Source: Nageia nagi (taxonomy: Eukaryota > Plantae > Pinophyta). From it: a stretch of DNA of 64,000 nt. The first letter of the stretch is position 1. Every line of letters starts with the position of its first letter. The notes under the pieces were generated by a model that was not told the origin of the DNA, made no database searches, and saw only the letters and a program-made list of their open reading frames with translations. A program made the position numbers and the translations under genes. Location: positions 65,286,001 through 65,350,000 of the forward strand of contig JBITNC010000001.1 in the NCBI GenBank assembly GCA_050084985.1. Direction: 5' to 3'. Positions 1-64,000 of this stretch are shown piece by piece.

Positions 1-654
1 GAAGGTATAAATTTCCTCCTTCTTGGTTATTTTTTGGATTATTGCATTATCCTACTAACATATTATTTGTTATGTGTTAGTTTTTTTTTTAAGCAAAATA
101 TGATCAAAATAGCATTATAATGATTTTTTTTTATAGTAACCTCTCATGTTAGTTGTAATTTGTTTTAAAACAATTGCCTAATATATTGACATATTTTCTA
201 TTTAGGAGGATAGTATACAAAATATTTTTACCTTAAAAAGTTATTTTTATCCTTTTAAGCTTGCTTAAAAATAAAGGGTTACATTTTTTTACAAAAATAT
301 ATATGTATTTTTTGTTTAAATACGCTTTCATTACACAAAAATTGTATAAAAATATTAAAATAAAGATTTATTTCTCTCTACAATTCATATTTATGTATTT
401 CCATCTAAAAATATTTTTGCAATATACAAGTAGTGATGTCTAATTTTTTTTTTGAAATAAAGGTGACTTTTGAAAATTATTTTTTTTGAAATTAATTCAA
501 ATAAGGTAGCTTCTTATGCAAGTTTCCTCTCTCCTATGCAGCTCCTCCATCCATCGCTTCACCCTCCCACTCTCCTCCTTGTTGTTGGCTTCCTAACCCT
601 TGACTCCATCTGCTACACCCTCCTATCCCTCTCCCATCCCTCCTTTTTTTTTTC

Positions 655-915
655 TTCATGGCATGCTTTAAGGATAGCAGTAAAGGTAAATTGATTTGGT
701 TGCCACCCCCCTCATGGCCATCTACGACCTTCCTTTATTGCTCAAGTTTTTCATGCACCCTCTACTACTATGTGATCATTGTTTGCTTTGATCAATTGGA
801 AAGGTGAATTGATTTGGTTGCCCATTGATTGGCCTCCCTCTCTCTTTGTGCAGCTCTACTCATCCAATGCTTGAACACTTTTCCTCCAAATCTTTGTTTT
901 GCACATAGCCCTAGT
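655..915 (-). pseudogene. Captured PPR-gene fragments inside Copia leader (antisense to element)
   Basis: Minus strand reads (G)VQPNQFTFTAILKAC (~661-710), QPNQFTFP (~797-820) and GYVQNKDLEE (~882-911), all typical of plant PLS-class PPR motifs. Confidence 0.6.
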
Positions 916-1611
916 CTAAAGGCCAAAATCTAGGTCATGTGGGTTTATCTTTACATAGGCTATATTTTTTCAGCCCTAGAGTGTCTCATCTCCACCTTTG
1001 TGGCCTCCTTCTCCACTATGACTCCTTGTCATGACTCTTCTCTCCTAAATGTATGTGCCTTTCCTTGATTGGTTTCCTTTTTTTGGTTTAATCCTTGCTC
1101 CAAGCCTAGTGTCCTTATCCAAAATTTATTAAGGGACATGAAGAGTCCTTGTCATCTTTTTTGTTAGGTAAAGTCTTTAATTTTTTTTTTGAATCTTATA
1201 CACTTTCTTCCTTTAGTTGATGTCCTTCTCATTTAAGACTTTGACTTAGAGTGAAGTAAGGTTTTCACCTTGACCTTTAATCTCTTGCATATAATCCTCT
1301 TTTTTTTCAACCATTTAATGCTTGGAGGATTTAATGACTTTTTTTTATAAATAGAAATTTATTTTACAATAATGGTAAGTATCTTTAGTGTTAATTATTT
1401 AATTAAAATTAAAAGTAGTTTTTTTAGATCAACTTGATCAAATTCAAAGTATAAAAAGGAGGAAAAGGGGGAATATTTGTTTTTAATGCAAGTATTTTTT
1501 TAATTTCTTTAGTTAAAATTATAAGGTCAAAATTAGTATACTATATTTAGGGGATATTTTTTTTAAGTAAAAGAGGGGAATTTTGTTTAAAATTTACTTA
1601 AAATATTTATC

Positions 1612-1790
1612 TAGATGATGCATGCTTAGGACTTCAATTTTTTTAATGATGCATGCTAGGACTTAAATTTTTTAAGTTAATGATGCATGCTTAAGACTTA
1701 AAATTTTTTAAGCTAATGATGCATGCTTAGGACTCAAAGTTTTTAAGTTTATGATGTATATGACCTAATTCCTTAAGATGCATGCTTCTT
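1612..1790. repeat. ~33-36 bp imperfect tandem repeat (ATGATGCATGCTTAGGACTTAAATTTTTTAAGTTA), ~5 units
   Basis: Units are directly visible; a degenerate homologous array lies at ~6865-7030 in copy 2. Confidence 0.85.
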
Positions 1791-1924
1791 ACTTATTAAG
1801 TATTTATACTTATGCAAAGTTAACTTATGAAAATCATGGAATTAATGCATATTTATGCATAAGTACTTATCATTTTTTTTTGTAAAGTTAACTTGTGCAA
1901 AATATGGACCTATGAAAAACATCC

Positions 1925-2493
1925 TTTAGGGGTTAGTAAACAAAACCCATTGGACTCTTAAGGTTTCAAATTTTGAATAGATGATGTTTTACTTATACTC
2001 TTTACTTCATATTTTGTATTTTGATTTATTTTCTTATGCAAATATTGATATGAGCAACCCCTAAAATGAACACATCCACACGTACATTCTATAACATGAC
2101 TTGTTTGGGGATCCATGAGGTGAGGACAAGCAGACTAGAGCCTTTAAGTTCGATGATCCAAATGGTGAGAAGCCCATACTTCTCAATTATCTTTAGTTCT
2201 TCTATTGGTCTGGACATAACTCTAATAGGTGGATAGGAATGTGTGTAGCGATACCACATATCTGCACATCTATTTAAGGATTATTCTGACAACCTAGGAG
2301 GATAACTTGAAATAATAATTAAGATTAATAATTTGGTTGATATAATAAACATCATAATCTTGAAAAATAGTAGGTACTCCTTGTTAGAGTATAATACTAA
2401 TCAAGGAAAATTAGTTAAGAATTGGTAGTACTTGGGCTCTTCTTAGTGGGCATATAGGTGAAGGCCTAATTTTTAGATAAGAAAACAAGCCTC
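1925..2493 (+). ncRNA. Conserved structured cis-RNA in Copia leader, copy A
   Basis: Much better conserved with 7098-7665 than the flanking leader. Paired segments TTTAGGGGTT/AACCCCTAAA, a GCGA tetraloop at 2248-2251, and a TAGGT-GAAG-GCCTA hairpin at 2455-2468. Confidence 0.65.
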
Positions 2494-2677
2494 AACAATG
2501 TTACTCTACATATATGATTCTTGGTGATGACAAAAGTATTTGGGTACATGGGATGTATATTTGAGTTGTAAAATATTTGCACTTGTAAATCAAATCAAGC
2601 ATATCTTAGTTAAATGTAACATGTAATATTGTTTATTAAATCACATGCTTATTATTTTTCACATTCTTATGTAGTAA

Positions 2678-4429
2678 ATGAGAGAATATTTTTAATTCAA
2701 ACACATTCTTGATAGTTCCAACTTTGGTATTTTGGAACCTCAGATGAGAGCTGAATTATAGGTAAGGAAGCTTTGGTAAACAGTGAGTGAGAACCTTGTA
2801 CCTCCTATAGATGAGAAGGTATTAGAGGCTTACAACATGAAGAATGAGTTGGTAAGCTCCATGATCTTCTATGCAATTTTAGATGATGTGCTCTTGATGA
2901 TTTCCTTTTCAACCTTGGTAAAGGAAGCTTAGGATAAGCTTAAGCAAATCTACCTTGGTTTAAACTTTTCAAGAAGGTTTACCATTATCTAAAATTTGCT
3001 TCAATCTTATCAAGGGGAAGATGAAAATGTGGCTATCTACTTGAATAAAATCATTGACCTAAGGACCCAACTTGTTATTTGTGGATGCAATTGGATCAAT
3101 GATGAGTTTATGGTCTTTATAATTCTCTAAAGCCTTTCCTCAAAGTTTGGTAACTTTATGACAGTTATGGAAACAAGGCTTGATGATGAATAAGAAGTCT
3201 TCTTCTTTGAGAACCTCTTTAGGCTCCTTTTGAATCATGAGGAAACCTTTAACAAAAAGGTGTTGATTGCTTCTTCTAAGGATAATAATGTTGCTCTTGG
3301 AGCAACCAAAAACCTTTCAAGGAGAAGTTCAACCATCAAAAGAAACCTTATTCTTCTTCTTCTAAAAGGTTTGAGAAAAGAGGTAATGGCAACAACAACA
3401 ACAGGAACAACAACAATAATAGCAAGAACAATAGCAACAATAACCACTTCAAGCAAAGAGATGGAAAAGACAAAAAAAACAATCCATATCTTAAGGAAAT
3501 ATTTTATGATAATTGTAACTATTGTGGTATCCAAGGTCTCAAAGAAGTTGATTGCTATAAAAAGAAAAGAAAGGAAAAAAAACAAAGGTAATAGAAATGT
3601 AAAGAACTTTAAAGGAAAGAAGAATATTTGAGCTAGTTTTGCTATGGTGCTCTACTCTATGTCTAGCATTTTTTTATCTAATTGGATTGTTGACTCTAGG
3701 TTGCACTAATCATTTATGTTTCAAAAAGGAAAATTTAGAGAACTTTCACAAGTATAGAAAAGATTTAATTGTGATAAATGATAAATCTACCCTTGAAGTC
3801 CAAGGAATTGGAAGTGTTGATTCATGGGAAGGTTCTTGATAATGTGCTCTATATTCCTAAGCTTAGGATGAACCTTCTCTTTATGATCCAAGTTACTAGA
3901 AAAGGCTACTTTTTGTGTTCAACTATCAATTCTGGTGCATTAAGAAAGGACTTGCCACTTTGTTTAAAGGATCAATGAAAGATGATCTCTACATTGTAGA
4001 TCAAGTTTTATCAAAGATGTGTCTTGCTACAAATGTGTGTTCTAGAGGTAATCTTTGGCACCAACATTTAGGGCACCTTAACCATAAGAGTATTCATATT
4101 ATGAAAGACCAAAAATTTATGGAAGGTTTGCCTTCATTTTCTTCTTCAATTGGTCTATGTAAAAAGTGCATTCTTGGCAAGATGCATAGATAAAGGTTTC
4201 AAAAAGATAAGGCAACAAGAGCACCTCAACCTCTTCAACTTGTGCATTCAAATTTCATGGGTCCATTTGAAACTAAGTCACTTGAAGGAGCATCTTATAT
4301 CTTGATCTTCATTGATGACTTTATTAGAATGACCTTTAGGTATCTACTTGAGCATAAGGATCAAACCTTTGAGAGTTTTAAGATTTTTAAGGCCTTTACT
4401 AAGAATCAAACTACCTTTAAAATCAAGAT
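2678..4429 (+). pseudogene. Copia gag-pol (gag, protease, partial integrase), with multiple stops and frameshifts
   Basis: ATG at 2678 sits at the same position as 7800 in copy 2. ORF fragments 3230-4429 match the copy 2 proteins. Confidence 0.9.
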
Positions 4430-4529
4430 NNNNNNNNNNNNNNNNNNNNNNNNNNNNNNNNNNNNNNNNNNNNNNNNNNNNNNNNNNNNNNNNNNNNNNN
4501 NNNNNNNNNNNNNNNNNNNNNNNNNNNNN
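4430..4529. other. Assembly gap (100 N)
   Basis: Run of N. Confidence 1.
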
Positions 4530-4654
4530 TTTAGAGTAAGATTACTCTACTAGTTTGTGTAGGAGAGAAAGGAATTATTGTAAGAGGGTGCATAGATTGA
4601 GAATTGAGATCTAGTTGTGGATGTACTCCCAAGGAGGGAGGAATCACATTATAT

Positions 4655-4667
4655 TGGTATCAAGAGC
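4655..4667 (+). promoter_or_regulatory. Primer binding site (initiator Met-tRNA), with 1-nt insertion
   Basis: TGGTATCAAGAGC versus canonical TGGTATCAGAGC, directly after LTR-like sequence; positional equivalent of 58036-58048. Confidence 0.8.
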
Positions 4668-5349
4668 TTGGTGTGAAAGTTGTTCTTCTTGGTGTGAAAG
4701 CTTTTCTTTTTGGTGTGGAAGCTACATCTTGGTGATCCTTCTTCATTCCTCATCTTACACCCCATTGGTGAGGTAAAACTAAGAGAAGGTATAAATTTCC
4801 TCCTCATTTGGTTATCTTATGGATTATTACATTAGATACTAACATATTTTATGAGATATTGAAGCTTATTTTTGCAAAATATGATCAAAATGGCAATGCA
4901 AGCAATTTTTTCCCATACTAACCTCTTATGTTAGTAGCATTTTTTTTACAAAATGCTTAATACATGATATACCTTTTAAGAGGATACTATGTAATGCAAA
5001 TATTTTTACTAACATTTTGTTTGTTAGTAGCATTGATTAATAACTCTATTACAAGCATTGCCAAGGTGTAATATTTACATAATACTTTATTTTTTCTCTA
5101 AATTTTTTTATTTTTGCAAAAATTTTAATGCAAATAGAGGGAAATAATTTTTAGAGGCAATTTATTTAAATTTTAAAGCAAATATGGGGAAAAAGTTTTT
5201 TTTTAAGATGTAATTTATTAAAAAATAAAAAAAAAGAACATAGCCACCCCTACAGACTCGCAGCTCCTGCCGCTTGGCCTCCCCTGTCGCCTCCTCAGCA
5301 CCACCGTGCCAATCACCACCGTGGGGCTAGACTGCTATTAGATTTGGAG

Positions 5350-5482
5350 CTCGAGGAAGAAGCACCAGATGAAGGGTCGTCTCCTTCTAAATGTTGTAGT
5401 CAGTAAGGGTTTGTCCATCTTCCATCTCCTTCCCAGCAAATATTAACCTCTGCTGATCAGGAGGGATGCCCTCCTTGTCTTG
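5350..5482 (-). pseudogene. UBQ: Captured ubiquitin fragment (residues ~31-71), antisense in Copia leader
   Basis: Translates [40 protein letters not shown], 35/41 identical by my count to plant ubiquitin 31-71; CAG>TAG stop at 5387-5389. Confidence 0.95.
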
Positions 5483-5659
5483 ACGAATCACAGGATAAAC
5501 ATAAACTCGTGCTTATTAAATGTTGCAACTTTTTCAAAGCGGAGTCCGTGTATGTTTGTTTGAGATCATGAAATTCCCCCCTTTTTTGAACCTATGTGTA
5601 TTATTTCTCCAAGCCCCTTCAGCTTAGCTTCAATTAGTTACAGTTTTCACTACTTGAAC

Positions 5660-5823
5660 TGTGGAGCAGGCATTTCACAAATCTATCTACTTTTGGATCG
5701 GAGCATAATCTTGCTGCAAAATTCATGGCAGAAATGATGCACTGCTCTGTCTGTCATGTATTTGATAGAGCACTATCCATTCAAAAAAAAATCCATGGTG
5801 AGAATGAATTCCACAGTTCCTGA
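5660..5823 (+). pseudogene. Possible captured TPR (kinesin-light-chain/NPHP3-like) fragment
   Basis: Reads ..NLSTFGSEHNLAAKFMAEM..FDRALSIQKKIHGENE, resembling the 'RALxIxxKxxGxxH' TPR motif; degenerate. Confidence 0.35.
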
Positions 5824-5933
5824 GCTTCATTACGAGGCACAAACTATCATCTTTTGGGAAAGAAACTACCGCACTCTGAGCTATGCACATGACCCTCCAC
5901 TCGTTGTGCACGTAACCCTCCACTTTAATGTCT

Positions 5934-6128
5934 ACTCTCCAACACCATGTCATGTTTGGCGTGGCCGTACTAGAATAGCATCGGTAGATTGATCTGCAGT
6001 ATTTCATACACCGTGGAGCACACCAATGCCATGCTCTCTAGCATTGTAATGTTTAGCTGCCCCCCATTTGCTTTGATCGCATCTCGAACTTCATGTGCAA
6101 GATCGAGGTGGAGCTCTTTGCCCGCGAC
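5934..6128 (-). pseudogene. AOS: Captured CYP74 (allene oxide synthase-like) fragment, antisense in Copia leader
   Basis: Translates AGKELHLDLAHEVRDAIKANGGQLNITMLESMALVCSTVYEILQINLPMLF*YGHAKHDMVLES. This matches the CYP74 J/K-helix region (H.RLA.EIR..IK.NGG.L....EKM.L..SVVYE.LR..PP...QYG.AK.D.VIES). Confidence 0.88.
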
Positions 6129-7097
6129 CATCTCAAACATCTACTCTTCTCCCTACCGTAGCCCTCTTCTTCTCCCTTTGCATCTTCTCCTTGACATTGC
6201 CCTCCTTGTCTTTGTGCATTTAATTTTTCTTTATGCATTTAATTTTTGTTGACTACTTTTTACCTTCTTTAAATGCATTTCCAAAAGCAACGTATGCTCT
6301 TCTTGGTAGAAGAAAAAGGGGGGGTCATTTTTTTAAGTACAAACATTCATTTTTGACTTTTTTGGAATGCTTTGGTAAAATAGCATTAACTATGCATGGG
6401 TCACCTTCTTTTTCATTAATACTTGCAAGCTCTCTAGAAGCAAACGTATACTTTTTGATAGGCATTTAATATTTTTGCTTACTTACAAGTCATTTGTTCC
6501 TATTAAATGCACTTAGAAGTACTTATACTCCAACTTTAAGCATTGACTATAATACTTTAAAGTAAGTAGATACATCATTACTCTTCAATGCAATTCCAAA
6601 TTTTTTTTGTGGCACATGGAGGATATTTTGGAGTATAATTTTTTTCTCTAAGTATGGTAATTTACTTAGGCAAAACGTTTTTAGTAAATTTTTTTTGCTA
6701 AGGTAATCTAAGTATGCTATTTTTAAGTAAACAAGGGAAATTTTTTACTTAAAGTATAAATGCATACTTAAAAGACAATTTTTTTAGCATACAAGTTTTA
6801 GGGATAAAACTTTAAGTAAAAAAGGGGGAATTTGTATAATTTTTTTTTACTTAAAACTTTATCTAGATCTTGCATGCTAAACTTGTAATGCATGCCTCTT
6901 ACTCTTGTGTAGGAATGAAGCATGCTTAGTACTTAAAATTTTTAAGTTAAATAATGCATTTTTTAAATGATGCATGTTTATTACTTAATTTTTTAAGTTA
7001 TGGATTAATGCTAAGTAGGACTTAGCCTTTTTTAAATTCATTAAAGTGTTGAATGAATTTATGAACTTGAGCAAGTATGCAAAATGTAAAAATGTCC

Positions 7098-7665
7098 TTT
7101 AGGGGTTAGTACAAAACCCATTGGACTCTTAAGGTTTCAAATTCTTGTGGATGATGTATTTTTAATACTTTACTTTATATTTTTGCATAATTGCTTTATA
7201 CTTGCAAAATGCAAAATATTGAAAGTAACCCCTAAAATGAACACATCCGCACGTACTTTTCCACAACATGACTTGTTTGGGGAGCCACGAGGTGAGGACA
7301 GGGCAGACTAGAGCCTTTTTAGTCCGAAGAACTAAGTGGTGGTAAATCCATCTTAATTACCCCTAAGACCTCTGTTGGATTGGACATAACTCTATTAGGT
7401 GGATAGGCATGTGTGTAGTGATACCACATGTCTGCACGTCCATTCAGGGATTATCTTGATAACCTAGGAGGAAAACTTGAAAACCTTAACAAGATAATTA
7501 AAATGGCCGATCTAAGATACGTCGGATCCTTGGAAAATAGTTGGTACTTCTCCTTGAAAGAGTATATTACTGACCAAGGTGAATTGGTTGAGGACTGGTA
7601 GTACTTGGGCTCCACTTTGCAGGCATCTAGGTGAAGGCCTAATTCTATACAAGAAAACAACCTCA
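7098..7665 (+). ncRNA. Conserved structured cis-RNA in Copia leader, copy B
   Basis: 11-bp pairing 7098-7108/7226-7236; GTGA tetraloop stem (7418-7421); ATTATCTTG/CAAGATAAT; TGACCAA/TTGGTTG; TAGGT-GAAG-GCCTA at 7628-7641. Confidence 0.7.
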
Positions 7666-7799
7666 ACTTTATCCTTCTACGGATCTTGGTTTATAAGTTT
7701 GCACATGTGGGACATATTTACTTATCAATGTTTGATTTGTATAGATGGTAAATTGTAAAAATTTATTCATTCTTCTTGCTTATTTACTTTTATGTAGCA

Positions 7800-8768
7800 A
7801 TGGTTGAAACCTTCATACCCAAGCATATACTCGATGGTTCCAACTTCGGCATATGGGAACCTCGTATGAAAGCTGAGTTACAAGCAAGGAAGCTATGGCA
7901 GACAGTTAATGAAGACTTGGTCGCTCCTACAGATGAGAAGGCTCTTGAAATCTACAACTCAAAGAATGAGTTAGCAACTTTAATGATTTATCGTGCAATT
8001 TCAGATGATGTACTTCTCATGATCTCTTCTTCAACATCAGCAAAGGAAGCTTGGGATAGGCTGAAGAAAATTTACCTTGGGTCAAAATTTTCAAGGAGGT
8101 TCACCATTTTACAAAAGTTGTTGCAATACCATCAAGGTGAAGATGAAAGTGCTTCTATTTACTTGAACAAAATCATTAACCTCCGGACACAACTGGTTGG
8201 CTGTGGGTGCAACTGGATCAATGATGAGTTCATGGTCTTCATCATTCTTCAAAGCCTTTCTACAAATTTTAGTAACTTTATCATGGTTATGGAAACTAGG
8301 TTCGATGATGAAGAAGATGTCATCTCTCTTGATAACCTTTCTAGACTCCTTCTAAAGCATGAGGAAACTTTGAATAAGAAAATGTTGAACTTTTCTCTAA
8401 AGGACAATAACATTGCTCTAGGAGCAACCAAAACTCCTTTCAAGAAGAAGTTCAATCATTATAAATTCAAAGATAACAAATCCTCATCTACCTTCAAGAA
8501 GCATGAGAAAAAGGGCAACAATAATGGCAACTTCATGCAAAGGAATGACAAAACTAGATCAAGCAATCCAACACCTAAGAAAAAGTTTGATGGAAATTGT
8601 AACTTTTGTGGTATCTTTGGGCACAAAGAGTATGATTGTCGTAAAAAGAAATTTGCTCAAAAAGGTAAGGGAAATGCAAATATGAAAAATTTCAATAATA
8701 AAAAGAAGACCAAGCATGCTGCTACGTACTATTGCCTACTACTCAATGACTCAAACTATTTCAAATGA
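7800..8768 (+). CDS. Copia Gag (UBN2-type domain, CCHC zinc knuckle)
   Basis: Open ORF with LDGSNFGIW..M, SAKEAWDRL and CNFCGIFGHKEYDC; ends after a frameshift at the gag/PR junction. Confidence 0.88.
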   Translation: MVETFIPKHILDGSNFGIWEPRMKAELQARKLWQTVNEDLVAPTDEKALEIYNSKNELATLMIYRAISDDVLLMISSSTSAKEAWDRLKKIYLGSKFSRRFTILQKLLQYHQGEDESASIYLNKIINLRTQLVGCGCNWINDEFMVFIILQSLSTNFSNFIMVMETRFDDEEDVISLDNLSRLLLKHEETLNKKMLNFSLKDNNIALGATKTPFKKKFNHYKFKDNKSSSTFKKHEKKGNNNGNFMQRNDKTRSSNPTPKKKFDGNCNFCGIFGHKEYDCRKKKFAQKGKGNANMKNFNNKKKTKHAATYYCLLLNDSNYFK

Positions 8769-10615
8769 TTGGATTATTGATTCAGGATGCACTAATCACA
8801 TGTGTTATGAAAAGGATAAGTTTGAAAACTTTCATAAGTACAAGAAGGATGCAGTTGTGATAGGTGATAATTCAGTTCTTGATGTTCAAGGAATAGGGAG
8901 TGTGAAGATTCATGGAAAGGTTCTTGATAATGTCTTTTATGTGCCTAAATTAAGGATGAATCTTATCTCCGTAATTCAGATTACAAGGAAAGGATGCTTA
9001 TTTGAGTTTACCTCACACTCCTGGTGTGTTAAGAAAGGACTTGCCACCTTGATGAAAGGATCACTAAAGGATGACCTTTATATTGTGGATCAAGTTCCTT
9101 CAAAGATGTGTCTTACTGCAAATGTTTGTTCAAAGGGTAATCTTTGGCATCAATGATTAGGGTACCTCAACCACAAGAGTATTCAAGATATGAAAAATCA
9201 AGAACTTGTGGAAGGTTTACCTAATATTTCACCCACAATTGGTCTTTGTGAAAGGTGCATTCTAGGAAAGATGAATAGGCAAAAGTTTGAAAAAGATAAG
9301 GCAACTCAGGCTACTCGTCCTCTTCAACTTGTGCATTCAGATTTGATGGGTCCATTTCAGACTAAGTCTCTAGGGGGAGCTTCTTATGTTCTGACCTTCA
9401 TTGATGACTTCAGGAGGATGACATTTGGTTATCTACTTGAGCACAAGGATCAAACTTTTGACAGGTTTAAAGACTTCAAGGCTCTTGTTGAAAATCAAAC
9501 TGATTTTAAGATCAAGATGCTGAGATCTAATAATGGGGGTGAGTATAATAGCAATGAGTTTAATGACTATTGTGTTAAACATGGGATCAAGCGGTAATTC
9601 ACAATCCCTTACACCCATCAACAAAATGGAGTTGCTGAAAGGAAGAATCGAACCATTATGGAAATGGCAAGGTGCATGTTGGGTAACCTTCCTAGTTTCT
9701 TATCGGGTGAAGCTATTCACACTGCTATTCACACCCTAAATAGGTGTCCTACTAAAGTAGTTGAAGGTAAAACTCTGTATGAAGCATGGACAGGAAAGAA
9801 ACCTAACATCTCACACTTTAGGGTCTTCGGTTGTGATGCATTTGCCTTCATTACCTCAAAGAAAAGAAAGAAGTTGGATAAAAGATTAGAAAAATGCATC
9901 TTTGTGGGGTATGATAATCAGCATAGAGGTTACAGGCTCTACTCCTCATCCCATAAAATAGTCTTTATTTCTAGGGATGTCAAGTTCAATGAACTTCCTG
10001 AGGATACGACTTCTCATGCTGAGGTGTCTGATTCAGATGATTCTTCGCCTACACCTAACTGGTTGGATGATAATGTAGGGAAGTCACCACAAGAGCAAAA
10101 TTCTCCAGCTCAGATAATTACAAGGAGTATGACCTTGAATAAATCTTTATTTTCCAAAATTGATAATACGAATGAGCCATCAACCTTCAAAGAAGCTTCC
10201 AAGAAAGAGTGTTGGATGGAAGCTATGAAAGTTGAGTATGAGGCGCTCATGAAAAATGAAACTTGGGATTTGGTTCCTTATCCCAATGAGAAAAATCTGA
10301 TTGGAAATAAATGGATATACAAGGTCAAGTACAATTCTGATGGAGAAATTGAAAAATACAAAGCAAAGTTAGTGGCTAAAGGATTCGCTCAAAAATATGG
10401 TATTGATTATGAGAAAATCATTATGTTGTGCAGAAGTTTGGAATGGAGTGTAGATATGTTACGATCCTAGTCTCTCTTGAAATCATTATTTCTCCAAGCT
10501 CCAACTCTTAGTTAGCTGATGCTATAGCTTATAGGTAATCTTTTATATTTGACTATTTTCAAGTCAAATATTGCCTTTGCAATGAATCTAATGGCTCAAT
10601 TCATGCAAAAACCAT
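8716..10615 (+). pseudogene. Copia pol (PR, INT, RT with internal deletions; RNaseH missing)
   Basis: Motifs WIIDSGCTNHM, LVHSDLMGP, NGGEY, QQNGVAERKNRT, KCIFVGY, EPSTFKEA and KAKLVAKGFAQKYGIDYE. The sequence then jumps to an RT C-terminal remnant (NLLYLT..NIAFAMNLMAQFMQKP). Stops at 9154 and 9595. Confidence 0.92.
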
Positions 10616-10771
10616 ATTTGGCAAAGTAGTGAGTCTCAAACTAGATCTTTCTTACTTCACAAATATGTAAAGAGTTCTCATTTCCATTGTATCTATTTGG
10701 AGGAGAACTCTCTTACTTTGTCTCTTTCTTCTTTCTTATTTGCTCTATCCTAATATTGCATTAAGGGGGAG

Positions 10772-11270
10772 TGTTGGAATGTATAATGCATTATTGTAAA
10801 GGTTATGTAATAATCTTCTATATAAGTTCACTAATACTTAAGGGTATCATTTGATACCTTAAGTATTTAAATGAATATGTTAATGTAACTTATCCTACAC
10901 TCCATGTCATGAGCATGCCCCTTGGGTAAAAGGATGTGCATATCATGCTTTTGTACATTGGATAAAAAGGTAATCTAAAGAGGGATTTTGGCCTATAAAT
11001 AGAAGGCTCCTTCTTTGAGATCACACACCAATTTGTGAAGTAAAGTTATGCTATAGGATAGTGTTTAGGAGATGAATTAGAAGAATTGTAAGAGATTCAT
11101 ATTTATGAATGAAATGAGATCAAGTTAGTGGATGTACTCCTAATTGGAGGAACCACTTACATCTTATGTCACTTTATGAGATTGTCTTCTTAAGTTATCT
11201 TGATGTTAGTATGAGCTTTCATGTGATCTTGAGAGTTTAGAGTTGTTTAGTTTATAGTTCAATTCTCTCA
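10772..11270 (+). repeat. 3' LTR, Copia family A
   Basis: TGTTGG...CTCA after the PPT; CCTATAAATAG TATA box at ~10992; homologous to 32951-33440 and 57525-58033. Confidence 0.9.
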
Positions 11271-11380
11271 AAAATAACATGTGACTATCATGTCATAGGA
11301 TGTCGATGCATTCCTGTGTGTGAAATATTTTCCAATTTTTTTTTTTTGTATGTGGATTATTGTGCTTCTTTCCCTTAAAT

Positions 11381-11975
11381 TTTCTAGTGGATGCGATTCA
11401 TTATAGATGAGCATCTATAATCCATTAGAAATGGACATCTATAAAAAAAATAGATTTTGAATTTCTGACATAACATAATAATAAGCATTTACAATCCTTA
11501 GGTGATGGTCATATTAAAGTTGAAATACCCTACCTAATGAGTGTTTGATTTCTCTAACAGAAAAGCATCTACAATTCCTCATATATGAGTATCTACAATC
11601 CTGCATAAATGAGATTCTACAATCTTGTATAGATGAGTATCTACAATCATATTAAAGTTGAAATACCCTACCTGATAAGCATTTGATTTCTCTAACAAAA
11701 AAGCATCTACAATTCCTCATATATGAGTATCTACAATCTTGCATAAATGAAATTTTGCAATCTCGTATAGATGAGCATCTACAATCTTGCATAAATGAGC
11801 ATCTATAATCTTACAAAGATGAGCATTTGCAATATCACATAGATGAGCATTTGCAATCCCACATAGATGAGCATATGCATTCTCGCACAAATAAGCATTT
11901 GGATTTCTTGATTATCAAGCACCCGTAATCCCTCACAAACAAGTGTTTGTAATCACTCACAAATGAGCATCTTAG
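11381..11975. repeat. ~22-bp tandem array with palindromic AGATGAGCATCT core, probably CACTA-type subterminal repeats
   Basis: Repeated (A/G)ATGAGCATCTACAATC units; higher-order ~140-bp duplication (11510-11650 vs 11650-11790); inverted repeat at 11381-11431. Confidence 0.7.
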
Positions 11976-12299
11976 AGAACTTGAAAATTTAAAATGTTGG
12001 TATATATGATATAATCTCATAAAATTTATATATAGGGTATAATTGGTGATTTCATTGATAAAAAGTAAATTTTTTTTTATTTTCAAGGTGATTGCTTGCA
12101 AAAATATTGGAGGTAAAAGTGGTTATTTACACTTATCTTTATAAAAAATTAATAAAATGTTAGCTACCTGATCCATAAATTTTTTAATCATGTAAAATTT
12201 AGGCTAAATGGTGCAATATCTGAGGTTCAAATTTTTGAAATATTTAAACATTAAAATTTTTTATATTAGTTGATTGGCTAATATTCACTGTTATGCATA

Positions 12300-14056
12300 A
12301 TGCTTCTTGGAATGTTAGGGGGTTTCATCCCCCATTGACTCTAGGTCTAGTTAAATCTTTATTCCATCATGAGAAACTAACTACACTACTTATCCAAGAA
12401 TCAAAGATTCAATAGGAAGATCTATAGAAACTTAAGAATAAATTTTGGTCAAATAGTTTCATTTTCCATAGTTATGCCTTTGAACAATCTGGTGCTATGC
12501 TTATTCTTTAGGATAGCCCACTTATATCTTACACCCTAGAACACTCCAACCAATTTTGATGGCTACCTTTGTACATTTCCTATATATAGGTAAACACTTT
12601 ATTTTGATCAATATTTATGATCCTCATCCACGTACTCATAAGCGGGAGATTTGGAATTAAATCTTAGGATAGGGTCAAATTTTAGGAGAATTTCCCTACA
12701 TCATCAAAGGGCACTTTAATATTATTAGGCATATAAGAAAAAGGATAGGTAGGTCAAGGAAATTGGAGCCCATCTTGAATGAATTTATAGATCAACTACA
12801 TATAATAGAACCCTTTTGCATCAATGGATCTTGTACATGGTCCAATAAATAATAAGGTGATCAAAATATATAAGAGAAACTAGATAGATTTTTTCTTACT
12901 CTCAATTGGTATGAGTAGGAATCAACTCTACAAACAAAAATCCTACCCTATGGTAGATCTAACCATTGGCCAGTAGGTTTGTAGTGGTACGTTCCAACTA
13001 GACTAAAATTGATTCCCTTTAGATTCCAAAGGATATGGCTCCTTTACCCCTCATTCAATGAATTAGTGGAAGCTTGCTGGAAGGAGGAAGATAGCATTTA
13101 AAGGACTACAATGTTCAAATTTATAACTAAACTACAAATATTGAGAGCTAATCTTAAAAAAGGAACAAATAGGACTTCAAGGATGTGTTGTAAATGAAGG
13201 AAAAGCTAGAAATATACCTTCAAGAAATATAATCTCAAATGCTAAGATCCAAAAATGGTAATCCTCTTGGTTTGGAAAGATAGATAAAGCATGATTTAGA
13301 GAGAATATACCTCCAAGAAGAGATTTTCTAGAAGTAGAAAGCTAGAATCTAATGGCTCTAAAAATGGGATAAAAATACTAGGTACTTTAATCTCATAGCA
13401 ATGGCTCATAGAGCCCAAAATAGAATCTCCTACTTGGTAACCCAATTAGGTTACCATCTCTCTACAATAGAAGAAATGGAAAATCACATTCTTTCATACT
13501 TCCAAGACCTTCTCTTAAAGGAGGAAAATCAAAGAAATGAAGCTCCAATACAAATACTAAGATCAATCCCAAAATTAGTCTCCCCTACTCAAAATTAGTT
13601 TCTATTATACCCAATCCAAGAAGAAGAAGTAAAAGCAACTTTCTTCTAATTGAAACCCTCCAGTTCCCTTAGCCTAGATGGATTCCTTCCTAGTTTCCTC
13701 CAATACTTTTGGTGTTTGCTAAAGGATGAAATCACTATAGTAGTATGAGAATCATTCTCCTCCAAAAAGATGCTTGGTAAGCTAAATCATACTTTCTTAG
13801 TGCTCATACCTAAATATGAGGAACCTAAAAAAATTGATTCTTTAGACCAATTTCCCTTTACAATGCAATCTATAAAGTTACCTTAAAAGTAGAAGTCAAC
13901 AAAATTAAAAAAATCCTTCTTGACATTATTTCAAAGGGAAAAAAAAAGCATTTTTCAGTGGGAAAACACATTTCAAATAGAGTGGCCATAATCCATGAAC
14001 TAATTCACTCCATAAACATCAAGCAAAAAAAGGATCTTATTAAAATTAGATATGAC
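12300..14056 (+). mobile_element. Degenerate L1-type LINE ORF2 (AP endonuclease to start of RT)
   Basis: Motifs in order across frames: SWNVRG, IQESK, INIY, EKLDRFF, SNHWP, FRFQ..WL, DKNTRYF, DGF, LNHTFLVLIPK, RPISL.NAIYK, IKLDM. Confidence 0.88.
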
Positions 14057-14059
14057 ACC

Positions 14060-15130
14060 ATTTATTAGTAGGAGATACCATTCCATTCTTCTTATATGGA
14101 TTATTATTATTCTTATATTGGTACAATTTTGGGTGAAGCTTCCAACATTTTTCATCCACATGACCATCCTTGCCATAATTTAAGGAATCCCTACTTTCAT
14201 TTTCTTTCTTTAAATTGTTACAATTTTCTTTTCTTACTGCTTTACCTTGCCTTTTCTTAACATTTGCTCCATTCTTGATATCCTTATAATTTGGATTCTT
14301 CTTGGAGCTTTTATATTATTTTCTTTGCCTCACATATTCTTCCAAATATTGATCTTGCATACTCACTTGGTCAAAGATTAGTAGGACTAAACAACATAAT
14401 AATGTTTTATAAATGATTATGTAATCCTCCAATGTACTTCATCAAAACTTGAGTATGTTTGAGAGAAATCCCAAACAAATTTTCTTATTTTCTAAATTCT
14501 ATAGTATATTATTTGACTATTATCCCCTTTGCTATCTAAAGAATTACTATTTTATGAGTTTCTTATTATGATGACCCAATGGATAAAATTGATCTCTCAA
14601 CAAATTATTGAAATAATCCTAAGAAGAGTTTGACAATTGGTTTTCATATTGTAGAGATTCAACATGGATTTCCCACAAAATCAATTATGACCTCCCAACA
14701 TTAATCATCTAAAGGAAATATTTTGACTATAATTAAGAACATGCTGAATTTGAAAATTTACCTCTAGTTATTTCAAGCAATTATTGAGTTTCTCATCATC
14801 TACCTCCCCTCCAAAAGTGGGGATTTCCATTTTATTCTCTACTTTAAATGGAAGTGAAATGGTGACATGAGTAGTACCTCTAGTATCTAGTATGCTTCCA
14901 TCATTTTCAGGAGTTCTAGCCTCCTCCTTAGATTACCTACATTGCAGCATATATATGATCCTAGCCATGTTATTTTCCATTACAACAAATCTCCTCTAAA
15001 AATAAGACTCTATCAATTTGGGATGTCTTACTTATAGATCATCCATGAGATTTTTTCTTATAAGCCTTCTTCCAATTTCAGGATCAATAGAAAATAACTC
15101 CCCTTTTTGATATCTTCTACCTTGCACTCA
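14060..15130 (-). mobile_element. Degenerate Ty3/Gypsy gag fragment
   Basis: Minus strand LPFKVENKMEIPTFGGEVDDEKLNNCLK*LEVNF resembles the N-terminal Gypsy gag 'IP.F.G..D.EK...W....E..F' motif. Confidence 0.6.
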
Positions 15131-17779
15131 TAAGCCTAAAACAAAATATTGTAACCAAATTTAATATTGATCACATGATCTATAATTCTTGGAAGCCTAT
15201 GACTTTCTTTGCTCATAATATATATATTTCTTAATTTTTTATTGTCCACATAAATATTTCATATGTAATTTTGCATAATAATATAAATTTGAGGAGTAAA
15301 ATAGTAATAAAATTCTATAAACATATAATCAATAATGTACACAAAAATATTTATATTGGTTCTTATCAGTGTGAGAGTAATCCATTTTAATTAGATCTCT
15401 TTATTCTTATATATACAATAAATATTAAAATAAGTTAAGAAATGGAGAGGAAATGCCATCACACAATAATATAGAATACTCCTTCTCAACTCTGCAATAT
15501 TTTGAACCTTTAAGCATCAATAAGTCTATTTATAACACATCAATTGATTTGTAAACCCTAACTTAAGAGTTTACTTTGGATCTCACACTTTCTTTATCTT
15601 AGTGCCTGTAGAAATAAAAATGCACACCAAAACAATTACACAACATGATGAACATAAGAAGTATTATCTCACATAATGTGGGCTACATCCTACAAATCAT
15701 GATCCATTATTATAGGTACCATCTTACAATGTCATTTACATAATCCTTTCACTTCATTCTTTTGTTTGTCAAAGTTGAGTCACACGATTATGAATCTCTT
15801 CTCAATGAGAGCCTGTAAGCATAATCCCATGTCTCTATCCTCGAGTCAACATATTTGGAATAACTCGTTGTCTCCTTTCTCCATGGTAATGATATCGTCC
15901 ATCTTCTTCTTCTTATTCCATGATCATAATATTATTTATAGATTTTTTACAACTTTTGTAAGTTTAAATATAACTCTAAGAATACTCTCATGGCTATGAT
16001 GATGTCCATAGAGTTTACATCAAAAAGGTATTTTTCTACATTATTCAAAACCTAAACTAACATACTCCCCTTCGAAGGAAATCCCCACTAAGAGACTTAA
16101 CCTTTCCACTCTCCATTTTCTCGATGGCTATGTCTGACTTATTCCTTAGAAACACTTTAGTGTCTGATTGATGGTTGTTACCTCCATGTTAGCACTTTAT
16201 TTTTTTATTCACGTGGTTAGCATGTTAGTAGTAACCATGGATGACTGGCATGATTAAGGATTGGCACAAGCGCATAGTTTTTTGGTGGGTCCATTCATAG
16301 GCTAGCGTGACTCCATCCATCTCCACATCCTAAGCCTTTTCCCCTCTTTACCAGAGGCTCCCTTCATTGGCTCCCCATTGTACATGTGGAATGGCAAATC
16401 TTCCATATTATATGACCTCTAGATTCTGTTGTTTCTCATAAACTCTATGTATGCGATCAAAGATTCTTTGAGGATAGTAATACATATCTTCACTTGCCAA
16501 CTCATAGTCTATGAATAGGAAAATTCCCACCACCATTTATTTTCTATGTGGATGGAGCTCTGCCACTTTGTATGTTGACTTGCGTTGTTTACATGGAAGG
16601 TTATCGATCAAACACTCTTTTCGTGATCGCTAATTAAGAAATTACCACCTTGGATGTTGGGTCCCACTAGTGGATTTAAAATTATGTTGAAAGGTTTTTA
16701 TTTGCCCCTTTCAATTTTAAAAATAATAATTTTTAATATTATTTTTTTTTAAACTTCAAGGGGTGATATTTTGTGAACCATAACTCCATTTTTATTATCA
16801 TTCAAAGTATCAAAATCTTAGAGAAGAGGACTTCAACATTGAGCATTTTAATTCAACAAAAGAGGAACTTCAATTTTTCACTTTTTTAATAGGTCCAAAA
16901 ATCCATTTCGAATCAACAACAATAGTGCCAACAACAAAAAACATCAACAACCTATCAATTATTTCAATAAAACTATCTCTCCAACTCTCTAACCTTCAAT
17001 AATATATTCTACAAGAGAAATAACCATAAACCTACATCAAACCATTTCCAACCAACTATATGATTTCCAAAATGAATGTGGGCAACTAAAATGATCTCAA
17101 CCATTTAGTTTTTCGCTTCAAAATACATAAATAATGGAATCAACATTGTAGGCTATAACATCAATGCCTTACTTAGAGGTCTTGAACAATGTCATCAATG
17201 TTCTTTCTATCGATCCATATCATCAAATTGATTGAGTTTATCTAATTCTAAGCATGTAGAGACCATTAGTGCATAAATCACTACTCGTGGAGGATCAAAC
17301 TTCTAAATTGACCCTTTGTGGATCATGAATATTGCAATATATTGATCTAAATTTTAGATAAAGATGCTTGGAGTTTTGTAGCTCTATTTGGGGCATGCGA
17401 GTCATTTGCTTTGGAAATTCTTAACGAGCTTTATCTAATTATATTGAAATATCAACAATTTAAAAAGTTAATATTTTGTGACCAAGCCATCTTTTAAGCC
17501 TCTAAATATTTACATTTCTATAGTCCCCAACCTTCAAAATCTTCCACATTATAGCCATTACTAATAATGAATAATATTTTAATAAGTAATCTTATATACA
17601 TAATTTATAATGAGGATAATAAAATAAGATCAAGAATTAGATTATATAAATATATAAATATGGGAGAGTCTCATCTTCTTCTTTCTTAATGATATAATTA
17701 CACTACAATTTAAAAATTTGTAGAGTTATCAACAATAACATTAAGAGGATATACCAAGGGATAAGATGGAAAATATGAG

Positions 17780-18680
17780 ATGGAGTGAAAGTCTCTTTTT
17801 CTGAATATAGTTGGATAGTTGATAGATCTATTGAAAATATTATGCATTGAAGATTAAGAAGGAGATTCTTAGAGAAAAGTTTAGACTAATAGTTGAAGAT
17901 TGCTTTCAATTAGGAAAATATTAGAATCAAACATTGGAAGGATAAGATATTCAATAGTATTATAGAAAATCAAACTTGTAAAAAATTAGAAGATAAGATA
18001 TACAACTTTTTATGAAAAATTATGAGCAAGACATGTTGATTTAGGATATAAACTCCTTAAGAAAGTATACACCATAAGCATGGACAACTTTTTAGATAAA
18101 ATTTATAAAATCTAGAATTTGGTAAAAAATAATTGTTAAAGAAAAAGGTGTGCCAAAGCTAAAAGACCTTTATAATATTATTATTCCATAAGAAGATTCT
18201 TAACTGCTATAAGTTTAGTAGCAAATGATTTGAAGGTTCTAGTTGATGTATCATATACACGCAAGATGATGAATCAGTTAATTACCTACTTGGAATGTAA
18301 TATAAGTTTAAAAGTTAAATATTTTATTCCAAAGCAAGAGGACAATATTTGAAATATACTTTAGATGAGATCAACTAGACATAAGATAGTAGAAAATTAA
18401 ATCTTGCTAGTGTTCAAAATAGAATCCTATAAAGATAGGAAGAACATGAATAACCCATAACAACTTTGGAGGAATTTGTAACTCGATTTTGGTCAATATT
18501 AATGTTCAAACTAATAGTGAGATGGAAATTACCATCATGAGAAATGTATGAGAATTTGTATACAAATAGGAAATTCTAAAAATGTGAAGACAATAAGATT
18601 GCTTGTTATTATCTAATATATTTTAAAAGGATTGCAAGTATAAATGAACATACAACCAAAACTAGAAAGTTGGAAAAATG
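17780..18680 (+). other. Possible decayed endogenous caulimovirid fragment (aspartic protease + 30K movement protein)
   Basis: Frame-broken motifs: WIVD.., QDMLI.G.NSLRKYTP (protease C-terminus), VPKLKDLYNI, ISLKVKYFIPKQED..., TRHK, ILVNINVQT and ..KxMNIQPK (MP-like). Confidence 0.35.
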
Positions 18681-18755
18681 AGTCAAAAATCTAAGTTTTT
18701 AAAATTACTAATCAATGTCTTTGGCTAGAAACATATAAGGCATTCGTTAGTTTAA

Positions 18756-18841
18756 TAAGACTTGACAATTTAGTAAATATCATCATGACTAGTAATTAAG
18801 ACTTGACAATTTAGTAAATATCATCATTACTAGTAATTAAG
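18756..18841. repeat. 41-bp direct tandem duplication
   Basis: TAAGACTTGACAATTTAGTAAATATCATCATGACTAGTAAT x2, with 1 mismatch. Confidence 0.9.
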
Positions 18842-19368
18842 TTGGTTTCAATTTAACAAAGATAATTTTTTATTAAATATATTTCACTTGAAAATACATG
18901 ATGATACTTATTCATGAAAGATGGATTGATAAAATTAGATAATTTCTATTTCAAAGGATTAATTCATGATTTTAAAATTTCACAATCTTTCTTCAAAATT
19001 TTGAATAACAAAATATAAGAAAACAAAAAAGATAATGAAGAATATAAATTGAAATACATTAAAATTGTATAATTTTGAATGAAAAGATGATAAATGCTAA
19101 TAATATTTTAAATTTTAATCCCATATTAAAATAGAGATATTTATAATGACAGAACATAATAGAAAGAAAAGGCCAACCAGTTGATTATAATAATAATTTA
19201 GAACACACAAAATACAAGAAGACGGCAGGCACGAACTTATTTGGCTGAAAGAGTCATAATAGATTAACTATTTCACCGAATAACCGAATAAGAGTTTGCT
19301 ACTACTTGTTTAGCCTGCATAAAAAGAAGATATTAGATTCATTGTTATGATACTGAGAGCTCCTGCTA

Positions 19369-21670
19369 CTACTTTGGCAATCGGTACACTCCAATTCGGC
19401 TTCGGACTTCCGAGCCCAGCACCAATTTTCTGAGTCTGCTGCATCCAGTAATGAGAGAGATTGTCCCAACAAAATCCAATCCCAAATCCAACATCTGACA
19501 TGCTTTCATCCACTCCCCTGCACACTGACCACCTTGACGACTCCACAGTATCAGGCTTCTCTGATTTGGGGTTGTACTGTTTGCATTTTGGTAAAGGGGG
19601 TCCGCATAGACCCTGGTTATCCTGGAATGCGCTATCATTGAACGTGCCAAATTGAGTTCCACTGGGTATCGGTCCATAAAGCCTGTTTGATGAAACATTC
19701 AAGAACGCTAACATGGACAAGTTAGAAAGCTCCTGGGGAATGCTCTCTGTCAGCTTATTGTGAGACAAGTCCAACTGCTCCAGAGTTGATATCTGCCCAA
19801 TGGATGGCGGTATTTTCCCTTCTAGTCCATTTCTAGACAGATTTAGTATGCGCAGGCTACTAAGCTTCCCTATGCTTGGTGGTATTTCACCTGTGAGATT
19901 ATTGCCTGACAAGTCAAGCACGGTGTTTGCTGTCAATACATAGTCGAATTGCTGTTGCTGACCTTTCACTATAAGTTGCATATACACATAGAGGGTGCTG
20001 CCACTGACTCGGGGATTTCCAAGGTTTCCAAACCCATGAAGACTCTCCAGATGACAGTCAGGTATTCTTCCCTGTAATCTATTGTTGGACAAATCCAGCA
20101 CTTGTAGCTGGGTGAGGTTGGTAATCCATGTTGGAATACTGCCCTGAGGCATATTATATCCTAAACTCAAAACCCTCAAATCCTGAAAATATGCCATGTA
20201 TGGAGGAAGATAACCTGTCAATCTATTGTTCTTTAAATCCAAAAGTTGGATATGCGTACAGTTGCCCAAGGATGGAGGCAGAGTACCGGAAAAAAAATTA
20301 GAGTCAGCGGACAAAACTTCCAAAGAAGGAGAAAATCTTATATCTGTGAGACTTCCATGGAATGAATTGTAGGATAGCTTTCGCTCCTTCAGAGATGTAT
20401 AGTTACTGAGTGCAGCTAGAATTCTGCCTGACAAATATGCATTGTTGTCAAGACACAGTGTTTCAAGCTTTGTCAACATATTTATACTTTCGGGTATGCT
20501 ACCCGTGAGCTTGTTTGTGCCAAAATTCAAAAACTTCAACTCTCTCAACTTTCCAATATCCTTCGGAAAGATTCCAGTCAAACTGTTGTTTCCAAGATTG
20601 AGTGACTAAGTTGTTTCCAAGATTGAGGTAGACTAACTGATTTAGTCTTCCAATATCCTTGGGAATAGTGCCTGATAAATAATTACTGTCAAAGACCAAG
20701 TTCCTCAAGCTTGTTCAAGGTAGCTATACCTACAGGAATGGGACCGTTAGATAGTTTTCTCCTAAATATAAATAGGCCAACTCTGTCAACTTTCCTATAT
20801 CCTTCGGAATAGGTCCATTGAAATTGTTAGCGCTAAGAGACAATAGACGGAGAGATGTCCAATTGCCAAGGGAAGGAGGAATGTTACCAGTTAGCCGGTT
20901 GTTTTCCAAGGCAAGAACTGACAGGGTTTTTACCCCACTTAAAAAGGAGGGGAATGGACCAATGAAACTGTTATAACCCAGAATCAGACTTACAAGACAT
21001 GTGCAGTTGCTCAGAGAAGTGGGGATGCTTCCAATCAAATAATTGTACGACAGGCGGAGGTGCTCTAATCTCTGGAAGCCGACCAAACTCTGGTGGTATG
21101 CTCCCACTCAAATTGTTTTTTGAAAGTCTAATCCACTGAAGATGTTTGCAATTAGCCAGAGATTTGGGAATATGACCCGTAAGAAGGTTACTTTTGAGGT
21201 CAAGCACCCTCAATGCTTTCAACCACCCAGCTGTGGTGGAATAGTTCCACTGAAATAATTACTGGACAGATTCAAAGTATGCAGCAAGGAAAGATTTCCC
21301 AAGGAAGGAGAAATTGTACCTTGTAATTGGAGATCGGGGAGGACGATGGCAACCACTCTTTGAGTATGTTTTCTGCACCAAACACCGTTCCACGAGCACA
21401 CCTCCTCCGAGTTGTTTGCAGTCCAAGTGGAGAGCGCTTGCAGTGGATCTGTCTTAATGGCTTTTCTGAAGGACAGCAGAGCTTCAATATCCCTCCTATC
21501 AACGGAACCGTCGTTTGCAAGCAGCATAAGCTCGTTTGGGACGAAAAAACTTCCTCCCACCTAATGTCCATGCAAAAAGCTTTCTCCTTAAAATATGTAT
21601 GGTTAGCAGCCTTGGCATCACTGATTGCAAATGCCATGGCCAAAGCCAAGCTCAGCAATATCTTCATCAT
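19369..21670 (-). pseudogene. LRR receptor-like protein RLP-1 (signal peptide, LRRNT, eLRRs, island, TM, short tail); frameshifted in this assembly
   Basis: MMKILLSLALAMAFA signal peptide; EALLSFRK..W..CSWNGVWC cap; LxxLxLxxNxLxGxIP repeats; F..N.GLCGPPL; GFGIGF TM; tail ends GVYRLPK* at 19369; no kinase domain. Confidence 0.9.
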
Positions 21671-21727
21671 TATCAACACACCATCCATTTCCCTCCTTAG
21701 ATATCAAAACAGGTTTGAGGTCTCCAA

Positions 21728-21736
21728 ATTTATAGG
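21728..21736 (-). promoter_or_regulatory. TATA box of RLP-1
   Basis: CCTATAAAT on minus strand ~60 nt upstream of the ATG; conserved in the RLP-3 relic (35022-35030). Confidence 0.65.
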
Positions 21737-24397
21737 ATGGCTGAAGACTAAATAAAAATTTTAATTTTAATTTTAATTTTAATTGTGATGTTTATTAACC
21801 TTTGGAGGCAAGTGGAATTCATTAGCTTTCATAATATTCCCAAATATTCAGGGAATGCGTTTTCACTTCTCGATTCAAGGCAAGTGAAATATTAGAATTA
21901 ATTGTGATGCGTTTTTAAGCCAAGCCTTCCTTAAATAGCCGTATTGACTTTTCCTTTCATTTTGCACATAAAGGAAGCTTTCACTAACCTTCGAACTTAA
22001 AGTTCTGTTTGAATCAAATGTTACGCTGCATAAAATTAAAGATATGTTCACAAATGTGGACTGCATATCTCTCCAACAAGATAGACATTGCAATGTCTTC
22101 GCATGAATTATTGTCCTCGCACCACCGTGCTTTCCTCGTCTTTAATGAATTATTGTCCTCGAATCACCATCCTTTCATCTTTCTTGTCAATCCTGTGATC
22201 TAATGAAGAATGACTTGGGAAAAGTATGAAAGCTAATGAACCATGTATCTTCTGTCTTCCAATTGCTTAGCTAAATCATGTTATGGTAAATCACACTTTC
22301 TCTACTTCAAAGTTTCATTGGGGTCATATGGTATTTTGCACAAATTTGTAGAACGCTTGCATTTTAATTATATATATATTAATTAGAAAAAAAAGTAATT
22401 TGAGGTATTTTTTATATAACTTAAGGTTTTAATGGTATTTTTAAATTGTTATCATAAATCATAAAGAGATAGGTTAAAACTATTTCTTAATATCAACAAA
22501 AAAAAATTCATATGAGGAATTTAGGGAGGCACTTGGAAAGTTTTGAATTTTTGAATTTAACTTACAAAAAAAGCCAAGGGGTAGAGGAGAGGAGAGGAGA
22601 AGTAGGCCGATGCAAAGCTTTGGTGAAACAATGTATCTTGTCAAACAATTATAATGCTTTGAATTTTTTTGCAGTTTACAAAATAAATGTCTAGGGCTTA
22701 ACACCTCATAATTAATAAAGTGTGATTTCTATTATTTTTGCTATTCATTTCATTTCATGGATGTACGATAAAGTATTCTTGATGTAACTTCTCTTCTATT
22801 TCACCTCACATATGTGATTTTTGGAAATCAAATCAAGACCTACTCTTTGTTTGTCATATGAACAATCCTATTTGCTACAAGACTGAATATCCAAATAAAG
22901 AATCTTGTAAAATTTGTAAAGAAGTGATCTAAACACAACTTTTTTTCTAATAATTTTTTTAAATTAATGTATCATCTCTTGATTCCCTTTATTTATTTAT
23001 TTATTCTTTCTTTTATCTTTTCTTAAGCCAAAGTTTCATTTAAATTTGGTCTAATTAAATCCTTGAAATGATAATGCAATTCAATGAATGAGTCCAAACA
23101 TGCAGTGAATAACAAGATGTCTCCTATTTGAAAGAAAGAAATTTTTTTTATTAATGTATCACTCTTAGTGGGTTTTGAACATGGGACACTGTGAAACACA
23201 GTCACAACATGACCAACTCAACTAAAGCTAGTTTTTCTAATAAATGCATATAATACACATATTAAATATGATAAATTACACCTCGAGAATGATATCAAAG
23301 CTAGTTTGGCATATATATGTGGTTTATTTTTTATTATATTTAGTGATTTTATTATAATATTTGATATATGTTCAAATTTTTTGAATTGGTAATGGTCATT
23401 AAGATTTTTTATATGTGAATCTACTTAAGAGTAGTGGGCAAGTTAAAACACTCATAAGAGAGCCACGTTCTAATCCCTTTGTTCCTTGTATAGTTATCAC
23501 ATAGAATATTCTAAAGTTAGTTCAACCACAGTCAAACCAAGGGTGAATTTGATGGAAAATATACCCCTGTTTATGGCTTCTTAAGTTGAAGGATAAATTT
23601 CCTTGTTACTAAATAAATTGACTTCCTCAAAAGATTAAAAATCTCTTTATATATACTACTATTGCAAAGGTTAAGTGTTATCCCTCTTAATAAAATTCTA
23701 ACAATTTTTATATAAAAAGTGTAGCTAAAGAAAATTTATCAATCTTTCAATTTTGTTTTATTAAATCCTCAATTTTTAATGGTTACATTATGTTTACCTA
23801 AGAAGGTATTTATAATAAGACAAATTTTCCTTAATATAGCATAAATCTTGGATTGGTCAAAAGAGTATATAACTAATAAATACAATAGAAGATTTTTAAA
23901 TACAAATCTTGGATTGCTCAATAGAGTGTAATTTTCATTCTGATTTTGAAAAGCTATGAGAAACTTGTAGTGAGGTTGAGAAGATTTTTAGATACAATAG
24001 AAGGATTTTCTTTCTATTGGAGTTATTGTTAAATTCTCGATATTCTTAATCTGATGAGTAATAAATATGAATGGAAGAAAGAAATTTGATGTAGATTTTG
24101 AACTTGTCTACTATGAAGTAATAAATATTGACTTAAATTTCTTCATAATAATTTCATAAAATTTTGATTCTATAAATAAATATAAAAATAATGTATTAAA
24201 ACTTATCATTAAAAAAAAATTGTATGTTTTAAATCACAATTACAACGGATTTCATTTTTAACGGAGGCTATTTCTTCGAATCTCCCTTCACCAAAATTCT
24301 GTCGACTTCAATAAGGAAGGTGTAGGAATAGAATACTATACACCCCAATTGCAACGGATTTCATTTTTAATTTTGATGCTTTTATTCACTAGCTTTC

Positions 24398-24690
24398 ACA
24401 CTTTTTCCAAGTCAAGTGTTTTCCAAATTGCCGTATTGATGGGGAAGGCGTAGAAAGATTGGTGGTGAAATATAGTCAAATAATTCATGTGCAATCTTTG
24501 TGGAGTTTCAAACTATCTATATTTAATGGAGTCCTGGAATCATAAAAACAAGATATAGTGTTTCCAAGTCAAGTAGAATTCACATCGATTTTCTAATGGA
24601 ATTCATAAAATATAATTTCTTTTCCGGTCAAGTTCTCTAACTCGCCGAATTGATCGGGAAGACGTGGGAAGTGGGAAGGTTGGTGGTGGC
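24398..24690 (-). promoter_or_regulatory. W-box-rich repeated promoter module upstream of RLPs
   Basis: Four TTGAC(T/C) on the minus strand in ~220 bp. The ~65-bp motif GTCAAG..GCCGTATTGATGGGGAAGGCGTAGAAAG recurs at ~24400, ~24620, ~35080 and ~37920. Confidence 0.45.
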
Positions 24691-25699
24691 CACATACCAC
24701 ATGAAGACTTCCATGACTTTTCTTAAAAAATAGACGAGGGTGGTCTTCGAGATTTTTTCGGATTATTTTTAACCTACTGGACTGATGAATTAAAATTTAA
24801 GATTTTAAATTTAAGGAAGAGAAAAATCTCACGAAATTTAGTTTGATTCATATATATATTACAATGCTTAGAAAATATTATTATTATAATTTTTAAATTT
24901 TTGGAAGACTAATTCACTAATAAAAAATAATTAAGAATTTGTTATTGCTTTTGTATAATTTTATTAATTAAAAATAATTATTTTTAATGTTGTTATCTTT
25001 ATTTGTACAGTCAATTAAAATTGAAATGAAATTAATATAGTGATTTTCCAAAAGATCAAAATGTTTAAATCAGTATTAATAAATAATCAGAAATGATAAT
25101 ATAATTTTATTAAAAAATTTCTATAAGAACATTGCACATTAAAAATTCTTGTTTTAAAAAATTTGCATAAATAAACATTGAGATACAAAGGGTTAAGATT
25201 GAAACCATATTCTAATTTGGTGGCCTAAATAATGCTACCTAAATCAAAGTGATGCTACCTAAATCAAAGTAATCCCAAGTTAAACTAAGGAAAGCCATGT
25301 GTTTATGTGAGCTTCCTCACAAAAGACTTCCATGACTTTTCTCTAAACCAAACATGCAACCTGTGCTTTCTCATTTGACATCTCAACTTCTCTAACATCC
25401 AACAGTGCAGAGATATATACATATATATGAATTTTGTAGAATTTGTGAAGATTTGAAGTCCAGATTTTGTAAATTAAAAAGAAAATTATTTTTAAAATTC
25501 TGTTTATGTAGAATTACCATTTTTATAGCTTAGATATTTCTTTTGTGACTCTGCGAAGCATTGTTGTTGATCATCCAGATAAAGCAGTCCATTGTTGATT
25601 CGTTTAAATATCTTCTATATTCTACCTCTTTTCTTTCATATTCTGCAATTCACCAATAAAGACGCAACTTTGCATTAAAACTTTAGCTAATTATTTTTT

Positions 25700-28600
25700 G
25701 CATTCTTGTGTAATTATTTTTTGGTGTCTTGTGTGTGTAGTGGATGTGTTGAATCACCAAAGTTTTTAATGCATATTGCAATTTTTACATCAATTTCATT
25801 GTAATGCAGCAAAACAAGAGCTATCAATGTTATTTTGCTTACATTTAATGATTGAATCTGGTTCAGGCTTGAATCTCTCACTGCTACCATTTTTGTTACC
25901 ATGATCATAAGAAGAATCTTTGCCACGATTTTTTGGAATTCATCACACTTTCACTACTTGCTATGTATACTTCAAGCCTAGTGCAACATTATGGTCCATG
26001 AAATTTGGCTATGGTTTGAATCGCTCTTCCAATTTTTTTGGATGTTTATTTAATTTGTTATGAATTCATGTTGAACCATAAAGTCATGTTTAGCTTTCAA
26101 GGTTGGATTCTAGTTAGCAATCTAAGTGCAAAATTTTCAAGCTTTAGAGAAAGAGGAATTTCAATTGATACTTATCACAATTTTATTAACTGTATATTAA
26201 TTTTCACTCCATGTTGTGATGTACAATAGAGACCAACTATGTGATTATATTGTTCTTACAATAGAGAATAAAGTGAGCTTTCTAGCAAAGGTTAAAATTA
26301 AATGTTAAAAATTATTCCATCATATCAGTCACAAGAAGGATGGATTGTTTCATTTCGAATTCTTGGGTATGTCACCTAATAACTTAAGTCTTTTTATGAA
26401 TATCTTGAATGGTTTTTAGCTTCATAAAATCTAGTTGAACTTGATGAAAGGGATTTTTTCTTTGAGTAAAATTATGTAATAAATATATAATTTATAAGCG
26501 ATGAATATACTAAAAACAACTCTTCAAGTCTTGAGTAATTCCTTTCTTGAAGCTCACTAGAGCCTCCCAAGATATCCCAACTTGTAGGTTTTAACCATGA
26601 ATACAGTAAAAGAAGCACAATGTATAAAATGGGTGCACCAACTAAAACAAAAGAAGATTGTTGAGAAGAAGGTGAAACTATCTGAAATATTTTTTCAAGT
26701 TGCTCTTTGCTTGTCAGATTCAATAGCTATCATGGCCAAAGGGAATATATATCTCATAATCTCTTACCATTTTATATTTAGAAAAAACATGTTTCCATGG
26801 ATCTCGACACTGATTTGTTGTTTGTATGAAATCATGACGAGAATAATAGTCTTCACAATTTTCCACTTTCTCATAGATGTAGCAATCTTTTTCATTACTC
26901 CAATATTTGATAGTGTATTTTTCTCAATACATTTTGGCTCAATAAGGATCTCTATTTCTAAAATGCTCCAACTTATCCTTCTTTTTATGTTTTGAAACCA
27001 AAGTTGATTGATTTTAGCATTTTAATATTTGGATTATGATTGATATTCAGTTGCAAAAACCCAAGAGATGATGTTTTCATTGATTGTTTGCGTACTTACA
27101 TAAAATCAAGGAGCTAATCATCTATGTCCATAAATATCTTTATCTTATATGTCATTTTGTGAAAGCAATCTAGTAAACCTCCTAAAACTTGGCTCTGTAT
27201 GAATCAAGCAATGTAAATTCCTATCCATGATAATACCTCAAAAAAATATGATGATTCATACTGCAGTAAACAAAGCAATAAATTAGACTTATAAACAAAG
27301 AAGCTCAACCTCTAACAAAATAACAAGAATTGTAAACAATGAAAGTAACGATTTGTTACAAACAATAAGATGAAAATTAATTCTTCAACTATTTACTCAA
27401 GAAGATATACCATCACAAATAAATGCATTTGAATATGCATGCTTGATGCTAATCATAAATTTATTTCCATGTAGTAAATTTAAGCATTCTTGTAAATGCA
27501 CCCATTTCAAAATATCTTAAGTAATCAGAAGTGATACTAAGAAGAAAATATGAATACATGATAGGTCATCAATATTTACCTCATGTAAACATGTGATTGC
27601 TGATAGTTTAGTTATACTACTATAATTTTATATTATTAATAAAGAAAATAATTTCAAAGTGACTAATATTTGAGATTGTTATCATGCTTTTTGCCATGCC
27701 CATTTTATGTACCATGATGTTTAGAACAAACATGAATTATTTGGATGATAAAAGAGTTGAAAGATTCTAATTATAAAGGTCTCAAACATGCTTTGTAAAG
27801 GATCAAATCCCCCTTATTATGATATGAGGTAGCTAGTTGAGGAAAAGGTCAAACGAAAAAAACATTTGAGTCTAATACAAAGTATTCAATTTGTTATTTA
27901 CTCATTTGCATACAAAAATCCAAAACAAAGGATGAAAATTAGGTAATATCACCATAGTCTTGATTCAAGCATAAGCATTACCTATGGACTGCTGTTAGGT
28001 TCTACAACAACCACATATAGAAGCTGTGGTAGATTATAAAGAAGAAGATCCAAGATTACTAGTGATGTCAAATTAAATATTAGAAAGAGAAGCAAAGGAA
28101 ATAATAGAGACAACTAAAGCTATATCAAATGAAGTCAAGGATCTAAATAAACTCTCAACAAGCCACATCATTTAAAAATAAAGTAAAATACTTTAATTCC
28201 AATCCTCATTGCATGCATCTACATGAATAAAACAAAATGAAATTAATAAATACATTACTCATTTTTCAAACCCTAAAATGCATCATTTTAATTACCTAAA
28301 AAATTTCTCTAACTATAAATTATGAATGCTATAACATGTATTCCAAATCGAACAACTATTGAACCCTAGATTCAAACTTCTTTACATTTATACAAAGTTA
28401 AAAAAACAAATTTAGAAAAACATGCATAAACTAGAATGACTTCCTAATAATAAAACTATACTCTAAAATTCTACCATAGAAGAAAAAGATTTAAGAACTA
28501 AGGACCACTTATGAATTAAAATAAATAAATACAAGAACTAATGATTGTATTACAAGTTTACAACACCAAATAAAGAAAAAAGAGAATTATCAAAATAAAG

Positions 28601-28845
28601 TATTGTATTAAATTGAAGGAAATACTGTAATCGAAAGCGCATAGAAATTAATCTATTGAGGCTCAAATATTATATTTAATTATTCGTATATTCAGATCTA
28701 GAAAAAACTTACAAAATCATTTAAAATGTAAAGAGTTTAAAAGCTAAAAAGTTGTTATATGAGAATTAGCATAAAAACTAACCGAACCACTATAGAAGAA
28801 AAACCACAAAATTGACTAAAATACTACAAAATCTTTACATCAAAT
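25700..28845 (-). mobile_element. Decayed hAT-like DNA transposon (copy 1 of 3)
   Basis: Minus-strand remnants: FxYANx (N-terminal), LAMIAIESDK, and KIVAKILL...SSER..S...IQS..RKQ (hAT dimerisation-domain pattern); AACCGAACC subterminal motif. Confidence 0.5.
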
Positions 28846-28849
28846 GGTA

Positions 28850-31800
28850 TGTTAACATATAGAAAATCAAATTTTATTCTAATTTTAATATCCTCCCTAA
28901 ATAATCTAATTTGGAAGAAAATTCTCAATCCTCCTTCAAATATAATTTTGGAGAAAATGTTTCATTCTCAAAAGGGCCTTCAACATGGTAAATTCTTCCT
29001 CCTTCAATGGTTTTGTCAAGATGTATACCACTTAATCTTTAGAATTTCAATAAGAAAGTTTTATCTTTTATCTAGGACCAATTCTTTGATGAAATGAAAT
29101 CTAATATCGATGTGCTTGGGCCCTTGAAGAACATGATTTTTGAAAAGTATAATGGCTAATTGGTTATCAAAGAAAATAGTGATTGTGTCCCTTTAAGGTT
29201 GAATCATTTCTCCATGCATCCTTCATAGCCAAATAACTTAGCAATCAGTTGAAGTTGTTGCTACATATTTAGCTTTTGTAGTAGATAATCCAATAATACT
29301 TTATATTTTTATGATCACAGCACCTGAACCAAGATTAAATACATATCCTAAAGTACTTTTACTATCATATATATCTCATGCCCAATCACTATCTATATAA
29401 TCACTTAACTACAAAGCATTCTTCTTAGCATTAAAAATTCCATGATTATCCCTTGCATATATCTAAGCATTCTTTTACCTTCCTAAAAATGTATATCAAT
29501 AGGATTCTCCATGAACCTACTTATCAAGCTTACAGCATAAGTGATATATGGCCTCATTGAAGTTAAAATTGCTAATTTTCAATTTTTCATCTTGAACCTT
29601 TTTAAGATATCATTTGCGTACTTCTCTTAAGAAATAAAAATACCATCACTATTTTGAGTTACTTCAATACCAAGATAATAACACATCAAACCAAGATCAA
29701 TCATTTCAAATTCAATTTTCATTTCCCTAGAAAATTATATAAGCATGAGTTCATTGTTTCCAATGTAAATCAAATCATAAAAATAATTGCAAACTATCAT
29801 AACATCTCCTTTTTTATTTTGTTTTATGCATAAAGTATGCTCATATGGATATTTTTCAAAACTATTTTGTAAAAAATATGATTCAATCCTACCATACCAA
29901 ACTCTAGGTGCCTCCTTTAAACCATACAAAGTTTCTTTAGTTTGACCACTTTACTTTATCATCTTCTTTCTCAAAATTGGGTGGTTGCTCTATGTAGATG
30001 TCTTCCTCCAGTACACCATTCAAAAAGGTTGATTTGACATCCATCTCAAAGAGTTTCTAACCCTTTTATGTTGCAAGGGCTAAAACCATGTGAATAGTAT
30101 CCATTTTAATAATAAGTACAAAAACTTCATTATAATTTATACTTGATTTTTGCTTCTAGCCTTTTACTACCAACTCGGCCTTGTATTTATTTACTTCACT
30201 TTACTCATTGTACTTTGTTTTATAGAACCACTTCACTCCAATTAGTTTTTTGTGCTATGGAAGATCTATCAACTCCCAAGTTTAATTTCTATTCTATAGC
30301 TATAATTTGTTCATGCATAGCTTTAATCTATTTATCATCATTTATTACATCTTCAAATATAACAAGATCACATTCACACAAAAAATGCAAAGTGAGAATC
30401 TTCACTTTACCACTATTATTTCTTGATATATGTCATACAAGCTCCTTTCTATTACCTTCTTGGTGGAGATGTTATGGAAGAAAGGTTTCTTCCTGATGAA
30501 GAAGGGCTTGTTCTTAGTGTTGATGGTCAAATGCTTCTGTTGTTAGCTCCATAATTACCAACCAAATTTTATTGTTGGCTAACTATTTCATCTTCAATGT
30601 TGACTTGATAGTTTCCTTTCAAATTCCAACACCATCTTGGTCTTCAAGAAACTTAACATCTCTACTTATCATCAACTTTTGTATTTCTAGATGGTATAAT
30701 CTGTATGCCTTTGATTCTTCATTGTAGCCAACAAAAATAGACCTCCCTTGCTAATCATTAATTTTTTTAAGTGTATCTAGAATATGAGAATAAGCAATGT
30801 TGCCAAAAATTTGAAAATATCCTACATGTTGTTTGTATCATCCCCATGCTTCTTATGGTTTCATTCCCCAAACTATCATTGTAGGAGACCTATTAAAAAT
30901 ATAACCTACACAACAAACTACCTCCTTCCCAAAAATATTTAGGTAAATTATTAGGTTTAAGCATAAGTTTCTTACCATATCTAAAATACTTATGTTCTTC
31001 CTCTTAGTTATGCCATTTTGTTGAGGAGTGTACCTAGTTATTAACTACCTTTTTATGCTAGTCTTGATATAAATTTTTTGAAATTCATGTGAGATGTACT
31101 CTCCACCTCTATCATTCCTTATGATTTTAATGAAATACCACTTTTTTTTTCAACTAACTCTTTAAATTCTCTAAATTTTTAGAAAGTATCATATTTGCTT
31201 TCAATGGATAAACCCAAAGTTTTCTACTGTAATCATCAATAAATGTCAAGAAATATTTCATACCAGACAACGAAGTGACTTTAAATGTTCCACATAAATA
31301 TAAATGTATTAGCTCCAATGGCATTGAAGCTCTCAAGACTTACCTTCTACAAAATGTTCTTTATGGTATTTTCAAATAATTCATCCCTCACATTCTACGT
31401 CTAGCCTTTGAATGAGAGATAAATTTACTACTATGTTCTTTTTATGCAAAAAGATTCAGTCTTCCAAAATTCAAATGACCAAATCTAAGATGCCACAACC
31501 ACTTTGTATCTTTTACTATAGTATTGAAACTTAAATGCAAACTCTTTTCAATGCTAAGAGGAAACATCTTATTAGCATTATGGGATTTTTTGCTATCAAC
31601 TTGTTCTTCCTATCTGAAATAAAGCATGTAAAATTATGAAATAATATAGTATGGCCATTTTGTAGAAGTTGAGCTACACTTATCAAGTTATGCTTTAAAC
31701 TAGGTACATGAAACACATCACCTTGGTTTGATTTGAGTAATATCCTCCCTTTCCCTATGATCAATGCACTTGCATTATTACCCATTTTCATTTCAATGTG

Positions 31801-32399
31801 ATAGACTTATCTAAATACTAAAACACCTTTATCTTTATTTATTTCTTCATGTGTACTACATGTAAACACATAATCCTCCACCTCTTCACCTTCCTTTGTA
31901 TATTGAGTTGTCTGCTTTCACCTGGTATCATTTTTCTACATTCAAATGTAAGATTTCCATATTTCTGATAATAATAGTGTTGAACAAATAATCTATCATA
32001 CCTTTGAAAGCCTCTACCTTTTTGTTGAGAGTTTCTTGTGTGGATTTATTTAATCGATGCTCATGACTGTACAAAGAACCTATTAGTTCATCTATAGATA
32101 AAGTTGTTAAATCTTTTGCTTCTTCAATGGCTATAACTGCAATATCATATTTTTGAAGCAAACATCTTAAAATCTTTTCTAAATTTTTTTGATTGCTTAT
32201 AACTTCACCATTTCTTTCATCTGATTAATTAAACTCATTGTATGAGTAAAAAAATCCCCTAAATTTTATGATTCTAACATTTGTAATATCTCAAAATCTC
32301 TTCTAAATTGTAGACAAAATGTCCTTACTCTATCTCTACCTTGAATTTATTGTGAAAGGAGATCCAAAGCTTCTTTTGCCTTTGAAGTGGTTGTAACTC
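28850..32399 (-). mobile_element. Decayed Copia family B (gag to RNaseH, PPT), copy 1; 5' end deleted and joined to an RLP tail
   Basis: IEEAKDLTTLSIDELIGSL (gag), VFHVPSLKHNLISV (PR), FLTFIDDYSRKLWVY (INT), YGLKEAPRVWY (RT), HIDIRFHFI and ILTKPL (RNaseH); PPT AGGGAGGA at ~28890. Confidence 0.9.
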
Positions 32400-32450
32400 T
32401 TAGAAGGAGTTTCTCATTCTACCCCATCCAAAATGAGAGAGATTGTTCCA
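32400..32450 (-). pseudogene. 3' tip (TM end/tail) of RLP-3, running into the gap
   Basis: Nearly identical to 49767-49818 (GTISLIFGWGRMRNSF*) and homologous to RLP-1 19430-19470. Confidence 0.75.
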
Positions 32451-32550
32451 NNNNNNNNNNNNNNNNNNNNNNNNNNNNNNNNNNNNNNNNNNNNNNNNNN
32501 NNNNNNNNNNNNNNNNNNNNNNNNNNNNNNNNNNNNNNNNNNNNNNNNNN
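32451..32550. other. Assembly gap (100 N)
   Basis: Run of N. Confidence 1.
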
Positions 32551-32715
32551 CCAGTTCCCCTTGGGTAGCAATATACTCTCACAAGGAGAAGTACTAGCTA
32601 TTTTCCAAGGTTGGATCCAATGTTTATTGGATCAACTAAATTATTAATCTTGAATAGGTTTCAAGTTGTTCTCCTAGGTTATCAGGATAATCCTTAAATG
32701 GACATGTAAGTATGT
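32551..32715 (-). ncRNA. Partial third copy of the Copia-A structured leader, inverted
   Basis: Reverse complement aligns with ~7428-7590 (GGATTATCCTGATAACCTAGGAG..CTTGGAAAATAG..GTACTTCTCCTTG..GAGTATATT); 8-bp hairpin at 32614-32633. Confidence 0.8.
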
Positions 32716-33440
32716 AGGCTCTTGGAGACTCTTCATGACTTTTAGTTGGATGAGTACTTCATGTACATTGAAATTGGTTATGGTTAATGATTGTATTTGG
32801 CAAAGTAGTGAGTCTCAAACTAGATCTTTCTTACTTCACAAATATGTAAAAAGTTCTCATCTCTGTTGTATCTATTTGGAGGAGAACTCTCTTACTTTCT
32901 CTTCTTCTTCTCTCTTACTCTCTCTATCCCAATATTGCATTAAGGGGGAGTGTTGGAATGCATAATGCATTATTATAAATGTTGTATTAAATTTTTTATG
33001 CAACTTCACTAATACTTTAGGGTATAATTTGATACCTTAAGTATTTTAGTGAATATAATAATGTAACTTGTCCCACACTCCATGTCATGAGCATGCCCCT
33101 TGGGTCAAAGGATGTGCATGTCATGCTTAAGTAATCCAAAGAGTGATTTTGGCCTATAAATAGAAGGCTCCCTCTTTGTAATTACACAACAAAGTGTGGA
33201 GTAAAATTATGCTATAGGATAGAAGTGTAGGAGTTGAGATTATGAGGATTATAAGAGAGTTGTATTTGTGATTGAAGTAAAGATCTAGTTAGTGGATGTA
33301 TTCCTAGTTGGAGGAACCACTTTACATCTTGAGTTACTTTGTGAGATTGTCTTATTTGTAAAATTGTTGGATGTGAATTTGAAAGCTTTCATATGATCTT
33401 GGTAGTTTAGGATTATTCTTGTTATAGTTCAATTCTTTTA
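32716..33440 (+). mobile_element. Copia family A copy 3: 3' UTR, PPT and 3' LTR (32951-33440)
   Basis: 32797-33440 aligns with 10617-11270; AAGGGGGAG followed by TGTTGG. Confidence 0.9.
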
Positions 33441-33899
33441 GTATTTAGCTGGAAGATCTAGTAACTTACGTAATGTATTGACTATCATAAACTACTTGAA
33501 CTAAAAATTATGAATTTATGTTTTTCATTAGCATCATTCATGTATTGTTCGTTGTATTATTTTTGTATGTCATTATATGAATTATTATGGCTAAAATTAT
33601 TCTTGTTGAGATGTTAATTCTAATCTTTAGAAAGAATACAAATTACTATTTCTAGTTGGTTTCATATTATATAGTTTCTAAAGAATTATATTTTACTTAT
33701 GAAATGACATGCTAATTTTGTTTCAATAGTTTCTAAGGAATTATAATTTATGTATGAAACTAGCAAACAATATTTGTTGATAAAGTTCAAACTAATCAAA
33801 TATGTGATAGTGATCTCATAATCTTATGTGTTTGGTATGCATGCATGGTAATGATTATTTTTATTTGTTTCCTTTCATAAATTATTTATATAATGTGTT

Positions 33900-34935
33900 A
33901 TTATTTTTTCTTTAATGCATTGATAAAATCAAAGAAGGGGAAAATTTTAATGTATTGGATCCATTTGATGGTGATGTTGTGGGCATTGGAAGAATTCACT
34001 TGCTATCAATTGTACATGGAGTCAACTTGAAAGGAATAAGAGATGCAAATGTAAACATTTTAAAGGTTACAAGTAATGTGCCCCTTGCTTATGAGGAAAA
34101 ACTAGATGGAGCTACTTGCCTAAAAGAGAAAGAAAGAACCTTCACACAATGGCCACTAAAGTATTTGCAAAAAATGATTGCGTAGTTGATCAACATGTTT
34201 ATCATGTACTAGTTGTTAGACATCATGGTTCACTACTTTATGTAGTATTTTTTTTTATTTAGGGATTTTAATTATAAAGGTGTTTTTGAAAGATTTGGAA
34301 AGTGGAAACTCTCATACAACTTTGATATTTTTTATTATATTTACATAAACACTCTTAGACATCTTATAATTTGATATGTATATTTTTATTAATTTTTTTA
34401 ATTGCACATTACCTTTATTTATCATGATGTTGAATCAATCCTTTAATTTTAGCTTTTTGTATCTTGTTCAAAAGTGCAATATTTTTATTTACTTTTATAT
34501 ATTTAGTTCAAGTTTGATATGTATATTTTATATTTTTGCATTATAAAATTTATGGTATTTAATAAATTATTTATTTCATGACATTATTTATTAATAGCTA
34601 ATGGTAATCAATAAATAAAAATGATTAAATCTATGACTAATTCAATGACTACATATATGATGAATGCAATTACTAAATATATGACTAAATATGCAATTAA
34701 ATTAATGACTAAATATATGATTAAATTAATGAGTAAATATACAACCAAATCAACAATTAAATTAATGACTAAATATATGACTAAGTCAATGACTAAATAT
34801 ATTACTAAATTCATGAATAAATACTGACTAAATATATGAATAAATCAACGATTAAATCGATGACTAAATCAATGACCAAATAAATGAATAAGATAGATTA
34901 GTCATAAATTTGATCATGAGATAAATGACCGAAAA
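33900..34935 (+). mobile_element. CACTA/En-Spm-like relic: TnpA-type exon plus subterminal repeats
   Basis: ORF 33955-34185 (VVGIG...VHGVNL...V.I.KV..NVPL....L.......QWP) fits the En/Spm Tnp1-like C-terminal domain; followed by a 12-bp repeat array. Confidence 0.55.
34620..34912. repeat. 12-bp tandem array (ATGACTAAATAT/ATGACTAAATCA), ~20 units, last one inverted
   Basis: Units are directly visible; inverted TTAGTCAT at ~34898. Confidence 0.9.
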
Positions 34936-34939
34936 TTTA

Positions 34940-35040
34940 TTGACATCTTCATCATTATTGACACACCACCCATTTCACTCCTCATCATTTCTAGATATGA
35001 AAACATGCAAGAGGCCTCCAAATTTATAGGATGTCTGTAG
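34940..35040 (-). pseudogene. 5' relic of RLP-3 (TATA, 5' UTR, first codons MMKM)
   Basis: Aligns with RLP-1 21658-21750 (ATCTTCATCATTAT..ACACACCA..CATTTC..TAGATAT.AAAACA..CTCCAAATTTATAGGATG); cut by the CACTA-like repeats. Confidence 0.8.
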
Positions 35041-38000
35041 ATTGGACAAAACTGAAATAAATAATAATATTTTTTTTTCCATACTTTTCCCAACTCGAGT
35101 CTTCTCTTAATTGTCGTATAAACGGGGAAGACGTAGAAAGTATGAATAACAAACTCGCTTTCTTTTGCGGGAGAAAAACAATGCCAAAAAGAGGTTATTT
35201 TGTCCGTCGTCTGTACGCCATCACGCGATTTTGTGGATCCAACGACGGAATATCGAACTGTTGAACGTGTGAAGGGTTCGGAGAGGATGGATGAGCTGTC
35301 AATCGTCTCTCCGTTTGCCATTATTTCTTCACACTCAGAGCGAGATAAAACAATTCTAATTGGAGTAAAACTAGCAATTGCGATGGGTATATGGAAAATT
35401 AATTTGTAGAGGGTGAAGTGAGGTGGGCTGTTTTTCCTGGTTGTTGCGGTAATGGAGCATTTTGATAATTTGTATAATAAGTTAATGATCAAGGTCAAAA
35501 CATTTGATTTGTAAATTTGGTTAATTTAAATTGATAATATATTATTTAGTATTTTATATTTTGTAAGGTATATGAAGAATATAAAAATTATTTATGGTAT
35601 TTGATATTGGAAAAATTAAAAGTAAAAAGTATTTAAAAATAAATTAATAAAATGTAAATTTATATGAAAATTCTACAAAAATATAGACTTAAAAAAAAAA
35701 TGTTTTAAGATTATAAATGTAAGATTTGACATCGTTGAACATATTTTAAAGGCCTTGTGATTTGTGTATTGTTAAGGTCCATGCCATTTTGAGTGAGATT
35801 TGACATCGTTGAACATATTTTAAAGGGATTATAGGGATATATTTTGATCCCAAACTGACCCTATGTAATGTTTGAATTGAACAACAATAAATAAGGGAAG
35901 TTGAGGTAGCTTTTTTATAACCTTATAAATAATTGGTCTGACTTGTCCAAGTGAACCATTGATAAGCCCTATTTCTACCAATACATTTAAACATAACATA
36001 ACCTTGTGGTCAATACAAAAGAGTAACTATGATTGAACTTGTTCTTCGTTTAGATTTGAGAATGTTGAGCCTCATAGTTACTCTGTAATAGATATGGAAA
36101 TAGACCTTATTTCTAGTTCGATGCACAAGCCTCGACTTGTAAGTGAAAGATCAAGGGAGGTAAGTAGTATGGCATTACAAAGTAAACTCTTAAGGCCTTT
36201 GGCATACCCCTCAACCCAAAATCCTCTTCAATACTAAATGAGGAAATTTATTATGTAGTGAAACCATTTTATTTGTTGTAAAAACATGCATAGAAAAAAA
36301 GGTAAACCGTTTTATAAGGTTAAGCTTGAATCTTGTATGTAATATTAGAGCTTGCCAATATATAATTACAGGTTTTGCAGTTTGCAAATTTCATAAAAGT
36401 CCATAGAAAACAATTTTTGCAAGATCCTCACCACTTTAATAAAAAAAATTATTCAATATTATAAATGTTGTAAAGTTACACCATAGTGTCCCCCCATAGA
36501 AGATTGAAGCCTACATAGGGATTTCCATCACAAACATTAACTAGGTCAGGTCATCAAAAAATATCACTAATCAACCTCCAAATAGTATTTGGTTACGCAT
36601 GGGTAATACTTCATCTAATCTCATGTATAAGTATTTTTGTAATTTTGGACTGATAAAACTCATCTCATCAATAATAATGTATTGAATGAACTACATTTCT
36701 TCTTGTAAGGTTGTAAGTGTTTGTCCATGTAAGATGGTAATTTCTTTAATGCTTATTTGATGTAAAGAATAAAATGTTGAGATCCTATTTCGAATGTTGC
36801 AAAATCTATTGTTGCAAGAAGTAGAAATGAGGATTACAAGCATCTAAAATTAAAATATGCAATAAATACCTAATGCTTATTATTAGGTGTGACTTTCTAG
36901 TTCTTGCAATTCCTTGAATAATTATTTTGAAAGGTTCTTACGAATAATTAGCATATAAGTGTGATAAAACTATATCAAAGGATTTTGTATTCAATACACA
37001 ACCCATTAAATCTATTTAGAATAGGAATGGATGGCACTTGAAATGTATGGCAGTTGTAGTCTATGAACATAGAAACCATCATTTGTTGTTATAGAATAAA
37101 TTGAGGAGTTCCCCAATCATGGTTAATGTCCGTGTCATATTGAACAAGCATATCTAGTTTATATATTTGCAAAGGAAGGCCTGGCTGTATATATGATAAG
37201 ACTTTCCATTTTCTCTAGCTATTTTTTTACAAATCCATTCCCTCTATGAAGGGTGCGTTGGCTTTAGCTTATTCATATGATTTTATTGTTGCATAAAGTA
37301 CATACTATAGATGGTAATAATATTGAATCCTCTCCTATTGCACCATAATTTCATCTATTGATGTTCCAATTTTGTTTTGTAAACTACAAAATATCTATAT
37401 AAAAGTAGTTTAGTTTAAAAAAATCATTAAAATACCTATAATATTTTGTAGGGGTGCTCATGAATCTCAGGAACACTCGAATAACTATTCTTTGTAAAGC
37501 ATTCTTTCCATTGTATTAACTTTTTAGATACTTTGAATATCCATTTTTTATCCACTTTAATAAATGATATTACTTTCATATGTATGGTTTATGCCATGTA
37601 AGTATTAATGAAGCTTATGGATGCAGATGTGTACGGAGCTAAGATTGGAAGAAATTGAAAGATTTTTTTAGTTTACATTTAAATAAATAGATGTTTGACT
37701 ACATAGGGACAGTGGTAGTTTAAGTAAAAGGTGGAAAGTTTCTTGGGTAGAAGTATAATTGACAAGGCTATTAACAAGCATTTTCCTCATTTTTAACGGA
37801 GGCTATTTCTTCGAATCTCCCTTCACCAAAATTTTGTCGACTTCAATAAGGAAGGTGTAGGAATAGAATACCATACACTCCAATATTCTCGAATTAAAAT
37901 TTTAATTGTGATGCTTTCACACTTTTTCAAAGTCAAGTGTTTTCCAAATTGCCGTATTGATGGGGAAGGCGTAGAAAGATTGGTGGTGCTAAAATAACGC

Positions 38001-38149
38001 CACATAGTCAGCCACATACCACATGGAGCTAAATTTAGAAGTAGTGAGATCATAGTCTTAGATGTTGGGTGGTTTGGTAAGCAATTGATGTTTATCAAAG
38101 GAGATTTTTTTGGAGCCGTCAACGTCCGTAAGGTTCTATGGAGGGGGTT

Positions 38150-41100
38150 TCTTAAAAAATAGACGAGGGTGGTCTTAGAGATTTTTTAGGAATATTTTTA
38201 ACCTACCGGTCTGATGAATTAAAATTTAAGATTTTAAATTTAAGGAAGAGAAAAATTTCACGAAATTTAGTTTTGATTCATATATATATTACAATGCTTA
38301 GAAAATATTATAATTATAATTTTTAAATTTTTGGAAGACTAATTCACTAATAAAAAATAATTAAGAATTTGTTATTCCTTTTGTATAATTTTATCAATTA
38401 ATTAAAAATAATTGTTTATAATGTTGTTATCTTTATTTGTATAGTCAATTAAAATTGAAACGAAATTAATATAGTGATTTTCCAAAAGATCAAAATGTTT
38501 AAATCAGTATTAATAAATAATCACAAACGATAATATAATTTTATTAAAAAATGTCTATAAGAACATTGCACATTAAAAATTCTTGTTTTAAAAAATTTGC
38601 ATAAATAAACATTGAGATACAAAGGGTTAAGATTGAAACCATATTCTAATTTGGTGGCCTCAATAATGCTACCTAAATCAAAGCGATGCTACCTAAATCA
38701 AAGTAATCCCAAGTTAAACTAAGGAAAGCCATGTGTTTATGTGAGCTTCCTCACAAAAGACTTCCATGACTTTTCTCTAAACCAAACATGCAGCCTGGTG
38801 CTTTCTCATTTGACATCTCAACTTCTCTAACATCCAACAGTGCAGAGATATATACATAAATATGAATTTTGTAGAATTTGTGAAGATTTGAAGTCTAGAT
38901 TTTGTAAATTAAAAAGAAAATTATATTTTAAAATTCTATTTATGTAGAATTACCATTTTTATAGCTCAGATATTTCTTTTGTGACTCTGCAAAGCATTGT
39001 TGTTGCAAAGCATTGTTGTTGATCATCCTGATAAAGCAATCCATTGTTGATTCGTTTAAATATCTTCTATATTCTACCTCTTTTCTTTCATATTCTACAA
39101 TTCACCAATAAAGATGCAACTTTGCATTTAAACTTTAGCTAATTTTTTTTTGCATTCTTGTGTAATTATTTTCTGGCGTCTTGTGTGTGTAGTGGATGTA
39201 TTGAATCACCAAAGTTTTTAATGCATATTGCAATTTTTACATCAATTTCATTGTAATGCAGCAAAACGAGAGCTATGGATGTTATTTTGCTTACGTTTAA
39301 TGATTGAATCTAGTTGCAGGCTTGAATCTCTCATTGCTACCATTTTTGTTACCATGATCATAAGAAGAATCTTTGCCATGATTTTTTGGAATTCATCACC
39401 CCTTCACTACTTGCTATGTATACTTCAAGCCTAGTGCAACATTATGGTCCATGAAATTTGGCTATGGTTTGAATGACTCTTCCAATTTTTTTGGATGTTT
39501 ATTTAATTTGTTATGAATTCATGTTGAACCATAAAGTCATGTTTAGCTTTCAAGGTTTGATTCTGGTCAGCAATCTAAGTGCAAAATTTTCAAGCTTTAG
39601 AGAAAGAGGAATTTCAATTGATACTGATTAACATTATCACAATTTTATTAACTATATATTAATTTTCACTCCATGTTGTGATGGACAATAGAGACCAACT
39701 ATGTGATTATATTGTTCTTACAATAGATAATAAAGTGAGCTTTCCAGCAAAGGTTAAAATTAAATGTTAAAAATTATTCCATCATATCAGTCAGTCACAA
39801 GAAGGATGGATTGTTTCATTTCGAATTCTTGGGTATGACACCCAATAACTTAAGTCCTTTTATGAATAGTCTTGAATGGTTTTTTAGCTTCACAAAATCT
39901 AGTTGAACTTGATGAAAGGAATTTTTTCTTTGAGTAAAATTATGTAATAAATATATAATTTATAAGCGATGAATATACTAAAAACAACTCTTCAAGTCTT
40001 GAGTAATTCCTTTCTTGAAGCTCACTAGAGCCTCCCAAGATATCCCAACTTGTAGGTTTTAACCATGAATACAGTAAAAGAAGCACAATGTATAAAATGG
40101 GTGCACCAACTAAAACAAAAGAAGATTGTTGAGAAGAAGGTGACACTATCTGAAATATTTTTTCAAGTTGCTCTTTGCTTGTCAGATTCAATAGCTATCA
40201 AGGTCAAAGGGAATATGTATCTTATAATCTCTTACCATTTTATATTTAGAAAAAACATGTTTTCATGGATCTCGACATTGATTTGTTGTTTGTATGAAAT
40301 CATGATGAGAATAATAGTCTTCACAATTTTCCACTTTCTCATAGATGTAGTAATCTTTTTCATTACTCCAACATTTGATAGTGTGTTTTTCTCAATACAT
40401 TTTGCCTGAATAAGGATCTCTATTTCTAAAATGCTCCAGCTTATCCTTCTTTTTATGTTTTGAAACCAAAGGTGATTGATTTTAGCATTTTAATTATTTG
40501 GATTATGATTGATATTCAGTTGCAAAAAACCAAGAGATGATGTTTTCATCGATTGTTTATGTACTTGCATAAAATCAAGGAGGTAATCATCTATGTCCAT
40601 AAATATCTTTATCTTATATGTCATTTTGTGAAAGCAATCTAGTAAACCTCCTAAAAATTGGCTCTGTACGAGTCAAGCAATGTAAATTCCTATCCATGAT
40701 AATACCTCAAAAAAACATGATGATTCATACTGTAGTAAACAAAGCAATAAATTAGACTTATAAACAAAGAAGCTCAACCTCTAACAAAATGAACAAGAAT
40801 TGTAAACAATGAACGTAATGATTTGTTACAAACAATAAGATGAAAATTAATTCTTCAACTATTTACTCAAGAAGATATACCATCACAAATAAATGTATTT
40901 GAATATGCATGCTTGATGCTAATCATAAATTTATTTCCATGTAGTAAATTTAAGCATTCTTGTAAATGCACCCATTTCAAAATATCTTAAGTAATCAAAA
41001 GTGATAGTAAGAAGAAAATATGAATACATGATAGGTCATCAATATTTACCTCATGTAAACATGTGATTGTTGATAGTTTAGTTATACTACTATAATTTTA

Positions 41101-41955
41101 TATTATTAATAAAGAAAATAATTTCAAAGTGACTAATATTTGAGATTGTTATCATGCTTTTTGCCATGCCCATTTTATGTACCATGATGTTTAGAACAAA
41201 CATGAATTATTTGGATGATAAAAGAGTTGAAAGATTCTAATTATAAAGGTCTCAAACATGCTTTGTAAAGGATCAAATCCCCCTTATTATGATACAAGGT
41301 AGCTAGTTGAGGAAAAGGTCAAACGAGAAAAACATTTGAGTCTAATACAAAGTATTCAATTTGTTATTTACTTGTTTGCATACAAAAATCCAAAACAAAG
41401 GAAGAAAATTAGGTAATATCACCGTAGTCTTGATTCAAGCACAAGCAATCTATGGACTGCTGTTAGTTTCTACAACAGCCACATATAGAAGCTGTGGGTA
41501 GATTATAAAGAATAATATCCAAGATTACTAGTGATGTCAAATTAAATATTAGAAAGAGAAGCAAAGCAAATAATAGAGACAACTAAAGCTATATCAAATG
41601 AAGTCAAGGATCTAAATAAACTTTCAACAAGCCACATCATTTACAAAATAAAGTAAAATACTTTAATTCCAATCCTCATTGCATGCATCTACATGAATAA
41701 AACAAAATGAAATTAATAAATACCAGTTACTCATTTTTCAAACCCTAAAATGCATCATTTTAATTACCTAACAAATTTCTCTAACTATAAATTATGAATG
41801 CTATAACATGTATTCCAAATCGATAACTATTGAACCCTATATTCAAACTTCTTTACATTTATACAAAGTTAAAAAAAATAAATTTAGAAAAGTAGGCATA
41901 AACTAGAATGACTTCCTAATGAATAAAACTATACTGTAAAATTCTAAAATTCTAC
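38150..41955. repeat. 3.8-kb duplication copy 2 (contains hAT relic); tandem with copy 3
   Basis: Colinear with 24720-28475 and 41995-45810; junction AAATTCTACC|AATGGTGGCC at ~41956. Confidence 0.95.
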
Positions 41956-42128
41956 CAATGGTGGCCACATACCACATGAAGACTTCCATGACTTTTCTTA
42001 AAAAATAGACAAGGGTGGTCTTCGAGATTTTTTCGGAATATTTTTAACCTACTGGTCTGATGAATTAAAATTTAAGATTTTAAATTTAAGGAAGAGAAAA
42101 ATCTCACGAAATTTAGTTTTGATTCATG

Positions 42129-42154
42129 TATATATATATATATATATATATATA
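42129..42154. repeat. (TA)13 microsatellite
   Basis: Only ~(TA)5 at the homologous sites 24850 and 38280. Confidence 0.95.
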
Positions 42155-45100
42155 TTACAATGCTTAGAAAATATTATAATTATAATTTTTAAATTTTTGG
42201 AAGACTAATTCACTAATAAAAAATAATTAAGAATTTGTTATTTCTTTTGTATAATTTTATTAATTAATTAAAAATAATTATTTACAATGTTGTTATCTTT
42301 ATTTGTACAGTCAATTAAAATTGAAACGAAATTAATATAGTGATTTTGCAAAAGATCAAAATGTTTAAATCAGTATTAATAAATAATCACAAATGATAAT
42401 ATAATTTTATTAAAAAATGTCTATAAGAACATTGCACATTAAAAATTCTTGTTTTAAAAAATTTGCATAAATAAACATTGAGATACAAAGGGTTAAGATT
42501 GAAACCATATTCTAGTTTGGTGGCCTCAATAATGCTACCTAAATCAAAGTGATGCTACCTAAATCAAAGTAATCCCAAGTTAAACTAAGGAAAGCTATGT
42601 GTTTATGTGAGCCTCCTCACAAAAGACTTCCATGACTTTTCTCTAAACCAAACATGCAGCCTGGTGCTTTCTCATTTGACATCTCAACTTCTCTAACATC
42701 CAACAGTGCAGAGATATATACATAAATATGAATTTTGTAGAATTTGTGAAGATTTGAAGTCCAGATTTTGTAAATTAAAAAGAAAATTATATTTTAAAAT
42801 TCTATTTATGTAGAATTACCATTTTTATAGCTCAGATATTTCTTTTGTGACTCTGCAAAGCATTGTTGTTGCAAAGCATTATTGTTGATCATTCTGATAA
42901 AGCAATCCATTGTTGATTCGTTTAAATAACTTCTATATTCTACCTCTTTTCTTTCATATTCTACAATTCACCAATAAAGATGCAACTTTGCATTTAAACT
43001 TTAACTAATTTTTTTTTGCATTCTTGTGTAATTGTTTTCTGGCATCTTGTGTGTGTAGTGGATGTATTGAATCACCAAGTTTTTAATGCATATTGCAATT
43101 TTACATCAATTTCATTGTAATGCAGCAAAAAAAGAGCTATCGATGTTATTTTGCTTACGTTTAATGATTGAATCTGGTTGCAGGCTTGAATCTCTCATTG
43201 CTACCATTTTTGTTACCATGATCATAAGAAGAATCTTTGCCACGATTTTTTGGAATTCATCACCCCTTCACTACTTGCTATGTATACTTCAAGCCTAGTG
43301 CAACATTATGGTCCATGAAATTTGGCTATGGTTTGAATGGCTCTTCCAATTTTTTTTGGATGTTTATTTAATTTGTTACGAATTCATGTTGAATCATAAA
43401 GTCATGTTTAGCTTTCAAGGTTTGATTCTGGTCAGCAATCTAAGTGCAAAATTTTCAAGGTTTAAAGAAAGAGGAATTTCAATTGATACTGATTAACATT
43501 ATCACAATTTTATTAACTGTATATTAATTTTCACTCCATGTTGTGATGTACAATAGAGACCAACTATGTGATTATATTGTTCTTACAATAGATAATAAAG
43601 TGAGCTTTCCAGCAAAGGTTAAAATTAAATGTTAAAAATTATTCCATCATATCAGTCATAAGAAGGATGGATTGTTTCATTTCGAATTCTTGGGTATGAC
43701 ACCCAATAACTTAAGTCTTTTTATGAATAGTCTTGAATGGTTTTTAGCTTCACAAAATCTAGTTGAACTTGATGAAAGGGATTTTTTCTTTGAGTAAAAT
43801 TATGTAATAAATATATAATTTATAAGCAATGAATATACTAAAAATAACTCTTCAAGTCTTGAGTAATTCCTTTCTTGAAGCCCACTAGAGCCTCCCAAGA
43901 TATCCCGACTTGTAGGTTTTAAACCATGAATACAGTAAAAGAAGCACAATGTATAAAATGGGTGCACCAACTAAAACAAAAGAAGATTGTTGAGAAGAAG
44001 GTGACACTATATGAAATATTTTTTCAAGTTGCTCTTTGTTTGTCAGATTCAATAGCTATCATGGCCAAAGGGAATATGTATCTCATAATCTCTTACCATT
44101 TTATATTTAGAAAAAACATGTTTCCATGGATCTCGACATTGATTTGTTGTTTGTATGAAATCATGATGAGAATAATAGTCTTCACAATTTTCCACTTTCT
44201 CATACATGTAGCAATCTTTTTCATTACTCCAACATTTGATAGTGTGTTTTTCTCAATACATTTTGCCTGAATAAGGATCTCTATTTCTAAAATGCTCCAA
44301 CTTATCCTTATTTTTATGTTTTGAAACCAAAGGTGATTGATTTTAGCATTTTAATTATTTGGATTATGATTGATATTCAGTTGTAAAAAACCAAGAGATG
44401 ATGTTTTCATCGATTGTTTGCGTACTTGCATAAAATCAAGGAGGTAATCATCTATGTCCATAAATATCTTTATCTTATATGTCATTTTGTGAAAGCAATC
44501 TAGTAAACCTCCTAAAAATTGGCTCTGTACGAATCAAGCAATGTAAATTCCTATCCATGATAATACCTCAAAAAAATATGATGATTCATACTGCAGTAAA
44601 CAAAGCAATAAATTAGACTTATAAACAAAGAAGCTCAACCTCTAACAAAATTAACAAGAATTGTAAACAATGAAAGTAACGATTTGTTACAAATAATAAG
44701 ATGAAAATTAATTCTTCAACTATTTACTCAAGAAGATATACCATCACAAATAAATGTATTTGAATATGCATGCTTGATGCTAATCATAAATTTATTTCCA
44801 TGTAGTAAATTTAAGCATTCTTGTAAATGCACCCATTTCAAAATATCTTAAGTAATCAAAAGTGATAGTAAGAAGAAAATATGAATAAATGATAGGTCAT
44901 CAATATTTACCTCATGTAAACATGTGATTGCTGATAGCTTAGTTATACTACTATAATTTTATATTATTAATAAAGAAAATAATTTCAAAGTGACTAATAT
45001 TTGAGATTGTTATCATGCTTTTTGCCATGCCCATTTTATGTACCATGATGTTTAGAACAAACATGAATTATTTGGATGATAAAAGAGTTGAAAGATTCTA

Positions 45101-46214
45101 ATTATAAAGGTATCAAACATGCTTTGTAAAGGATCAAATCCCCCTTATTATGATACGAGGTAGCTAGTTGAGGAAAAGGTCAAACGAGAAAAACATTTGA
45201 GTCTAATACAAAGTATTCAATTTGTTATTTACTCGTTTGCATACAAAAATCCAAAACAAAGGAAGAAAATTAGGTAATATCACCATAGTCTTTATTCAAG
45301 CATAAGCATTACCTATGGACTACTGTTAGGTTCTAAAACAGCCACATATAGAAGCTTGTGGTAGATTATAAAGAAGAATATCCAAGATTACTAGTGATGT
45401 CAAATTAAATATTAGAAACAGAAGCAAAGGAAATAATAGAGACAACTAAAGCTATATCAAATGAAGTCAAGGATCTAAATAAACTCTCAACAAGCCACAT
45501 CATTTACAAAATAAAGTAAAATACTTTAATTTCAATCCTCATTGCATGCATCTACATGAATAAAACAAAATGAAATTAATAAATACTAGTTACTCATTTT
45601 TCAAACCCTAAAATGAATCATTTTAATTACCTAACAAATTTCTCTAACTATAAATTATGAATGCTATAACATGTATTCCAAATCGACAACTATTGAACCC
45701 TAGATTCAAACTTCTTTACATTTATACAAAGTTAAAAAAATAAATTTAGAAAAACATGCATAAACTAGAATGACTTCCTAATAAATAAAACTATACTCTA
45801 AAATTCTACCATAGAAGAAAAAGATTTAAGAACTAAGCTTTTACTTTATACAAAAATCAATAACCAAAAACCACTTATGGATTAAAATAAATAAATACAA
45901 GAACTAGTGATTGTATTACAAGTTTACAACCCCAATAAAGAAAAAAGAGAATTACCGAAATAGAGTATTGTATTAAATTGAAGGAAATACAGTAATCGAA
46001 AGCGCATAGAAATTAATCTATTGAGGCTCAAATATTATATTTAATTATTCGTATATTCAGATCTAGAAAAAACTTACAAAACCATTTAAAATGTAAAGAG
46101 TTTAAAAGCTAAAAATTGTTATATGAGAATTAGCATAAAAACTAACCGAACCACTATAGAAGAAAAACCACAAAATTGACTAAAATACTACAAAATCTAT
46201 TACATCAAATGGTA

Positions 46215-49200
46215 TGTTAACATATAGAAAAATCAAATTTTATTCTAATTTTAATATCCTCCCTAAATAATCTGATTTGGAAGAAAATTCTCAATCCTCC
46301 TTCAAATATAATTTTGGAGAAAATGTTTCATTCTCAAAAGGGCAAATTCTTCCTCCTTCAATGGTCTTGTCAAGATGTATACCACTTAATCTTTAGACTT
46401 TCAATAAGAAAGTTTTATCTTTTATCTAGGACCAATTCTTTGATGAAATGAAATCTAATATCGATGTGCTTGCTTGGCCCTTGAAGAACATGATTTTTGA
46501 AAAGTATAATGGCTAATTGGTTATCAAAGAAAATAGTGATTGTGTCCCTTTAAGGTTGAATCATTTCTCCATGCATCTTTCATAGCCAAATAACTTAGCA
46601 ATCAGTTGAAGTCGTTGCTACATATTCAGCTTTTGTAGTAGATAATCCAATAATACTTTATTTTTTTATGATCACAGCACCTGAACTAAGATTAAATACA
46701 TATCCTAAAGTACTTTTCCTATCATATATATCTCATGCCCAATCACTATCTATATAATCACTTAACTACAAAGCATTCTTCTTAGCATTAAAAATTCCAT
46801 GATTATCCCTTGCATATATCTAAGCATTCTTTTACCTTCCTAAAAATGTATATCAATAGGATTCTCCATGAACCTACTTATCAAGCTTACTGCATAAGTG
46901 ATATATGGCCTTGTTGAAGTTAAAATTGCTAATTTGCAATTTTTCATCTTGAACCTTTTTAAGATATCATTTGCGTACTTCTCTTGAGAAATAAAAATAC
47001 CGTCACTATTTTGAGTTACTTCAATACCAAGATAATAACACATCAAACCAAGATCAGTCATTTCAAATTCAATTTTCATTTCCCTAGAAAATTATATAAG
47101 CATTAGTTCATTGTTCCCAATGTAAATCAAATCATAAAAATAATTGCAAACTATCATAACATCTCCTTTTTTATTTTGTTTTATGAATAAAGTATGCTCA
47201 TATGGATATTTTTCAAAACCATTGTGTAAAAAATATGATTCAATCCTACCATACCAAACTCTAGGTGCCTCCTTTAAACCATACAAAGTTTCTTTAGTTT
47301 GACCACTTTACCTTTATCATCTTCTTTCTCAAAATTGGGTGGTTGCTCTATGTAGATGTCTTCCTCCAGTACACCATTCAAAAAAGTTGATTTGACATCC
47401 ATCTCAAAGAGTTTCTAACCCTTTTATGTTGCAAGGGCTAAAACCATGTGAATAGTATCCATTTTAACAATAAGTACAAAAACTTCATTATAATCTATAC
47501 TTGATTTTTTGCTTCTAGCCTTTTACTACCAACTCAGCCTTGTATTTATTTACTTCACTTTACTCATTGTACTTTGTTTTATAGATCCACTTCACTCCAA
47601 TTAGTTTTTTGTGCTATGGAAGATCTATCAACTTCCAAGTTTAATTTCTATTCTATAGCTATAATTTGTTCATGCATAGCTTTAATCTATTTATCATCAT
47701 TTATTACATCTTCAAATATAACAAGATCACATTCACCAAAAAATGCAAAGTGAAAATCTTCACTTTACCACTATTATTTCTTGATATATGTCATACAAGC
47801 TCCTTGTCTATTACCTTCTTGGTGGAGATGTTATGGAAGAAAGGTTTCTTCCTGATGAAGAAGGGCTTGTTGTTAGTGTTGATGGTCGAATGCTTCTATT
47901 GTTAGCTCCATAATTACCAACCAAATTTTATTGTTGGCTAACTATTTCATCTTCAATGTTGACTTCTTGATAGTTTCCCTTCAAATTCCAACACCACTCT
48001 TGGTATTTAGGAAACTTAACATCTCTACTTATCATCAACTTTTGTATTTCTAGATGGTATAATCTGTATGCCTTTGATTCTTCATTGTTGCCAATAAAAA
48101 TAGACCTCTTTTGCTAATCATCTAATTTTTTCTAAGTGTATCTAGAATATGAGAATAAGCAATGTTGCCAAAAATTTGAAAATATCCTCCATGTTGTTTG
48201 TATCATCCCCATGCTTCTTATGGTTTCATTCCCCAAACTATCATTGTAGGAGACCTATTAAAAATATAACCTGCACAACAAACTACCCCTTCCCAAAAAT
48301 ATTTAGGTAAATTATTAGGTTTAAGCATAAGTTTCTTACCATATCTAAAATATTTATGTTCTTCCTCTCAATTATGCCATTTTGTTGAGGAGTGTACCTA
48401 GTTATTAACTATCTTTTTATGCCAGTCTTGATATAAACTTTTTGAAATTCATGTGAGATGTACTCTCCACCTCTATCATTCCTTAAGATTTTAATGAAAT
48501 AACCACTTTTCTTTTCAACTAACTCTTTAAATTCTCTAAATTTTTAGAAAGTACCATATTTTGCTTTCAATGGATAAACCCAAAGTTTTCTACTATAATC
48601 ATCAATAAATGTCAAGAAATATTTCATACCAGATAACGAAGTGACTTTAAATGGTCCACATAAATATAAATGCATTAACTCCAATGGCATTGAAGCTCTC
48701 AAGACTTACCTTCTACAAAAGGTTCTTTATGGTATTTTCCAATAATGCATCCCTCACATTCTACATCTAGCCTTTAAATGAGAGATAAATTTATTACTAT
48801 GTTCTTTTTATGCAAAAAGATTCAGTCTTCCAAAATTCAAATGATCAAATCTAAGATGCCACAACCACTTTGTATCTTTTACTATAGTATTGAAACTTAA
48901 ATGCAAACTCTTTTCAATGCTAAGAGGAAACATCTTATTAGCAGTTATGGGATTTTTTGCTATCAACTTGTTCTTCCTATCTGTAATAAAGCATGTAAAA
49001 TTATCAAATAATATAGTATGGCCATTTTGTAGAAGTTGAGCTACACTTATCAAGTTATGCTTTAAACTAGGTACATGAAACACATCGCCTTGGTTTGATT
49101 TGAGTAATATCCTCCCTTTCCCCATGATCGATGCACTTGCATTATTACCCATCTTCATCTTCAATGTTATAGACTTATCTAAATACTAAAACACCATTTA

Positions 49201-49766
49201 TCTTTATTTATTTCTTTGTGTACTACATGTAAACACATAATCCTCCACCTCTTCACCTTCCTTTGTATATTGAGTTGTCTACTTTCACCTGGTATCATTT
49301 TTCTACATTCAAATGCAAGATTTCCATATTTCTAATAATAATAGCGTTGAACAAATAATCTATCATACCTTTGAAAGCCTCTACCTTTTTGTTGAGAGTT
49401 TCTTGTGTGGATTTATTTAATCGATGCTCATGACTGTACAAAGAACCTATTAGTTCATCTATAGATAAAGTTGTTAAATCTTTTGCTTCTTCAATGGCTA
49501 TAACTGCAATATCATATTTTTGGAGGAAACATCTTAAAATCTTTTCTAAAATTTTTTGATTGCTTATAACTTCACCATTTGCTTTCATCTGATTAATTAA
49601 ACTCATTCTACGAGTAAAAAATCCCCTAAATTTTATGAATCTAACATTTGTAATATCTCAAAATCTGTTCTAAATTGTAGACAAAATGTCCTTACTCTAT
49701 CTCTACCTTGAATTTACTGTGAAAGGAGATCCAAAGCTTCTTTTGCCTTTGAAGTGGTTGTAACTC
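46215..49766 (-). mobile_element. Decayed Copia family B, copy 2
   Basis: ORF fragments 46840-49606 ([38 protein letters not shown]); duplicate of 28850-32399. Confidence 0.92.
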
Positions 49767-50336
49767 TTAAAAGGAGTTTCTCATTCTACCCCATCCAAAA
49801 ATGAGAGAGATTGTTCCACCAAATCCAATCCCAAATCCAAATCCAAGCCCAAACACGGAGATCTTTTCTTCCACTCTCCTCCACAGTGACCACCTTGACG
49901 ACTTCACAGCATCGGGCGTTGCTGATTTAGGGTTGTTCTGCTTGCATTTGGGTAAAGGGAATCCGCATATACCCTGGTTGTCCTCGTATGCACTCTCATT
50001 GGACGTGCCAAATTGAGTTACACTCGGAATGGGTCCTGAAAGTCTGTTTGACGAAACATCCAGCTACGCTAACTTGGACAAGCTAGAAAGCTCCTGGGGA
50101 ATGTGCTCTGTCAGCTTATTGTGAGACAAGTCCAGCTGCTCCAGAGTTGATATCCCTCCAATGGATGGCGGTATCTTCCCTTCCAGCCGGTTTCTAGACA
50201 GGTTTAGTAACAGCAGGCTACTAAGGCTCCCTATGCTTGCCGGTATTTCACCTGTGAGACTATTGTTTGACAAGTCAAGGATGGTGTTTGCTGCCAGTAC
50301 ATAGTCGATGCTGTATTCCTAACCTTTGATTACAAC

Positions 50337-53300
50337 TGAAACGATACGAGAATGCGTCACCCTTGGGGTGTGGTGACCGATAGTACCATCAGGCGCTAGC
50401 ATAGACAACATGGTTCTCAAGCCAAGGTACGTCCTCTTACAGCACGACCTGCATGTCTAGCCGGTTTCGCCTATCCGTCAATTCCGAAGTTGCATACTAC
50501 CCGAGGCCTCGTGCCTCTAGGGTTGATCCGGCCCCTTGGAGCACCGAATTGTCATAGTTACCAGAGTGCCTGGTGCTGACCATCCAACCTACGACCTTCA
50601 TGTGGGTATCACCCCTAAGGTCCCCCCCGAGCATTATTCACCCATCCGTACCGCCCAATTCAACCATAGGAACGGACTCACAACCTTGTCCGCCATGGTT
50701 CCTAAAGCACGATAGCCCGAGTTCGGAATGGATCCCCGTGTGCTAGAGGTTGTGCTCTATGCACACTCACCACCCCGGGAGAGGCGGCCCTCTCACAGTC
50801 TCCCCCACTTAGAATAGTTGACATCCTCATCAACAACACACTCTAAGAGGGGTACAAGTACATCACTCCTTCTCGGCTTTTCAACCTTGAAGGTTGTGTC
50901 CATCATTGCCTCGTCGACGAATCTATGTTGAACACAAGGGTAACATAACCAAGAGGTGCCAAGTCTGAATGTTTGATGTCTTACACATTCCCCATTTAGA
51001 ATGTGGTTCATATCTTCACCATCAACTCATGGTGCCATTGCCTAGAATGAATGCCTTTTCTTGACTCCGTCGCCATGGACAACTTACATCGGCATTGTCC
51101 GTATAGCAACACCCAATTCACCATACAACATGCTCAACCATCCAAAACCACATATAATAGCCTAGCCATAGGTTCTCGTAGGATTCAACCTAGCATACCT
51201 AGCTAGTAACTGTCCGACTTGAACCTCTTCGACTGGCGGCACTTGAAGGAACGCCTAACCATCATATAGAGTAATCTCCAAGATGGCCCAGTCTATCCAC
51301 AAACTGACACATTGAAGGATCCATTTATGAATTTTACTCCTAAGGATCCATTCATCATCTCAAGGATTTGAGTTGGAGTAGTCTTTTCTACACCCAACAT
51401 TTCTACTCGTCTTCCCCAAAGCCTCAACATCGAACTCATACTTATAGTTCATTTTATTAGTGTAGGTTGGTTCAATTTATGTGAGGGTACATTTTATATT
51501 TGTTATCTACATGCCCCATCCCATGTAGTTCATGAATGTTCATTAGTTTCACTCCACCATATTCATCCTGAATCACATAGCCAAGGACTCCTGAATCTGA
51601 ACTAAACATTCTCAAACCCATCTCCAAAACTCTCACCACAACCATATACTTTGAATTGGTGCATCCACATCTGCTAAACTCCCCAAAGGAGAAATATTGC
51701 ACAACTACTCTCACTCCATTATACTGGTTCTAAGCCAACCTGGAGGAGACATGCTCATACCAAAATGCCCTCAACTCTTCAATCTATCAAACCATCAAAG
51801 GTAGGGATTCCAACTTTCAAAACTCCACTTATACACTTTTAAGTCGTTCCATCCAAGGAATACTAGAAAACTTGGAACCCAATTATTGTCACCATTTGGT
51901 GGGAAACTCAATGCTTCCCTTTTTCGGCACACCCGCTTTGCACTATCACAACTTCCTCTTAAGAAAACTCTCATCCACTGAGATGTAATTTCACTGATAT
52001 TTGACTCCTTTTTCGAAATGGAACCAACAAGTTTGACCTCAAGAGTGAACCATTCACCCTGTCGTAAGTCTTTCCATGGGCAAACCAACTAGCATAACCA
52101 TCTAACCTTTGAAAAGATCTCCCCACGAGGGGTTAACTAGTTTCAAGCCTCGGTTTCTCTTTTCCCACATAGCAAGTTTTGTCAAAACCAACGATGTGCC
52201 CAAAATCCATATGGTGCGCACACCTCGAAAATCATCACCTTCCACACATGGGCATTCTGAGAAGATTTCCCAGTCATATGCAATCTATTGGACATGCCTT
52301 AGCTAAAAATACACGGAGCTCGTAGGTTAACACCCAATCACTTCATGACCAAGTCTTGAACAACACGTCCAAGAAGATACCCATACTGGTCCATGCCTTT
52401 ACCCTTGGCAATGTGCAACCACTGGCTCCTTTTAAGACCCCTCTTCCACGAAGGTCTAACCATAGCATTGGCCTGCATCATATTTGCAAGAACAAGCTCG
52501 ATTTTCCACACCATCATGACAAACCGCAATCCAAACTCCCCGTATAGCCACACAATCCGTTCTATCTGACCGATTGATAACACGCTTAGCCGAACTCCCA
52601 AAACTTTGGCATTAAGAGTCGACTTGAGGGATGAGAGTTCTTATAGTGTTTCTCTCACCCTTGCTGAAAGCCTTATTCGAATCCAATATTTTATCCAAAC
52701 ACACAAACCGATCCGACATCTTGGGTAAGCTTTATTGTGTTCACTCATACTTTATGTATGAATTGTCCATAATTCACAACCGACTGTATCCAATCCACAT
52801 TTCCATCTGTTAGGACCTCAATGACATTTCAAGGATTGGGTCCAAAGAATCCAGGCACACACCAAACTGAACTGTTCTATGAAAGCCCCCTTTTTCACTA
52901 TTCACAAGCTTTTGTGCAAGAAGTTCGCTTTAAGGAGCATGCAAAATGCACCTCGCAATTGTCCTCAAATGGGTAAAAATCTCAATGTCTAGCGAGCCAT
53001 ACTCAACTCCAAGCCACTTTAGTCTTTCACACGCTATTTCCAACCTCTAAGTTCATCCACCCGATTTTTCCACTAAAAGTGGTGCAGGTGACGGGACGGC
53101 CCAGGTGGTCACCCATCCCTGATTGCTCCACCATGCACCTGCTTAACCAAATCCAAACTGGCAGAAAACGGCCCCAAAAGCACATCCTCTAAGCCAACGG
53201 CCACCACAATCACTCATCTAGAGGTCTTTCCCCCGTAAATCTCTTATGCCACTTAGTCTCATGGTAAGGTGCTTGGTCGAAGACACATATAGCACCCTTG

Positions 53301-54488
53301 CACCTCGCTGTGTACACCACAGCACGAGTGATCGCTAGTTGCACCTTTGCATACACTGCTAACCGATCGAACACACACATTCCACATATTACATATGGGA
53401 CCTTTGTAACATGAAGTTTTTCCAAACACTGCTCATTAGGCATGGCACCATTGGTGCTTTATTTAACCGCAATTTTTCTTGGGACAAGCCTCCTTCCACG
53501 TCTCATGCCTACGATCCAAGCTCAAGATCCATGGCAAATAGTGCATGGTCAACTTATGCACATTATCCAAACTGTCTCATACCGAGAGTTGTTCCACATC
53601 TTTGGGCTCGTTCCTTCTAGAATTCAAGTTTGCACAACACACGCACACGACACATGACAAGGCCTGGCAAACACCCCATGTTTTGCCTTTAGCATTCCAA
53701 CATTTTTATACCGTCGACATGGCATATGGGATCCCACTCCTTTCAGTAGGAGCATATAAGTGCTGCCTTCTTCGGCGTATCGGCATGATAGTAAAGAGTA
53801 CTGCCTTCTTCGACGCATCGGCACAGTAGTAAGGTGCTACCTTCTTCGGTGCATCTGCACCATGGTAAGGTGCTGCCGGTACCAATGAAACAACACCCTT
53901 GCACGTACAACAATTAAGCACCAGTGCATACTCACCCATTTTCCAATCAAGATTCGGGTGAGCAACCAATCCTCCGATGCATCGTGTTTCACATGGATCG
54001 AATCCACACGACACATGGCACCCTCCTTACCTTAACCCCTAAGGCTCTGATACCACATGCCCCTAGGGGCGTGGCGACCGAAAGTACCGTTAGGCACCAA
54101 CATAGACAACACGGTTCTCAAGCCAAGGTACGTCCCCTTACGGCACGACCTGCACGTCTAGTCGGCTTTGCCTGTCCGTCAATTCCGAAGTTGCATACTA
54201 CCCGAGGCCTCGTGCCTCTAGGGTTGATCCGGCCCCTTGGAGCACCGGATTGTCATAGTTACCAGTCACCACCCAACCTGCGTCCTTCATGTGGATATCA
54301 CCCCTAAGGTCCCCCGAGCATTATTCACCCATCCGTACCGCCCAGTCCAACCATAGGAACGGACTCACAACCTTGTCCGCCATAATTCCTAAAACACGGT
54401 AGCCCAAGTCCGGAATGGATCCCCGTGTGCTAGAGGTTGCACTGCGCTCTACGCACACTCACCACCCGGGGAGGGCGGCCCTCTCACA
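50337..54488 (-). mobile_element. Non-autonomous Gypsy-like LTR retrotransposon inserted in RLP-2
   Basis: LTRs 50337-50797 and ~54058-54488; 5-bp TSD ACAAC (50332-50336, 54489-54493); PBS TGGTATCAGAGCC at 54043-54055 (minus); PPT GGGGGAGAC at 50798-50806; only decayed gag-like interior seen. Confidence 0.9.
53755..53880. repeat. ~36-bp tandem repeat x3.5 in the Gypsy-like interior
   Basis: GTAAGGTGCTGCCTTCTTCGGCGCATCGGCAC-type units. Confidence 0.8.
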
Positions 54489-56741
54489 ACAACCATGATA
54501 AAGACGCTGGAGTTGATCGGGTATTCTTCCCTGTAATCTATTGTTGGACAAATCCAGAACTTGTAGGTGGGTGAGGTTGGTAATCCATGAAGGAATACTG
54601 CCTTGAATCATATTAATGCCTAAACTTAAAACTCTCATCTCCTTAAAATTTGCCAAGTAAGGAGAAAGCTCACCAGTCAATCTATTCCTACTCAGATCCA
54701 GAAGGCGGATCTGCGTACAGTTGGCGAGGGATGGAGGCAGAGTCCCAGACAAATGATTACAGTGTGCAGAAAGAACCTCCAGAGAAGAGGAAAATATTAT
54801 ATCTCTGAGACCTCCATTGAATGAATTGTTGGACAGCTACAGCTTCTTTAGAGATGTGAAGTTGCTCAGTGAAGCTGGAATTCTGCCTGATAGAAGATTA
54901 TCTGTCAGTAACAAATCTTTCATGGACTTACAGTTGCCTAGCGATTCTGGAATCTTTCCGTCGAGCATGTTTTGGGACAAAACTAATTGTTGCAGGGCAG
55001 TACATTTACCAATATCCTCAGGAATGGTTCCTCTGAGCTTGTTACCTGAGATGTCCAAATGCTGCAACGAGGCCAGACCGCCTATGGTTTGAGGAATATT
55101 TCCAGAGATATTATTGCTGAAGAGCAGAAGCTGAGTAAGATTTTTGAGTTTACCGATACTGTTTGGTATTGGCCCACTGAATCTGTTCGAATGCAAAGCC
55201 AAGTTCTGCATATTATGGAGATTAGCTATGTCCTGAGGAATCGTACTCTCATATTGTTAGTATCAAGATAAAGTTTTTCAATCTAGGTCAAGTTAGCTAT
55301 AATTTCGGGTATGGTACCCGTCAGCCTATTTGTTCCAAAATTCAAAAAGGTAAGCTCTGTCATCTTTCCAATATCCTTAGGAATGGTTCCACTGAATTTG
55401 TTTGCTCCACGATCTAGGTGGCTAAGCTTGGTCAAATTCATGAAGATCGCAATTGAGAGTGTCTCTTCAAAACTATTAAAGCTTATAGAAATTGTTGAAA
55501 TGGGAAGGGTAGAGATACTGGTAGGAAGCGGCCCTTTAAGTCTATTATTTGTTAAGTCCAGCCATTCACGATTGCTACAATTACCTAGTTCAGCAGGAAC
55601 AGTTCCTGTAAGATTCCCCGGACCAAAGAGGGATAATTCACAAAGCTGTTTCAAATTTCCTAATTCCGGAGAAATTTTGCCATGCAATAAATTATCTCCG
55701 ATAAATATTTCTTGGAGGGAAGAACAGTTACCGATTTCTGAAGGGATTTGGCTTTCTAACCTGTTGTATTCTAGACCAAGAAGCTCTAGTTTGTCAAGCC
55801 TACCAAACTCAGACGGAATGCTTCCTGTTAAGCTTTTGTGACCAAGAGCTATGGAATTCAACTGAGAACAATTACCAAATTCTGGTGGGATGTTCCCAAT
55901 CAAATAATTGCTGGCCAGACTCAGTCTTACCAGAGAAGTGAAGTTGCTCAGAGAAGTGGGAATACTTCCAAACAGATCATTGTAAGACAAGACGAGGTGC
56001 TCTAAGTCGTGAAGCCGACCGAATTCTGGCGGTATGATCCCACTCAAGTTGTTGACTGAAAGTCTAACCAACTGAAGACTTTTACAATTACCCAGAGATT
56101 TTGGTATATAACCCGTAAGTGAGTTAGATCTGAGGTCGAGCGTCCTCAATGATTTCCGGTGAAATGATTAAGGGAGAGATTCAAAGTGCGCAGTAAGGAA
56201 AGATCTCCCAAGGAAGGAGAAATGGTACCTTGCAATTGGAGATCGGGGAGGATGATGGCAACCACTCTTTGAATATGTTTTCTGCACCATACACCGTTCC
56301 ACGACCACACCTCCTCCGAATTTCTTGCCGTCCAAGTGGGGAGCGATTGCAGTGGATCGGACTTTACAGAGTTTAGGAAGGACAGGAGAGCTTCAATATC
56401 CCTCCTATCCCCAGAACTGTCTTCTTCAAGTAGCATACGCTCATTTGGGATGGAAAAACTCCTTTCAACGCAATGCCCATGCAAAAAGCTTAGTCAATCT
56501 TGACTAAATCTAAGTTGTTAGGATAAGAGTCTTTTATGGCTAGTCATCACTTAGGATCTATTCCTAAGATTTTATTTTAGGTTGATAGTTAGTTAGCTTG
56601 AGGATTTATCTCAAGATTGTCTATTTTTAGTAATTCGAAATCTCTATAAGAGCATGTAATATTTTCTTAATCAACATAATCATGTAATAATTGATTCTCA
56701 TTACCTTCCCATTCATCATCCCATAAGTTTATGGTTCGATC

Positions 56742-57524
56742 ATATCCAATTCGTCAGAAAATATTTACTTCAATCATCGATCTAACCCACACCAGTCCTT
56801 TCCAAAAAGAGGATCCATTCATGGTCAAGCCACTTTTTAAGCAATTTAGTTCCCTAGTAGGTACTTATCTTTGTAGATGCAAGTCCATTATTTTTCATTT
56901 ATCATTGTTGACTTGCCATGCCAATTTTCCACATAGAGCCATATTAAAGTCCTAAGGCTTCTTATCCCAAGCATGCCTTCCTTCCTTGGCCTACAAACCT
57001 TGTCCCAATTGAATAATGCCATTCTCCTTTTCTTCTTTGTATTAAACCAAAGAAAATTATTACAAATTTGATCTATTTTATCACACAAGCTAATTGGGAG
57101 CTCAAACAATGATGCATAGTAGACCAGTATACTTTGGACGATAGTATTGACTAGGAGGCACTTCTCAGCTATACTCAATGTTGCTCCTTTCCATCCTACT
57201 AGTTCTCTTTAGAAATAATCCAAGAGGGTGTTTCAAAGGGAGGATTTGTACATTCTAATGAACATTGATATGCATAGATAGATTTTGGGTAGTTCTTCGA
57301 TCTTACATTGAAAGATTTATGCTATCTTTTGATGTCTTCTAATAGGAGTGTGTGTAAAGAATAGTTTTCTTTTCTCAAAGTTTACCTTTTGTTACAAAGC
57401 TTTCAAGATTTGGAGTAAGTTCATAACTTCATCTACCAAAGCTTTTCCCATGATAATTGTATCATCCATTAATTGACCATGCATCATTGTAGTTGGCTTT
57501 GATGATGGATTTAATTCTTTTATA
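56742..57524 (-). mobile_element. L1 LINE ORF2 C-terminal part
   Basis: LLVNTIVQSILVYYASLFELP..IDQICNNFLW...NWDKVCRPRKEGMLGIRSL and SSFWKGL; interrupted by a Copia LTR at 57525. Confidence 0.88.
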
Positions 57525-58732
57525 TATTGGAATGTATAATGCAATATTATAAGGTTTTGCAATATTCTTCTTTACAAATTCATCGATATTTAAAGTTACC
57601 CCTACATATCTTAAATATTTAAGTGAATATGATAATGTAACTTGTCCTATACTCCTTATGAGCATGCCTTTTGGGTAAAAGGGTGAAACATGTCATGTCT
57701 TTGCACAACAGTTAAAAGAGTGATCCTAGGGAAGATTTTGGCCTATAAATAGAAGGCCCTCTCCTTGTGATCACTCACAAAAATTTGAAGCAAAGATATG
57801 CTCTAAGATTAGTGTTAGGAGAAGAAGAAAGAGGTCTTATAAGAGAATTATGTTTGTGAATAAGAAAGATCTTAGTTAATGGATGGATAGTATTGTATGA
57901 GAGGAACTACTTATATGTGCATCAAATTTGTGAGATTGACTATTATGTTTATGCTTTAAGTATTGATGTTTAAGGGAGATTTCAAGTGATCTTAGTAGAT
58001 TAATATTTTAGTCTTTTATGATTAAAACCTTTATTTGGTATCAGAGCCATCTTGGAGGCATACCTTGGACGTCATTTCTAGTCTTTCTTCCATATTTAAA
58101 GGCTCATTTACATCTTTGTTCAGGTAAAAGATTTAAAGGTATATTTTTTTCTTCCTTAAGATTAGTTTTACCTAATGAGTTACTAACATTGTTATGTGTT
58201 AGTTGTAATTTTTTTTAAAAATAATTCCTACATATTATTGCTATGCAATTTTTTTTACTAACACTATTTTGTTAGTTTCAATTTATTAAAAAAAAAAATT
58301 GCTTAATATATAACAATAATGTTGTCAATTTAATTTGCAATTTTTTAATCACTTACGGAATTTTTGGAAATTTTTTATTACAAGTTTAATAAAATTTATA
58401 AAAATTTTAAGAAAAATTGCAATTGATTTGTCACATTATTATTGCATGTTATTTTAGGAATATTTTTTTGAGAGGGGCTTTATACATTATAATTTATTTT
58501 ATTTACATTAAAAAGGGAGGAGGAAGTGAAAAACCTCAATCTATATGTATAATACAAGTAAGAGGAATTAGTTGCATAAAAAGAACTGCAATTTTTTTAT
58601 TTCCATTCTAAAGGGGGGCCTTTTTTGTTTCATCTTCATAATGTACTTTTAAAATATATATATTACATATTATAAAAAAAGGGAAATCTTTTATTTTAAA
58701 AAATATTAGAAAAATACCCTCAACAATTTTTG
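57525..58732 (+). mobile_element. Copia family A copy 4: 5' LTR (57525-58033), PBS (58036-58048), start of leader
   Basis: LTR homologous to 10772-11270; canonical TGGTATCAGAGCC; donors CAG|GTAAAA (58123/4) and AG|GTATAT (58138/9). Confidence 0.88.
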
Positions 58733-60538
58733 GGGGATACCTATTCAAGGTGTAAATTGCGGTACTTACAGCTTCACCCCAAAGAAACTAGGAAGATTTT
58801 CCAACATACATCTAGACATCTTTATGGTTATCACATTTTCCTTTTGATAACATTATTTTCTGAGAGGTGTAAGGAATCATAAACAACCTTTTGATCTTGT
58901 ACTTGGCATGAGATCATTAAACTCATTGTTGTTATCTTCACCCACATTATCTAATCTCAACATCTTGATTTTCAACTAAGGCTTTGAAATCTTTGAACCT
59001 ATCAAAGGTTTGATACTTATGCTTAATCAGATAACTAAATGTCATCTTACCTACTTCATCGATGAAGGTCAAGACATAAGTTCTCCTCCAAGCAACTTAG
59101 TCTAAATAGAATTATCAAATCTAAATGCACAAGCTGAAGAGGTTGGGTTTCCCTTATTACATTATCTTTTTCAAACCTTTATCTATTTATATTACCTAGG
59201 ATGCACTTCTCACATAACCAATTATGGATGAAATCAAAGGCAAACCTTTCACAAGTTCTTTGTCTTTCATGACTTGAATATTTTTAGGTTATTTATGGTT
59301 AAGGCGAACTAAATGTTGGTGCCAAATATTTCTCTAGAGAAAACATTTGTTGTAATACATATCTTTGTTGGAATTTGATCTAAATGTAGAGATTATTTTT
59401 CACTAATCCTTTCACCATAGTGGCAAGTCCCTTCTTAATGCATTAGGAGTGTGAGTTGAATTCAAATGAGTATTCTTTCCTTAAATTTGAATTATGGAAA
59501 GAAGGTTCATATGGAGCTTAGGCACATAGAGCATATTTTTAAGAACATTTTTGTGAATCAACACACTCCCAATCCCTTGGACTTATGGATTGAATTTTCA
59601 CTTATCACAACTGCATCCTTTCTATACTTATAAAAATTTTCAAACTTATCCCTTTCGAAGCATAAATGATTAGTGCATTTAGAATCAGTAATCCAATTAG
59701 TTGAGAATGTGTGATTCATGGAGTAAAGAATATAAATAAAACCATTTTTAATTTTCTTCTTCCCTTTGAAGTTCTTCGCATTTCCATTTTCCTTATTCTT
59801 TTCTTCTCTTTTTTTTTTTGTAGCAGTCAAATTCTTTTGACATAGCCACCACAAAAGTTATAATTTTCATTGAATTTTACCTTAGGATTTGGTTTGGTTT
59901 GTCTTACCCTTTCCATATCTCTGTTTGTATTTGTTATTTCCCTTCTTCTCAAACTTCTCGGAGGTAGCAGAAAAATATTTTTTTTGATGCTTGAACTTCT
60001 TCTTGAAAAGAGTTTTAGTTGCTCCTAGAGTAACATTATTGTACTTTTGAGAAGAGATCAACATCTTTTTGTTAAGAGTTTTCTCATGCTTCAAAAGGAT
60101 CTTTGAAATTATGGTTCTCAAGACTAAGAGAGAATACTTCTTCGTCATCATCAAGCCTAGTCTCAATAACTATCACAAAGTTACTAAACTTTGAAGAAAA
60201 GCTTTATAGAATGATGAAGACCATGAACTCATTATTGATCCAATTGTAGCCAAAACCAACAAGTTGGGTCCTAAGGTTAATGATCTTGTTTAAATAGATG
60301 GAAACATGTTCATCTTCCTCTTGATGAGATTAAAGCAAACTTTGGAGAATGGTGAACCTTCTTCAAAATTTGGTCTTTAGTTAAGTTTTCTTAAGCCTAT
60401 CCCAAGTTTCCTTTGCAAAGGTTGATGAAGACATCATAAGCAACACTTTGTCTAACACTTCACAAAAAATCATAGAGGTTTTCAATTCATTCTTTGTGTT
60501 GTAAGCCTCAAGTGCCTTCTCATATATAGTAGTAACAA
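58733..60538 (-). pseudogene. Copia family A gag-PR-INT segment inverted relative to the adjacent LTR
   Basis: Minus strand runs from EKALEAYNTKNEL through LLKHEKTLNKKML and WITDSKCTNHLCF to CMLENLPSF..EAVSTAIYTLNR; homologous to 7918-9750. Confidence 0.9.
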
Positions 60539-60539
60539 T

Positions 60540-63500
60540 TAGAAAGTATTTGGGAATGATTCTTTTACTTTAATTAGCTGTAACATGCAAAAGAAAGAAC
60601 ATAAAATATGACTATCATTGGTGATAATTATTTTGACATGTTTGATGTATTAGACACAAGGATACAAAAGGTGTAGTATTTTCTCAATCAAATCCTTGTA
60701 TAAATTGAATCATATGGTAAGGAGGAGCAAAGTGAGGAGAATGAACATCTCATGGGTCCTTAATTCGATAGTTGCAGTTACATGTATAAGATATTTTGGG
60801 TGGAAATTTGAAACTTTTTGTAAGACTTGAATCATGAGGATGAGTTAAGTTCTCGTGGATTAAAGTCCAAAGTCAATAATTATGGCTATATTTTATCCAA
60901 GTTATAGTCAATGCTTTAGCAATATTAGGCTATCAGAGGAATATTAGGATAATTATGGTTGGCCCTTCACTTGTTTAAAGAGCATTATGGTTGTTAGACT
61001 AGTGTCATACTTTGTTATTAGAACTTGTCCCTTTTGTTGTTTCAAAGACCATTTTAGGATTGTGATAGTTACTTTTCATTAAATATTAATTATTAAATTA
61101 GGGTAATAATTATTAGACTCTTATGCTATAACCACCCCTCATGGGGTCATTTTTTATTCAAAATGGAATAGAGAGAAACCTTCCCAAGAAAACTTGGCCT
61201 TTTGTGTTTAATCTTGAGTTGTGGATTGTAGACTGATGTGGTGATGTATTTCATTTATTATGGAGTTGTGGAATATTTTATATGGTATATTTTATAGCCA
61301 TTTATTCACTTGAGTGCATTTCCTTTGATTACTTCAAGTTTTAGGGAAAGTTGAAGGATTATCTTTCAAAGTGGATGGGTGACTATTAATTCCATAGCTT
61401 GCACATTAAGTATTGTATTTTGAGAAATATCCATCTTATATGTTATTTATGTAGAATCTTGCATGCAAAAAGGTGATAAGTGAATGAATATTGAATGAAT
61501 CATGTGTTGTCCTCCACCAAAGCTCTACTCCCTTCTCATTTAAAGTTCTACTTCAAGTATTCTTGTTGTATATCTCTTTATTTGATAATTTCATGAAGGT
61601 TCCCACCAAAATCAGATCTTAGATCTTGCAGACCTTACAATACTAGTGAATTATCATTATTCATATTGAATCCCTTGATTTCTTTCATTATAGCCTTTTT
61701 TGTTATTTTTATTTCCTTTTTTTAATAAAGCCTAGAAACTTTCCATTAACGTAAGCCTTGAAGAGGCCAATTAAAAATTTGTGAGTTAATATCCTTGTCA
61801 CTTAGTTTATTGATATGATCAACCTACTATATAATATTTTCCAGAGGCATGATGAATCTCAAAAAATTACATTCTAAGATATTATGAATCCAAGTAGCCC
61901 TATTGGGTAGTCAGTCCCTTAGAGTGGAGATAGGTAATACTATCAAATAACTTATGTTAGTGAAGAGTCTTTCTCTTGCTAACCTACCTTTGTTGTGACC
62001 CTACAATGTTAAGAAAGAAATCAACACCAATATTAAGCATCTTATTTGATGTGTGTATTATATATAATGAACAATTTACTTCAATTTAGATTTTTCATAA
62101 TTGAATTCTATGACCAAAGTTTATTTTAAACTTTTCAAATACGATATATACTTATTTTAATGGTCCAATTGATTTTTCCTTATTTAAAATTATATTAATA
62201 ATCATTTTAGAGAAAAAATTATAAATAATTTATAGTATCATGCATTAGTAATGATCTCATTTTTCTTTTATTATCTAAAAATATAAGCTCTTTAATCTTA
62301 GCTACTTTTTTAAGACTATCTCAATGTCACTATTGGATATATATCCTAAGATTACTTGGGTAGGTTATCTTAGGATTAAGATTCCCTATTATTATAACCT
62401 TGATATAACCCCCTTCACTTCCTTATGAAAATTATCGCCACTAAAACCACTACCTAAAGCTAACCACAATAATAATCTCCCTCTTCTCTTTTATAGACAC
62501 TTTTTTTTACCTTGCTTACTTGAGTCTCCCTTAGTATGAATGTTCTAGGATCTAGTTGTCTCCCAAGCTTCCACACCACCTTTAAATGTTTTCTTTTCTC
62601 CATGTTTTTCTTTTCTTTGTTTACATTGTCACCTACTTGCCCCCTTCTTATCCTTAGACCTTATCTCCATTAGATCTTACCTACTTAGTGTCTCTTCACA
62701 CCCTCATATATATATGATCAAGCCCCCTCATATACCAACTTATTCTTTTCCTTCATCATAAGCACACCTTTAACATCTACTTTATTCTTTCATAAGTTCC
62801 CCTAGCCTAGTCAGTTTCCTCTCCTCAATAGTAGTTCGCAACCATCTTTTGTCCATATACACTAGATATAGTTTCAACCCCTCATATACATGTTATAGCA
62901 TTTCACCATATCAACCTTCGTATGTTCCTTTATAACCATTATATTACCCCTTATTATAGTCTCAATCCCAACCACAACTACAACCTAGATATATCTTCTA
63001 GTAACCCCCATCATCTTATCCTTCCCTTCCTCTATTTCATCCATTTTCTATTCATCCATTGTCATATGAATTATCTTACCATCTCCTAAGTCTTCCCCCT
63101 TTTATTTTATTCCTTATTATATATATCCTCCACCATACCAACCACCTTGTTATTCCTCTCATTATCCTTTGTCCTATTGATTCCTCATTAGTATTTGCAG
63201 GCACCAACCTTTTATCCCCATACATCTTCATATGTAGTTATATCACTAAACTTAATTCCACCTACCTTCATATATTCATAGACCTTGCATAGTTTACAAG
63301 TTTAGAATTATAGTTTTTGGGTACAAAAAACTCAACTATAAACAAATTTGTAAATAACCAATTTATCTTTTCATCACATTCTATGATTACCCACATAGGT
63401 TCAAGGTCTCCAACTTTGGATAATTCAAAGGTAAAGAAGATCTATAAGAAAACCTTATAAGATTCAAGAGTCTATATTATTTGATTAGTTATAGTGACCC

Positions 63501-64000
63501 TCTCATGTTGCAAATATTTCCCATGTCTTGAGGAGGTTAATAACATAATTGTTTCAATAACCAACCACATCATAATCTCTACTATTTTAAATAATTATCT
63601 AATCTCTTCTTGATTGCTATTTGATTAACATTAAGAGGATTACCTCCCTACCAAACTTGTATAACCTCAAATAGTATGGTGATGATTGTGTGAGTACATA
63701 TCAAGATGGTGTGTGATGATCAACAATCTCATCTTTTTTATTCCATTATTCATAAATTAGTAAAAATAGTTTCTAGAAGTTGTAGTAAGCATATATCCTC
63801 TACATTTCAAATTCAATGAAACCATTTGTTTGAGAAATCTCTAGCTTAGGATAATCTTATAAATAGGTTAGAGTAAATGAAGGTAACCTTAATTTAAAAA
63901 AGAAGATAGAATAGCTTAGCAAATACAAGGGTAATGTTACTAATGGGAACTAGTTAAAGTTTCCATAGGTAGATGAGATCACCCTTGATATAGTTACACC
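60540..64000 (-). mobile_element. Highly decayed upstream part of an L1 LINE (endonuclease and ORF1 remnants), possibly with other TE debris
   Basis: Weak minus-strand motifs (KKFQ/FKF.., LG.F..I...K..GG, IIQSWRP of DUF4283-like ORF1) and a purine-rich ORF1-like tract at 62400-63300; same strand as 56742-57524. Confidence 0.4.

Follow-up and report, generated by a model that had tools for sequence, protein, structure and literature searches.

Unrelated GC-rich islands in the 5′ leader intron of a Ty1/copia family: a possible hypervariable region

Two Ty1/copia copies in a 64,000-nt window of Nageia nagi DNA (the whole stretch analysed here) carry, between shared leader sequences, GC-rich blocks that are unrelated to each other. 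This observation was partly confirmed, and it reaches beyond the window to related elements. The explanation that we favor, at about an even chance of being correct, is that one Ty1/copia family has a hypervariable region (HVR) in its 5′ leader intron and that the blocks are local cases of it. The site is a replaceable region, and its role as a reservoir of antisense host genes is unproven; the interpretation given in a sequence-only reading, that of a slot for host-gene cargo, is partly supported. If the HVR reading is true, the type of hypervariable region described in gypsy 3′UTRs would also occur in a copia 5′ leader intron, and the way in which retroelements produce and withstand the replacement of whole stretches of sequence could be studied in a second, independent system.

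The two copia copies and their leader intron

The features of the window are listed in Table 1. The elements were classed as Ty1/copia by a copia-type gag and by domains in the order gag - integrase - reverse transcriptase, together with LTRs, a primer binding site (PBS) and a polypurine tract. The left end of copy 1 lies beyond the window start, its gag-pol contains stops, and its integrase is interrupted by a gap of N. To the left of the gap (to 4429), the gag-pre-integrase/integrase region of copy 1 aligns to copy 2 position 9518; to the right, 4530-4654 is the end of the copy 2 5′ LTR, and the PBS starts at 4655. An integrase of copy 1 on one side and an LTR of copy 2 on the other indicate two different elements, and the two sides are neither continuous nor in frame. 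Neither GC-rich block (505-1157 and 5237-6230) reaches the gap. In copy 2, Pfam detected Retrotran_gag_2 at 7800-8765 and integrase SH3 followed by RVT_2 at 9658-10467, and the polypurine tract and 3′ LTR were located near 10764-11270. The PBS, TGGTATCA, is also present in 7 relatives. Copy 2 is structurally damaged by a U5 deletion, the 5′ LTR being without about 105 nt present in relatives and in its own 3′ LTR, and by an RT deletion that left only the first 55 of 244 RVT_2 positions. LTR pairs were found in L013, L017, L019 and L025, and all elements with both LTRs are old (pairs 90–96% identical).

Table 1. Coordinates of the features in the window
Feature	Position	Strand	Evidence
Copia copy 1	1..4429	+	73% alignment to copy 2; gag_pre-integrase Pfam match 3900-4190
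Copy 1 leader intron, donor GAAG/GTATAA at 5, acceptor TGTAG/ ending 2674	5..2674	+	boundaries conserved across 8 elements
16-nt exact direct repeat, 441-456 and 1178-1193, around copy 1 island	441..1193	+	repeat search
Copy 1 island	505..1157	+	43% GC, 66% pyrimidine, 13 C3+ vs 2 G3+ runs
PLS-type PPR-like motif, 17 residues, weak	616..711	-	Pfam PPR_2 E=0.026; PDB synthetic PLS-PPR
Assembly gap (N)	4430..4529	.	between copy 1 integrase and end of copy 2 LTR
3′ end of copy 2 5′ LTR	4530..4654	+	LTR comparison
PBS, tRNA-Met type, TGGTATCA...	4655..4667	+	comparison with relatives
Copy 2 leader intron, 3009 nt	4789..7797	+	conserved boundaries; intron-less relative L020
Copy 2 island, host-gene mosaic between C-rich ends 5237-5340 and 6140-6230	5237..6230	+	composition
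Ubiquitin fragment, ~residues 31-74, one internal stop	5355..5481	-	Pfam PF00240 E=2e-12
15-nt exact direct repeat, 5467-5481 and 6198-6212	5467..6212	+	repeat search; ubiquitin homology ends exactly at 5481
Piece(s) of expressed host sequence	5509..5879	.	RNA and DNA contig matches
CYP74A (allene oxide synthase) fragment, frameshift and stop	5930..6128	-	PDB 2rch/2rcm, E=1e-6; translation
Conserved leader domain, ~580 nt, intronic	7088..7667	+	74–80% identity to all relatives
Copy 2 gag-pol, degenerate	7800..10771	+	Pfam; ORF list
Copy 2 3′ LTR, polypurine tract just before	10772..11270	+	LTR ends of relatives

The two leaders share a left flank (1-231 and 4785-5009, 75% identity) and a right flank (1915-2496 and 7088-7667, 79% identity). 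The right flank had been proposed to begin farther left, but similarity between 1320-1561 and 6615-6810 was no higher than that of shuffles. It is therefore supported only from about 1562/6811, and the unalignable span is 232-1561 versus 5010-6810, which exceeds the GC-rich blocks in size. As had been noted, these blocks are GC-rich (42–50% GC, versus about 20–27% in the surroundings) and unrelated, with no similarity over shuffled controls on either strand.

Judged from sequence, the leader intron is real. The leader consists of the PBS, a first exon of about 70–135 nt and an AT-rich GT-AG intron of 2–3.5 kb. In 8/8 elements, the donor AG/GTATA(A/T) lies about 70–135 nt past the PBS and the acceptor TGTAG/ lies 2–3 nt ahead of the ATG (2 nt upstream of the gag ATG in copy 2). 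Two relatives, L020 and L021, carry the exact exon-exon junction with the intron absent, and L020 is the sister of the long-leader element L017 (support 97/96), nested inside the long-leader clade (100/100). These findings agree with the earlier placement of the variable site within a putative intron. The spliced joint 4788->7798 was absent among the 15 joints listed, presumably from RNA runs. Of its non-coding sequences, the family has conserved the ~580-nt intronic domain best, and the highest contig depth in run X6 was also found on it.

The intron-less relative is natural, though indirect, evolutionary evidence of leader splicing and bears on the split between RNA for translation and RNA for packaging. 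In retroviruses, a splice donor lies upstream of the packaging signal. The copia element BARE has distinct RNA pools, and splicing inside its coding region favors Gag (PMC3735527). As in BARE and retroviruses, splicing of the present leader would part translated RNA from packaging-bound RNA; unlike that of BARE, the intron lies wholly in the 5′ leader and includes a conserved domain and the putative HVR.

Islands across the family

The islands compared were those of both window copies and of seven related elements from metagenome contigs. An island of 0.2–1 kb (191 to 994 nt) was present in 9/10 elements, L019 being the one without. Where the left flank was complete (seven elements), islands started 440–586 nt past the conserved donor (mean 506 nt, sd 54), within leader introns of 2.2–3.5 kb. 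By hand estimate, seven independent uniform insertions would cluster this tightly about once in a million, so independent random insertions are very unlikely. The leader position, which had been called fixed, is thus a similar site across the family but not a nucleotide-exact one. When the nine islands were compared with one another, no detectable similarity and no common termini were found. The proposal that the site varies family-wide was supported. Since elements with unalignable islands are up to 87% identical in gag and align at 70–80% in the right intron part, wholesale replacement is indicated and not mere drift.

Common to the nine islands is a strand-asymmetric composition, C-run-rich and mostly pyrimidine-rich, and not gene origin. 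Runs of C3+ occur at 11–42 per kb in 9/9 islands versus 1.3–3.5 per kb in the rest of these elements, 8/9 islands show no G3+ enrichment, and the sense strand is 58–69% pyrimidine in 7/9 (the exceptions being L013 and L025). That nine islands without common sequence show such asymmetry is a sign of either a biased mechanism or selective filtering, and each is testable. The idea that the slot is filled mainly by host-gene fragments did not hold, the usual content being short repeats or C-rich filler: host-gene pieces were proven in one island, that of copy 2, while three are arrays of short tandem repeats and four gave no Pfam match. One of these four was searched against 1.84 billion representative proteins, and no plant protein matched.

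A hypervariable region, often with short tandem repeats, is described for the 3′UTR of Ty3/gypsy elements of the Tat/Ogre type (Macas et al. 2009, cited through PMC7004042). The two regions are alike in occupying a fixed non-coding place where sequence and length vary between elements. As to repeat content, tandem arrays make up 3/9 islands here and not the rest. They differ in that the Tat/Ogre region belongs to the 3′UTR of the gypsy Tat lineage and the present one to a copia 5′ leader intron, and in that the islands here are C-run-rich on the sense strand, at least one of them with host-gene pieces.

Turnover of the HVR might proceed via illegitimate recombination or template switching tied to element replication, each version then being passed down within a sub-lineage. 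Tolerance of the HVR would follow from its removal from the gag-pol mRNA by splicing and from its position outside the conserved domain. Island content may pass a strand-specific compositional filter: sense inserts that are exon-like, rich in purines or equipped with poly(A) signals would interfere with the intron, C/T-rich sequence would be favored, and antisense coding scraps would be retained as a by-product. Inheritance of islands via transposition is suggested by contig depth in 200-nt bins; two distinct copies with one same island were not seen among the DNA compared. The elements with both LTRs are old and copy 2 is damaged, so a later, post-insertion change is possible for any single island.

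Host-gene pieces in the window islands

Two of the pieces proposed for the copy 2 mosaic, ubiquitin and CYP74A, were confirmed, both firmly antisense. The third, a TPR-like frame at 5686-5793, gave a weak match that Pfam did not recover, and it lies on the + (sense) strand. Ubiquitin RNA contigs match the window only at 5361-5481, diverging at 5361 and 5481/5482. The CYP74A piece corresponds to Arabidopsis AOS residues 313-361, and the match of a CYP74 RNA contig is limited to 5937-6035. Matches of a 709-nt RNA contig and of a 1123-nt DNA contig from another species are confined to the 5509-5879 part, and a strand-switch joint, 5509->5729, was observed between RNA contigs and the window. The 15-nt repeat has its first copy at the very edge of the ubiquitin piece; the pair, with a chance expectation of about 5e-4 (hand estimate), encloses a 716-nt inner part with no poly(A) or poly(T) at its ends. 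This duplication suggests assembly of the mosaic in at least two steps.

Contig depth along copy 2 was 83k in the LTR, then 15k, 3.6k and 399, fell to 0–14 at 5330-6129 and rose to about 2k from 6130, the flanking leader having about 2,000–15,000 in the public contig sets. This valley indicates that the gene mosaic is private and that the leader and the right end of the island are common to many copies. One contig of run X2 spans the join between ubiquitin and the next piece at 94% identity; it could be a second copy or come from another species. As the mosaic is low-copy and its host copy old and damaged, it may be peculiar to this copy and no habit of the family. Within the HVR reading it would be a later low-copy addition inside such an island, made while the element replicated or through repair of a break once it had inserted.

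The copy 1 island is unrelated to all other islands. The PPR fragments reported there were reduced to a single PLS-type motif, the good PDB score of the synthetic PLS-PPR arising because that target itself repeats one PLS-PPR unit; a 23-nt repeat (682-704/800-822) may mark a second unit. With two firm antisense pieces and this weak one against one weak sense hint, an antisense bias is not established.

Gene capture by LTR retrotransposons is known, Bs1-type transduction being one form, and cargo from classical transduction is in sense orientation. Capture of gene fragments has been described in gymnosperm LTR retrotransposons (PMC13477047), and in maize no LTR element was found with fragments from two or more genes (Baucom et al. 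2009, PMC2774510). The copy 2 island resembles these cases in having host coding fragments between LTR and gag; it differs from the maize ones in having at least three pieces, and from LTR gene capture in that capture is here the minority content of a generally variable site. If the HVR reading is true, gene scraps annotated in leaders of this kind are for the most part chance contents of a site that varies.

Other origins considered

Several other origins were weighed against the HVR. The islands may be filler added after integration, by break repair or slippage in a break-prone AT-rich, homopolymer-laden mid-leader, and never transposed. Every copy seen is old, copy 2 has other deletions (U5 and RT), its short patches, strand switch relative to donor contigs and 15-nt duplication resemble patchwork repair, and slippage could yield the tandem-repeat islands. 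We nevertheless regard this origin as possible but unlikely: islands occur in 9/10 elements and start within one zone of about 150 nt (n = 7), random filler in either orientation would hardly give sense-strand C-run richness in 9/9, and the right end of the copy 2 island is multi-copy, at a depth close to that of the adjoining leader.

Composition itself may be selected, the islands serving as a cis-element, a putative C/U-rich platform for the spliced/unspliced balance or for packaging or host-factor binding. Shared C-run richness in 9/9 unrelated islands, the conserved position and the presence of the 580-nt domain in the same intron agree with this idea, which is rather unlikely given that L019 has no island, that size ranges from 191 to 994 nt and that so extreme a turnover of sequence is unusual for a functional element.

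A dedicated slot serially capturing host pieces, preferentially antisense, with putative trans action of RNA or siRNA or camouflage, is improbable. Copy 2 does hold at least three host pieces, two firmly antisense, its duplication suggests two successive acquisitions, and island positions are clustered family-wide; yet gene content is proven in 1/9 islands, the remainder including the repeat arrays and the Pfam-less islands (one without a plant match), the orientations are too few and include a weak sense match, and the gene mosaic is low-copy in a dead copy. A combined version, in which the leader-intron site is refilled with foreign RNA or DNA at replication and mostly keeps antisense host scraps, with putative small-RNA cross-talk with donor genes via unspliced genomic RNA, has only a small chance of being right.

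That the blocks are nested DNA transposons with gene cargo (Pack-MULE, Helitron) or LINE-mediated retrocopies is very improbable. Pack-MULEs and Helitrons typically show mosaics of short gene pieces, AT-rich DNA is often targeted, and direct repeats lie around island 1 (16 nt) and inside island 2 (15 nt); yet no terminal inverted repeats were found at either block, flanking repeats are at chance level in 6/7 islands tested, no poly(A)/poly(T) bounds the 716-nt inner part and the islands have no common termini. Pack-MULEs have long terminal inverted repeats and 9–10 bp TSDs around the gene patchwork, and Helitrons have a 5′ TC, a 3′ CTRR and a 3′ hairpin and insert between A and T. Pack-MULE identity was rejected on the lack of inverted repeats at the block ends and of a consistent TSD; Helitron 5′ TC and 3′ CTRR ends were not noticed when the block ends were read by eye. 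The copy 2 mosaic resembles these transposons in joining short pieces of several host genes and differs in the lack of TIRs, of regular TSDs and of termini shared among islands and in its carrier, a retroelement intron.

The 16-nt repeat around the copy 1 island is the one flanking repeat above chance level. Repeats of at least 15 nt occurred in about 4% of control window pairs (7 islands tested), and the 16-mer alone is not significant; it may stem from target duplication or from microhomology.

Two damaged copia copies and their leader intron

The first 11.3 kb of the window contains two plus-strand copies, diverged from each other, of a single Ty1/copia family (see table). Copy 1 and copy 2 are both dead, since stops occur in both and, in copy 2, the reverse transcriptase is truncated and the 5' LTR is short in U5. 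Approximately 105 nt of U5 are missing from this LTR (4530–4667, compared with 11165–11270), which joins the PBS directly; all relatives have this stretch, and so does the 3' LTR of copy 2. The left side of the N gap is the integrase region of copy 1, aligning to copy 2 position 9518, and the right side is the end of an LTR. Being parts of different elements, the two are neither continuous nor in frame, and the adjacency of the copies depends on scaffolding alone.

Features of the two copia copies and of the host-gene mosaic in copy 2
Feature	Position	Strand	Basis or remark
Copy 1	window start (runs off edge) to N gap	+	alignment to copy 2
gag-pre-integrase (copy 1)	3900–4190	+	Pfam
N gap	4430–4529		between copy 1 and copy 2
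Copy 2 5' LTR	directly after N gap	+	final 125 nt
Copy 2 PBS	4655	+	tRNA-Met type
Ubiquitin piece	~5355–5481	antisense	Pfam, E=2e-12
Third host piece	5509–5879		matches to public contigs
CYP74A/allene oxide synthase piece	~5930–6128	antisense	PDB residues 313–361, E=1e-6
Copy 2 gag ATG	7800	+
Copia-type gag	7800–8765	+	Pfam
Integrase SH3, then RVT_2 positions 1–55 of 244 (copy 2)	9658–10467	+	Pfam
Copy 2 3' LTR	~10772–11270	+

In all elements, a splice donor, AG/GTATA(A/T), lies approximately 70–135 nt past the PBS and an acceptor, TGTAG/, 2–3 nt ahead of the gag ATG. Two related elements on metagenome contigs, L020 and L021, have a short leader (L020:5531–5725) in which the first exon runs straight into CAATGG, the exact predicted junction. 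In the gag tree, L020 and the long-leader element L017 are sisters (support 97/96) within a long-leader clade (100/100). On the simplest reading of these sequences, L020 would be a descendant of a reverse-transcribed spliced RNA in which the GC-rich block of the intron (the island, see below) would not have been retained as an exon. Apparently founded from spliced RNA, the L020 lineage is so without the conserved 580-nt domain, the part of the leader intron at 7088–7667 in copy 2. An Rfam candidate for a miRNA precursor at 6782–6882 scored 32.9 bits, below the gathering score of 70, and was dismissed as a local palindrome.

The window's remaining leader copies either stop short of the island (58036 onward) or are interrupted by a second gap (32551–32715). 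Another family copy, at 57527–60640, has an LTR, a PBS at 58036 and a donor at 58139, and is lost about 300 nt into the leader; just past it lies a minus-strand copy of the same copia family (gag-pol 60538–58715). Past the second N gap (32451–32550) come a piece of the conserved leader domain on the minus strand (32551–32715) and then, on the plus strand, an LTR region (to 33436) that is 83% identical to 10615–11266.

A variable site in the intron

The sequence-only reading had described a slot for host-gene fragments between leader flanks common to both copies. The left flank was confirmed (1–231 and 4785–5009, 75% identity). The right flank, read as ~1320–2680 and ~6615–7800, was supported from ~1562/6811 on but not before that; its first part (1562–1749 and 6811–7035) gave a weak alignment, and its main part (1915–2496 and 7088–7667) aligned at 79%. 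Between the flanks, 1.3 kb of copy 1 and 1.8 kb of copy 2 could not be aligned, and each span holds, as had been noted, a GC-richer island (island 1, 505–1157; island 2, 5237–6230). The two islands are unrelated when compared on either strand, and both are clear of the N gap. In several elements, the right half of the intron has recurrent AT-rich tandem units of ~30–35 nt that contain ATGATGCATGC (1596–1750, 6900–7040; L011:1101–1193).

A gag protein search returned only metagenome proteins, approximately 60% identical; relatives were then taken as 33 loci from a gag-alignment scan of metagenome contigs, which may derive from the same plant or from a close relative. All 33 belong to the same family, with gag nucleotide identity to copy 1 of up to 87%. 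A GC-rich island was present in 7 further distinct elements (L005, L010, L011, L013, L017, L022, and L025), in leaders otherwise of 20–25% GC; L019 was without one, as indicated by leader mapping and the GC profile. No similarity was found between any two of the nine islands, and none had a match elsewhere in the DNA compared.

Seven elements have a complete left flank; in these, whose introns are 2.2–3.5 kb long, the island starts 440–586 nt past the splice donor (506 nt on average, sd 54). By our own estimate, such tight clustering would arise about once per million sets of seven independent, random placements. In its right part, the intron aligns at 70–80% even where the islands are unalignable; therefore, the islands have been replaced, not merely diverged. 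The variable site is real and family-wide, but host genes are not its usual content. Around seven islands, the only find resembling a target site duplication was a 16-mer direct repeat at island 1, not significant after seven tests.

Content of the islands and known parallels

All nine islands are rich in runs of three or more C (11–42 per kb, versus 1.3–3.5 per kb in the remainder of each element); a matching enrichment of G runs is absent in eight of them. Sense-strand pyrimidine content is 58–69% in seven, and a canonical G-quadruplex or i-motif pattern occurs in one only. Three of the nine are tandem arrays, with units of 39 and 51 nt in L005, 67 nt (×4) in L011, and 19 nt (×7) in L025. 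Ten stop-free pieces from four other islands had no Pfam match. A HMMER search of 1.84 billion representative proteins with a 135-residue antisense ORF from the L013 island gave no plant match, returning just that ORF and SdrD-repeat proteins of bacteria; the latter were rejected as chance, with one 32-residue motif and scores inflated by repetitive targets. As for the PPR fragments read in copy 1, one 17-residue PLS-PPR motif, antisense, was recovered, with weak statistics; a 23-nt repeat at a distance of 118 nt may be a second PPR unit.

Island 2 has C-rich ends (5237–5340 and 6140–6230) with a gene mosaic between them. Its fragments are as short as had been read: real ubiquitin and CYP74 transcripts match just 5361–5481 and 5937–6035, respectively, and then differ. 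The CYP74A piece contains one stop and one frameshift, and its extension below ~5930, proposed by eye, was unsupported on checking. The third piece is taken as host sequence because 5509–5740 is ~95% like one RNA contig of 709 nt and because 5531–5740 is the sole part matched by a 1123-nt contig of another species, at single-copy depth. Relative to the matching contigs, the window switches strand at 5509/5729, a joint carried by contigs of two runs. In the third piece, a TPR-like frame on the plus strand is weak, with a single weak PDB match and no Pfam match. As for the antisense orientation of the three better-supported fragments, two cases are firm (ubiquitin and CYP74A) and one, the PPR motif, is weak. 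An 18-nt unit is tandemly duplicated at 23-nt spacing in 5884–5924, between the third piece and the CYP74 piece.

Ubiquitin homology ends exactly at 5481, where a 15-nt word also ends; the sole other copy of this word lies at the right edge of island 2 (6198–6212). This duplication brackets the inner 716 nt of the island and suggests that at least two steps were involved.

Capture of gene fragments by LTR elements is well known (PMC2774510, PMC13477047). Copy 2 differs from the LTR elements of maize, none of which held pieces from more than one gene (PMC2774510). Among known systems, the site most closely resembles the hypervariable 3'UTR of Tat/Ogre elements, a region of variable tandem repeats that has been credited either to illegitimate recombination or to strand transfer gone wrong in replication (PMC7004042). 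No published description of the arrangement seen in this copia family was found in partial coverage of the literature. The site's position, in an intron and away from the conserved 580-nt domain, may explain why it is tolerated. Its C/T-richness could be maintained by a filter or bias that is strand-specific, and antisense coding scraps would then be favoured without serving any purpose. The site may turn over either during replication or once the element has inserted; all LTR pairs seen are only 90–96% identical, and copy 2 is damaged.

Contig depth across the mosaic

Contigs of four public runs were aligned to 4530–10500 at 80% likeness; all four are contig sets, and their RNA or DNA labels are guesses. 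In run X2, depth descended from 83,000 at the LTR/PBS through 15,000 and 3,600 to 399, was 0–14 over 5330–6129, and rose to ~2,000 from 6130 and to 50,000–120,000 from 7130. The valley over 5330–6129 indicates that the host-gene mosaic is low-copy, and the high depth on both sides that the surrounding leader, including the C/T-rich right end of island 2, is common to many copies. The join of the ubiquitin piece to its neighbour is spanned by a single X2 contig at 94% identity, indicating that the mosaic is real DNA and no assembly artefact; this contig may be a second copy or another species' orthologue. None of the 15 joints listed skipped the block or was spliced.

In run X6, from another species, the conserved domain at 7088–7667 was the most abundant part of the family, with a depth of 1.36 million at 7330–7529 versus 0.1–0.7 million across gag-pol. 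Non-autonomous derivatives or other families may also carry this domain.
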